From positions 218,630-250,629 of the forward strand of contig JAWBCC010000002.1 in assembly GCA_038823825.1 (NCBI GenBank): a stretch of DNA of 32,000 nucleotides. The letters are read 5' to 3'. The DNA comes from Candidatus Hadarchaeales archaeon. Lineage in GTDB: Archaea; Hadarchaeota; Hadarchaeia; Hadarchaeales; Hadarchaeaceae. A program made the position numbers and the translations under genes. Within the stretch, counting starts at the first letter, position 1, and each line of letters begins with the position of its first letter. The notes beneath the pieces were generated by a model. It was not told the origin of the DNA. It saw nothing but the letters and a program-made list of their open reading frames with translations, and made no database searches. Shown piece after piece: positions 1-32,000 of this stretch.

Positions 1-896
1 TTCTTGTTGCGAACACCTCAAACATGCCGGTCGCCGCTAGAGAGGCAAGCGTGTATACCGGAATAACGATAGCCGAATATTTCCGAGACATGGGCTACGA
101 TGTTGTTCTGATGGCAGACTCGACCTCACGATGGGCGGAGGCGATGAGGGAGATATCAGGTAGGCTTGAGGAAATGCCTGGAGAAGAGGGATATCCAGCT
201 TATCTGGCTTCCCGTCTTGCAGAATTCTACGAGAGAGCCGGACGCGTGATAACACTCTCCGATATAGAGGGCTCTGTCACGGTTCTCGGCGCGGTTTCCC
301 CGCCTGGTGGTGACTTCTCCGAGCCAGTCACCCAGAATACGCTCAGAATCGTAAAGGTTCTTTGGGCTCTGGACGCTTCTCTTGCCGACAGGAGGCACTT
401 CCCCGCTGTTCATTGGCTGAGGAGCTATTCTTTCTATGTTGACCAAGTGGCAGACTGGTGGAAGAAAAACTTCGGGGAGGATTGGAGAGTCATGAGAGAG
501 GAAGCAATGGCGCTTCTTCAGAAGGAGGCGGAACTCCAAGAGATCGTTAGGCTTGTTGGCCCGGACGCTCTGCCCGAACACGATAGAGCTCTTCTCGAGT
601 CTGCAAGAATGTTGAGGGAGGATTTCCTTCAACAATTCGCTTTTCACGAAGTAGACAGCTTCTGTATGCCGGAGAAGCAAATCGGAATGTTCAAAATAAT
701 TCTCATGTTCCATCGTTTGAGCCTTGATGCGGTTTCACGCGGAATTCCGTTGGAAAAAATATCATCTCTTCCCGTGCGTTTGAGAATCGCAGATATGAAG
801 AGGATACCGATTGACAAATGGGAGACAGAGTTCAGGAAGATTGAAAGAGAAGTTAAAGAGCAGTTCAACAGTCTGTTTGAGGGTGTGAAATCTTGA
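1..896 (+). CDS. atpA: A/V-type ATP synthase catalytic subunit A, C-terminal part (5' end lies left of the window)
   Basis: The frame is open from base 3 ([34 protein letters not shown]). The block [44 protein letters not shown] is the conserved A-subunit region. The TGA at 894-896 overlaps the TTG start of the next gene. Confidence 0.95.
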
Positions 897-2332
897 GAAG
901 CATTGAGTATGCAACCGTCAGGGAAGTTTCCGGTCCTCTGATAGTCGTAGAGGGAATCAAGGGCGCGGCTTACGGAGAAGTCGTTGAGATCGTAACGCCA
1001 TCTGGTGAGGTGAAACGCGGACAGGTTCTCGATTCATACAGTGACAGAGCAGTTGTTCAGGTTTACGAAGGAACCTCCGGAATAGACACGGTTAAAACGA
1101 GGGTGAGATTTACAGGGGAAACGATTAAACTCGGTGTGGGTCTCGAACTCTTGGGAAGAATCTTTAACGGAAGAGGAGACCCGATAGACGGTGGCCCGAG
1201 GCCAATCGCTGAGGATGTGTGGGATGTCTACGCTCCACCCATGAATCCGGCCTCACGCGAATATCCGAGCGAATTCATTCAAACCGGAATCTCCGCAATA
1301 GACGGGATGAACACTCTGGTCAGAGGACAAAAGTTGCCAATTTTTTCGGGTTCCGGTTTACCGCACAACCAACTTGCAGCGCAGATAGCCAGGCAGGCCA
1401 GAGTTTTGGGAGAGGAAGAGAGATTCGCCGTAGTTTTCTGCGGGATAGGGATCACTCATGAAGAGGCAGCCTTCTTCATCAAAGAGCTCCAAACTAGTCT
1501 CGAGAGATCTGTGGTTTTTCTGAATTTAGCGAATGATCCGGCGATTGAGCGTATTTTAACACCGAGACTTGCTTTGACCGCCGCAGAATATCTTGCTTTC
1601 AAGCAACAAATGCATGTTTTAGTGATTCTTACAAACATCACAAACTATTGTGAGGCTCTTCGTGAAATTTCCGCGGCAAGGCATGAGGTCCCTGGGAGAA
1701 GGGGGTATCCAGGGTATATGTACACAGACTTGGCGTCAATTTACGAAAGGGCAGGAAGGATAAGAGGAAGAAAAGGTTCTGTGACCCAGCTCCCCATCCT
1801 CACGATGCCTGGTGATGACATAACCCATCCAATCCCAGATCTGACTGGATACATCACGGAGGGCCAAATAGTTTTTGACAGAGAACTTCACCATAAAGGG
1901 ATATACCCCCCAATAAACGTTCTTCCCTCTCTTTCGAGGTTGATGAAGGATGGAATTGGTAAGGGTAAAACAAGAGAAGATCACGCAGATCTCTCAAGTC
2001 AGCTATACGCGGCCTACGCGGAAGGAAGAGACATAAGATCTTTCGTGGCAATTGTCGGGGAGGAAGCCTTGACGGACAGAGATAGAAAATATCTTCAGTT
2101 TGCGGATAACTTCGAGAGGAAATTCGTTAATCAGGGAGTTTATGAGAACAGACCGATCGAAGTGACTCTAGATCTCGGCTGGGAACTCCTTCGCCTATTG
2201 CCTGAGAGCGAACTCAAAAGGATAGACCCAGAACTCAGGAAGAAGTATCTTCACAGGTTTGAAGAAAGCGCTCAGAACTCAAGATCTTCATCATCTGGAT
2301 CAGACAAGCCAAGTTCCTCATCGCGCACTTAA
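893..2332 (+). CDS. atpB: A/V-type ATP synthase subunit B
   Basis: 479 aa with a TTG start in a TTGA overlap with the atpA stop. Conserved B-subunit blocks: [72 protein letters not shown]. The C-terminal Ser-rich tail (about 25 aa) is atypical. Confidence 0.95.
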
Positions 2333-2359
2333 ATTTCGATTTTCCAGATTTTATCCCTT

Positions 2360-3469
2360 TCATTCGATGTTTTCGATCAGTTTGGCAACACGTTCAAGAG
2401 AACTCGCATATCTCTTTCTGTGCTCCTTCAGAAAGTCGAGGAGGAGTTCTATAGCCATCTGCTTGCATTCCCCGCAGATCATTTTCCCGTTCATGCACAT
2501 CTCTCTGATTTCAAGAAGTTTCTCATCGCTGGGTATCAAGTGATAGAAATATAGATCGAAAACTCTACATATGTCCGGATTTCCTCCTTTTTCTCTTTGT
2601 TCTCTGGCCGTTGGCTTTCCACCGGTGAACGCATTCATGATCTTTCTCCTCACGGTTTCGTCGTCGTCTGTGAGAAACACAGCGCTTTCTGGTTTACTGC
2701 TTGACATTTTCTCCTCGATCAGCCCCGGCAAGAGTTTGTGATAGGTTGCTGATGGAGGAATGAATCCAAAATCTCTCTGGAATCTATTTGCTATATCTCT
2801 CGCCAGTCTTATGTGTGGGTCTTGATCGATTCCGACCGGAATGACCGTCGGTATCGGTCCGCAGAATTCGGGTAGTTGGGGGTGAAGGATGTCCGCCACG
2901 TCGATGATCGGATAGTATATCGAGGAAAGGCTGGATTCTCCGGAAAATCCGTAGATCGCCCTTAACTCGCTGAAGTTGACTTTTTTGGAGAGGAGGAAGG
3001 CGAGTTTCTTGACATGCTCATCCGTTGACTGAAAGTAAACGCGGCATCTCGAGAGATCAAGTCCTAAAGCATCGTAGTTGGCCAGATATTCTTCGATCGC
3101 TATTTTTCTAGCTTCCTCAAGCGATAGATCTCTCGCAGAATATGCCTCTAAATCGGCGACACAGAGAAATATCTTTGAACCTTTTATCTTCGAGTACCAG
3201 ATGAGCTGATCTATCACCATTTTGTGGCCGAGGTGCATCTTTCCGCTCGGCATCAGACCCGTCATGACCGCGAACTCTTCTCCGCGTAAGATTTTTTCCA
3301 AAATTCTTCGAAAATCTCTGTGGCCGAAAATTATCTTTCTCCTCATTATAGTCATTGGGTTTGGGATATCTGGAAGGAGTTCCTCAAATGGGGATATTCC
3401 AAACTCCTCCATTAGCCTCGCATAGTTCTCCGGAAGTGTGGCCTGCCAAGGATCGATTCTGACCGGCAT
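2360..3469 (-). CDS. trpS: Tryptophanyl-tRNA synthetase (archaeal/eukaryotic type)
   Basis: 369 aa. Class I HIGH-type motif (GKMHLGH) and KMSKS-type loop (KMSSSKP). N-terminal DPW...YARLMEEFGI block typical of archaeal TrpRS. The ATG at 3469 directly abuts the endA stop at 3470-3472. Confidence 0.85.
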   Translation of the reverse strand: MPVRIDPWQATLPENYARLMEEFGISPFEELLPDIPNPMTIMRRKIIFGHRDFRRILEKILRGEEFAVMTGLMPSGKMHLGHKMVIDQLIWYSKIKGSKIFLCVADLEAYSARDLSLEEARKIAIEEYLANYDALGLDLSRCRVYFQSTDEHVKKLAFLLSKKVNFSELRAIYGFSGESSLSSIYYPIIDVADILHPQLPEFCGPIPTVIPVGIDQDPHIRLARDIANRFQRDFGFIPPSATYHKLLPGLIEEKMSSSKPESAVFLTDDDETVRRKIMNAFTGGKPTAREQREKGGNPDICRVFDLYFYHLIPSDEKLLEIREMCMNGKMICGECKQMAIELLLDFLKEHRKRYASSLERVAKLIENIE

Positions 3470-3997
3470 TCAGAGCCGCTCCCTGTTTAACGAATAGTAT
3501 GTTACGTCTCCCTCATCATCGACGATGGCATATAATATTTTTTTACGCACGCTTTGCGCCACTCTGACGTCGCCAGAGATATCGCTTACACTAAACCTGG
3601 CGTGCTCCGGGACTACTCTCACCAAGAATTTCGAGTGAGATTCCGGCGGTTTTTCTCCTTTCTCATAAACTCTGAAGTGTGCTCCAAACTTTAAGCCTGT
3701 TCTTACTATGTATCCTCTGCCGCGCAAGTCTGAGTATGCCGCGTACTTAAGTGGAAGTAGTTTGTCTTTTTTCGAAAATTTAGCCATCAGCTGATTGAAA
3801 TCTAACTTCTCTCCGCGTTCGTAAACTTCGAGCTTTCCCTTCTCAACGAGGAATAGGGTTTCAACAGGCGCGAGCTGTAATTTTCCATCTCCAAGAAGTT
3901 TTCCGAAGAATCCCTTCTGATATATCCTGTTTGCCGCGAGGTTATCCGCAACGATCACGCGGTCGCCACAAAGTTCTCCTTTCGCGATTTCCTCCAT
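3470..3997 (-). CDS. endA: tRNA-splicing (BHB) endonuclease, homotetramer-size EndA
   Basis: 175 aa. Catalytic-domain blocks YSDLRGRGYIVRTGLKFGAHFRVYEKG and SHSKFLV. Starts 3 nt downstream of the radical-SAM gene stop, so co-transcription is likely. Confidence 0.9.
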   Translation of the reverse strand: MEEIAKGELCGDRVIVADNLAANRIYQKGFFGKLLGDGKLQLAPVETLFLVEKGKLEVYERGEKLDFNQLMAKFSKKDKLLPLKYAAYSDLRGRGYIVRTGLKFGAHFRVYEKGEKPPESHSKFLVRVVPEHARFSVSDISGDVRVAQSVRKKILYAIVDDEGDVTYYSLNRERL

Positions 3998-4000
3998 TTT

Positions 4001-5506
4001 TCATCCCTGAGCGGTTTCCTTTTGTTTGCTCGTCTCGCTCTTTAACGAATTCCAGTAGTACAGATTATATACGCATCCCGGATCGGGCCCGCTAACGTCT
4101 CCGTAATATCCGTACGCTCTTGCCCGACATCCACCGCAGACAAACCTATACTCGCAGTTTCCACATCCTAAAAGGGCATTTCTATTCCTGAGTTTCCACA
4201 AGACTTCGGATTTTTCCCAAATCTCCTTCAAATCGTCAGTTTTTATGTTTCCAAGCTTGATTGGCATGAAAACACAAGGGGTAATATCTCCGTTCGGCTC
4301 TAGCCCGCAGTAAAGTCTCCCTGCTCCACATCCTCCGAGGAAGTCTGCGAGGCTTTCGGTTTTTCCGCGCAGAGCTTGTAAGAGTCCTTCTGATGTGAAG
4401 TGGGTTGCGACGATCCCTCCATATGCTGAAACAACATTTCCGTAGAGTCCGCAAGCAAATTTTAGAGAGACGACGGAGTACTGTGGTGCGGTTGAGTAGC
4501 AAATGAGTCCACCATTGCTGTTTATCATCTTCAGGTAGAGGAACTTTAGGAGTTCTTCCCTTTCTTCCGGTTCGAGGTCCTGCTCCACGATTTCTTTTCC
4601 TCTGCCAACCGGGACATAGTTAAATATTATCACCCTTTTCACGCCCAGCTCCTTTTCTGCGAAATCAACGAGCTGGGGGATCTCCCGATAGTTCATTTTC
4701 GTTGCCGTGATAGCTACGCAGGTGTCAATGCCCTCCGCCACACAATTTTTTATACCCTCGCATGTCTTCCTCCAAACGCCTGGAATTCCGCGGAACTCGT
4801 CGTGGGTCTTCTCTATCCCATCAAGCGAAATCTCCACGTAGTCAAAGATTTCTTTGACTTTTTTTGCAACGTCCGGCGTTATCAGAGTTCCGTTCGTTGC
4901 CATAGAGACGAAAAATCCCTTTTCCTTCGCGTAGCCAGCTACCTCCCAGATATCCTTGCGAACGAGTGGTTCTCCACCGGAAAATGCTATGGCAACGACT
5001 CCGGCTTCCTCAAACTGATCGATCACTCGTTTTGCTTCCTCTGTCGTCAGCTCATCGCTCGCTTGACCTCCTCCCGCGTTCTCATAGCAGTGCTTACACC
5101 AGAGGTTACAGGCGCGCGTGTAGTTCCAAACGACAAGAAACGGGGAAGCAGATGTGAAGGGGCGCTCTGCTCCAAATTTCGCTATTCCCTCGAGAACGTT
5201 CACCATCCCCCGTCTTATCACGGGGTCTCTGAGATGTTTTTTGAGCTCTTCCTCCGGATATCCGAAAGCTGTGGCTCCTCTCTTTATGACGGTTTTTACA
5301 ACAATCGATGCCAGCCTGTCGCGGATGTCTGCGTCTGTTTTCTCACCAATGTATGCTCTGATAGCCTTGTCCAGCCTACTACCACCTTTTCTACTTTTGC
5401 CGCAAACGAATCGTAGGGCAAATCTGGAAAGGGGATTGTTTAACCACCTCTGGACGGATTGGACGATTACTTCTTCCCTTCCAACTTGCGATTCCACGGA
5501 TCCCAT
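4001..5506 (-). CDS. Radical SAM enzyme with C-terminal SPASM-type auxiliary-cluster domain and an N-terminal extension of about 115 aa
   Basis: 501 aa. CNLWCKHC (CxxxCxxC) followed by AFSGGEPL. The C-terminal Cys cluster GCGNCEYRFVCGGCRARAY is SPASM-like. First gene of a radical-SAM/endA/trpS co-directional string. Confidence 0.85.
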   Translation of the reverse strand: MGSVESQVGREEVIVQSVQRWLNNPLSRFALRFVCGKSRKGGSRLDKAIRAYIGEKTDADIRDRLASIVVKTVIKRGATAFGYPEEELKKHLRDPVIRRGMVNVLEGIAKFGAERPFTSASPFLVVWNYTRACNLWCKHCYENAGGGQASDELTTEEAKRVIDQFEEAGVVAIAFSGGEPLVRKDIWEVAGYAKEKGFFVSMATNGTLITPDVAKKVKEIFDYVEISLDGIEKTHDEFRGIPGVWRKTCEGIKNCVAEGIDTCVAITATKMNYREIPQLVDFAEKELGVKRVIIFNYVPVGRGKEIVEQDLEPEEREELLKFLYLKMINSNGGLICYSTAPQYSVVSLKFACGLYGNVVSAYGGIVATHFTSEGLLQALRGKTESLADFLGGCGAGRLYCGLEPNGDITPCVFMPIKLGNIKTDDLKEIWEKSEVLWKLRNRNALLGCGNCEYRFVCGGCRARAYGYYGDVSGPDPGCVYNLYYWNSLKSETSKQKETAQG

Positions 5507-5527
5507 CGTTTGACTTTTCTCCGGCAG

Positions 5528-5536
5528 CTATATAAG
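5528..5536 (-). promoter_or_regulatory. Putative TATA box for the radical-SAM/endA/trpS operon
   Basis: CTTATATAG on the minus strand, centred about 26 nt upstream of the ATG at 5506. This spacing suggests a leaderless or near-leaderless transcript. Confidence 0.4.
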
Positions 5537-5734
5537 CCCGTTCGTGTTTAATTATTATTGGGGCGGTCACGCTAATAGAGCGGCGAGCCGAGACGATGAG
5601 GAGAATTTAAAAGCCGAGACTCTTTTGCTTGTCGAGGAAGAGTCACCTCCAGCCGAGTCGGTGTGGCCCGTCGCTCAAATCATATTAGCTTTTTATTTTA
5701 GATTTTCTGCGGAGAAAAATATGGGGTGAGGAGG

Positions 5735-5848
5735 GTGCCGAAGTGCTCTGCTTGCGGGAAAAACGTGAAGGATCCGGAGAAAATAACAACTTGCTCTGGA
5801 TGCGGAAAAAGGCTTTGCATATCCTGTTTTTCCAAACACAAATGTTGA
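5735..5848 (+). CDS. Unannotated small Cys-rich zinc-finger protein (37 aa from GTG 5735; 40 aa if GTG 5726)
   Basis: My own translation: MPKCSACGKNVKDPEKITTCSGCGKRLCISCFSKHKC, stop TGA 5846-5848. Pattern: CxxC-x12-CxxC-x4-CxxC-x3-H-x-C. GGTGA lies 5 nt upstream of 5735. A T-rich TATA-like tract sits at about 5688-5700. Below the 60-aa cutoff of the ORF track. Confidence 0.5.
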   Translation: MPKCSACGKNVKDPEKITTCSGCGKRLCISCFSKHKC

Positions 5849-5905
5849 AAGCCACAGATGTCGCTTATGGGCAAAAATTATCAGAATAGGTCAGGAAATA
5901 TTCTA

Positions 5906-5929
5906 GTTTTTCTTTCTTTTTTGGTTTAT
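5906..5929 (+). terminator. T-rich tract, possible archaeal oligo-T terminator after the small ORF
   Basis: GTTTTTCTTTCTTTTTTGGTTT lies about 60 nt downstream of the stop at 5848. Confidence 0.3.
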
Positions 5930-6009
5930 TGAGAAAATCTTTTTAAGTTTCGCGAAAATAAAATAATTTTGGCGTGATGGCGTGAAAGCGGTAATGTGGG
6001 GTGGTGGGC

Positions 6010-6396
6010 ATGGGGCTCCACATTATCGCCGAATTCTTAGGGGTGAAAGAGGAGAAAATTGCAACAATAAAGCAATTGAAGCCGATAGTAGAGAGAGTAG
6101 TGAAGAAAAGCGGTTTAAACGTGGTTTCTTCGGCATATCATCAGTTTAAGCCGTATGGAGTCACCTGCGTTTATCTTTTGATGGAATCGCATCTGGCGAT
6201 TCACACTTGGCCAGAAGTTTGCTACATGGCTGTGGATATCTTTACATGTGGGAAAAATCGGAAAGCAAAGGAGACGCTCGAGTTGTTGAGAAAGGAGTTT
6301 TCTCCGAAAAAGGTGAAGATGAAGATCATAGGGAGGCTTGAGTATGAGAAGCTACTCGAGAGAAAAGAAAATTCTGCGAGAGCTGGCGGGAGGTAA
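6010..6396 (+). CDS. speH: S-adenosylmethionine decarboxylase proenzyme (pyruvoyl type, SpeH class)
   Basis: GLHIIAEFLG..., LMESHLAIHTWPE (Glu-Ser self-cleavage site) and VDIFTCG are the SpeH motifs. ATG 6010 is preferred over the ORF-track GTG 6001. Confidence 0.9.
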   Translation: MGLHIIAEFLGVKEEKIATIKQLKPIVERVVKKSGLNVVSSAYHQFKPYGVTCVYLLMESHLAIHTWPEVCYMAVDIFTCGKNRKAKETLELLRKEFSPKKVKMKIIGRLEYEKLLERKENSARAGGR

Positions 6397-7360
6397 GAAG
6401 ACTCTTTGGGAGCTTCTCGCGTCGTATCATTGGACTCTGCGAGACTTCATCTCTGATATAAACAGACTCTATGACGAGGGGAAGATCTCGACGGATGGGA
6501 AGTATATATATCTCAAGGAAAAAATTGGGGCAGATGGTTTTAGCTCGATTGTGTGCCCGAAATGTGATGGAAGACGTGTTCTTCCAAAAAATCATGTTTT
6601 TATAGAGAAAAGATTTAAACGGTTGCTCAGGGATAGGCCTAAACCGGAGGTCAAGTTTTTCCAAGGATATATGCGCCCCGAGGATGTTCTAGCCCGAATT
6701 GCTTTGATGGATATGTATGGTGACGTGGAGGGAAAGTCAATAATCCTGATCGGAGATGACGACCTTGTGAGCTTGGCCCTGGCCCTGACGGGACTCCCAG
6801 AGAGAATCGTTGTGTTGGATATTGATGAGAGATTGGGAGAATTCATGCGGAAGGCTTTGCGTGAGGATGGGGTAAAGTCGGTGGAGTTTATACATCATGA
6901 TGTCGCGGAGCCTCTTCCAAAAGATTTGAGACGGAAGTTCGATGTTTTTGTCACAGACCCGCTCGAGACGGTTTCTGGGCTCAAGGCTTTCCTATGCAGA
7001 GCCGCTTGTGCTCTCAAACCTACGGATTCAGCCGGATATTTCGGTTTGACAACGCTCGAGGCTTCGCCAAAAAAATGGCTTTGGGTTCAGGGACTTCTCT
7101 ACAGAATGAATCTTGCGATCACAGATGCCGTGAGGGAGCACTCGAGCTATCCTACCCAAGATTACCACATAGGTTTTCCGTACGAGGAGCCAATTCTGAA
7201 GAAGTTGAAGTTTAAGTATGAGCTTCCGCCGGATGTCTCTTGGTATAAATCGACATTTTTCAGGGCTGAGGCTGTCGGAAAAGTTAGACCGATTCATTGT
7301 TCGAAGCACATCCGCGTGAGGGTTTGGGACGAGGATGACATAACCTGGCCGAATCGTTAG
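6344..7360 (+). CDS. bpsA: DUF43-family aminopropyltransferase, probable N4-bis(aminopropyl)spermidine synthase
   Basis: About 338 aa. N-terminal wHTH-like region plus a Rossmann part with IILIGDDDLVSLALALTGLPERIVVLDIDERL and VFVTDP. GGGAGG lies 7 nt upstream of ATG 6344 (the ORF track uses TTG 6338). Overlaps the speH 3' end by 53 nt. Confidence 0.75.
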   Translation: MRSYSREKKILRELAGGKKTLWELLASYHWTLRDFISDINRLYDEGKISTDGKYIYLKEKIGADGFSSIVCPKCDGRRVLPKNHVFIEKRFKRLLRDRPKPEVKFFQGYMRPEDVLARIALMDMYGDVEGKSIILIGDDDLVSLALALTGLPERIVVLDIDERLGEFMRKALREDGVKSVEFIHHDVAEPLPKDLRRKFDVFVTDPLETVSGLKAFLCRAACALKPTDSAGYFGLTTLEASPKKWLWVQGLLYRMNLAITDAVREHSSYPTQDYHIGFPYEEPILKKLKFKYELPPDVSWYKSTFFRAEAVGKVRPIHCSKHIRVRVWDEDDITWPNR

Positions 7361-7369
7361 CAAGTTTCG

Positions 7370-7375
7370 TTTTTT
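7370..7375 (+). terminator. Oligo-T (T6) just downstream of the bpsA stop
   Basis: TTTCGTTTTTTG begins 5 nt after the TAG at 7358-7360. Confidence 0.35.
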
Positions 7376-7492
7376 GCTGGAGATAATTAGACGCAGGATG
7401 TGTTGGGAGATCCACCCTCTTTAACTCGCTTTGCCGAAACCATACCTCCAGAATACTCAAAAAGATGATAAAGGGGAATTCAATGCCGGCAG

Positions 7493-7623
7493 TGGTGGGG
7501 CCGCCAGGATTTGAACCCGGGTTTGCGGGTCTCACCGGCTCCAGTGGGTCATCATCTTTTCGTCAGCAGACCCACCTCATTCCACTGGAGCCCGCCGTGA
7601 TAACCAAGCTACACTACGGCCCC
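7493..7623 (-). tRNA. trnW: tRNA-Trp (anticodon CCA) with encoded CCA end and a 54-nt intron at the canonical 37/38 position
   Basis: Minus-strand read: GGGGCCG-UA-GUGU-AGCUUGGUUA-UCAC-G-GCGGG-CUCCAG [intron] A-CCCGC-AAAC-CCGGG-UUCAAAU-CCUGG-CGGCCCC-A-CCA. Perfect 7-bp acceptor stem, 5-bp anticodon stem, and a T-arm with a UUCAAAU loop. Confidence 0.9.
7531..7584 (-). ncRNA. Box C/D guide RNA embedded in the tRNA-Trp intron
   Basis: Intron read 5'->3': degenerate box C AUGAGGU (7574-7580), box D' CUGA (7563-7566), box C' AUGAUGA (7549-7555), degenerate box D GUGA (7532-7535). The spacers are complementary to the tRNA exons (see findings). Confidence 0.7.
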
Positions 7624-7651
7624 ACCATTCCTATACTCTGTCAGACACAAG

Positions 7652-7658
7652 TTTAAAA
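7652..7658 (-). promoter_or_regulatory. Putative TATA box for tRNA-Trp
   Basis: TTTTAAA on the minus strand, centred about 32 nt upstream of the mature 5' end (7623). An A5 run at 7459-7463 (T5 on the minus strand), 30 nt past the 3' end, could terminate the transcript. Confidence 0.35.
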
Positions 7659-7660
7659 CT

Positions 7661-8824
7661 TTAAAGAGATGGTCCAAGCCAGAACAGAAATCCGAACAGG
7701 ATAAAGAGGACGGAAATTCCCAGAATTCTGAGTATGAGCGGTGGCTTCGGCACTGTTGGCACAAACAAATCTTCATCCGGTTCTCTTTCCTCTTCTGCCA
7801 CCGCCGCCACACCAGCCGTTGCAGGAGTCGCAACTTCACCGGCAGCTGCTCTTCCCCTCAGCCAGAGATAAACAATCCCTATTATCGACCACGGAACGCA
7901 AATAATGAGCAAAAGGTAAATCGGCAGTCCGAGCCTTAATATCGCAGGTACGGCATACGAAGAACTCACCAAAGCATTGTATTTGTTGAGATTCCAGAGG
8001 ATTATCGCCATACAAGAGTAAACTATGAGAGAATTCCAGAACGGATCGGAAGCAGAAACCAACTGAAGACCACCCAATCTCTTTTTCGTAAATGGCCAGA
8101 AGAGATTCCCACCCATATGGCCATAAGAATCAAAGATGATATGCCCAAGCCAACCCAAGAATGCGACGAGCCATGCTATCCAGTTTCTCAAAATAGCTCC
8201 GACCACAGCGGAAAGCAAAAGTCCGAGCGTTATGCTGTGACCGGCCCGTCTGTGGAAGGGAATGAAGATTATTTCGACGGATCCGTCCTCCCGCTTGAGA
8301 AATCCGAAAGAAGGTCCTCCAAAACCTTTTATCTCCGTCGGCTTTCCGTACGTTTCGATGATGTTTGGCTTGAATTTCGCGGAAGCGTAGGCCTTCTCCT
8401 CCGGAGGTTCTGTTCCGGGAATGGGAACGCCCGACGTTGTCACATGCGGTCCAACCCTAACCTCAACTTTCTTCTCCTTGGCGTTGAAGAAAACAGAGTA
8501 CTGTCTCCAGAGATCTGGTCCAAGTCTGATCGTGTGAAGTTTTATTTTATACATTTTGCCAGGTTTCATTTCCGCAGCCTTGTTTATCCCCTCCGCAACC
8601 TTTTCCGCGATTTCTTTCGGGTCGATCTTATCCGGATGAGGATCTATCACCGTGTCGTGTTCCTCCATGTAAATGAGAAATTTGAAATCGATCGTATCCG
8701 GGAGAAGTCCAAATATCCCACCAAGCAAAATTATGAGGGAGTCCTCAGCAGCTGCTCCGAAAACTAGACTCTTGAAGAACGTGGCGATCGTAAGTCCAAC
8801 TATGAAGTGGGTTAAGCCGCGCAT
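7661..8824 (-). CDS. Membrane-bound metal-dependent hydrolase, DUF457/YdjM family, with a soluble insertion of about 130 aa
   Basis: The motifs MRGLTHFIVG, LLPDTIDF, HRRAGHSITLG and GHIIFDSYGHMGG match the His/Asp pattern of DUF457. Multiple TM helices. ATG 8824 is preceded by a GGGGGAT SD (ORF-track TTG 8839 is the alternative). It lies 1 nt after the upstream stop. Confidence 0.6.
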   Translation of the reverse strand: MRGLTHFIVGLTIATFFKSLVFGAAAEDSLIILLGGIFGLLPDTIDFKFLIYMEEHDTVIDPHPDKIDPKEIAEKVAEGINKAAEMKPGKMYKIKLHTIRLGPDLWRQYSVFFNAKEKKVEVRVGPHVTTSGVPIPGTEPPEEKAYASAKFKPNIIETYGKPTEIKGFGGPSFGFLKREDGSVEIIFIPFHRRAGHSITLGLLLSAVVGAILRNWIAWLVAFLGWLGHIIFDSYGHMGGNLFWPFTKKRLGGLQLVSASDPFWNSLIVYSCMAIILWNLNKYNALVSSSYAVPAILRLGLPIYLLLIICVPWSIIGIVYLWLRGRAAAGEVATPATAGVAAVAEEEREPDEDLFVPTVPKPPLILRILGISVLFILFGFLFWLGPSL

Positions 8825-8825
8825 C

Positions 8826-10145
8826 TCAGTATCCCCCAAGCCAGCACGCTATCTGCTCACCCAAGCCAGCCATGTTGAGGAAAATCGGGAAGAAGAAACC
8901 CAAAACCAAGTTCAACCTTCTGGTTCTAAACATCGGCGGAATAAGCCCAAGTCCAGTTGTGATCACCAAAAGTAAAAGACCTGTGGCTCCAGCGAAAATG
9001 AAAACTATCGCAAGGATTATCATCATAGCCACAATCGAAATCTTCCTGTAGCTTATTCTTGTGACCATTTTTGAGAAGACAAACCGCGAAAGCAAGACGA
9101 GCAGAATGAATGCGAAGAGGGTGGTGAACGCAATTGTTGCAACGAGAAGCCAGAAATCCGAAGATGATCTTGGCTGATAGACCATGCTTGTGACCCACGC
9201 CATCCCTCCGCGTGTGAGGTGGAGGAGCGGAACCCAAAAGAGGAAGAACGCACCGACGTAGTATGCGAATCTTCCAGCAGATCCGGAAACCATAAACGAA
9301 GTGTCCCCCCTTGTTGACGTAGCATGCCCGGCTAACACTCCCCCAACCCCAGCCGTTATCACGGGCTGGAAGGCTGCGAAGGTTCCGCCGAGAAAACCGG
9401 CCATTGTCCCATGCGCAACTTCCTGCCATCCCGCGTATATCCCAGTCGATTTTGACTGCTCAGGCACCTTGGGATTCGAGAAGATGTTCATGAGAACCCA
9501 TGGCATTGCGAAAAATCCGACGAAAACCGGGAGGATGTTCTGGAAGGCTCTGTCAGGGGGCATCACCGGCGTGTTGAGAACGATGAAGCCCAATATCATC
9601 GAGAGGAAAAAGACAAATATCCCGGCAACGAGGCTAGACCAACCATCGGCTAATCTCCCGAGCCTCGTCTTTTTTCTGCTCCCCCAATCTTTTGGCCATT
9701 CAGACATCAAAAGATAAACCACAACCCCAATGAGTATCCACGCGAAGTGTGGTGTGGTTAACCTACGGAAGACTTGGAATAAATATGGTGCGGCTGGCGA
9801 GATGGCAACGAGAAGGATTGCTGCCCCAATTGCACCAAGCCCAGAAAGAAGGCAAGCTTCCTCTCCCCTACCGTATAGCAAATATTTCTGGTTCGGGAAA
9901 ACCATATAGAAGGTACTGTCGTCTGGCGAACCCATGTATGTTGTTGTTATTATGCCTACAACCGAGTAGGCTACCAGCATTCCTATGAGAAAGAGCGAAA
10001 AAGCTAGAGGATTGAAAGGATACGCAATGTAGATGACGACGGCTAGTCCAGCAAAATTCAATGGATGCAGTCCCGGCAGGATGGACAAACAGCTCCCGGC
10101 GAGAACACCAAGCATACCCCAAAGGAGATAGGCTAAGCTTTCCAT
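8826..10145 (-). CDS. Polytopic membrane protein, DUF112/TctA-like permease (tentative)
   Basis: 439 aa and about 10-12 TM helices. Internally repeated G-rich motifs (GMLGVLAGSCLSILPGLHPLN; GTMAGFLGGTFAAFQPVITAGVGGVLAGH) and a C-terminal GLIPPMFRTRRLNLVLG, recalled as COG1784/DUF112-like. GGAGGGTG SD upstream of ATG 10145. Confidence 0.45.
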   Translation of the reverse strand: MESLAYLLWGMLGVLAGSCLSILPGLHPLNFAGLAVVIYIAYPFNPLAFSLFLIGMLVAYSVVGIITTTYMGSPDDSTFYMVFPNQKYLLYGRGEEACLLSGLGAIGAAILLVAISPAAPYLFQVFRRLTTPHFAWILIGVVVYLLMSEWPKDWGSRKKTRLGRLADGWSSLVAGIFVFFLSMILGFIVLNTPVMPPDRAFQNILPVFVGFFAMPWVLMNIFSNPKVPEQSKSTGIYAGWQEVAHGTMAGFLGGTFAAFQPVITAGVGGVLAGHATSTRGDTSFMVSGSAGRFAYYVGAFFLFWVPLLHLTRGGMAWVTSMVYQPRSSSDFWLLVATIAFTTLFAFILLVLLSRFVFSKMVTRISYRKISIVAMMIILAIVFIFAGATGLLLLVITTGLGLIPPMFRTRRLNLVLGFFFPIFLNMAGLGEQIACWLGGY

Positions 10146-10149
10146 CTTC

Positions 10150-11607
10150 TTACACCCTCCATATGTCTTCTATCGAGCAAACATGGAGCACTTTTTCTCC
10201 CCCAACCACGGATATTTTTCCAACGGTGTTGATGTTCTCTCCAGCTCTGGGTGGATCCGGCAGTCGCTCATAGACGAAGTTTGGAATCAAAACTTTTTGA
10301 ACCAAACCTGATGGAGATTCGACCATGAGAATTCTGTCGGGTGGGAGAAGACCTTTTTCTCTCGTCGAGATCTCGACAATACGACCCGCAACCGTTGCCA
10401 AGATGTCGACCTCAAGAGTCTGGAGATTCTCAGCAATGGGAGGCAGAAATTCACCCTCCAAAACATTAGGAATTTGTGGCCCGACGAAAGTAACCACAAG
10501 CTTACCCTCCCTTTTTTCAACTTTTCCGACGAATTCGATCGAGCTTCCCCTCCTCACAAGCCTCTTCGTTTCAGGAGGAAGAGTCTGAAAGATTTCCTCT
10601 TCTATGTAGGCCTTCGGCATATTTACATTATCCAGCCACAGGATTCTCCTTGTGATCTTTAGACTGGTGGTGGTACCAACAGCCTCAGAGAGTGTTATTT
10701 TTCCAGATGTCTGGATGTAACTTCCGATGAGGTTTTCCGATATCTCAGAGAGTCGGACCAGTTTCGGTTCTTCTTTTCCCAACACTTCGATATCTGAGAA
10801 GAGTCCAACCATGAGCTGAGGTGTCCCCTTGTAGGAAGAAACGCCTCCAGTTATCCTGACTCTATCTAGAACTTCCAGCCCGAGCGGTCGTTTTTCAACA
10901 TAAACTTCGAGACCAAGGGGAACGTAAAGCTGGATTTCAGAGGAACCATCCGAGATGTAATATATGTTTGCAGAGCCGAGAGCCCGCATAGAGGTTACCA
11001 CCCCTTCAATCATCACCCTCTTGTAGAGCAGGGCAACATTTCTCAAGACGTCAGAAGGTGTGGAGACGACGGGTGAAAGGGGCTGGATTTTTATGTCACT
11101 GGCGAGGGAAACAGTCATCATCTTATCCCTCTCGGATAAAACTCGCGTTTGACCGAAAATCTTCACCCTGTCGCCAACACGTGGAATCCTTCTTTCCATG
11201 AGTAACTCTTCGAAAGCCGGAGAGTAAACCCTCACCTCTATGGTGGATATCTCTGGATCGGTCGAGCTAAAGTCTGAGACGGAGAAAGATATGTAGTTTC
11301 TCCCATAGAGAGGCCCGGAGGTTACAGTACCCTCAATCAGGTTGTGAGAATAATCCATCCACGTGTCGATCTGCGAGATGCTTATCGGCTCTTCCCCAGA
11401 TGCCTTGACGTGCATGAGGAAAGCCCCTACACCAAGCACCGCCAAAATCACACATATAACCCACAAATACAGAAGCCGGATTTTTCTAGTTGTATCGGTT
11501 AGGCAGTGTGGGCACGGAACTTTACCTCCTGTTTCCTTTCCGCAGACCGGGCAGATTTCATTTTTCTTCAAGGAATCACCTTTATGTCCTCCCAAGAAGC
11601 TACCCAA
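10150..11607 (-). CDS. Zinc-ribbon / single-TM / four OB-fold-like repeats protein (uncharacterised)
   Basis: CPVC-x10-CPHC, a basic stretch, then the TM helix LLYLWVICVILAVLGVGAFLM. Four units of about 90-100 aa follow. Units 2 and 4 end with OB-fold-type strands (RVRITGGVSSYKGTPQLMVGLFSDIEVL; INTVGKISVVGGEKVLHVCSIEDIWRV). The start is TTG 11607, or TTG 11571 in a TTGA overlap with the upstream stop, preceded by AGGTGA. Confidence 0.6.
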   Translation of the reverse strand: MGSFLGGHKGDSLKKNEICPVCGKETGGKVPCPHCLTDTTRKIRLLYLWVICVILAVLGVGAFLMHVKASGEEPISISQIDTWMDYSHNLIEGTVTSGPLYGRNYISFSVSDFSSTDPEISTIEVRVYSPAFEELLMERRIPRVGDRVKIFGQTRVLSERDKMMTVSLASDIKIQPLSPVVSTPSDVLRNVALLYKRVMIEGVVTSMRALGSANIYYISDGSSEIQLYVPLGLEVYVEKRPLGLEVLDRVRITGGVSSYKGTPQLMVGLFSDIEVLGKEEPKLVRLSEISENLIGSYIQTSGKITLSEAVGTTTSLKITRRILWLDNVNMPKAYIEEEIFQTLPPETKRLVRRGSSIEFVGKVEKREGKLVVTFVGPQIPNVLEGEFLPPIAENLQTLEVDILATVAGRIVEISTREKGLLPPDRILMVESPSGLVQKVLIPNFVYERLPDPPRAGENINTVGKISVVGGEKVLHVCSIEDIWRV

Positions 11608-12455
11608 AGCTGAGGTGTCCCATAGTAGCTTTGAAGAGCCCCGGAAACGGTTATCTTGGCACCAATCGCTGGGTACGCACCCCCAAACCTCTCGAGGAAC
11701 TTGGGGATCATGATGTTCATGGACTCCTGCGTTTCGACCTCATACAGCGTCAGATTTTTTGCAAAGCCGAGGTCGTCTATTGAAATAACTTTTCCTGTGA
11801 CTTCGAGTCTTTCATACTCCGTGAAGTTTTCCGGGAAGTGAACGACATCATGTATCCTGACTTTCCTACCGGCCGGACGTTCTATCTTCAAGAAACCTTC
11901 AGGATATTGAACGATCAGCATCTGGAACTGGTTGGCTTTATCTCCGACGGCTCTGACCCTTAGGCTTCCTCTGACCGTCACGATGTCTCCAACAGCTGGG
12001 AAAGCCGGAATCGGAGAGCCCTTGGCGAGTCGCTCGCTTTCAAGCCTGATGAGGGCCTTCGTGGTTGCGTCGTATGCCCTGATGAAAATGCTCGCCTCCG
12101 AATTTTCCGGATCGACGAGATACATGCCGAGAAAATTCGTATCCTCGTAAAATTTCACGAAAGTGGCTTTTCCCGTTAAGACGGCTTGCCCCATGTTCAT
12201 AAGAGTCGCGTTTTCTTTGAAGAGATCGGATATTGCGATTTGATAAGGCTGTTTTGCGATTATGTGCAATCCTCTGACGTCCGCGCAGAGGAAAAGAACA
12301 CCCAAAACGGCGACCGAGAGCCCACCCCACTTGAGCAACCTGAAGGAAAGCCTTTTTGGAACTTTACTTCCGCAATAGGGACACTTTTCCAGAGTTCCGA
12401 CGTATCTTTTACAATTTGGGCAAAAGACCTCCTCGGAGGGCCCCACCGGTTTCAT
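11568..12455 (-). CDS. Zinc-ribbon / single-TM / two OB-fold-like repeats protein, paralog of 10150-11607
   Basis: CPNC-x10-CPYC, then KRLSFRLLKW plus a TM helix, then two OB-like units. The last ends AKITVSGALQSYYGTPQLWVASWEDIKVIP. ATG 12455 is preferred over ORF-track TTG 12464. Confidence 0.6.
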   Translation of the reverse strand: MKPVGPSEEVFCPNCKRYVGTLEKCPYCGSKVPKRLSFRLLKWGGLSVAVLGVLFLCADVRGLHIIAKQPYQIAISDLFKENATLMNMGQAVLTGKATFVKFYEDTNFLGMYLVDPENSEASIFIRAYDATTKALIRLESERLAKGSPIPAFPAVGDIVTVRGSLRVRAVGDKANQFQMLIVQYPEGFLKIERPAGRKVRIHDVVHFPENFTEYERLEVTGKVISIDDLGFAKNLTLYEVETQESMNIMIPKFLERFGGAYPAIGAKITVSGALQSYYGTPQLWVASWEDIKVIP

Positions 12456-12483
12456 GTAAAGCAAACTCTTTTAGAAGTTCTAA

Positions 12484-12492
12484 CAATAAAAA
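12484..12492 (-). promoter_or_regulatory. Putative TATA box for the four-gene membrane operon
   Basis: TTTTTATTG on the minus strand, centred about 33 nt upstream of ATG 12455. Confidence 0.3.
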
Positions 12493-12496
12493 TTTT

Positions 12497-13090
12497 TTGA
12501 TTTTTGTGCGGGTTGGGGGAATAGACCTCTCGGGAAGTGAGAAGAGACCGACAGGACTGGCATTCCTTGAGGGTAAAAGATGTTTAACGGCAACGGTTTT
12601 CACGGACGATGAGATTCTCGAGCAGTGCTCAAGGCGAAAGGTTTCTCTCATCGCCATAGATGCACCTCTCAACTTTCCCAAGGAAGGCAATCTCAGGCTT
12701 TGCGATCGCATTTTGATCTCGCGAGGTCTACGCGTCTTTCCGCCGACTTTCGGTGGAATGCGTAAGCTGACCGAAAGGGGCATAAGGATTTCCTCCCTCC
12801 TTCGTTCCTCGGGCTTTAACGTCATCGAGGTTCATCCGAGAACTTCCGGGATCGTGATTTTCGGCACTCCGGATAGAGAAAAATGGTTGATGAGACTCAA
12901 AAAAGCTGGTTTCAAAATCTCACCGAGTTCTGATCACGAGATCGATGCTATACTTTCCGCTCTCACAGCTTACCTCCACTTCAGAGGTTTCACAGAGACC
13001 GTCAGCGGTGATGGGGCTATTGTTGTTCCTGGAGAAGCTTCTCAACGAATTTTGCTCCGGACGAGATGCTACTCACGGAAACGCCAGTGA
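12497..13090 (+). CDS. DUF429-family protein (RNase-H-like fold, predicted nuclease)
   Basis: LIFVRVGGIDLSGSEKRPTGLAFL...LIAIDAPLNFPKEG...RLCDR is typical of DUF429. The start is moved to TTG 12497 (or GTG 12506) because the ORF-track N-terminus (12356-12496) is antisense to the neighbouring gene. Confidence 0.55.
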   Translation: MIFVRVGGIDLSGSEKRPTGLAFLEGKRCLTATVFTDDEILEQCSRRKVSLIAIDAPLNFPKEGNLRLCDRILISRGLRVFPPTFGGMRKLTERGIRISSLLRSSGFNVIEVHPRTSGIVIFGTPDREKWLMRLKKAGFKISPSSDHEIDAILSALTAYLHFRGFTETVSGDGAIVVPGEASQRILLRTRCYSRKRQ

Positions 13091-13883
13091 TTCTGGATAT
13101 CCTGCGGATGCTCATTTTTTCTCCAGAAATCTTTGCAGCGAGATATATGATGGCAGCCGAAAGATTGGCCGGCGGTCTGGCTCTTGCCCTAGGTCCAGAT
13201 TTCTTGAAAAGTTTCATAGCAATTTCGCTCGTGCTGCCGGAAGCATTCAGTTGTGTGAGAAATCTCCCTAAATAATCTTCTACTCCGACTCCGTCTTCTA
13301 TTTTCATTTCCTTCTTGAAAGCGAAGAGAAACTTGCGGAAGATCTTCTGCACGAGTTTCTTCTCGAACGGGTGCCTCTGGGCAGCAATCTTGAAAATTTC
13401 CTTTTCACTTCTAGGAATCTTTAGCCGCCTGCAGGCGAGGAGAACGACAACCGGAACAACGATTCTGAGATCTCTCCCCTTTGTCAGTTTCATGCTCCTC
13501 GCCTTCCTGTAGATCACACATGCCTCAACCTTCACGCTTCTTGGAAGAGAGAGGCTTCTGCAGAGATTGTCGATTTCGATCAGGGCATCCCTCTCCCCAC
13601 GCTCTTTCCAGTTGGAAACTTTAGAAATCCGGTGTAGATATTTGAGTCTTCGCATCTGCGAGCGGAAGGCCGGAGAAGGATTATCGGTTTTTCCAATCTC
13701 GCTCCCGATTCCCAAGTCATGTCTAGTCTGATCTACCCATGTGATGTTCTCCTCTTCCCACCTTTTTCCAGAACCTTCAGCCGGCATCCTGTCGTATATC
13801 ACCAACCCGCAGGAAGTACAGATGAGCTCTCCACGTTCTCTATCATAAAAGATTCCTGCACTTCCGCACGACGGACATATCAA
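13017..13883 (-). CDS. tfb: Transcription initiation factor IIB (TFB) paralog, divergent
   Basis: 288 aa. N-terminal zinc ribbon CPSC-x15-CTSC, HDLGIGSEIG (cf. HDKGLST.IG), and two cyclin-like repeats (LSLPRSVKVEACVIYRKA; LSAAIIYLAAKISGEKMSIRRISRITGVS). TTG start at 13883 preceded by a GGTGAT SD, 9 nt after the upstream stop. Confidence 0.8.
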   Translation of the reverse strand: MICPSCGSAGIFYDRERGELICTSCGLVIYDRMPAEGSGKRWEEENITWVDQTRHDLGIGSEIGKTDNPSPAFRSQMRRLKYLHRISKVSNWKERGERDALIEIDNLCRSLSLPRSVKVEACVIYRKARSMKLTKGRDLRIVVPVVVLLACRRLKIPRSEKEIFKIAAQRHPFEKKLVQKIFRKFLFAFKKEMKIEDGVGVEDYLGRFLTQLNASGSTSEIAMKLFKKSGPRARARPPANLSAAIIYLAAKISGEKMSIRRISRITGVSVSSISSGAKFVEKLLQEQQ

Positions 13884-13892
13884 ACAATCACC

Positions 13893-15038
13893 CTAGTGGG
13901 TCAAAATTGAAGATATCTCGCTATTGGATAGGATATTCGTCAGCGGGACATGTGGAGTTTCGGCCAGCAGGATCTTGACGAAATCTCTAAGAGTGTCCTC
14001 ATTCTTGCAAACAATCTCCAAGAATCTGGAAACCTTTTTATCCTGCATGGTTCCGAGCCCCCTCCACAACTTGGAGTATTTCTGTATCTCTTCACCGAGT
14101 GTTTTTCTCCACTTCGCGTCATATTCTGAAAGAGCTTCTGAGTCCCCCGCAGCCGCCAGACTGGCAGCATCGCCAGCCAATCTCCCACATTCGATTTCAT
14201 ACCTTAGGATGTTCACCGCAAGCGGTGGGATTTGTCCTGCAGACTTGCCCGCCGCCAAAATGCCTTTTTCCCAAAGCTTCGTGAGCGGCCCAGACATGGG
14301 TTGAGAGGTTTTAACGCTAACGATCGGCGATGCCCCTTTCAGACAGGGATGTGCAACTCTTCCGATGAATTCATCCAGCGCTGTTCCGGGATGTATTCTC
14401 AGGCCGAGCACACCGGTGGATGCTAAGCCCTCTTCAACGGGGAAAATCCAGCCGAATCCTCCCGGAGCAGAATATGAGGATAAATGAATCTCAGCTTTTT
14501 CGCAGTTAGCGTTGGCCATTAAGTATTCGCAGCGAAAAGCTAGGTTCTCGCCTGACCATTCGTGACTAGCAAATTTCTTCATAAAAAGACCAGACCAATC
14601 TCCCGAAGATCCTGAGGCATCTATCACTACTTTTGATTTGATTTCCTCGACCCATCCGCCGCCAGCCGCTTTCACGCCGATAACCCTGCCAAAATCGACT
14701 AGCAGATCTTTGACCGGAGCGCTTGTCCAGATTTCTACCCCGGCTTTTGTTGCCTCAACTGCCATACTACGAAGGAGTTTGGAATAATCGAGAACAGAAA
14801 ATTTCCCCTCAATTTCAATATTTTTCGAGCTACAAATGATTTTAAGATTTCTCGTCTTGCTGGTGACTGATTGTTTGAATTCCTTTGGGACTTTCTCGCA
14901 GAGCACATGGTGCGATTGCCAGCCAATCGCAGCTCGCATCTCGAGAAGAAGAACTCTTTGGTTATGCTCAGCAGCTGTCTTGGCTGCCGAAAGTCCAGTT
15001 GCTCCTCCACCTATAACGACTATATCGTATTCTAACAT
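13893..15038 (-). CDS. FAD-dependent oxidoreductase, geranylgeranyl reductase family
   Basis: 381 aa. YDIVVIGGGATGLSAAKTAAE (GxGxxG) and SAPGGFGWIFPVEEG (the GGxGWxFP block of the GGR family). Confidence 0.75.
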   Translation of the reverse strand: MLEYDIVVIGGGATGLSAAKTAAEHNQRVLLLEMRAAIGWQSHHVLCEKVPKEFKQSVTSKTRNLKIICSSKNIEIEGKFSVLDYSKLLRSMAVEATKAGVEIWTSAPVKDLLVDFGRVIGVKAAGGGWVEEIKSKVVIDASGSSGDWSGLFMKKFASHEWSGENLAFRCEYLMANANCEKAEIHLSSYSAPGGFGWIFPVEEGLASTGVLGLRIHPGTALDEFIGRVAHPCLKGASPIVSVKTSQPMSGPLTKLWEKGILAAGKSAGQIPPLAVNILRYEIECGRLAGDAASLAAAGDSEALSEYDAKWRKTLGEEIQKYSKLWRGLGTMQDKKVSRFLEIVCKNEDTLRDFVKILLAETPHVPLTNILSNSEISSILTH

Positions 15039-15066
15039 TGCTCTCCTCAGACTTGTTCTGAGGAGG

Positions 15067-15074
15067 TTTAAAAA
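15067..15074 (-). promoter_or_regulatory. Putative TATA box for the GGR-family/TFB pair
   Basis: TTTTTAAA on the minus strand, centred about 32 nt upstream of ATG 15038. A 7-bp hairpin (CCTCAGA-CTTGT-TCTGAGG, 15045-15063) lies between it and the start codon. Confidence 0.35.
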
Positions 15075-15082
15075 GCCGAACT

Positions 15083-15865
15083 CTAAGCCTGCGCAGGTTT
15101 TTTCTTCCTAAGCAGAGCTGCGGCAACAGCGATACAGATGATTATTACAGCAACTCCGGCGATTATTGGCAGATTTGACATGGGAGCCGCCGCAACCGTT
15201 GGCCAGTCGGGTATGTCTACCGTAGCGGAGAAGCTACCAGTTGCCGGTGCGGTTGCGCTAACAACTACGGGTGTATCTACATCGATATCGAGCTCGTTGG
15301 TCGTTACGTCGAGCTTTCCTCCACCCTTGAGATAGACAGTATTCCCAACCTGACGTTCGACTTCAGGCCTGTATGTTTTTCCTCCCATCTTGAACTCCAC
15401 GTAGTTGTCCTTTCGCTCGAACGTCATATTCTTCAGACGCAGCCTGACCCGCAAAGTAACGCTCTCCCCTTCCACCGGTGGTCTCATCACGTAATTGTCT
15501 ATTTGTGTGTTCTCGGACAACACTTGGATGACTAGTGCTGTTATGCTTTTTTCATCAGGACTGACCCAAGCCTCCGAGTATTTTGCGCCCTTTGGTGGAT
15601 ATCTTGGCGTCCACCATCCAGTATAAAGATATTCAGTTGATCCAGTTGGCTGCCACCATTCTCCAACGTTGAAGCAGTTTGTTCCGGAATAGAAATACGC
15701 TCTGACTTCCCACGTCCCTCTGTCGAGCGACATTCCAGGAGGCTTACGCAATGTCACGTGCACAGTGTAGGTGCCACCAGCCTTGATCTGGTCGGTTGCA
15801 CTTACTAAGGCAGAGCCCAAGAATAAGAGCAGCAAACTTCCTGCAATGATTCCGGCTTTTTTCAT
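15083..15865 (-). CDS. Secreted protein with a C-terminal TM anchor (hypothetical)
   Basis: From ATG 15865: MKKAGIIAGSLLLLFLGSALVSA signal-like N-terminus. C-terminal LPIIAGVAVIIICIAVAAALLRKKK anchor. No recognisable catalytic motif. The ORF-track start is TTG 15889. Confidence 0.5.
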   Translation of the reverse strand: MKKAGIIAGSLLLLFLGSALVSATDQIKAGGTYTVHVTLRKPPGMSLDRGTWEVRAYFYSGTNCFNVGEWWQPTGSTEYLYTGWWTPRYPPKGAKYSEAWVSPDEKSITALVIQVLSENTQIDNYVMRPPVEGESVTLRVRLRLKNMTFERKDNYVEFKMGGKTYRPEVERQVGNTVYLKGGGKLDVTTNELDIDVDTPVVVSATAPATGSFSATVDIPDWPTVAAAPMSNLPIIAGVAVIIICIAVAAALLRKKKPAQA

Positions 15866-15971
15866 CCAATCCAAATAAAATTTTTGCAACGTTTGAGTAA
15901 TTAAGCCTTATGATGGGAATTTCGGAAATGACTCCAAAAATCCAGTTGGTGGCCAAAATTTTCGTTTATGG

Positions 15972-16727
15972 CTACCCAAACTTTCCTTTTATATAGAATC
16001 TGGTTCTTGGATTTCGAGCATTTTTGAATATTCGTCGACTGGTTCCGAATTCTACAAGTTTACCGAGGTAAAGAAATGCTACATAATCTGAAATTCTTGC
16101 CGCCTGCTGTATGTTATGCGTAACTATCACAATCGTATAATTCTTTTTCAAATCGTAGATTAAATTCTCGATTTTCCACGTGGAGATGGGATCGAGTGCG
16201 GAGCACGGTTCGTCCATGAGAAGAACCTCGGGCTCAACGGCGAGAGCTCTGGCTATGCAGAGTCTCTGTTGTTGCCCGCCTGAAAGCGCCAAGGCAGGAG
16301 AGTCAAGTTTGTTCTTTACTTCATCCCACAAACCGACCTTTTTTAGAACTTCTTCTACTCTTTCATGGATTTCTTTCCCGCTAAGGCCGCCGTTGATTTT
16401 TAATCCGTAGGATACATTTTCGAAAATCGATTTCGGAAACGGATTGGGTTTTTGGAATACTATTCCTATTTTTTGTCTCAATTCGCTGAGGTCCATCTTC
16501 GGAGAGTAGATTGATTTGCCATCTAGCAAGATGTCTCCGCTTACTTTCACGCTGTCAAACATCTCGACCAATCGATTGATCGTTTTCAGAAGCGTGGTCT
16601 TGCCGCATCCGGATGGGCCGATAATAGCCGTGATTTTATTCTCCGGGATTCTCATGTTTATGTTTTTTAATATCCAGTCCTCACCGAACCAGACGTTCAG
16701 ATTTTTTATCTTTATTTTGTCTTTCAT
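15972..16727 (-). CDS. pstB: Phosphate ABC transporter ATP-binding protein
   Basis: GPSGCGKTT Walker A, LSGGQQQRLCIARA signature and LLMDEPCSALDP Walker B, with PstB-typical context. ATG 16727 is preceded by GGTGAT and lies 2 nt after the pstA stop. Confidence 0.95.
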   Translation of the reverse strand: MKDKIKIKNLNVWFGEDWILKNINMRIPENKITAIIGPSGCGKTTLLKTINRLVEMFDSVKVSGDILLDGKSIYSPKMDLSELRQKIGIVFQKPNPFPKSIFENVSYGLKINGGLSGKEIHERVEEVLKKVGLWDEVKNKLDSPALALSGGQQQRLCIARALAVEPEVLLMDEPCSALDPISTWKIENLIYDLKKNYTIVIVTHNIQQAARISDYVAFLYLGKLVEFGTSRRIFKNARNPRTRFYIKGKFG

Positions 16728-16729
16728 AA

Positions 16730-17584
16730 TCACCACATCTTCTTTTTACCATAGTGCCACCTTATGATCGAGGCTCCAAGGTACATCGTAAGCACGAGCA
16801 TCATCAGAACAAGTGCTGTTCCAAATGCCATTGGTCTGGCAGCCGTTACATCGGGGTGTTCGACGTTAAGCACAAAAAGATGATAGGGGAGAGCCATCAC
16901 AGGTGCAAATATCGAGTTCGGTAGTCCTCTTGTATAAAAAACGGCCCCCGTAAACAGTATGGGTGCAGTCTCCCCCGCTGCTCTTCCTATACTCAGCATA
17001 GTGCCCGTTATCACGCCCGGTAACGCAGCCGGAAGCACGACTCTAAATATCGTCTGCCACTTGGTTGCTCCAAGCGCAAGACTCGCTTCTCTAAATTCAT
17101 TTGGAATGCTCTTCAGGGCTTCCATTGAACTTATCGTTATAGTTGGGAGAGTCATAAGGCTTAGCGTGAAGGCCGCCGATATGAGCGAGACCCCCCAACC
17201 CAAGAACTTGACGAAAAAGACCATGCCAAAAATTCCGAAAATGATCGAAGGAATTCCATTCAGATTGTAAATGGCGTTGATAATAGTTTCCCTAATTCTT
17301 CCTGGTTTCGCGTATTCTACAAGGTAAATTGCAGTCATCAGACCAAGCGGGAATGAGATGGTGACAGCGAGCGTTACTAGAAGAAGAGTACCGACTATTG
17401 CCGGAAAAATGCCGCCCCTCGTCATTCCCTCCCTCGGAAATCCGGTTAGGAATTCCCAACTCAAAACTCCAATTCCGTTTGTCGCTATGAAAAACACCAC
17501 GAGTCCTATGAACCCCAAAACGATCGTTATCGAAAGACGGGCTATCAGAAACGCGATTTTTTGGGAAATTTTTCTCGAATTCAT
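16730..17584 (-). CDS. pstA: Phosphate ABC transporter permease PstA
   Basis: 284 aa, 6 TM helices, EAA-type loop (EASLALGATKWQTIFRVVLPAALPG). ATGA overlap with the pstC stop. Confidence 0.9.
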   Translation of the reverse strand: MNSRKISQKIAFLIARLSITIVLGFIGLVVFFIATNGIGVLSWEFLTGFPREGMTRGGIFPAIVGTLLLVTLAVTISFPLGLMTAIYLVEYAKPGRIRETIINAIYNLNGIPSIIFGIFGMVFFVKFLGWGVSLISAAFTLSLMTLPTITISSMEALKSIPNEFREASLALGATKWQTIFRVVLPAALPGVITGTMLSIGRAAGETAPILFTGAVFYTRGLPNSIFAPVMALPYHLFVLNVEHPDVTAARPMAFGTALVLMMLVLTMYLGASIIRWHYGKKKMW

Positions 17585-18528
17585 CTGGCAACCCTCCTAA
17601 CTTTTCTTGAAATTATCCAGTTTGCAATGAAATTCACAGCAAAGGTTATTGCGAAAAGCACCAGTCCTATCCCAAATAGAGCACTGTAGTGAAGAGATCC
17701 GAACGAGACTTCACCCATCTCAATCGCAATTGTTGCCGGCATAGTTCTAACCGGAGAAAATATAGAGGTAGGGATTACGGCCGCACCTCCGCTTAACATC
17801 ATTACTGCAATGGTTTCACCAATGGCTCTTCCCAGTCCAAGCAGGACCCCTCCAACGATTCCAGATGAAGCTGCCGGTATCACAGCGTTTTTTATTGTTT
17901 CCCATTTGGTCGCACCGAGCGCAAATGACGCTTCTCTGTATTCGTTCGGAACTGCTCGTAGAGAATCCTCGATTATGCTAAGCATAGTCGGAAGAATCAT
18001 AAAGGCCAACACGAGCCCAGCAGTTAGCGCAGTCTGTCCAGTCGGTAAACCGAAAAATCTCTGAATGAAAGGCACGAGTACTACAAGTCCAAAAAATCCG
18101 TAGACAACGGATGGGATCGCCGAAAGCACTTCGACCGTGGTTTTGAGGAGATCTCTTACTTTTGAGCTGGCGATTTCCGAGATGTATATTGCTCCGAACA
18201 GCGCCAAGGGAACAGATACTGCCAAAGCAAGCGAAGTTACGAGAAGGCTACCCAATATCATCGGCGCGATGCCAAAGGAGGGGGGATGAGCGGTAGGTAG
18301 CCACTTATGGTTTAAGATAAAATTTGTGACCCCGATATTCGTGAATACCGGAATCGATTGAGTAAAAACGAATATGAAGATCAGAAAGACGAAAAATATG
18401 GAAAAAGTAGCGAAAAGACCTGTGACGGTCTTTCCGGAAAAGACACGCTTGGTTATCCCGCTAGGGAAAAAAAATGGTCGCCCACGGGTTTTCTCACGTG
18501 AGCGACACGAATCCCTTCTCCTCAACAA
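17581..18528 (-). CDS. pstC: Phosphate ABC transporter permease PstC
   Basis: 315 aa with EASFALGATKWETIKNAVIPAASSG. The TTG start is uncertain and overlaps the pstS 3' end by 35 nt. Confidence 0.85.
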   Translation of the reverse strand: MLRRRDSCRSREKTRGRPFFFPSGITKRVFSGKTVTGLFATFSIFFVFLIFIFVFTQSIPVFTNIGVTNFILNHKWLPTAHPPSFGIAPMILGSLLVTSLALAVSVPLALFGAIYISEIASSKVRDLLKTTVEVLSAIPSVVYGFFGLVVLVPFIQRFFGLPTGQTALTAGLVLAFMILPTMLSIIEDSLRAVPNEYREASFALGATKWETIKNAVIPAASSGIVGGVLLGLGRAIGETIAVMMLSGGAAVIPTSIFSPVRTMPATIAIEMGEVSFGSLHYSALFGIGLVLFAITFAVNFIANWIISRKVRRVAR

Positions 18529-19342
18529 TTCTCTGCCCCTCCGGCCCCTTGACGAACTCTATGAACTCTTTAGCGAGCCCAGATGGCTCTCCAATAGTGT
18601 ACATGTAAAGAGCTCTCGAAATCGGATACGTTCCATTTAAGATGTTTTGTTTTGTTGGAAGAACTCCGTTTACTGCAAGTGCTTTAACACCGCTGATATA
18701 ACTGATGCCGACATAACCAATTGCATTTGGGTTTGTTGAAACAATTTGTCGCATTTCTCCGCTCGACATTGTTGTTAGTACAGAAGAGGACATGTTCTCT
18801 CCTCTCATCACCAGTTCATGGAATGATTCGTACGTTCCGGAGGTAGTTTCTCTGGTATACACAGCGATCGTAAGATTCGGTCCACCTACTTCCGACCAAT
18901 TCCTTATTTCTCCAGTGTATATCTTCTTTATCTGCTCCAAGGTCAGGCTGTTCACAGGATTGCTCGGATGGACTATCACCGCTAGGGCGTCTAGCGCGAT
19001 TTTATGCTCGACCAGTCGTCCTCCAGCTCTCTCATTTTCTATGTTCTTTGCGCGTCTTGAAGACGTGGCTATATCGCATCTACCCTCTATTAGGGATGTT
19101 ATGCCGACACCGGAGCCGCCACCCGAAACATTAATAGTGTCGTACGGGTGAGCGTTCATCCATCTTTCCGCAGCAAGCTGTGTTATCGGTAAAACGGTGG
19201 TGGAGCCAGCGATGTTTATCGATCTTGGTTGAATGTTTGAACCATTTTCGCCTACTTCGTTCGTTCTTATGCCTACTAGAAAGACCGTAACCAGCACAAT
19301 ACCCAGGGCCACCGAGGCCACAACTACTGTCGTAACTTTCAT
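18494..19342 (-). CDS. pstS: Phosphate-binding protein PstS
   Basis: From ATG 19342: MKVTTVVVASVALGIVLV anchor/signal, then GSTTVLP...SGGGSGVG...TSGT, typical of PstS. TATA at 19372-19380. ORF-track start 19390 lies upstream of that TATA. Confidence 0.9.
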   Translation of the reverse strand: MKVTTVVVASVALGIVLVTVFLVGIRTNEVGENGSNIQPRSINIAGSTTVLPITQLAAERWMNAHPYDTINVSGGGSGVGITSLIEGRCDIATSSRRAKNIENERAGGRLVEHKIALDALAVIVHPSNPVNSLTLEQIKKIYTGEIRNWSEVGGPNLTIAVYTRETTSGTYESFHELVMRGENMSSSVLTTMSSGEMRQIVSTNPNAIGYVGISYISGVKALAVNGVLPTKQNILNGTYPISRALYMYTIGEPSGLAKEFIEFVKGPEGQRIVEEKGFVSLT

Positions 19343-19371
19343 TTTATCCCCAAGTAACGAAAAAGCGCTTC

Positions 19372-19424
19372 TTTTATATAGATTGTCCAAATATTTTATA
19401 TACCTGTAAATTAAGTATATAGAT
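19372..19424. promoter_or_regulatory. Divergent pstS / phoU promoter region with three phased TATATA cores
   Basis: TTTTATATA at 19372-19380, TTTATATAC at 19395-19403, and TATATAGAT at both 19375-19383 and 19416-19424. The cores are spaced about 20-22 bp apart. Confidence 0.4.
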
Positions 19425-19426
19425 CG

Positions 19427-20467
19427 ATGGCAGAGAGAAAAGAGGAAAGCAGGAGAATCCAGTTAACCGGAAAGTCCACTTACATCGTTTCTCTTCCGAA
19501 GTGGTGGGCCTCTGAAATGAAACTCAAACCAGGGGATATCATTAACATGATCGTTCAAGATGATTCCCTGTTGCTGACTGTAAGAAAGTCAGCCGTGGAA
19601 CACGAAAGAGAGAGAGAAGCCACCCTGAAGGTTTTACCCGATGAAAATCCAGACAAGATCATTAGAAAAATAGTTTCGCTCTATCTTGTTGGCTATAACA
19701 CAATCAGGATAATATCTGAGAAGGAAAGGATATCAAATCTGCAGAGCGAATTAATAAAGAATTTTGTGAGAACCAAGCTAATCGGGACAGAGGTGATTAT
19801 GGACCTCCCCACCGAGATAGTGGTTAAGGTGATACTCAGCTATCCGGAATTATCGATAAGAGACGCTGTTAGGAGGATGACGCTAATCACAAAGTCGATG
19901 ATCGAAGACTCGATAGAAGCCTTGAACAAAAAAGACCACGAGCTGGCCAGAAGCGTGATAGTCAGAGATGATGATGTGGACAGATTTAGTATGTATATAA
20001 TAAGGCAGCTGAAATCTGCCGTAGGAGATCGCAGAATAATGCGCGATGTTGGGATTGAAAGCGCGCGCGATTGTTTAGGATATCGACTGATCGTCAAAAG
20101 TGTGGAGAGAATTGCGGATCATGCTTCCACGATTTCCAAGAATGTGATTAAACTGCGAGGCGCAATCGATCATTCGGTTGTCGAGAAGCTTTCAGAAATG
20201 AAAGACCTAGTGGTGAGAGCATTTGAGAAAACAATCGAGTCACTTTTCAAAGAAGACCCAGAGTTATCCGAGGAGGTCATCGGGATGAAAGAGCTCGTCG
20301 TAAAATCCGAGAATCAAATAGACGAGATGATCATGAAAAAACCAGCGCGCACGGACGCGATAGTTATCAGCCTGATCGTCGAAAGTCTGCGTAGAATGTA
20401 CGAGTACAGCTGTGACATAGCAGAAGTAGTCTTGAATTTAACGTTAGAGAAGCAACAGGCGGTCTGA
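19427..20467 (+). CDS. phoU: Phosphate uptake regulator: N-terminal AbrB/SpoVT-type DNA-binding domain fused to PhoU repeats
   Basis: 346 aa. RRIQLTGKSTYIVSLPKWWASEMKLKPGDIINM is a swapped-hairpin AbrB-like domain. The helical remainder is PhoU-like (ERIADHASTISKNV, YEYSCDIAEVV). Divergent from pstS. Confidence 0.8.
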   Translation: MAERKEESRRIQLTGKSTYIVSLPKWWASEMKLKPGDIINMIVQDDSLLLTVRKSAVEHEREREATLKVLPDENPDKIIRKIVSLYLVGYNTIRIISEKERISNLQSELIKNFVRTKLIGTEVIMDLPTEIVVKVILSYPELSIRDAVRRMTLITKSMIEDSIEALNKKDHELARSVIVRDDDVDRFSMYIIRQLKSAVGDRRIMRDVGIESARDCLGYRLIVKSVERIADHASTISKNVIKLRGAIDHSVVEKLSEMKDLVVRAFEKTIESLFKEDPELSEEVIGMKELVVKSENQIDEMIMKKPARTDAIVISLIVESLRRMYEYSCDIAEVVLNLTLEKQQAV

Positions 20468-20472
20468 ATCTA

Positions 20473-20856
20473 TTATTCCTTCGCTCGCTCAGGTGGAGAA
20501 GTAAAGCTCAGGACACCCTGCTTAGGCTCGTAAATATTTCCGGCTTCTTTCTCACTCTTCAGAATTTCCTGAACTTCTTCTTTGCTCAGACCTACCTTTT
20601 CCGCTATTTCCAAGATTTCAGAAACTTCGACCATCCCGGTTGGATCTTTGCTTGCCAGAGCTCTCATAGCCCTCCTTATAAAGTCTACTTTTGCCTCATG
20701 TCCGCGTAGAATGAGAGGTATTTCCCTCTTCTTCGCAGGGGAGGCACTTTCCACAGAGACGTAAGTTCCCACATCTATCTCGAGCGTGAAGGTCTTTCCG
20801 CAAAGCGGACAGGTCACCTGAACTCTATGCCTCATACATTCACCCTTTGGAGCCAC
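20473..20856 (-). CDS. Hypothetical protein with a C-terminal winged-helix-like region
   Basis: 127 aa (120 aa if ATG 20835). It has only a single CPLC pair. The C-terminal VSEILEIAEKVGLSKEEVQEILKSEKEAGNIYEP looks HTH-like. No family recognised. Confidence 0.4.
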   Translation of the reverse strand: MAPKGECMRHRVQVTCPLCGKTFTLEIDVGTYVSVESASPAKKREIPLILRGHEAKVDFIRRAMRALASKDPTGMVEVSEILEIAEKVGLSKEEVQEILKSEKEAGNIYEPKQGVLSFTSPPERAKE

Positions 20857-20906
20857 TCCGTATATGAACTTTTTCTTATTAGTTTGGACAAGTTAAGAAG
20901 ATAAGT

Positions 20907-21404
20907 GTGAGATTCGCTGTCGACGGCATGCTCGGAAAATTAGCCAGGTGGCTTCGAATAGCCGGGCACGACACGATTTATGCTAGAGATCTGAAGGTTG
21001 AGCCTGATAAGGAGGACGAAACCCTTCTCCAGTTGGTCGCAAGACAGAGGAGGGTTCTTCTTACAGCTGATAAAAACCTTTACACAAGAGCACTGGGTTT
21101 TGGTTTGAAAACAGTTCTCATAACGAAAAAAGACGTGGTTGATCAACTACTGGAGATATCAAAGGCGCTCGGTAGACGCGTGAAGTTGGATTTTGAAAAG
21201 TCTCGCTGCCCAGTTTGCAATGGCACCTTGATTCAGGTAGATCTATCGGAAGTCTCTGAGGATCTGAGGAAGAAGAACAAAGATTTTTGGAAATGCTTAT
21301 CTTGCGGAAAAGTCTACTGGGAAGGAAAACACTGGAGAAGTATAATAAAGACCGCTGAGAGGTATGAACGTGAGGTCGGAAAATCTCTCCCTAGAAGAAG
21401 GTAA
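20907..21404 (+). CDS. Mut7-C (DUF82) PIN-like RNase domain protein with a C-terminal zinc ribbon
   Basis: MRFAVDGMLGKLARWLRIAGHDT, LLTADKNL and CPVCNG...WKCLSCGKVYWEGKHW match the Mut7-C pattern. GTG start. Confidence 0.75.
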   Translation: MRFAVDGMLGKLARWLRIAGHDTIYARDLKVEPDKEDETLLQLVARQRRVLLTADKNLYTRALGFGLKTVLITKKDVVDQLLEISKALGRRVKLDFEKSRCPVCNGTLIQVDLSEVSEDLRKKNKDFWKCLSCGKVYWEGKHWRSIIKTAERYEREVGKSLPRRR

Positions 21405-21978
21405 AATTTTGGTAAAAACAGCAAGGACGGTGATAGAAGAATACGTCAAGTACGGTAGAATCCCTCCCAAGCCTCAAGTCCCGGAAAGTCTTAAGCAACC
21501 CCGGGGAGTTTTTGTGACTCTCGAGAAGAGGGGAGAACTCAGAGGATGCATAGGTTATCCTTTCCCTTCGATGCCTCTGATAGATGCTCTTGTGGACGCG
21601 GCAATCAGTTCTGCTACGAGAGACCCCCGTTTTGAACCGGTCGGTCCTGAGGAGCTCGATGAGATAGAGATAGAGGTGAGTGTGCTCTCAAAACCCGAGG
21701 AAATTCGCGTGAAACATCCTAGAGAATATCTCGAAAAGATAGAAATCGGACGTGATGGTCTCATAGTTCAATATGGTGGATACTCGGGTCTCTTGCTCCC
21801 TCAAGTTCCGGTCGAATGGGGATGGGATGTCGAAGAATTCCTCTGTCAGACGTGCATGAAAGCTGGCCTTCCTCCAGACTATTGGCTGAAGAAGGATGTC
21901 AAGATAATGAAGTTTACGGCTCAGATATTTCGCGAAAGGTCTCCGGGCGGGGAAGTCGAGGAGAGGAGACTCATCTAG
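21364..21978 (+). CDS. AMMECR1 domain protein
   Basis: 204 aa with GVFVTLEKRGELRGCIGYPFP and ATRDPRFEPV, which are AMMECR1 signatures. Overlaps the upstream gene by 41 nt. Confidence 0.85.
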   Translation: MNVRSENLSLEEGKILVKTARTVIEEYVKYGRIPPKPQVPESLKQPRGVFVTLEKRGELRGCIGYPFPSMPLIDALVDAAISSATRDPRFEPVGPEELDEIEIEVSVLSKPEEIRVKHPREYLEKIEIGRDGLIVQYGGYSGLLLPQVPVEWGWDVEEFLCQTCMKAGLPPDYWLKKDVKIMKFTAQIFRERSPGGEVEERRLI

Positions 21979-22519
21979 TCTCTTCTTTCTTCTCCTTTCC
22001 AAGCAAAAGAGAAAGAAGGGTTTTTTCATCAACTTCCGCTCTTGTCCTCCAGCCCAAGTAAAGAACCCCCTTTTCGTCCTCCTGTAGATATCCCATCCTT
22101 ATGAATCTGTCGATGGCGCTCTCTACTCTCCACTTTGGGAATTTCTCCTCCAGGATCTTCTCGATTTCCTTGCCTGCCACCTTTCCCCCCCTTGCGAGAA
22201 TTGTGGCGAGCGTCATCGTCAAAATTGCCATGTCATCTATTCTCCATCCAAACGTTCTCACCTCTGAGAACTCCGGGTGTCCTCTGAAAGTTACAACAAA
22301 CCTATCAGACTCAGAGTCTCCCTCTTTAACGACCTTCACGGTTAGCCCGAGCTTCTCGAGCTCAGCGTCCAAAGCTTTTATCACATCCTCATAGTTTCTT
22401 CCCAAGGCTCTCCTCAATTCCCATCTTCTCGCCCCAGGTTCTCTGTGATGCTTGAAGAGAAGAAGCTGTGCGGCTCTAGAGAGTTTCTGCCTGATTTCGA
22501 CTTCATCCTTTTCTGGCAT
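21971..22519 (-). CDS. Tandem winged-helix kite-type SMC accessory protein (ScpB / Nse3-MAGE-like)
   Basis: 182 aa in two WH-like halves (AAQLLLFKHHREPGARRWELRRAL...LGLTVKVV; MAILTMTLATILARGGKVAGKEIEKILEE...IRMGYLQEDEKGVLYLGWRTRAEV). GGAGGA SD upstream. 17-nt overlap with the kleisin gene. Confidence 0.55.
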   Translation of the reverse strand: MPEKDEVEIRQKLSRAAQLLLFKHHREPGARRWELRRALGRNYEDVIKALDAELEKLGLTVKVVKEGDSESDRFVVTFRGHPEFSEVRTFGWRIDDMAILTMTLATILARGGKVAGKEIEKILEEKFPKWRVESAIDRFIRMGYLQEDEKGVLYLGWRTRAEVDEKTLLSLLLGKEKKEETR

Positions 22520-23288
22520 GCTTCCTCCACTCCTCGTAAGTTATTGGTATGACGAGAGTTCTCGGCTCAGCTTCTTGAGCGGGTTTGCTTCTCGGTCTGA
22601 TTATTATATCTTCTTCAAGAGGCCTGACTTCGACATCAACGTAGCCATAAGAAATCAGAAAACTCATGATCCAGGAACGTCTCACGGTTTCCTCAAAAGT
22701 TTTTGCGCATACCCACTTCCAGTAAGAGATTCCCCTTTTCCCCACATTTTGCAACATTTTTTTCCACTCTTCTTCAAGGATTCTGCTGAATTCTTCTTCC
22801 GAGAGGATTCCCATCTCTCGCAGTTCTTCCTCTGTTATCCTACCGGTCTGAAGCTCCATTCCGCCGAGTTCAGCTCCTCTTTCGCTGAGGGGCGGCAGCT
22901 CCGTCCAATAATCTAGACCGGTTCGCAGCGCCGATGGGGAAATGGATTCCATCTCCAAGATTGGATGCCAGCATTTCGTGAAAATTTCCGCAAGTTCCGC
23001 AGGCTCCATCACTTGCATCTTGAGTGTTATGAGGAGAGGGTCCAAGTAAAGCACAGAAGACCTGTGTTTGAGCCACTCGCTTTGGTGAAGTATGACATCC
23101 GCGAGTCCGGAAACTGCCCGCATGTCCAGGTAAAGCTCTTCGAGCTTCTTCAACTCCGGGAAAAGTTCACGCAGTTTTTCGAGAAGCTCTTTGACCTGCA
23201 CGTCAAACGGATCCAGACCTCTTGATCTAACACTCTCGCATAGGTCGATTATCCTCTCGATTATTTCTCTTTTTTCCTTCACTTTCAT
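22503..23288 (-). CDS. Kleisin (ScpA / Nse4-like) SMC bridging subunit
   Basis: 261 aa. N-terminal helical segment RGLDPFDVQVKELLEKLRELF. C-terminal WH-like ETVRRSWIMSFLISYGYVDVEVRPLEEDIIIRP. ATGA overlap with the SMC-like gene stop. Confidence 0.55.
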   Translation of the reverse strand: MKVKEKREIIERIIDLCESVRSRGLDPFDVQVKELLEKLRELFPELKKLEELYLDMRAVSGLADVILHQSEWLKHRSSVLYLDPLLITLKMQVMEPAELAEIFTKCWHPILEMESISPSALRTGLDYWTELPPLSERGAELGGMELQTGRITEEELREMGILSEEEFSRILEEEWKKMLQNVGKRGISYWKWVCAKTFEETVRRSWIMSFLISYGYVDVEVRPLEEDIIIRPRSKPAQEAEPRTLVIPITYEEWRKHARKG

Positions 23289-25164
23289 CCGACTACCTCC
23301 ACTCTGGATACCCCGCCGATTTTCTGCACAGTTATGACGTTTTGGATTCCCTCGACGTTCGTTATCTGTCCTGGCGTGATCAAAACGTACTGCGCTTCTT
23401 CATCTCTAGTGACTTCAATGAGGCCACGGAGGAGCTCCTCCCTATTTTTGGGATCTAGATGGGCTTCGAACTCGTCTATTGCGCGGAATGGCGATTTTAT
23501 CTTTCTCTGGAGGGCGAGCAGGAAGCACATGATCGCAGAGGTTCTTTCACCCCCGCTGTGAACTTGTGCGTCCAGCAGCGTCGGTTCCATTCCCCTAAAC
23601 CCGACGGATATCTCAAGCCCAGCCCTCTCGATATCTTCTGGATTGGAAATGAAAAGATCTCCGGTTCCTCCGACCCTCTCCAAGAATCTTAAGTAATCTT
23701 TTCTGATTTCATCCAGAAGTCCTTCAATCTCTTTTTTCCACCTCTCTTTTCTCAGTTCTAACTCTTCCAAGGCTTTTCTTCTGTTTTCTTCAGCGATCGT
23801 TGCCTTCTCCTCAAGATCCTTCACTGTCTGCTGGTAGCTCATGAACATCTTTTCCACGTCGGGTGAGATGTCAGCATAAACGGCGAGCTGTGTGTTAACA
23901 GCTCTAAGCTCGTCAAAGACATCCTGGGGTTTTCGTCCGCTCTTTATTCTTTTTCCAACCTTTTCAGCCTCTGCGATGAGCTCCTCCAGCTCTCTCCTGG
24001 TTCTCCTGGCCGAGCTTTTCAACTCTGAGAGTTTTTCGGCTAGGATGCTCTTTTTTAGGTCGGAGACAGCCAACTTGATTTTAATCTGCGTCCCCTGATC
24101 CCTAGTTTCTCTGATTTTCCTCTTTATTTCAGCGATCTTTTCCTTCAGCCTCTCGATTTCTACCGCTTCCCTACCAATTTTGAGTTCCTTTTCGATTTTT
24201 CTAAGCTCAGTCTTATCAGAAATCAGCCTGCCGAGTTTTTCCAGAACCTCCAATCTACCTTCGGCTCTAGCCTGAATTCTTTCACACTCGATTAGCCTGT
24301 TGTAACTCGCCTCGAAATCGAGCTCAAGCTTCTCGAGCAATCTGTCACAGGCATCATCCTCCTTTACCAGTTTCTCCATCTCTCTCGAGATCTCTGCTAG
24401 CTCCGATTCCTTTTCAGAAATTTCCGTTTCGAGTGACTGTAAGGCTTCCTCTTGCTTTTCGACCTTCGCCCAGGCGTATTCGAGCTCCAGTTCCTTTTTC
24501 CTCCTTTCAAGCTCGATTTTTCTTTTGAATCTTTCATACTCCTTCTCCCAATAGCGCAGGGTTTCTCTGGCCTTCTCAAGCATCGCTGTGATCGACTGTT
24601 CTTCGCTCAGAACGTGTGAGAGTTTTTCTCTTGCCTCGATAATTCTTTCCCTGTATTCCCTGAGACCGACAGCTTCCTCGACCATTCGAAGTCTCTCGGT
24701 TGGGTCTACAGCACCGAAAACGTTTATCATGTTTTGATGCATTATGATGAGCATATTCTCTGGATTTATGGAAAGTCTTTCGAGGAGGCGGAGGACCTCC
24801 CCTTTGCTGACCATTCTGTTGTTTATCTCGTGCCAGTAGTTTCCATCCCTGCTCAGGTAACGGGATAAAACCACCGTATCGGCAGGTATGCTCGGAATCG
24901 GCCGTTTCCCATCTTGTGGGCTATTGTTGAAAACTATGCTCACCCGTCCGAGTTTCTCACCTCTCCTTATCAAGTCTCCAAGTCTTCTTGACCGTTCCGT
25001 GTATGTCTGCCCCAGCGCAACAGATATTCCTAAGAGAATGGAGGACTTGCCGGCTCCGTTTGGCCCGCAGATGAGGTTGAGCCCCGGCTTCAGCGGGACC
25101 CTTGTGTACACGTGGCTCATGAAGTTCTCCAGGATGACTTCTTTTATTATCGAATTTTCTGCCA
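23285..25164 (-). CDS. Short, hinge-less SMC-like ATPase with an Smc5/6-flavoured head
   Basis: 626 aa from ATG 25164 (630 aa from GTG 25177). LENFMSH, Walker A GPNGAGKSS, IIMHQNMINVFGAVDP, about 350 aa of coiled coil, then HSGGERTSAIMCFLLALQRKIKSPFRAIDEFEAHLDPKNRE...QYVLITPGQI. Confidence 0.75.
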
Positions 25165-25196
25165 TAGAGTTCCCCACTCTTAGACTCTACGCCAAC

Positions 25197-25202
25197 TTTA
25201 AA
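25197..25202. promoter_or_regulatory. Palindromic TTTAAA element shared by divergent genes
   Basis: Centred about 36 nt from ATG 25164 (minus) and about 37 nt from ATG 25237 (plus). Confidence 0.35.
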
Positions 25203-25236
25203 GAGCAAGCGACGCAAAAAATCTTAAGGTGCAAAG

Positions 25237-25956
25237 ATGGTCTTGGTAGCCAAGATATTTGACGTGATAGGGAGAGGAGATCTTTCAACCTTTGCCCAGA
25301 AGTTGAAGAATTTCAGTGAGGAAATGCCATATCAAGGAAGCAAGGGTGAGCACGTTTTGACGACCGAAATCGTTGATCTGAAGCTTGAAGGTGATGCTCT
25401 TTCAGGTATTTTCAGTAAAGATTTTGTTCTCACGAGATATTACAAGCGCGGACTCGTTGAGACGCCGGTCACGGAGGAAGTTCCGTTCTGGTTCAAGAAA
25501 TATAAAGGGAGGACGTTCTTAACCGTCTTGGCTCCCTCGAAAGCCCGAGGGGTCAAGAAACTCCTAACAAACTATGTGGCGAACAAGCTCAGCGAAATTC
25601 TCTTCATAAGAGCGGGCGGAGTAGTGGAGGCAAGAATTCCACATGAGACTCTGAGAAAACTTCACGAATCGAATCCTCAGGCAACGAAGTTGATATGGTT
25701 TGACAATGTCGACTATCCTGGGGTCGGAAAGTTAGCCTTGGCTGGTTCCGGTTTGGCGGACACAAAGCTGTATCGGGAATATCTTCAGCACGGAAAGATA
25801 TGGTATGTGGTTTTTGAAACAAAGGAGGGACTCGTCGTTGGGATCACCAGGAACTGTGTTGTCACGCTTTTCAGCCGCTCCGAGCTTAAGGATTTCATTT
25901 CTTATATCTTCAACGGGATTCTCCCTCTGATTTCCGGAAGAGAGGAAGCGGAATAG
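25237..25956 (+). CDS. Hypothetical protein (239 aa), divergent from the SMC-like operon
   Basis: Long ORF with an ATG start, no TM segment and no motif I recognise. Confidence 0.5.
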   Translation: MVLVAKIFDVIGRGDLSTFAQKLKNFSEEMPYQGSKGEHVLTTEIVDLKLEGDALSGIFSKDFVLTRYYKRGLVETPVTEEVPFWFKKYKGRTFLTVLAPSKARGVKKLLTNYVANKLSEILFIRAGGVVEARIPHETLRKLHESNPQATKLIWFDNVDYPGVGKLALAGSGLADTKLYREYLQHGKIWYVVFETKEGLVVGITRNCVVTLFSRSELKDFISYIFNGILPLISGREEAE

Positions 25957-26002
25957 TTGTAGTTTTATGCCAGAAATCTACAAGTAATCTCGGAGGGAGT
26001 GC

Positions 26003-26239
26003 TTGATAATAATAGAAATCCTTGGAACTGGGGATGCAAAATGCAGAAGGGTGGAGGACAATTGCAGAAAGGCTCTCGAAGAACTCGGGGTGAAAGGTAA
26101 GGTCGTACCGGTGTATGATGTGGATGAGATGGTTAAGAGAAAGATAACCACTTCGCCAGCTGTTCTGATAAACGGAAAGCTAGTTTCAAGCGGATCGGTA
26201 CCAAGCATACAAGAGATAAAATCTTGGTTGCGGAAATAA
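26003..26239 (+). CDS. Small thioredoxin-fold protein (Thioredoxin_3 / MTH895-like) with a degenerate active site
   Basis: 78 aa. IEILGTGDAKCRRVEDNCRKALEELG...SPAVLINGKLVSSGSVPSIQEIKSWL parallels the GTGCxxC family, but the first Cys is Asp. TTG start with a GGAGGGAG SD. Confidence 0.6.
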   Translation: MIIIEILGTGDAKCRRVEDNCRKALEELGVKGKVVPVYDVDEMVKRKITTSPAVLINGKLVSSGSVPSIQEIKSWLRK

Positions 26240-26243
26240 TCCC

Positions 26244-28208
26244 TTAGAAGAATCTTCTCAGGAATACCACGATAGTGATGATTATGATTATCGCTGCGAG
26301 TACGGCAAGAGGCATAACAAGCTCTCTCGGCGGGAGCGAAACCGGTGGAGCGGAGTAGACAATTGTTAGGATTCTCTCCGTCACATTTCCTGCAGGATCA
26401 ACGATTCTGATGCGGAAGACGTTTGTTCCCGGAGAGAGCATGAGTGTCGTGTTGAAGGAGCCGGCGCTCACCGACACTGGGTTTCCGTTTATCGTCATTC
26501 TTGATCCGGGCTCGAGTCTTCCGCTCAGGGTAATGGTGTTCGTGGACGATTCTCCGAACCAGCCAGTTGCTGTCTCTGTCAGGGCAATTCCAGTGATGGT
26601 CAGCTCAAGTGTGGACGGCGTTGTGTCTATGATTATGCGGTAGATTGCGGTTTCACTTTCTCCTCCAGTATCAACAGCTCTCACTCTGAAGATGTATTCC
26701 CCGTCCGGTAGATCGGAGTAAGATGTAGAAGTTTCTGTCGTCGCTTTCCAGCTTTCGTCATAACCGTCAAGGCGATAGTAGTACATCACTGGGCTTGGTC
26801 CGCCTACAGATGTCCATGAGAATGATGGAGAGTTTCGGGAAGTTGGAGTATCTGCTGTAATGTTGCTTGATATTTCGGGCTTCTGCGGAGGATAGAGGTC
26901 TAGCTTCGCCTGAACGGTTGAGTGTGCGGCAGGGTTGGCGTTCCCGACCCCATCCTCCAGCCATAGATATATTGTTCTTACACCCTCTCCTGGCACGGAC
27001 AGGTTTGAAATAATACCCGTTGCCGGTGCGCTCCCGTTGTAGTCTGATGGACTGGTCGGCGGGGAGTCGAATTTGTAGTATGCCATGACTACACCGGACG
27101 GATCAGGAGGATTAGTCCAAGTAAGTGTGAATGAGTTGATTTTTGTCCAGTTGTCTGGGGATATTTGGAGATTGATCGGCGCAGCTGGTGGAATCGTGTC
27201 TACTCTGAAGCTCCAGACAGATGACCATGGGCCATCGTTTCCTGCATTGTCTCTTGCCTTTACCCTCCAGTAGTATACACCGTCCGGAAGGACGGAAGTT
27301 GTGACACTGGAAGTACCTGTTGTTGACCAGACCGTAAGGGTTGTTGTGAATACGAGTGGGGCTGTGAACGTGTTCTCGTTGTCAACCTCTATCGTGTAGA
27401 CGACCGGTAGGGAGTTCTCAAAGACGTTGTTCCAGACGAGAGTGGGTGTGTTATCGTTCGTGTTCTCCCCATCGGGCGGCGAGACGAGAGATGGTGCAGC
27501 TGGTGGAATCGTGTCTACTCTGAAACTCCAGACAGACGACCATCCGCCCTCATTTCCTGCATTGTCTCTAGCTCTCACCCTCCAGTACCAGACTCCATCG
27601 GAAAGATTAGGTGTGGTCCAGTTGTTGTCAGTTATCCAGCCGGAGCTTGCGTTCTCGTACGGGAAGGTTGCATTGTCACTAACGGAGACATAATACCAAA
27701 CAGGTGGAGAGCCGTCAATCAAGCTCTGCCACTGCAGGATTGGTGTGTTATCGTTCGTGTTCTCCCCATTTATTGGGTAAATGAGGGTTGGGATTCCTAT
27801 GTACATATCGACGTCTATCGCATCAGGCTCGGTGTACGGATCCTGTTTTTCACCTCCCAAATTTATGGCATTCTCAACGATAACGTCTACGCCGGAGACC
27901 TCCTCATCAACATCGGCTATGGTGTAGTTTGCCTCGTAAGTCCTTGACGATGTCCACGCTCCAGAGTTGAATGTTAGTGTTCCGGATGCCACTATGTCCG
28001 GATCGAAAGCTATATCCGGATCAACGGAAGTATCCATATCCTCGTTGTATGTTATCGTTATCGTCAGAGTTCCTCCGTCGTCCGATTCTGTTATGAGGTT
28101 GTCGCTTATATTAACCGAAACAACCTGCGGTGCGGCCCGCGATGGACCGGCAAGTATTACCAAGGAAAGAAAGAAAAGAACAGTTGTGAAAAAAGCCATC
28201 TTCCTCAA
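26244..28208 (-). CDS. Cell-surface protein with signal peptide, FN3 / Y_Y_Y-type Ig-like repeats and a C-terminal TM anchor
   Basis: 654 aa. MRKMAFFTTVLFFLSLVILAGPSRA signal. Repeats end WYWRVRARDNAGNEGGWSSVWSFRVDTIPPAAP and YYWRVKARDNAGNDGPWSSVWSFRVDTIPPAAP. A further unit reads YYYRLDGYDESW...DGEYIFRVRAVD. C-terminal LAVLAAIIIIITIVVFLRRFF. Many N-x-S/T sequons. Confidence 0.75.
   Translation of the reverse strand: MRKMAFFTTVLFFLSLVILAGPSRAAPQVVSVNISDNLITESDDGGTLTITITYNEDMDTSVDPDIAFDPDIVASGTLTFNSGAWTSSRTYEANYTIADVDEEVSGVDVIVENAINLGGEKQDPYTEPDAIDVDMYIGIPTLIYPINGENTNDNTPILQWQSLIDGSPPVWYYVSVSDNATFPYENASSGWITDNNWTTPNLSDGVWYWRVRARDNAGNEGGWSSVWSFRVDTIPPAAPSLVSPPDGENTNDNTPTLVWNNVFENSLPVVYTIEVDNENTFTAPLVFTTTLTVWSTTGTSSVTTSVLPDGVYYWRVKARDNAGNDGPWSSVWSFRVDTIPPAAPINLQISPDNWTKINSFTLTWTNPPDPSGVVMAYYKFDSPPTSPSDYNGSAPATGIISNLSVPGEGVRTIYLWLEDGVGNANPAAHSTVQAKLDLYPPQKPEISSNITADTPTSRNSPSFSWTSVGGPSPVMYYYRLDGYDESWKATTETSTSYSDLPDGEYIFRVRAVDTGGESETAIYRIIIDTTPSTLELTITGIALTETATGWFGESSTNTITLSGRLEPGSRMTINGNPVSVSAGSFNTTLMLSPGTNVFRIRIVDPAGNVTERILTIVYSAPPVSLPPRELVMPLAVLAAIIIIITIVVFLRRFF
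27181..27769 (-). repeat. Intragenic tandem duplication (domain repeat) inside the surface-protein gene
   Basis: 27181-27270 versus 27496-27585 is about 89% identical by hand count (offset 315 nt). 27445-27472 versus 27742-27769 is 28/28 identical (offset 297 nt). Confidence 0.8.
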
Positions 28209-28406
28209 CAGTTTCTTACCATCGGAGCTGTGGGTTGGATATTTTCTAATACTATTTGTAGAATTGCAACTTGCGAGATTTTCGCAAGATTCTTTTATAC
28301 TATCCCAAGGATAGATAGATTCACCCCTTCCAGCTTAGTTTTTAAAGATATATAAATCCTCCGGCAAACCAAAATAAGCCCGAAAGCGGTGATTTATTGA
28401 GCGAGT

Positions 28407-29435
28407 ATGCTGAGAACAAGGGTCCTCTTTGGTGATATTCAGGAAACGTTGTCGGGTCTCGATCTAAAAGGGAAAGGGCTCCTCTGCTCTCGAAGAAGAC
28501 TCAACTTGAAAATCGCCGATTTGGATTTAGATCTTCTGCCCGTATCTCCCGAACCAACGATTGATGATATCAGGAAGTACCATGTGCAGATACGCGAGAA
28601 AGAGTATGACTATGTGCTTGCGATTGGCGGTGGAAGCGTTATCGACACGGCAAAAATCCTTGCAGCTCTCATGACGAACGACGGAGATCCGGCAGACTTC
28701 GTCGGCGAGGATAGGATAAAAAACGATATCAAAACGCTCATAGCTGCTCCAACTACTCACGGTTCTGGCAGTGAGGTCACAAAGTATGCTGTCATAAAAT
28801 TTAGTGACGCGAAACGCTCCGTTGTCTCCGACAAAATATGTCCGCATTTTGCGATTCTTGACGTAAATTTGGTTATGGGTCTCCCGAGAGATCTCACCCT
28901 TTACACGTCAATCGATGCTTTCTGCCACAACGTGGAGTCCTACTTCACAAAGTTTGCCACACCACTCGTCAATGTCGTCTGCGAGCAAGGCATGAAAAAA
29001 TTCTTTGAGGGGATTGATGGGGCGATGGAAGACAGCAAGCCGGCCAGAGAAAAGATGATGCTTTGCTCCCTTCTCGGCGGAATCGCGATAACTTGGGGAC
29101 AGGCATACCTTATCCATGCTCTCAGTCACGTGATCGGTGCCAGACTGGATCTACCCCACGGTATGGCCAATGCTCTCTTTCTGCCTGGTTTCATAAAATT
29201 TTTCAGAGCTCATCCAAAGATGGGGGAACTTCAAAGGGTTCTGGGTGTTGATGTCGAGAGGGAAATTGAATCCATCTATGAAAGGTATGGCGTGCGCAGT
29301 TTATCGGATTTCGTCACAGAAAACGAGGCGATGGAGATAGCCGAAGATGCATTTAAAAACAGGAGGCTTATGGGCGCGGGCCAAAGGGAAATCACACTGG
29401 AAGAACTCAAAGAAATGGTTCGTTTTTCCCTGTAA
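28407..29435 (+). CDS. Iron-containing (group III) alcohol dehydrogenase family protein
   Basis: 342 aa. AIGGGSVIDTAKILA, APTTHGSGSEVT and HALSHVIGARLDLPHGMANALFLP (metal-binding His motifs). An in-frame TGA lies 6 nt upstream of the ATG. Confidence 0.8.
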   Translation: MLRTRVLFGDIQETLSGLDLKGKGLLCSRRRLNLKIADLDLDLLPVSPEPTIDDIRKYHVQIREKEYDYVLAIGGGSVIDTAKILAALMTNDGDPADFVGEDRIKNDIKTLIAAPTTHGSGSEVTKYAVIKFSDAKRSVVSDKICPHFAILDVNLVMGLPRDLTLYTSIDAFCHNVESYFTKFATPLVNVVCEQGMKKFFEGIDGAMEDSKPAREKMMLCSLLGGIAITWGQAYLIHALSHVIGARLDLPHGMANALFLPGFIKFFRAHPKMGELQRVLGVDVEREIESIYERYGVRSLSDFVTENEAMEIAEDAFKNRRLMGAGQREITLEELKEMVRFSL

Positions 29436-29437
29436 AC

Positions 29438-30268
29438 TTATCTACTTAGATATCTTCTCGCCAGGAAGATCCCAACCGCTGAAAGTAAAACCGCCAGAAT
29501 ACCGAGATATGTTAGATCGAGCAACAGTGCTCCAGTATCCATCTCAAAAATCGTAAGCTGTCTTATCGCATCGGTTAAATAACTCACGGGATTGATCTTC
29601 GCCACGGTTTGAAGCCAAGAAGGCATCAGAGAGTTTGGGAAGAAGATGTTGCTTGTGAAGACGAGTGGAAGATTTATGAGGTTCACAACGGCCATCGGCG
29701 TTTCAATTTTGGTCGATCTGAGCGTGAAAGAAAGGAAGAGGAAGGAGAGCCCCGTGCTAAAGAGAAAGATAACCGCGTATATTCCGAAAATGTTGAGAGG
29801 TGTGAAAGTCGGGCCAAGTTTCAGCCCGAGAGCCAGAGCGGCCAACAATATGAGTGTTGCTTGAAAGATACTTCTGATCGTCGAGTTTAGAACCTTGGCG
29901 AAGATTATTGCGCTTCTGGGAACCGGTGTGCTGAGGACTTTATCCAGAAATCCCAGTCTTCTATCCCAAACAACAGACATCCCAGTGAACATAGCAGTGA
30001 AAATCACGGTGAAGGATATCATTCCGACAGCCATGTAGGAAAAGTAATCGGAGGTCCCGAATGCGCTCCTCATCATTTGGTCTCTGATTTCCGGTGGAAG
30101 GTTTGATAGAAGTGCTCCTATGTTCATAGATTTGCCGAGAAGCGCCATCCATATGAGTGGTTGAACTATCGTGACGAGAAGAATGAGCGGATCCTTCAAC
30201 CATTTCTTTATCTCTCGTCCGGTGAGGGCCCAGAGCCCGCGGATTGTGTTTTGCCGGAATTCCATCAT
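29438..30268 (-). CDS. ABC-2 type exporter permease
   Basis: 276 aa and 6 TM helices with ABC-2 family topology. ATGA overlap with the upstream ATPase gene. Confidence 0.8.
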   Translation of the reverse strand: MMEFRQNTIRGLWALTGREIKKWLKDPLILLVTIVQPLIWMALLGKSMNIGALLSNLPPEIRDQMMRSAFGTSDYFSYMAVGMISFTVIFTAMFTGMSVVWDRRLGFLDKVLSTPVPRSAIIFAKVLNSTIRSIFQATLILLAALALGLKLGPTFTPLNIFGIYAVIFLFSTGLSFLFLSFTLRSTKIETPMAVVNLINLPLVFTSNIFFPNSLMPSWLQTVAKINPVSYLTDAIRQLTIFEMDTGALLLDLTYLGILAVLLSAVGIFLARRYLSR

Positions 30269-31263
30269 GCTCTCGCTCTCCTCATGATCATCCTCAATCT
30301 GCGTGCGTCCTCTCCGGATTCCGCCGAGTCTCTCAAAGATCTCCCAGTGTAGGATAGATAGACTTCGTTCAAACTGGGCTCGGCGAGTGAAATTTTCTTT
30401 ACAGTGAAGTTCTTCTGTCTGAGCGTTTCTATGATTTGGGGAAGCGTGGTCCTCCCGAGCTCGCTCTTGATCCAGTATGTTTTGTCCTCTCTCCAGACAT
30501 CCTTGACGTGTTCAATTTGTCTGATGACTTCTGTGGCATCGGCATCCTCGCCCAGCACCAGAGTTATCATGTCTCCTCCCAAACTTTTCTTCAGCTCACC
30601 CGGGTTTCCGATGACGGCTATCTTACCCTTGTCGATTATCGCTATTCTGTCGCAGAGGGCGTCGGCTTCTTCCAAATAGTGCGTCGTCAGGAAAATCGTC
30701 ATTCCATATTCCTTTTTGAGCTGTCTGATGTAATCCCAGATCGCGTTTCTCGTCTGTATGTCTAACCCAAGCGTCGGTTCGTCAAGGAATAGGATTTTTG
30801 GTCTGTTTATCAGCCCGCATGCGAGCTCCAGCCTTCTTCTCATGCCTCCGGAGTAGGTCTCCACCTTTCTGTCTTTGAATTTTGTGAGTTCGACGAGTTC
30901 CATGAGTTCTTCTCCTCTTTGTCTTGCGATATCCTTTGGAATTCCGTACAAGTCGGCGCAGAGCATCAGGTTTTCCCATCCAGTCAGATCTTCATCAGCT
31001 GTGTACTCCTGTGGGACTACGCCGATGACCTTCCTGACCATCTCCGCCTGTTTTACTATGTCATAGCCCAAGACGGATGCTGTACCCTCGGTTGGTCTGA
31101 GGATGGTTATGAGCATGTTTATCGTGGTTGTTTTTCCTGCTCCATTTGGGCCTAGAAAACCGAAGATTTCCCCATCCAGGACGCTGAAACTTATGTGGTC
31201 GACAGCTATGACGTTTCTGTTGAAGATCTTGGTGAGTCCTTCTGCTTTTATGACTTCGTTCAT
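30265..31263 (-). CDS. ABC transporter ATP-binding protein (DrrA/CcmA-like, partner of the ABC-2 permease)
   Basis: GFLGPNGAGKTTT, YSGGMRRRLELACGL and ILFLDEPTLGLD. ATG 31263 is preceded by GAGGTGA (ORF track uses GTG 31272). Confidence 0.9.
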   Translation of the reverse strand: MNEVIKAEGLTKIFNRNVIAVDHISFSVLDGEIFGFLGPNGAGKTTTINMLITILRPTEGTASVLGYDIVKQAEMVRKVIGVVPQEYTADEDLTGWENLMLCADLYGIPKDIARQRGEELMELVELTKFKDRKVETYSGGMRRRLELACGLINRPKILFLDEPTLGLDIQTRNAIWDYIRQLKKEYGMTIFLTTHYLEEADALCDRIAIIDKGKIAVIGNPGELKKSLGGDMITLVLGEDADATEVIRQIEHVKDVWREDKTYWIKSELGRTTLPQIIETLRQKNFTVKKISLAEPSLNEVYLSYTGRSLRDSAESGEDARRLRMIMRRARA

Positions 31264-31275
31264 TTCGGTCACCTC

Positions 31276-31782
31276 TCAGATTTTTTCGATTTCTTTCGCG
31301 GTCTTCTCAAGTATTTTCAGAATTCTGTCGATTTTCTCCTCGGCATGCTCGTCTAGAGCTGCCTTGGTTACACCTTGTGCGATTCTTTTGACCGTTTTTA
31401 CCATCTCTCCGACTTTGTTTGGTGGAAGCCTCATACAGAGGGGACCGAAGAAGGGTGGAAAGCCCGCCATCATTTTCGATCTGATCGATCTGATTCTTTC
31501 GAGCAGCTTTTTCCCTTCTTTTGTGAGCTCATACCTTTTGATGCCATCCTTGCCGGTCCGTGTCTCTCTGGCATAGCCATTTTTCTTGAGATACCGGAGA
31601 AGCGGGTAGACGGAGCCCGGGAGGGGTCTCCAGGTTCCTCCGGTGATTTTTTCGATCTCGTCCATTATTTCAACACCGGACATCGGCTTTTTGCTTAGGA
31701 GCTCGAGGATCTGATATCTTAGAAAGCCTTTGGGCACGGCAGCCATGTGCCTCTGCCAGTGTTTGCCCCATCTTTCGCTCAT
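31276..31782 (-). CDS. padR: PadR-family transcriptional regulator
   Basis: GFLRYQILELLSKKPMSGVEIMDEIEKITGGTWRPLPGSVYPLLRYLKKNGYA is a PadR wHTH. ATG 31782 is preferred because the palindromic operator and TATA lie immediately upstream. Confidence 0.85.
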   Translation of the reverse strand: MSERWGKHWQRHMAAVPKGFLRYQILELLSKKPMSGVEIMDEIEKITGGTWRPLPGSVYPLLRYLKKNGYARETRTGKDGIKRYELTKEGKKLLERIRSIRSKMMAGFPPFFGPLCMRLPPNKVGEMVKTVKRIAQGVTKAALDEHAEEKIDRILKILEKTAKEIEKI

Positions 31783-31784
31783 GA

Positions 31785-31812
31785 ATATCAAATTTGATAT
31801 CAAGCTTGATAT
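31785..31812. promoter_or_regulatory. Two overlapping perfect 16-bp palindromes, a candidate PadR operator
   Basis: ATATCAAATTTGATAT (31785-31800) and ATATCAAGCTTGATAT (31797-31812) share a GATAT half-site. They sit between a TATA-like ATATATAAAT (31810-31819) and ATG 31782. Confidence 0.5.
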
Positions 31813-32000
31813 ATAAATATTGTTTTCTTATGTGTAATAAATCCGAGTCCACAAAGGGTTAAAATCACACTTCAAAAACCTTTTTTCTACTTCCCCTCTC
31901 TTTTTTCTTGGTGCTGAAGTTAACTTCCTTGATCTTACGGCTTCGCTTTCAAAGGCCCACTAGTTTACCTTACTGGATGGGATCCGCTTTTAGAGGTGGA

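Follow-up and report, generated by a model that had tools for sequence, protein, structure and literature searches.

Transport of transforming DNA across the archaeal membrane has a sole genetic lead, the OB-fold/TctA-like gene pair described in methanogens in 2023. In Methanococcus maripaludis, the adjacent genes MMJJ_13020 (OB fold, one TM helix) and MMJJ_13030 (TctA-like, 11 TM helices) were each deleted in frame; either deletion abolished transformation by replicating as well as integrating plasmids, and each was complemented (Fonseca et al. 2023, PMC10133366). The TctA-like protein SAMN04488571_104187 of Methanoculleus thermophilus is also required for natural transformation, archaeal TctA homologues have 11 TM helices, not 12, and the TctA-like protein was proposed to be the archaeal DNA transporter (PMC10133366). 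In our reading of that report, the transformation genes listed include no YdjM-type hydrolase.

Bacterial ComEC combines an OB/DUF4131 region, the Competence domain (PF03772), and a metallo-β-lactamase (MBL) nuclease, with the nuclease and the OB fold acting on the outer side (PMC12455585). In the competence machinery of Gram-positive bacteria, the bitopic protein ComEA serves as the DNA receptor; anchored in the membrane, it binds DNA on the outer side and concentrates it at the membrane surface. [quoted passage not shown] Here, we describe an operon from a Hadarchaeota genome that appears to be a three-component variant, in this case with two OB paralogues, of the known DNA-uptake module.

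Gene order and putative promoter

Within the window (the whole 32-kb stretch of DNA that was analyzed), ORF calls identified four tightly packed genes in the same direction on the minus strand, running from 12455 to 7661. The features are as follows.

12484..12492, minus strand: TATA-like element TTTTTATT, read from the sequence, role assigned from position only
11568..12455, minus strand: G1, ORF of 295 aa, ATG start
10150..11571, minus strand: G2, ORF of 473 aa, TTG start
8826..10145, minus strand: G3, ORF of 439 aa
7661..8824, minus strand: G4, ORF of 387 aa, ATG start
8255..8662, minus strand: inserted orphan soluble domain of G4, aa about 55-190, from AF2 secondary structure

The four genes are joined by translationally coupled junctions. 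The TGA stop of G1 overlaps the TTG start of G2 as TTGA, with a GGTGA Shine-Dalgarno-like motif 8 nt 5' of the TTG; the G2-G3 spacer is 4 nt, and a single nucleotide lies between the G3 stop and the G4 ATG. The gene models of G2 and G4 are identical to database protein P0173 and to the NCBI entry "MAG: metal-dependent hydrolase [Ca. Hadarchaeales archaeon]" (P0121), respectively. Upstream of the set, TTTTTATT stands about 33 nt from the G1 ATG, a spacing that suits an archaeal TATA box if the leader is very short, and we consider this element the putative operon promoter.

The first-pass annotation had read this region as a tightly packed set of four minus-strand genes, preceded by a TATA-like element at 12484-12492 and encoding ZnR-TM-2xOB and ZnR-TM-4xOB proteins, a DUF112/TctA-like polytopic membrane protein, and a DUF457/YdjM-like hydrolase with a soluble insertion of about 130 aa. 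The ORF calls and junctions bear out the gene set, the element is present in the sequence, and the product assignments agree with the domain results given below. Elsewhere in the vicinity, at a distance of 3.5 kb from the cluster, is an operon for phosphate uptake, pstSCAB-phoU. Membership in a defense system was considered and rejected, the PADLOC defense-protein models having returned no match for any of the four proteins.

OB-fold proteins and TctA-like permease

Both products of the first two genes have a zinc ribbon and a TM helix. G1 begins with a C4 zinc ribbon (Cys12, 15, 26, and 29), which a single TM helix (about aa 42-64) separates from the ectodomain. The protein gave weak Pfam matches to DZR and tRNA_anti-codon and has a net charge of +4 before the helix and 0 after it. 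In G2, the C4 zinc ribbon (aa 7-23) and TM helix (aa 33-57) precede four tandem beta-barrel (OB) units at aa 76-163, 185-266, 285-362, and 391-472 (AF2 pLDDT of 85.4). G1 aligns collinearly, as a paralogue, with the zinc ribbon/TM/OB1/OB2 half of G2 (BLASTP, 8e-15), and from this paralogy we infer that its ectodomain comprises two OB folds.

The G2 repeats matched PF01336 well above the cutoff (E of 7.5e-11; 42.3 bits versus 27). In Foldseek searches of the PDB with G2, all matches were DNA binders with tandem OB folds (lowest E of 5e-14; probability of 1.00), namely p204 HINab-dsDNA, Teb1, POT1, TEBP-alpha, LEF-3, and RPA, and a search of the PDB with the G2 profile also matched archaeal RPA32, STN1, and ExoVII-L. 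Among the 16 OB proteins of related clusters, 15 matched PF01336 and 7 matched the ExoVII-type family PF13742. The repeats are thus OB folds, as the first-pass annotation had supposed, and belong to the nucleic-acid-binding class; the arrays resemble tandem-OB DNA binders, with DNA as the probable ligand here.

A C4 zinc ribbon, a positive flank before the TM helix, and a neutral or negative flank after it were found in all 16 OB homologues. The zinc ribbon is of a cytoplasmic type and, together with the charge bias across the helix, predicts an N-in/C-out topology, so that the OB arrays of G1 and G2 are predicted to face outward, again in line with the earlier annotation. An OB::TctA gene fusion, followed by a YdjM-type gene, lacks a zinc ribbon, TM helix, or signal peptide; unless its gene model is faulty, this is at odds with an array on the outer side. 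The ectodomains are mildly acidic (pI of 5.2 to 5.8), a point against DNA uptake.

G3 is a polytopic protein that matched Pfam TctA (PF01970) over the full length of the profile (positions 1-423 of 423; E of 4.7e-39; 134.6 bits versus a cutoff of 28.9) and is 65 to 67% identical to other Hadarchaeales proteins; a sequence profile search of the PDB gave no match. It belongs to a distinct ~440-aa subfamily of TctA-like permeases marked by a conserved loop of its own, SEWPKD...GRL.DGW (aa about 148-170). This subfamily aligned with a second, ~400-aa subfamily over 393 columns (hhalign E of 1.9e-59), the extra loop being confined to the former, at an identity of about 21 to 29%. Published cloning primers reveal the N- and C-terminal peptides of MMJJ_13030 (INNLFFLIFG... 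and ...TILYFLKI*, respectively), and these are similar to the ends of ~400-aa subfamily members, which would place the methanogen protein in a sister clade to that of G3, a point against the DNA-uptake reading. Members of the ~400-aa subfamily are often solitary, without an OB gene, which counts against the DNA-uptake reading. A degenerate DNA pattern derived from the published cloning primer ML1-30 was also scanned against genome contigs; the 34 loci recovered included no Methanococcus, and the three archaeal loci among them held no TctA, OB, or YdjM homologue.

The gene arrangement of M. maripaludis recurs here, with G1 and G2 upstream of G3 across overlapping or 4-nt junctions. Like the M. 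maripaludis pair, the operon places a single-TM OB-fold gene immediately upstream of a TctA-family permease, draws on the same Pfam families, lacks TctB and TctC, and invites the hypothesis of a ComEC substitute. Unlike that pair, its permease is of the separate ~440-aa subfamily with the extra conserved loop, its OB component consists of two paralogues (2 + 4 OB folds), each with an N-terminal zinc ribbon, and a YdjM-type hydrolase is added as a conserved third component. The first-pass statement that no described system has this composition is therefore wrong for the OB and TctA core, which was published in 2023 (PMC10133366).

Conservation of the cluster and its YdjM-type hydrolase

We compared 56 non-redundant metagenomic loci of the ~440-aa G3 subfamily. 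An OB gene lay upstream of TctA at 33 of 36 informative loci, and a YdjM-type gene carrying the insertion lay downstream at 22 of 35 (16 of 24 among loci flanked by 5 kb or more); YdjM was missing within 7 kb in one third of the loci, a point against DNA uptake. The cluster ranges over Hadarchaeota, Asgard, other archaea, and bacteria. The order OB-OB-TctA-YdjM recurs in a Promethearchaeota genome, beside a 1587-aa LTD+PLD-type protein, in another archaeon, beside a PKD+OB protein, and also in bacteria. Because this synteny is kept across many unrelated contigs, the four-gene arrangement goes beyond chance. Neighbors resembling secreted nucleases occur at related loci (LTD+PLDc_2; faint match to Exo_endo_phos).

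Database entries name the permease a "tripartite tricarboxylate transporter permease," and G3 is indeed a full-length member of the family found in TctABC (TTT family). However, no Pfam match to TctB or TctC was obtained in the window (30 ORFs) or at those related loci that carried Pfam annotation, and G3 is instead accompanied by OB-fold proteins and a membrane-embedded hydrolase. The view that the operon encodes an ordinary transporter of tricarboxylates or other organic anions, with unrelated neighbors, was rejected for want of TctB and TctC; it also sits poorly with the coupled junctions that link the four genes, the frequency of the OB association, and the existence of the OB::TctA fusion. 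We regard it as very improbable.

G4 matched YdjM (PF04307) above threshold (48.4 bits; cutoff of 29) and was modeled with about 7 TM helices (AF2 pLDDT of 85.7; pTM of 0.81). In an alignment of 35 homologues, D46, H191, R192, H196, S197, H228, D232, and N240 were invariant; of these, H191, H196, H228, D46, and D232 are putative metal ligands. G4 shares the invariant His/Asp set with YdjM and YbcI but is about twice the typical family length and differs in its genomic tie to the OB-TctA genes, an extra TM helix, a C-terminal acidic linker, and a conserved orphan domain. This domain, an insertion of ~135 aa between TM2 and TM3, was modeled as one helix and about nine strands. Searched alone, it gave no match in Pfam or among PDB sequences and just non-significant OB-like matches by Foldseek; G4 as a whole gave nothing significant against the PDB by Foldseek and nothing by sequence profile. 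A positive-inside count over the 35 homologues is the sole basis for the prediction that the His/Asp cluster and the insertion lie on the cytoplasmic side. One literature match for "DUF457" was dropped, since it actually referred to DUF4579 in a CRISPR Cap1 paper.

The hydrolase bears on a second alternative, that of a role in membrane or surface upkeep, for example by a YdjM-type lipid hydrolase and a permease for its product, with the OB arrays binding a polymer other than nucleic acid and the methanogen transformation defects being secondary (e.g., through the pilus or S-layer). YdjM homologues are SOS-regulated and "possibly phospholipase" (PMC11442139), OB folds can bind oligosaccharides, and the ectodomains are acidic overall. 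Against this, the OB units matched nucleic-acid binders only (PF01336, PF13742, RPA32, STN1, HIN, and POT1), and the OB-TctA pairing is kept without YdjM in a third of the loci, so that the hydrolase is not core. We consider such an envelope role distinctly unlikely.

In the operon, as in ComEC, a polytopic membrane protein is combined with a metal hydrolase and with an OB fold close to the membrane on its outer side (as predicted for the operon), and there is weak sequence similarity between the TM+OB1 segment of G2 and DUF4131 (PF13567; E of 1.2e-3; 19 bits, below the cutoff of 31.6). Seven of the 16 OB proteins matched PF13567, the N-terminal TM+OB family of ComEC, at an E of ≤0.01, with scores from sub-threshold to borderline (best E of 3.6e-07), a hint of possible common ancestry between the membrane-proximal OB fold and its ComEC counterpart. 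In contrast to ComEC, the parts are encoded by separate genes, the polytopic one is a TctA-family protein (PF03772 gave no match at an E of ≤1 in any of the four proteins), and the hydrolase is YdjM-type and predicted to face the cytoplasm. No MBL gene was found in the 32-kb window (tblastn; Pfam). In three other lineages, freestanding MBL genes lie near the cluster, and their products show neither a TM helix nor a signal-like segment at the N terminus; two are orthologous (40% identity), and the genes fall into two different families. Given the missing N-terminal TM or signal, the two families, and the absence from the window, a ComEC-like MBL was rejected as part of the system. The first-pass proposal that the operon mirrors the three ComEC modules is weak for the hydrolase. 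Its description of a "non-homologous analogue" is perhaps too strong for the OB part.

With ComEA, the likeness of G1 and G2 is a functional analogy; ComEA binds DNA by helix-hairpin-helix, has neither OB folds nor a zinc ribbon, and shows no homology to them.

A candidate module for DNA uptake

We think it somewhat probable that the operon is a Hadarchaeal, expanded version of the methanogen OB-fold/TctA-like transformation module, serving ComEC-independent uptake of extracellular DNA. Capture or import of extracellular nucleic acid had already been suggested from the first-pass annotation; the OB class, the synteny, the lack of TctC, and the methanogen genetics support that suggestion, whereas the ComEC hydrolase mirror, the claim of no described system, and perhaps the label "non-homologous" do not survive. 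The transformation phenotype in methanogens could be indirect, which weighs against DNA uptake, as does the fact that Hadarchaeota are uncultured and, to our knowledge, not known to be competent.

The TctA family consists of secondary transporters of small anions, a point against polymer passage and one that would suit nutrient scavenging, in which no polymer channel is needed. In that case, the OB arrays would bind extracellular nucleic acid or oligonucleotides as tethered binders in place of TctC, G3 would import short anionic fragments or nucleotides, and G4 would hydrolyze the phosphodiesters so imported at the inner face for P, C, and N. The predicted cytoplasmic active site of G4 suits breakdown after import, and the pstSCAB-phoU operon 3.5 kb away and the secreted-nuclease-like neighbors in related loci (LTD+PLDc_2; faint Exo_endo_phos) fit as well. 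However, proximity to pst is not kept in related loci, and loss of the OB or TctA-like protein in M. maripaludis abolishes transformation by replicating and integrating plasmids alike. Both plasmid types fail in these mutants, and therefore the intact polymer must enter. Scavenging is in our view an unlikely account.

Under the DNA-uptake reading, G1 and G2 would be type-II anchored, with the zinc ribbon in the cytoplasm, one helix each, and six nucleic-acid-type OB folds on the surface. These folds would capture DNA, probably delivered by type IV-like pili, and keep it at the membrane, a role parallel to that of ComEA and the ComEC OB fold in bacteria. G3 would supply the passage or driving element through the membrane. 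G4 would work at the inner face, its His/Asp site and orphan domain being predicted as cytoplasmic; it could process the incoming polymer by strand cleavage or end trimming, could alternatively remodel lipid around the conduit, and may dock the cytoplasmic zinc ribbons of G1 and G2.

More tentatively, as a bolder reading that we hold to be rather doubtful, OB-TctA-YdjM may be a widespread, three-component, ComEC-independent DNA translocon of Hadarchaeota, Asgard, other archaea, and several bacterial lineages. Zinc-ribbon-anchored OB arrays, the membrane-proximal OB fold being distantly homologous to that of ComEC, would feed a repurposed TctA-type permease, with the YdjM-type hydrolase and its orphan cytoplasmic domain as a strand-processing or gating subunit. 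If true, DNA import would have been solved a second time along a separate evolutionary path, and the DUF457 fold would gain its first assigned function.

The locus shows that a larger module, conserved in archaea and bacteria, is built around the OB/TctA pair as its core. At roughly two thirds of the examined loci, this module takes in a specific YdjM-type hydrolase, one of whose domains is without known relatives. The locus adds candidate parts, namely the hydrolase with its invariant His/Asp residues, the cytoplasmic zinc ribbons, and the SEWPKD loop of the permease. The range of the candidate uptake system now also takes in Asgard archaea, Hadarchaeota, and some bacteria, in whose genomes the cluster could mark competence.

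Gene layout and surroundings of the operon

The operon comprises four co-directional open reading frames (ORFs), all on the minus strand of the window (ORF calling), as follows.

11568-12455, minus strand: G1, ORF for a Zn-ribbon/TM/OB protein with two predicted OB folds
10150-11571, minus strand: G2, ORF for a Zn-ribbon/TM/OB protein with four OB folds; TTG start, overlapping the G1 stop as TTGA
8826-10145, minus strand: G3, ORF for a TctA-family permease; preceded by a 4-nt spacer
7661-8824, minus strand: G4, ORF for a YdjM/DUF457-type hydrolase; preceded by a 1-nt spacer

The element TTTTTATT is located ~33 nt 5' of the G1 ATG, and a GGTGA motif is found 8 nt upstream of the G2 start. The G2 and G4 models are identical to the database proteins P0173 and P0121, respectively, the latter named [quoted passage not shown]

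The operon is flanked by housekeeping genes (A-type ATPase, aminoacyl-tRNA synthetase, EndA, polyamine synthesis, TFB, and pstSCAB-phoU). Of these, pstS-pstC-pstA-pstB form an intact phosphate-uptake operon, accompanied by a divergent MazE/AbrB-domain and PhoU regulator (window 15972-20467); it lies 3.5 kb from the four-gene operon, a closeness not kept in related loci. Directly downstream of G4 is a tRNA-Trp(CCA) gene (7496-7623, minus strand) with a 54-nt intron at position 37/38; it was detected by Rfam and by ARAGORN with introns enabled and was missed by the default ARAGORN run. The intron contains box C/D-like motifs (aatgagg...ctga...gatgatga), which also occur in known archaeal tRNA-Trp intron guide RNAs. 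At 3.5 kb from this tRNA gene, a class-I Trp/Tyr-type aminoacyl-tRNA synthetase gene adjoins that of the tRNA-splicing endonuclease EndA (2360-3997, minus strand). Three further co-directional genes (21971-25177, minus strand) encode a MAGE/Nse3-like protein (weak match, E 0.005), an Nse4_C kleisin-like protein (E 1e-4), and a 630-aa SMC_N ATPase (E 1.7e-31), and could form an archaeal SMC5/6-like trio.

Architecture of the four proteins

The AlphaFold model of G2 (pLDDT 85.4) consists of one TM helix and four beta-barrels, and its Foldseek matches were without exception tandem-OB DNA binders (p204 HINab-dsDNA at 5e-14, then Teb1, POT1, TEBP, LEF-3, and RPA). The first half of G2 has a collinear paralogue in G1 (8e-15). 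Each of the 16 OB proteins examined from such clusters carries an N-terminal C4 zinc ribbon and one TM helix, whose flank is net positive (+1 to +6) on the N-terminal side and neutral to negative on the C-terminal side (16/16); this pattern predicts that the zinc ribbon lies inside and the OB array outside.

G3 matches Pfam TctA across the whole profile (E 4.7e-39) and shares 65 to 67% identity with other Hadarchaeales proteins; this and the P0121 match assign the source organism to the Hadarchaeota. It belongs to a compact subfamily of ~440 aa, with 73 representatives at E<=1e-30 in an exhaustive HMMER search; HMMER also returned a larger set of ~400-aa relatives at 25 to 29% identity. Profile-profile comparison joined the two groups with a probability of 100% (E 1.9e-59, 393 columns). 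An extra conserved loop, SEWPKD...R.KT..GRL.DGW (G3 aa 148-170; window 9636-9704, minus strand; invariant E149, P151, and W169), is confined to the ~440-aa subfamily and has no counterpart in the ~400-aa one.

G4 matches YdjM/DUF457 above the Pfam threshold, and its AlphaFold model (pLDDT 85.7) contains roughly seven helices and a beta-rich domain (residues 55-190). In an alignment of 35 G4 homologues, this 135-aa insertion between TM2 and TM3 is conserved and D46, H191, R192, H196, S197, H228, D232, and N240 are invariant. The insertion had no significant relatives in PDB or Pfam, nor had the whole of G4 in PDB. K/R counts over the 35 homologues were +0.9 at the N-terminus, -1.0 in loop 1-2, +2.0 in loop 4-5, -0.4 in loop 5-6, and +2.3 just after TM6. 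Under the positive-inside rule, a seven-helix N-in model would put both the insertion and every invariant His/Asp residue at the cytoplasmic side, provided that residues 198-233 form a helical hairpin. Taken together, the domain matches, structural models, Foldseek results, and G1-G2 paralogy bear out the four-gene description given by the first-pass annotation.

Comparison with ComEC and with a methanogen transformation system

ComEC combines DUF4131 (PF13567, TM+OB), a Competence domain, and a metallo-beta-lactamase (MBL) nuclease, and its OB fold and nuclease cooperate on the outer side of the membrane (PMC12455585). Pfam detected no Competence-domain similarity in the four operon proteins, and the window contains no MBL gene. 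G4 differs from the ComEC nuclease in fold family and, unlike that outward-facing enzyme, probably faces inward. DUF4131 itself matched G2 (E 1.2e-3) and 7 of the 16 cluster OB proteins (best E 3.6e-07), making the membrane-proximal TM+OB unit the sole potential homologous link. Thus, the proposed mirroring of ComEC holds as an architectural likeness for the OB-plus-permease part and is weak for the hydrolase. In three lineages, a small MBL-fold gene sits no more than two genes from the cluster (L003, 10411-11052; L005, 12465-13088; L001, 3944-4615), each apparently lacking an N-terminal signal or TM segment; the L003 (archaeal) and L005 (bacterial) copies are orthologues (40% identical), and the L001 copy comes from a different family.

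In Methanococcus maripaludis JJ, natural transformation requires each of two adjacent genes, MMJJ_13020 (OB fold, one TM helix) and MMJJ_13030 (TctA-like, 11 TM helices; CP026606, about 1.192-1.195 Mb for the pair), as established with complemented in-frame deletions; in Methanoculleus thermophilus, the TctA-like homologue (SAMN04488571_104187) is likewise required (Fonseca et al. 2023, PMC10133366). Those authors noted the absence of TctB and TctC and proposed that the DNA transporter hitherto missing in archaea is the TctA-like protein (PMC10133366). Therefore, for the OB+TctA core, the central speculation of a split ComEC analogue was already in print and backed by genetics, and the accompanying statement that no such system was described is wrong. 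In the literature collection searched, no later paper on this methanogen system was found. The MMJJ_13030 cloning primers encode termini (INNLFFLIFG... and ...TILYFLKI*) that resemble those of the ~400-aa group, which suggests that the characterised protein is a G3 homologue from this sister subfamily. Two ~400-aa-group members that were looked up both stand alone, without an OB gene.

Conservation of the cluster and its proposed role

Individual look-ups recovered an identical gene order in a related Hadarchaeote (OB298-OB482-TctA-YdjM), OB-TctA-YdjM in a more distant archaeon, PKD/OB-OB-OB-TctA-YdjM in another archaeon, and OB-OB-TctA-YdjM in one Promethearchaeota genome (L045, GCA_054681365.1); the cluster is also present on bacterial contigs. 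Directly upstream of the L045 cluster, a 1587-aa protein with a lamin-tail domain (LTD) and two PLD-type (Nuc-like) domains (49-4812) is a candidate secreted nuclease partner. In one bacterial lineage (L005 10268-11859; also L042 and L043), the YdjM-type gene lies ~2.5 kb downstream of OB-TctA, with a SpoU methylase gene and an unknown gene of 312 aa in between, and is translationally coupled (4-nt overlap) to a 185-aa double-zinc-ribbon protein. This small protein could be the stand-alone equivalent of the zinc ribbons fused to G1 and G2.

A metagenome contig scan yielded 438 loci, the best 80 of which formed 56 clusters at 90% identity. Among clusters from these 80 loci with enough flank, an OB gene lay upstream on the same strand in 33/36, and 14/36 had at least two; a YdjM-type gene with the insertion followed downstream in 22/35 (16/24 when only clusters with 5 kb or more of flank are counted). 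Therefore, OB+TctA is the core, with the YdjM-type hydrolase as a third component in many, though not all, clusters.

The best-supported reading, which we favor with moderate confidence, is that the operon is a DNA-uptake module: outward-facing OB arrays would capture DNA, G3 would provide or drive its passage, and G4 would work on the inner side of the membrane, its target being either the entering polymer or the surrounding lipid. In the main rival reading, the operon would scavenge nucleic acids by importing small fragments; TctA transporter ancestry and an inward-facing hydrolase both fit this idea, but it leaves the loss of plasmid transformation in the methanogen mutants unexplained, and we consider it unlikely. 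An indirect envelope role appears less probable still, and a conventional tricarboxylate transporter very improbable, because the OB folds are of nucleic-acid type, TctB and TctC are absent, and an OB-array::TctA gene fusion exists (P0200; L048 1403-3976, GCA_021772705.1, JAJFLN010000157.1; YdjM follows on the same contig). The OB array of this fusion is preceded by neither a zinc ribbon nor a TM helix nor a signal peptide, and a K/R-rich linker leads into its first TctA helix. It is at odds with outward-facing OB arrays, and this anomalous unanchored fusion is among the strongest points against the DNA-uptake reading.

The finding is real, and its core idea is already in the literature. New here are a separate subfamily of the permease, the conserved linkage of this subfamily to a YdjM-type hydrolase bearing an orphan domain, the Zn-ribbon/TM/multi-OB architecture in two paralogues, and a wide distribution that includes Asgard archaea and bacteria.

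What the first reader, a model, noticed from the sequence alone, without database searches (positions are those of the whole stretch)
21971..25177. Miniature hinge-less Smc5/6-flavoured SMC plus kleisin plus tandem-WH (MAGE/Nse3- or ScpB-like) kite operon
Three minus-strand genes are translationally coupled (ATGA overlap at 23285-23288; 17-nt overlap at 22503-22519).

(i) A 626-630 aa ABC/SMC-type ATPase. Its head is split by about 350 aa of continuous coiled coil. There is no globular hinge and no CxxC zinc hook. That is about half the length I recall for a canonical archaeal SMC (well over 1000 aa).
- Head motifs: LENFMSH, GPNGAGKSS, and HSGGERTSAIMCFLLALQRKIKSPFRAIDEFEAHLDPKNRE...QYVLITPGQI.
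- From my recollection of the families, SGGER(S/T)...ALQ...PFR..DE...(M/L)DP.N(E/R)...ITP is the Smc5/Smc6 style of signature/Walker-B region. It does not look like Smc1-4, bacterial SMC or Rad50.

(ii) A 261-aa protein with kleisin-like N-terminal helices and a C-terminal winged helix.

(iii) A 182-aa protein with two winged-helix halves. The spacing of its hydrophobic blocks resembles the MAGE homology domain (LLLFKHHREPGARRWEL / LGLTVKVV / ILTMTLATILARGGKVAGKEIEKILEE / YLQEDEKGVLYLGWRTRAEV).

A complete but miniaturised SMC-kleisin-kite set of this flavour in an archaeon could be a minimal relative of the eukaryotic Smc5/6-Nse complex. It could also be a new DNA-surveillance module.
Basis: partly seen in the sequence, partly recalled or inferred. 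Interest (0 to 1): 0.85.

Follow-up and report, generated by a model that had tools for sequence, protein, structure and literature searches.

The report
Archaeal hinge-less Smc5/6-like SMC operon
Three overlapping genes on this Hadarchaeota chromosome encode a short-armed, hinge-less SMC ATPase, an Nse4-like kleisin and an Nse3/MAGE-like kite; this archaeal relative of the eukaryotic Smc5/6 genome-maintenance complex has already been published for a sister genome, but its miniature build and conserved neighbours have not been discussed.

Summary
Three minus-strand genes of 630 (probably 626), 261 and 182 aa overlap by 4 and 17 nt.

- The ATPase is SMC-class. Outside its own family, its nearest relatives among 1.84 billion representative proteins are mostly eukaryotic Smc5 and Smc6, and it shares their SGGER / PFR..DEF / LDP.N / QY.LITP motifs.
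- The 261-aa protein has an Nse4-type C-terminal domain.
- The 182-aa protein folds as two winged helices, closest to NSE3/MAGE-G1 and Nse1.
- The AlphaFold2 model of the ATPase shows about 140-residue antiparallel arms, a roughly 20-residue variable tip, no hinge and no CxxC.

It is not new as a kind. Yoshinaga & Inagaki (2021) named archaeal "SMC5/6-related SMC". Van Hooff et al. (bioRxiv 2024/25) list the orthologous triad of Hadesarchaea WYZ-LMO6 as an example cluster (55/53/63 % identity here).

The texts I could read do not mention three things:
- 47 of 52 complete family representatives are 548-685 aa.
- Long Bathyarchaeia members carry a central CxxC.
- The neighbourhood is conserved: a 239-aa unknown protein, topoisomerase IB in TACK archaea, and an Lhr helicase.

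The function is inferred, not shown.

The parts
23285..25177 (-). SMC5/6-related mini-SMC ATPase, 630 aa from the GTG at 25177. The more likely form is 626 aa from the ATG at 25165. N-head is about 1-170 with Walker A GPNGAGKS at 38-45. The antiparallel coiled-coil arm is 173-315 out and 337-501 back, with conserved breaks at 408-416 and 434-440 (joint-like). The tip is 316-336. The C-head is 504-629 with signature SGGER 541-545 and Walker B PFRAIDEFE. There is no hinge and no CxxC.
22503..23288 (-). Nse4-related kleisin, 261 aa. The start overlaps the SMC stop codon (ATGA). The C-terminal winged-helix domain is about 187-257. The conserved N-terminal region 1-110 is presumed to bind the SMC neck; this is not verified.
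21971..22519 (-). Nse1/Nse3 (MAGE)-type kite, 182 aa, overlapping the kleisin gene by 17 nt. It has two winged-helix domains at about 3-78 and 94-155 plus C-terminal helices.
25178..25236 (.). 59-bp divergent intergenic region between the SMC gene and the 239-aa gene. It holds a palindromic TATA-like TTTAAA at 25197-25202 and GGTG at 25228-25231, upstream of the 239-aa gene's ATG. It is probably a shared bidirectional promoter; this is inferred from sequence only.
   Evidence: direct reading of the sequence
25237..25956 (+). Conserved divergent neighbour, a 239-aa protein with no detectable family. Whether it belongs to the system is uncertain.

Best explanation
This is the Hadarchaeota copy of the archaeal 'SMC5/6-related' SMC complex. 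One operon of three translationally coupled genes encodes an SMC-class ABC ATPase, an Nse4-type kleisin and an Nse1/Nse3(MAGE)-type kite.

Proposed mechanism, inferred from what is established for Smc-ScpAB, MukBEF and Smc5/6:
- Two copies of the single SMC protein engage their heads around two ATP molecules.
- One kleisin bridges them, with its C-terminal winged helix on one head cap and its N-terminal helices on the other subunit's neck.
- A kite homodimer sits on the middle of the kleisin.
- Together, kite, kleisin and the top of the engaged heads clamp double-stranded DNA, as in the DNA-bound Smc5/6 structures.

What is unusual is the arm. Each arm is only about 140 residues (about 20 nm), ends in a short variable loop, and has neither a hinge nor a zinc hook. 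The complex may therefore not close a ring at the far end. It may act as an ATP-gated DNA clamp or sensor and not as a long-range loop extruder.

Basis of each step:
- Shown here: gene structure, family assignment of all three proteins, the predicted hinge-less architecture, conservation of the operon across Hadarchaeota and TACK archaea, and orthology to the published example.
- Inferred: stoichiometry, contacts between the subunits, DNA clamping, and a role in chromosome maintenance or repair.
For: Orthology to a published example:
- Locus L007 is contig QNVD01000244.1 of Hadesarchaea WYZ-LMO6. Van Hooff et al. list its genes _4/_5/_6 as SMC5/6-related SMC, Nse4-related kleisin and Nse1,3-related kite.
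- The three ORFs of L007 are 55, 53 and 63 % identical to the window proteins, in the same order.

SMC subunit:
- PDB sequence hits are to Smc, Smc5 and Smc6, with Rad50 far weaker.
- The C-head is most similar to yeast Smc5. Shared residues are SGGER, ALQ, PFR..DE, (M/L)D..N and QY.LITP.
- Of the 44 best long proteins outside the family, 35 are Smc5/Smc6-type by motif. Named examples are insect and Dictyostelium SMC5.
- The best fold match is the Pyrococcus Smc head + coiled coil + joint construct 5xei.

Kleisin: Nse4_C in 26/27 members. The only PDB profile hits are to EID3/NSE4B and Nse4.

Kite: a tandem winged-helix model. Top Foldseek hits are NSE3/MAGE-G1, Nse3 and Nse1. Pfam MAGE hits 18/25 members and SMC_Nse1 hits 5/25, with no ScpB hit.

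Operon conservation: the triad is colinear and adjacent in 60 of 61 loci that hold all three genes.

Context:
- The window is core chromosome, with A-type ATPase, an aminoacyl-tRNA synthetase and a polyamine synthase. A phosphate-binding protein and a PhoU-like ORF are also read directly from the translations.
- There are no viral or plasmid copies.

Architecture: the hinge-less model, the variable tip, and 47 of 52 complete family representatives at 548-685 aa.
Against: - I built no head-domain phylogeny. Placement next to Smc5/6 rests on published trees for orthologues, on ranking in searches and on motifs.
- Whole-protein and structural scores to Pyrococcus Smc are as good as or better than those to Smc5.
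- Pfam hits of the window's own kleisin (22.9 bits vs cut-off 26) and kite (17.1 vs 25) are below the gathering thresholds.
- The kleisin N-terminal domain gave no detectable match to any kleisin.
- No multimer prediction or experiment supports assembly, stoichiometry or DNA clamping.
- The monomer model cannot say whether the coiled-coil tips dimerise.
- I did not check whether this particular genome also has a canonical Smc-ScpAB.
Confidence: 0.82

Rival explanations
1. An anti-plasmid or anti-virus defence module of the Lamassu/Wadjet type. A short-armed SMC-like sensor with a kleisin-like partner would detect foreign DNA and trigger a response.
For: - PADLOC models for LmuB (E 4e-23, nearly full length) and the MADS component mad3 (1.8e-27) hit the ATPase.
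- Lamassu LmuB is, from general knowledge, also about 600 aa and hinge-less.
- JetB and MukE are among the kite's structural matches.
- Eukaryotic Smc5/6 itself restricts extrachromosomal DNA (abstracts listed).
Against: - The kleisin, the kite and the 239-aa neighbour give no PADLOC hit.
- No effector such as an LmuA- or JetD-like nuclease lies next to the operon in the window or in 71 related loci.
- The operon sits among housekeeping genes.
- Its neighbourhood is conserved across two archaeal phylum-level groups, which is unlike defence islands.
- No relatives were found on viral contigs or plasmids.
- The LmuB and mad3 hits are of the generic SMC_N/AAA_15 kind.
Confidence: 0.07
2. The organism's ordinary condensin (Smc-ScpA-ScpB), merely diverged and shortened, with no special relation to Smc5/6.
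For: - The best single PDB sequence hit and the best fold hit are Pyrococcus Smc.
- NCBIfam SMC_prok_A is the top NCBIfam model, E 8e-56.
Against: - The SMC_prok_A score is 189 bits against a cut-off of 729.
- There is no SMC_hinge.
- The kleisin family hits Nse4_C and never ScpA. The kite family hits MAGE and Nse1 and never ScpB. ScpB structures rank far below Nse3/Nse1.
- The sister genome WYZ-LMO6 carries a separate condensin/cohesin-related SMC-kleisin-ScpB operon on another contig. All six Hadarchaeota rows whose counts I could read in that table have a ScpB-like kite.
Confidence: 0.05
3. A member of the archaea-specific SMC-related proteins (ASRP: coalescin ClsN / Sph) or of the Rad50/arcadin-4 group, acting without true kleisin or kite partners.
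For: - Its length is similar to ASRPs.
- There are weak NCBIfam hits to ASRP (1.9e-14), Rad50_Sulf (8.9e-21, N-terminal only) and arcadin-4 (4.4e-6).
- Long Bathyarchaeia relatives carry a central CxxC like a zinc hook.
Against: - The ASRP score is 53 bits against a cut-off of 300. Rad50 models match only residues about 10-86.
- The window protein has no CxxC. [quoted passage not shown] - No Mre11 gene is adjacent.
- The Nse4-like and Nse3-like genes are tightly coupled to the ATPase gene.
Confidence: 0.04

Closest known systems
Archaeal 'SMC5/6-related' SMC-kleisin-kite complex (Yoshinaga & Inagaki 2021, PMC8665677; van Hooff, Raas, Tromer & Eme, bioRxiv 10.1101/2024.01.07.573240)
   Same: The three gene families are the same, in the same order SMC -> Nse4-related kleisin -> Nse1/3-like kite. 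The triad is directly orthologous (55/53/63 % identity) to the published Hadesarchaea WYZ-LMO6 example cluster.
   Different: Nothing differs in kind; this is another member. The papers treat the proteins phylogenetically. In the texts and supplements I could search, they do not mention the about 600-aa hinge-less architecture, the CxxC-bearing long variants, or the neighbouring topoisomerase IB, Lhr and 239-aa genes.
Eukaryotic Smc5/6-Nse1-Nse3-Nse4 core
   Same: - The ATPase head motifs SGGER, PFR..DE(F), (M/L)D..N and QY.LITP are shared.
- The kleisin has an Nse4-type C-terminal domain.
- The kite has the MAGE/Nse3/Nse1-type tandem winged-helix fold.
   Different: - There is one SMC gene (presumed homodimer) where eukaryotes have an Smc5-Smc6 heterodimer.
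- There is one kite (presumed homodimer) where eukaryotes have Nse1 and Nse3, and it has no RING domain.
- The arms are about 140 residues rather than about 350-400, with no hinge.
- No Nse2, Nse5 or Nse6 genes lie in the locus.
Prokaryotic Smc-ScpAB (condensin)
   Same: Both are three-subunit SMC/kleisin/kite systems encoded in an operon. The head + neck + joint fold is most similar to Pyrococcus Smc 5xei.
   Different: The window system has no hinge, arms less than half as long, a kleisin that is not ScpA-type and a kite that is not ScpB-type. In a sister genome it coexists with a separate canonical operon.
Lamassu LmuB / Wadjet JetABC
   Same: Both are short or kite-containing SMC-like systems. 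LmuB profiles hit the ATPase, and JetB is a structural relative of the kite.
   Different: The window system has no effector nuclease and no island context. Its kleisin and kite are of the Nse4 and Nse3 types.

Membership tests
Archaeal SMC5/6-related SMC complex | The SMC subunit groups with Smc5/Smc6 and not with Smc1-4 or canonical SMC. | tested here: met
   It is orthologous (55 % identity, syntenic) to QNVD01000244.1_4, which is classified so in a published tree. Of the 44 best long proteins outside the family, 35 are Smc5/6-type by motif. The C-head's top PDB hit is Smc5. I built no tree of my own, and Pyrococcus Smc scores similarly in pairwise terms.
Archaeal SMC5/6-related SMC complex | An adjacent Nse4-related kleisin. 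| tested here: met
   Pfam Nse4_C hits 26/27 family members, best 3.5e-7. The window protein scores 1e-4, just under the gathering score. The PDB profile hits only EID3/NSE4B and Nse4. This applies to the C-terminal domain only.
Archaeal SMC5/6-related SMC complex | An adjacent Nse1/Nse3-like kite (tandem winged helix). | tested here: met
   The AlphaFold2 model has two winged-helix domains. Foldseek top hits are NSE3/MAGE-G1, Nse3 and Nse1 at 1.9e-6 to 3e-5. Pfam MAGE hits 18/25 members and SMC_Nse1 5/25.
Archaeal SMC5/6-related SMC complex | The three genes are co-localised in one operon. | tested here: met
   Overlaps are 4 nt and 17 nt. The genes are colinear and adjacent in 60/61 loci that hold all three.
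Kleisin superfamily | An N-terminal helical domain that binds the SMC neck. | tested here: inconclusive
   The N-terminal 110 residues are highly conserved within the family. They give no significant match to Nse4, ScpA or Rad21 N-domains.
Eukaryotic Smc5/6 holocomplex | An Smc5-Smc6 heterodimer joined by hinge domains. | tested here: not met
   There is a single SMC gene in the operon. Pfam finds no hinge, and the model has none.
Eukaryotic Smc5/6 holocomplex | Nse1 RING, Nse2 SUMO ligase and the Nse5/6 loader. | tested here: not met
   No such genes lie in the window around the operon. The kite is 182 aa with no RING. The rest of the genome could not be examined.
Canonical Smc-ScpAB | A full-length SMC with hinge (TIGR02169 / PF06470), ScpA (PF02616) and ScpB (PF04079). 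| tested here: not met
   TIGR02169 scores 189 bits against a cut-off of 729. There is no SMC_hinge. No family member hits ScpA or ScpB.
ASRP (coalescin/Sph) | Reaches the NF045487 cut-off and has a zinc hook at the coiled-coil tip. | tested here: not met
   The score is 53 bits against 300. There is no CxxC.
Rad50/SbcC | A CxxC zinc hook and an Mre11/SbcD partner. | tested here: not met
   There is no CxxC. Rad50 models match only the N-terminal ~80 residues or score far below their cut-offs. PDB Rad50 hits are about 1e-7. No nuclease gene is adjacent.
Lamassu / Wadjet defence systems | An SMC-like ATPase together with a dedicated effector (LmuA or JetD) in a defence island. | tested here: not met
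   LmuB profiles hit the ATPase, but no other component does. The flanks are housekeeping genes. There are no viral or plasmid copies.

The most novel reading that the evidence does not exclude
The TACK/Hadarchaeota branch of the Smc5/6 lineage may be a naturally minimal SMC machine. It keeps the head, neck, joint and about 70 residues of distal coiled coil, and has no hinge. It would work as an ATP-gated DNA clamp or sensor without closing a ring. In that reading it would act at stalled forks or on supercoiled DNA together with its conserved neighbours, Lhr helicase and (in TACK archaea) eukaryote-type topoisomerase IB. This would show that the Smc5/6-type kleisin-kite-head module functions on its own. 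The hinge and long arms of eukaryotic Smc5/6 would then be separable additions or losses.
Probability: 0.3. Interest if true: 0.7.

Novelty: new member of a known kind. Interest (0 to 1): 0.42.

Why it matters
Smc5/6 is the least understood eukaryotic SMC complex, and its archaeal relatives are known only from phylogenomics. This locus confirms that a complete Smc5/6-type core (SMC, Nse4-like kleisin, Nse3-like kite) exists in Hadarchaeota.

Analysis of the family shows that its usual form is a protein of about 600 aa with 20-nm arms and no hinge. Such a small, thermophile-derived, three-protein complex would be a convenient object for structural and single-molecule work. It could address what the kleisin-kite-head module does by itself, and whether loop extrusion or topological entrapment needs a hinge.

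The recurrent neighbours, topoisomerase IB and Lhr helicase, hint at a link to DNA topology and fork repair that parallels proposed roles of eukaryotic Smc5/6. None of this is experimentally shown.

Tried and rejected
Searches that gave nothing useful:
- The kite family profile against PDB sequences gave only non-significant hits: a NurA-like nuclease winged-helix domain at 0.024 and Nse3 at 0.19. The fold comparison was needed.

The 239-aa neighbour:
- It has no hit in Pfam, NCBIfam, PADLOC or the PDB, even with an 11-sequence profile.
- I tested whether it is a dedicated fourth subunit by fetching 80 metagenome loci chosen by this protein. Only 15 of 63 with enough flank have the SMC gene next to it. 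In other loci its neighbours are unrelated housekeeping genes. I therefore do not count it as a subunit.

Rejected explanations:
- Defence-system reading: rejected on context and missing effectors.
- Rad50, ASRP and canonical condensin readings: rejected on curated cut-offs, motifs and partners.

Caveats on my own analyses:
- A strict regex tally of Smc5/6 motifs across the family (27/77) was too crude to use.
- ORF lengths are first-start ORFs and overestimate some proteins (for example 837 and 696 aa).

Not done:
- I did not build a head phylogeny.
- I did not check this genome for a canonical smc-scpAB.

Full report
**Observation**

The three minus-strand ORFs exist exactly as described: 23285-25177 (630 aa from a GTG), 22503-23288 (261 aa) and 21971-22519 (182 aa). 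They overlap by 4 nt (ATGA) and 17 nt. An ATG at 25165 preceded by GTGGGGA gives the 626-aa protein that NCBI annotates as 'AAA family ATPase [Candidatus Hadarchaeales archaeon]', which is 100 % identical.

The window is ordinary chromosome. It carries A-type ATP synthase subunits, an aminoacyl-tRNA synthetase, a radical-SAM enzyme, a polyamine synthase, AMMECR1 and a Mut7-C RNase. Phosphate-binding and PhoU-like ORFs can be read directly from the translations.

**The ATPase**

Pfam finds SMC_N spanning residues 11-604 and no hinge. NCBIfam ranks SMC_prok_A first, but at 189 bits against a cut-off of 729. ASRP scores 53 against 300. Rad50 models either match only the first ~80 residues or score far below their cut-offs.

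Against PDB sequences, the best hits are Pyrococcus Smc head (3.3e-31), yeast Smc5 (6e-28), human SMC5 (2e-22) and SMC6 (9e-22), then Smc3, Smc1 and Smc2. Rad50 is near 1e-7.

With the C-terminal head alone, yeast Smc5 is first. Pyrococcus Smc has SGGEK, PFY..DE.DAHLD and QFIVITL instead.

A filter-free phmmer scan of 1.84 billion representative proteins gave 114 hits below 1e-30. After the protein's own family, the next 44 long proteins are, by motif, 28 Smc5-type, 7 Smc6-type and 6 canonical SMC. Named examples are SMC5 of an insect and of Dictyostelium.

**Architecture**

The AlphaFold2 model was built from a 31-sequence alignment and has mean pLDDT 81. Its layout is:
- a bipartite head at 1-170 and 504-629;
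- one unbroken helix at 173-315;
- a low-confidence tip at 316-336;
- a return arm at 337-501, broken at 408-416 and 434-440.

The first break coincides with invariant G408, R415 and P417. The tip is the most variable, indel-rich part of the alignment. There is no CxxC. The best fold match is the Pyrococcus 'Smc head with coiled coil and joint' construct 5xei. The protein therefore looks like an SMC cut short a little beyond the joint. 'Hinge-less' and 'miniature' are confirmed at the level of prediction.

**Kleisin and kite**

The 261-aa protein hits Pfam Nse4_C at E 1e-4, just below the gathering score.
- Across 27 family members, 26 hit Nse4_C (best 3.5e-7). None hits ScpA or Rad21.
- The family profile finds only human EID3/NSE4B (6.9e-6) and yeast Nse4 (2.9e-4) in the PDB.
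- Its conserved N-terminal 110 residues could not be tied to any kleisin N-domain.

The 182-aa protein hits Pfam MAGE weakly, E 4.8e-3.
- 18 of 25 relatives hit MAGE, 5 hit SMC_Nse1 and none hits ScpB.
- Its model (pLDDT 78) is two winged-helix domains.
- Foldseek ranks MAGE-G1/NSE3 (1.9e-6), Nse3, Nse1 and MAGE-A4 first. JetB and MukE follow. ScpB scores only about 1e-2.

**Conservation**

A scan of one genome per GTDB species with the kite family returned 71 loci: 48 labelled Hadarchaeota and 23 from other lineages. The others are Methanomethylicota, Nitrososphaerota/Thaumarchaeota, Thermoproteota, Geothermarchaeales and Hecatellales.
- SMC, kleisin and kite are colinear and adjacent in 42/42 and 18/19 of the loci that hold all three.
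- The SMC ORFs are about 570-690 aa throughout.
- Among complete 50 %-identity representatives of the family, 47 of 52 are 548-685 aa.

**What is already known**

Yoshinaga & Inagaki (2021) found archaeal SMC homologues that branch with Smc5+Smc6 and named them 'SMC5/6-related'.

Van Hooff et al. (bioRxiv 2024, v2 2025) added Nse4-related kleisins and Nse1/3-like kites. They showed that the genes form operons and proposed two SMC complexes in the TACK/Asgard ancestor, with 'a few euryarchaeal species' also carrying both.

Their Supplementary Table 3 lists, as an example cluster, Hadesarchaea WYZ-LMO6 genes QNVD01000244.1_4/_5/_6, beside a separate condensin-type operon on contig 245. That contig is my locus L007. 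Its three ORFs are 55, 53 and 63 % identical to the window proteins. The finding is therefore a correct rediscovery of a published system.

**What the papers do not mention**

This is judged from the texts and supplements I could search.

1. The short hinge-less architecture is the norm in this clade.
2. Five long (928-1047 aa) relatives exist, those with source names being from Bathyarchaeia. Three carry a CxxC exactly at mid-length, like a zinc hook. An 835-aa Asgard relative (Freyarchaeum) has a Pfam SMC_hinge.
3. The neighbourhood is conserved.
   - A 239-aa protein with no detectable family lies divergently upstream in 24/27 Hadarchaeota and 10/11 other loci.
   - A eukaryote-type topoisomerase IB sits between it and the SMC gene in 9/11 TACK loci and in none of 27 Hadarchaeota loci.
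   - An Lhr-type helicase lies convergently downstream within 2.5 kb in 15/34 and 9/16 loci.
   - Neither topoisomerase IB nor Lhr is in this window.
   - The 239-aa protein is not exclusive to the system. In 80 metagenome loci selected by it, only 15 of 63 with enough flank have the SMC gene beside it. Elsewhere its neighbours are unrelated.

**Mechanism (inferred)**

By analogy with Smc-ScpAB, MukBEF and DNA-clamped Smc5/6, the expected assembly is as follows.
- Two SMC subunits engage their heads on ATP.
- One kleisin bridges a cap and a neck.
- A kite homodimer binds the kleisin and DNA.

Without a hinge or hook, closure of the far end is doubtful. An ATP-gated clamp or sensor is more plausible than a long-range loop extruder. 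The chromosomal context, the absence of effectors and the lack of viral or plasmid copies argue against a defence island.

**Verdict**

In kind, the system is already known, and this locus is a new member. Moderate interest remains because the minimal architecture and the topoisomerase IB / Lhr association are undescribed and testable.

Noticed in passing
window 25237-25956 (+): A 239-aa protein with no Pfam, NCBIfam, PADLOC or PDB match. It is divergently transcribed from the SMC gene across a 59-bp spacer. The arrangement is conserved in 24/27 Hadarchaeota and 10/11 TACK loci (44-50 % identity across phyla). Yet it lies next to the SMC gene in only 15/63 loci selected by the 239-aa protein itself.
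   Followed up: partly
L063:1696-3240 (-), and 8 other TACK loci (L047, L049, L054, L055, L059, L062, L064, L066): A eukaryote-type DNA topoisomerase IB (Topoisom_I_N + Topoisom_I + Topo_C_assoc) lies divergently upstream of the SMC5/6-like operon in Methanomethylicota and Nitrososphaerota loci. It appears co-transcribed with the 239-aa homologue. It is absent from Hadarchaeota loci and from this window.
   Followed up: partly
L063:6582-9482 (-), and about 24 loci within 2.5 kb of the kite gene: An Lhr-type helicase (DEAD, Helicase_C, WH_Lhr, DEAD_assoc; about 955-970 aa) lies convergently just downstream of the kite gene. It is present in about half of both the Hadarchaeota and the TACK loci with enough flank. 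It is not in this window.
   Followed up: partly
proteins P0351, P0353, P0362 (relatives of the window ATPase; P0351 and P0353 clusters named Bathyarchaeia): These long (1016-1047 aa) members of the same SMC family, 37-40 % identical, carry CDKC or CERC exactly at mid-length. This is a zinc-hook-like tip in an SMC5/6-related protein.
   Followed up: partly
protein P0414 (Candidatus Freyarchaeum deiterrae, Asgard): An 835-aa relative (30 % identity) with a Pfam SMC_hinge at residues 341-452 and intermediate head motifs (PFY..DEF, QYIVVTP). It suggests the hinge was lost within the TACK/Hadarchaeota branch.
   Followed up: no
window 25178-25236: A palindromic TTTAAA at 25197-25202 sits in the 59-bp spacer between the two divergent genes. 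It lies about 35 nt from each start codon and could serve as a shared bidirectional archaeal TATA box.
   Followed up: no
window 20473-20856 (-): A 127-aa protein with an N-terminal CxxC...zinc-ribbon-like segment and a C-terminal winged helix resembling the archaeal MCM winged-helix domain (Pfam MCM_WH_arc, E 4e-5, below cut-off).
   Followed up: no
window 21971-21978: The kite gene and the convergent AMMECR1 gene (21364-21978, +) overlap by 8 nt at their 3' ends, leaving no room for a terminator between them.
   Followed up: no
window 26244-28208 (-): A 654-aa secreted or anchored protein with repeated Ig-like modules (Big_13, Y_Y_Y). It contains two near-identical internal segments (…WSSVWSFRVDTIPPAAP…).
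   Followed up: no
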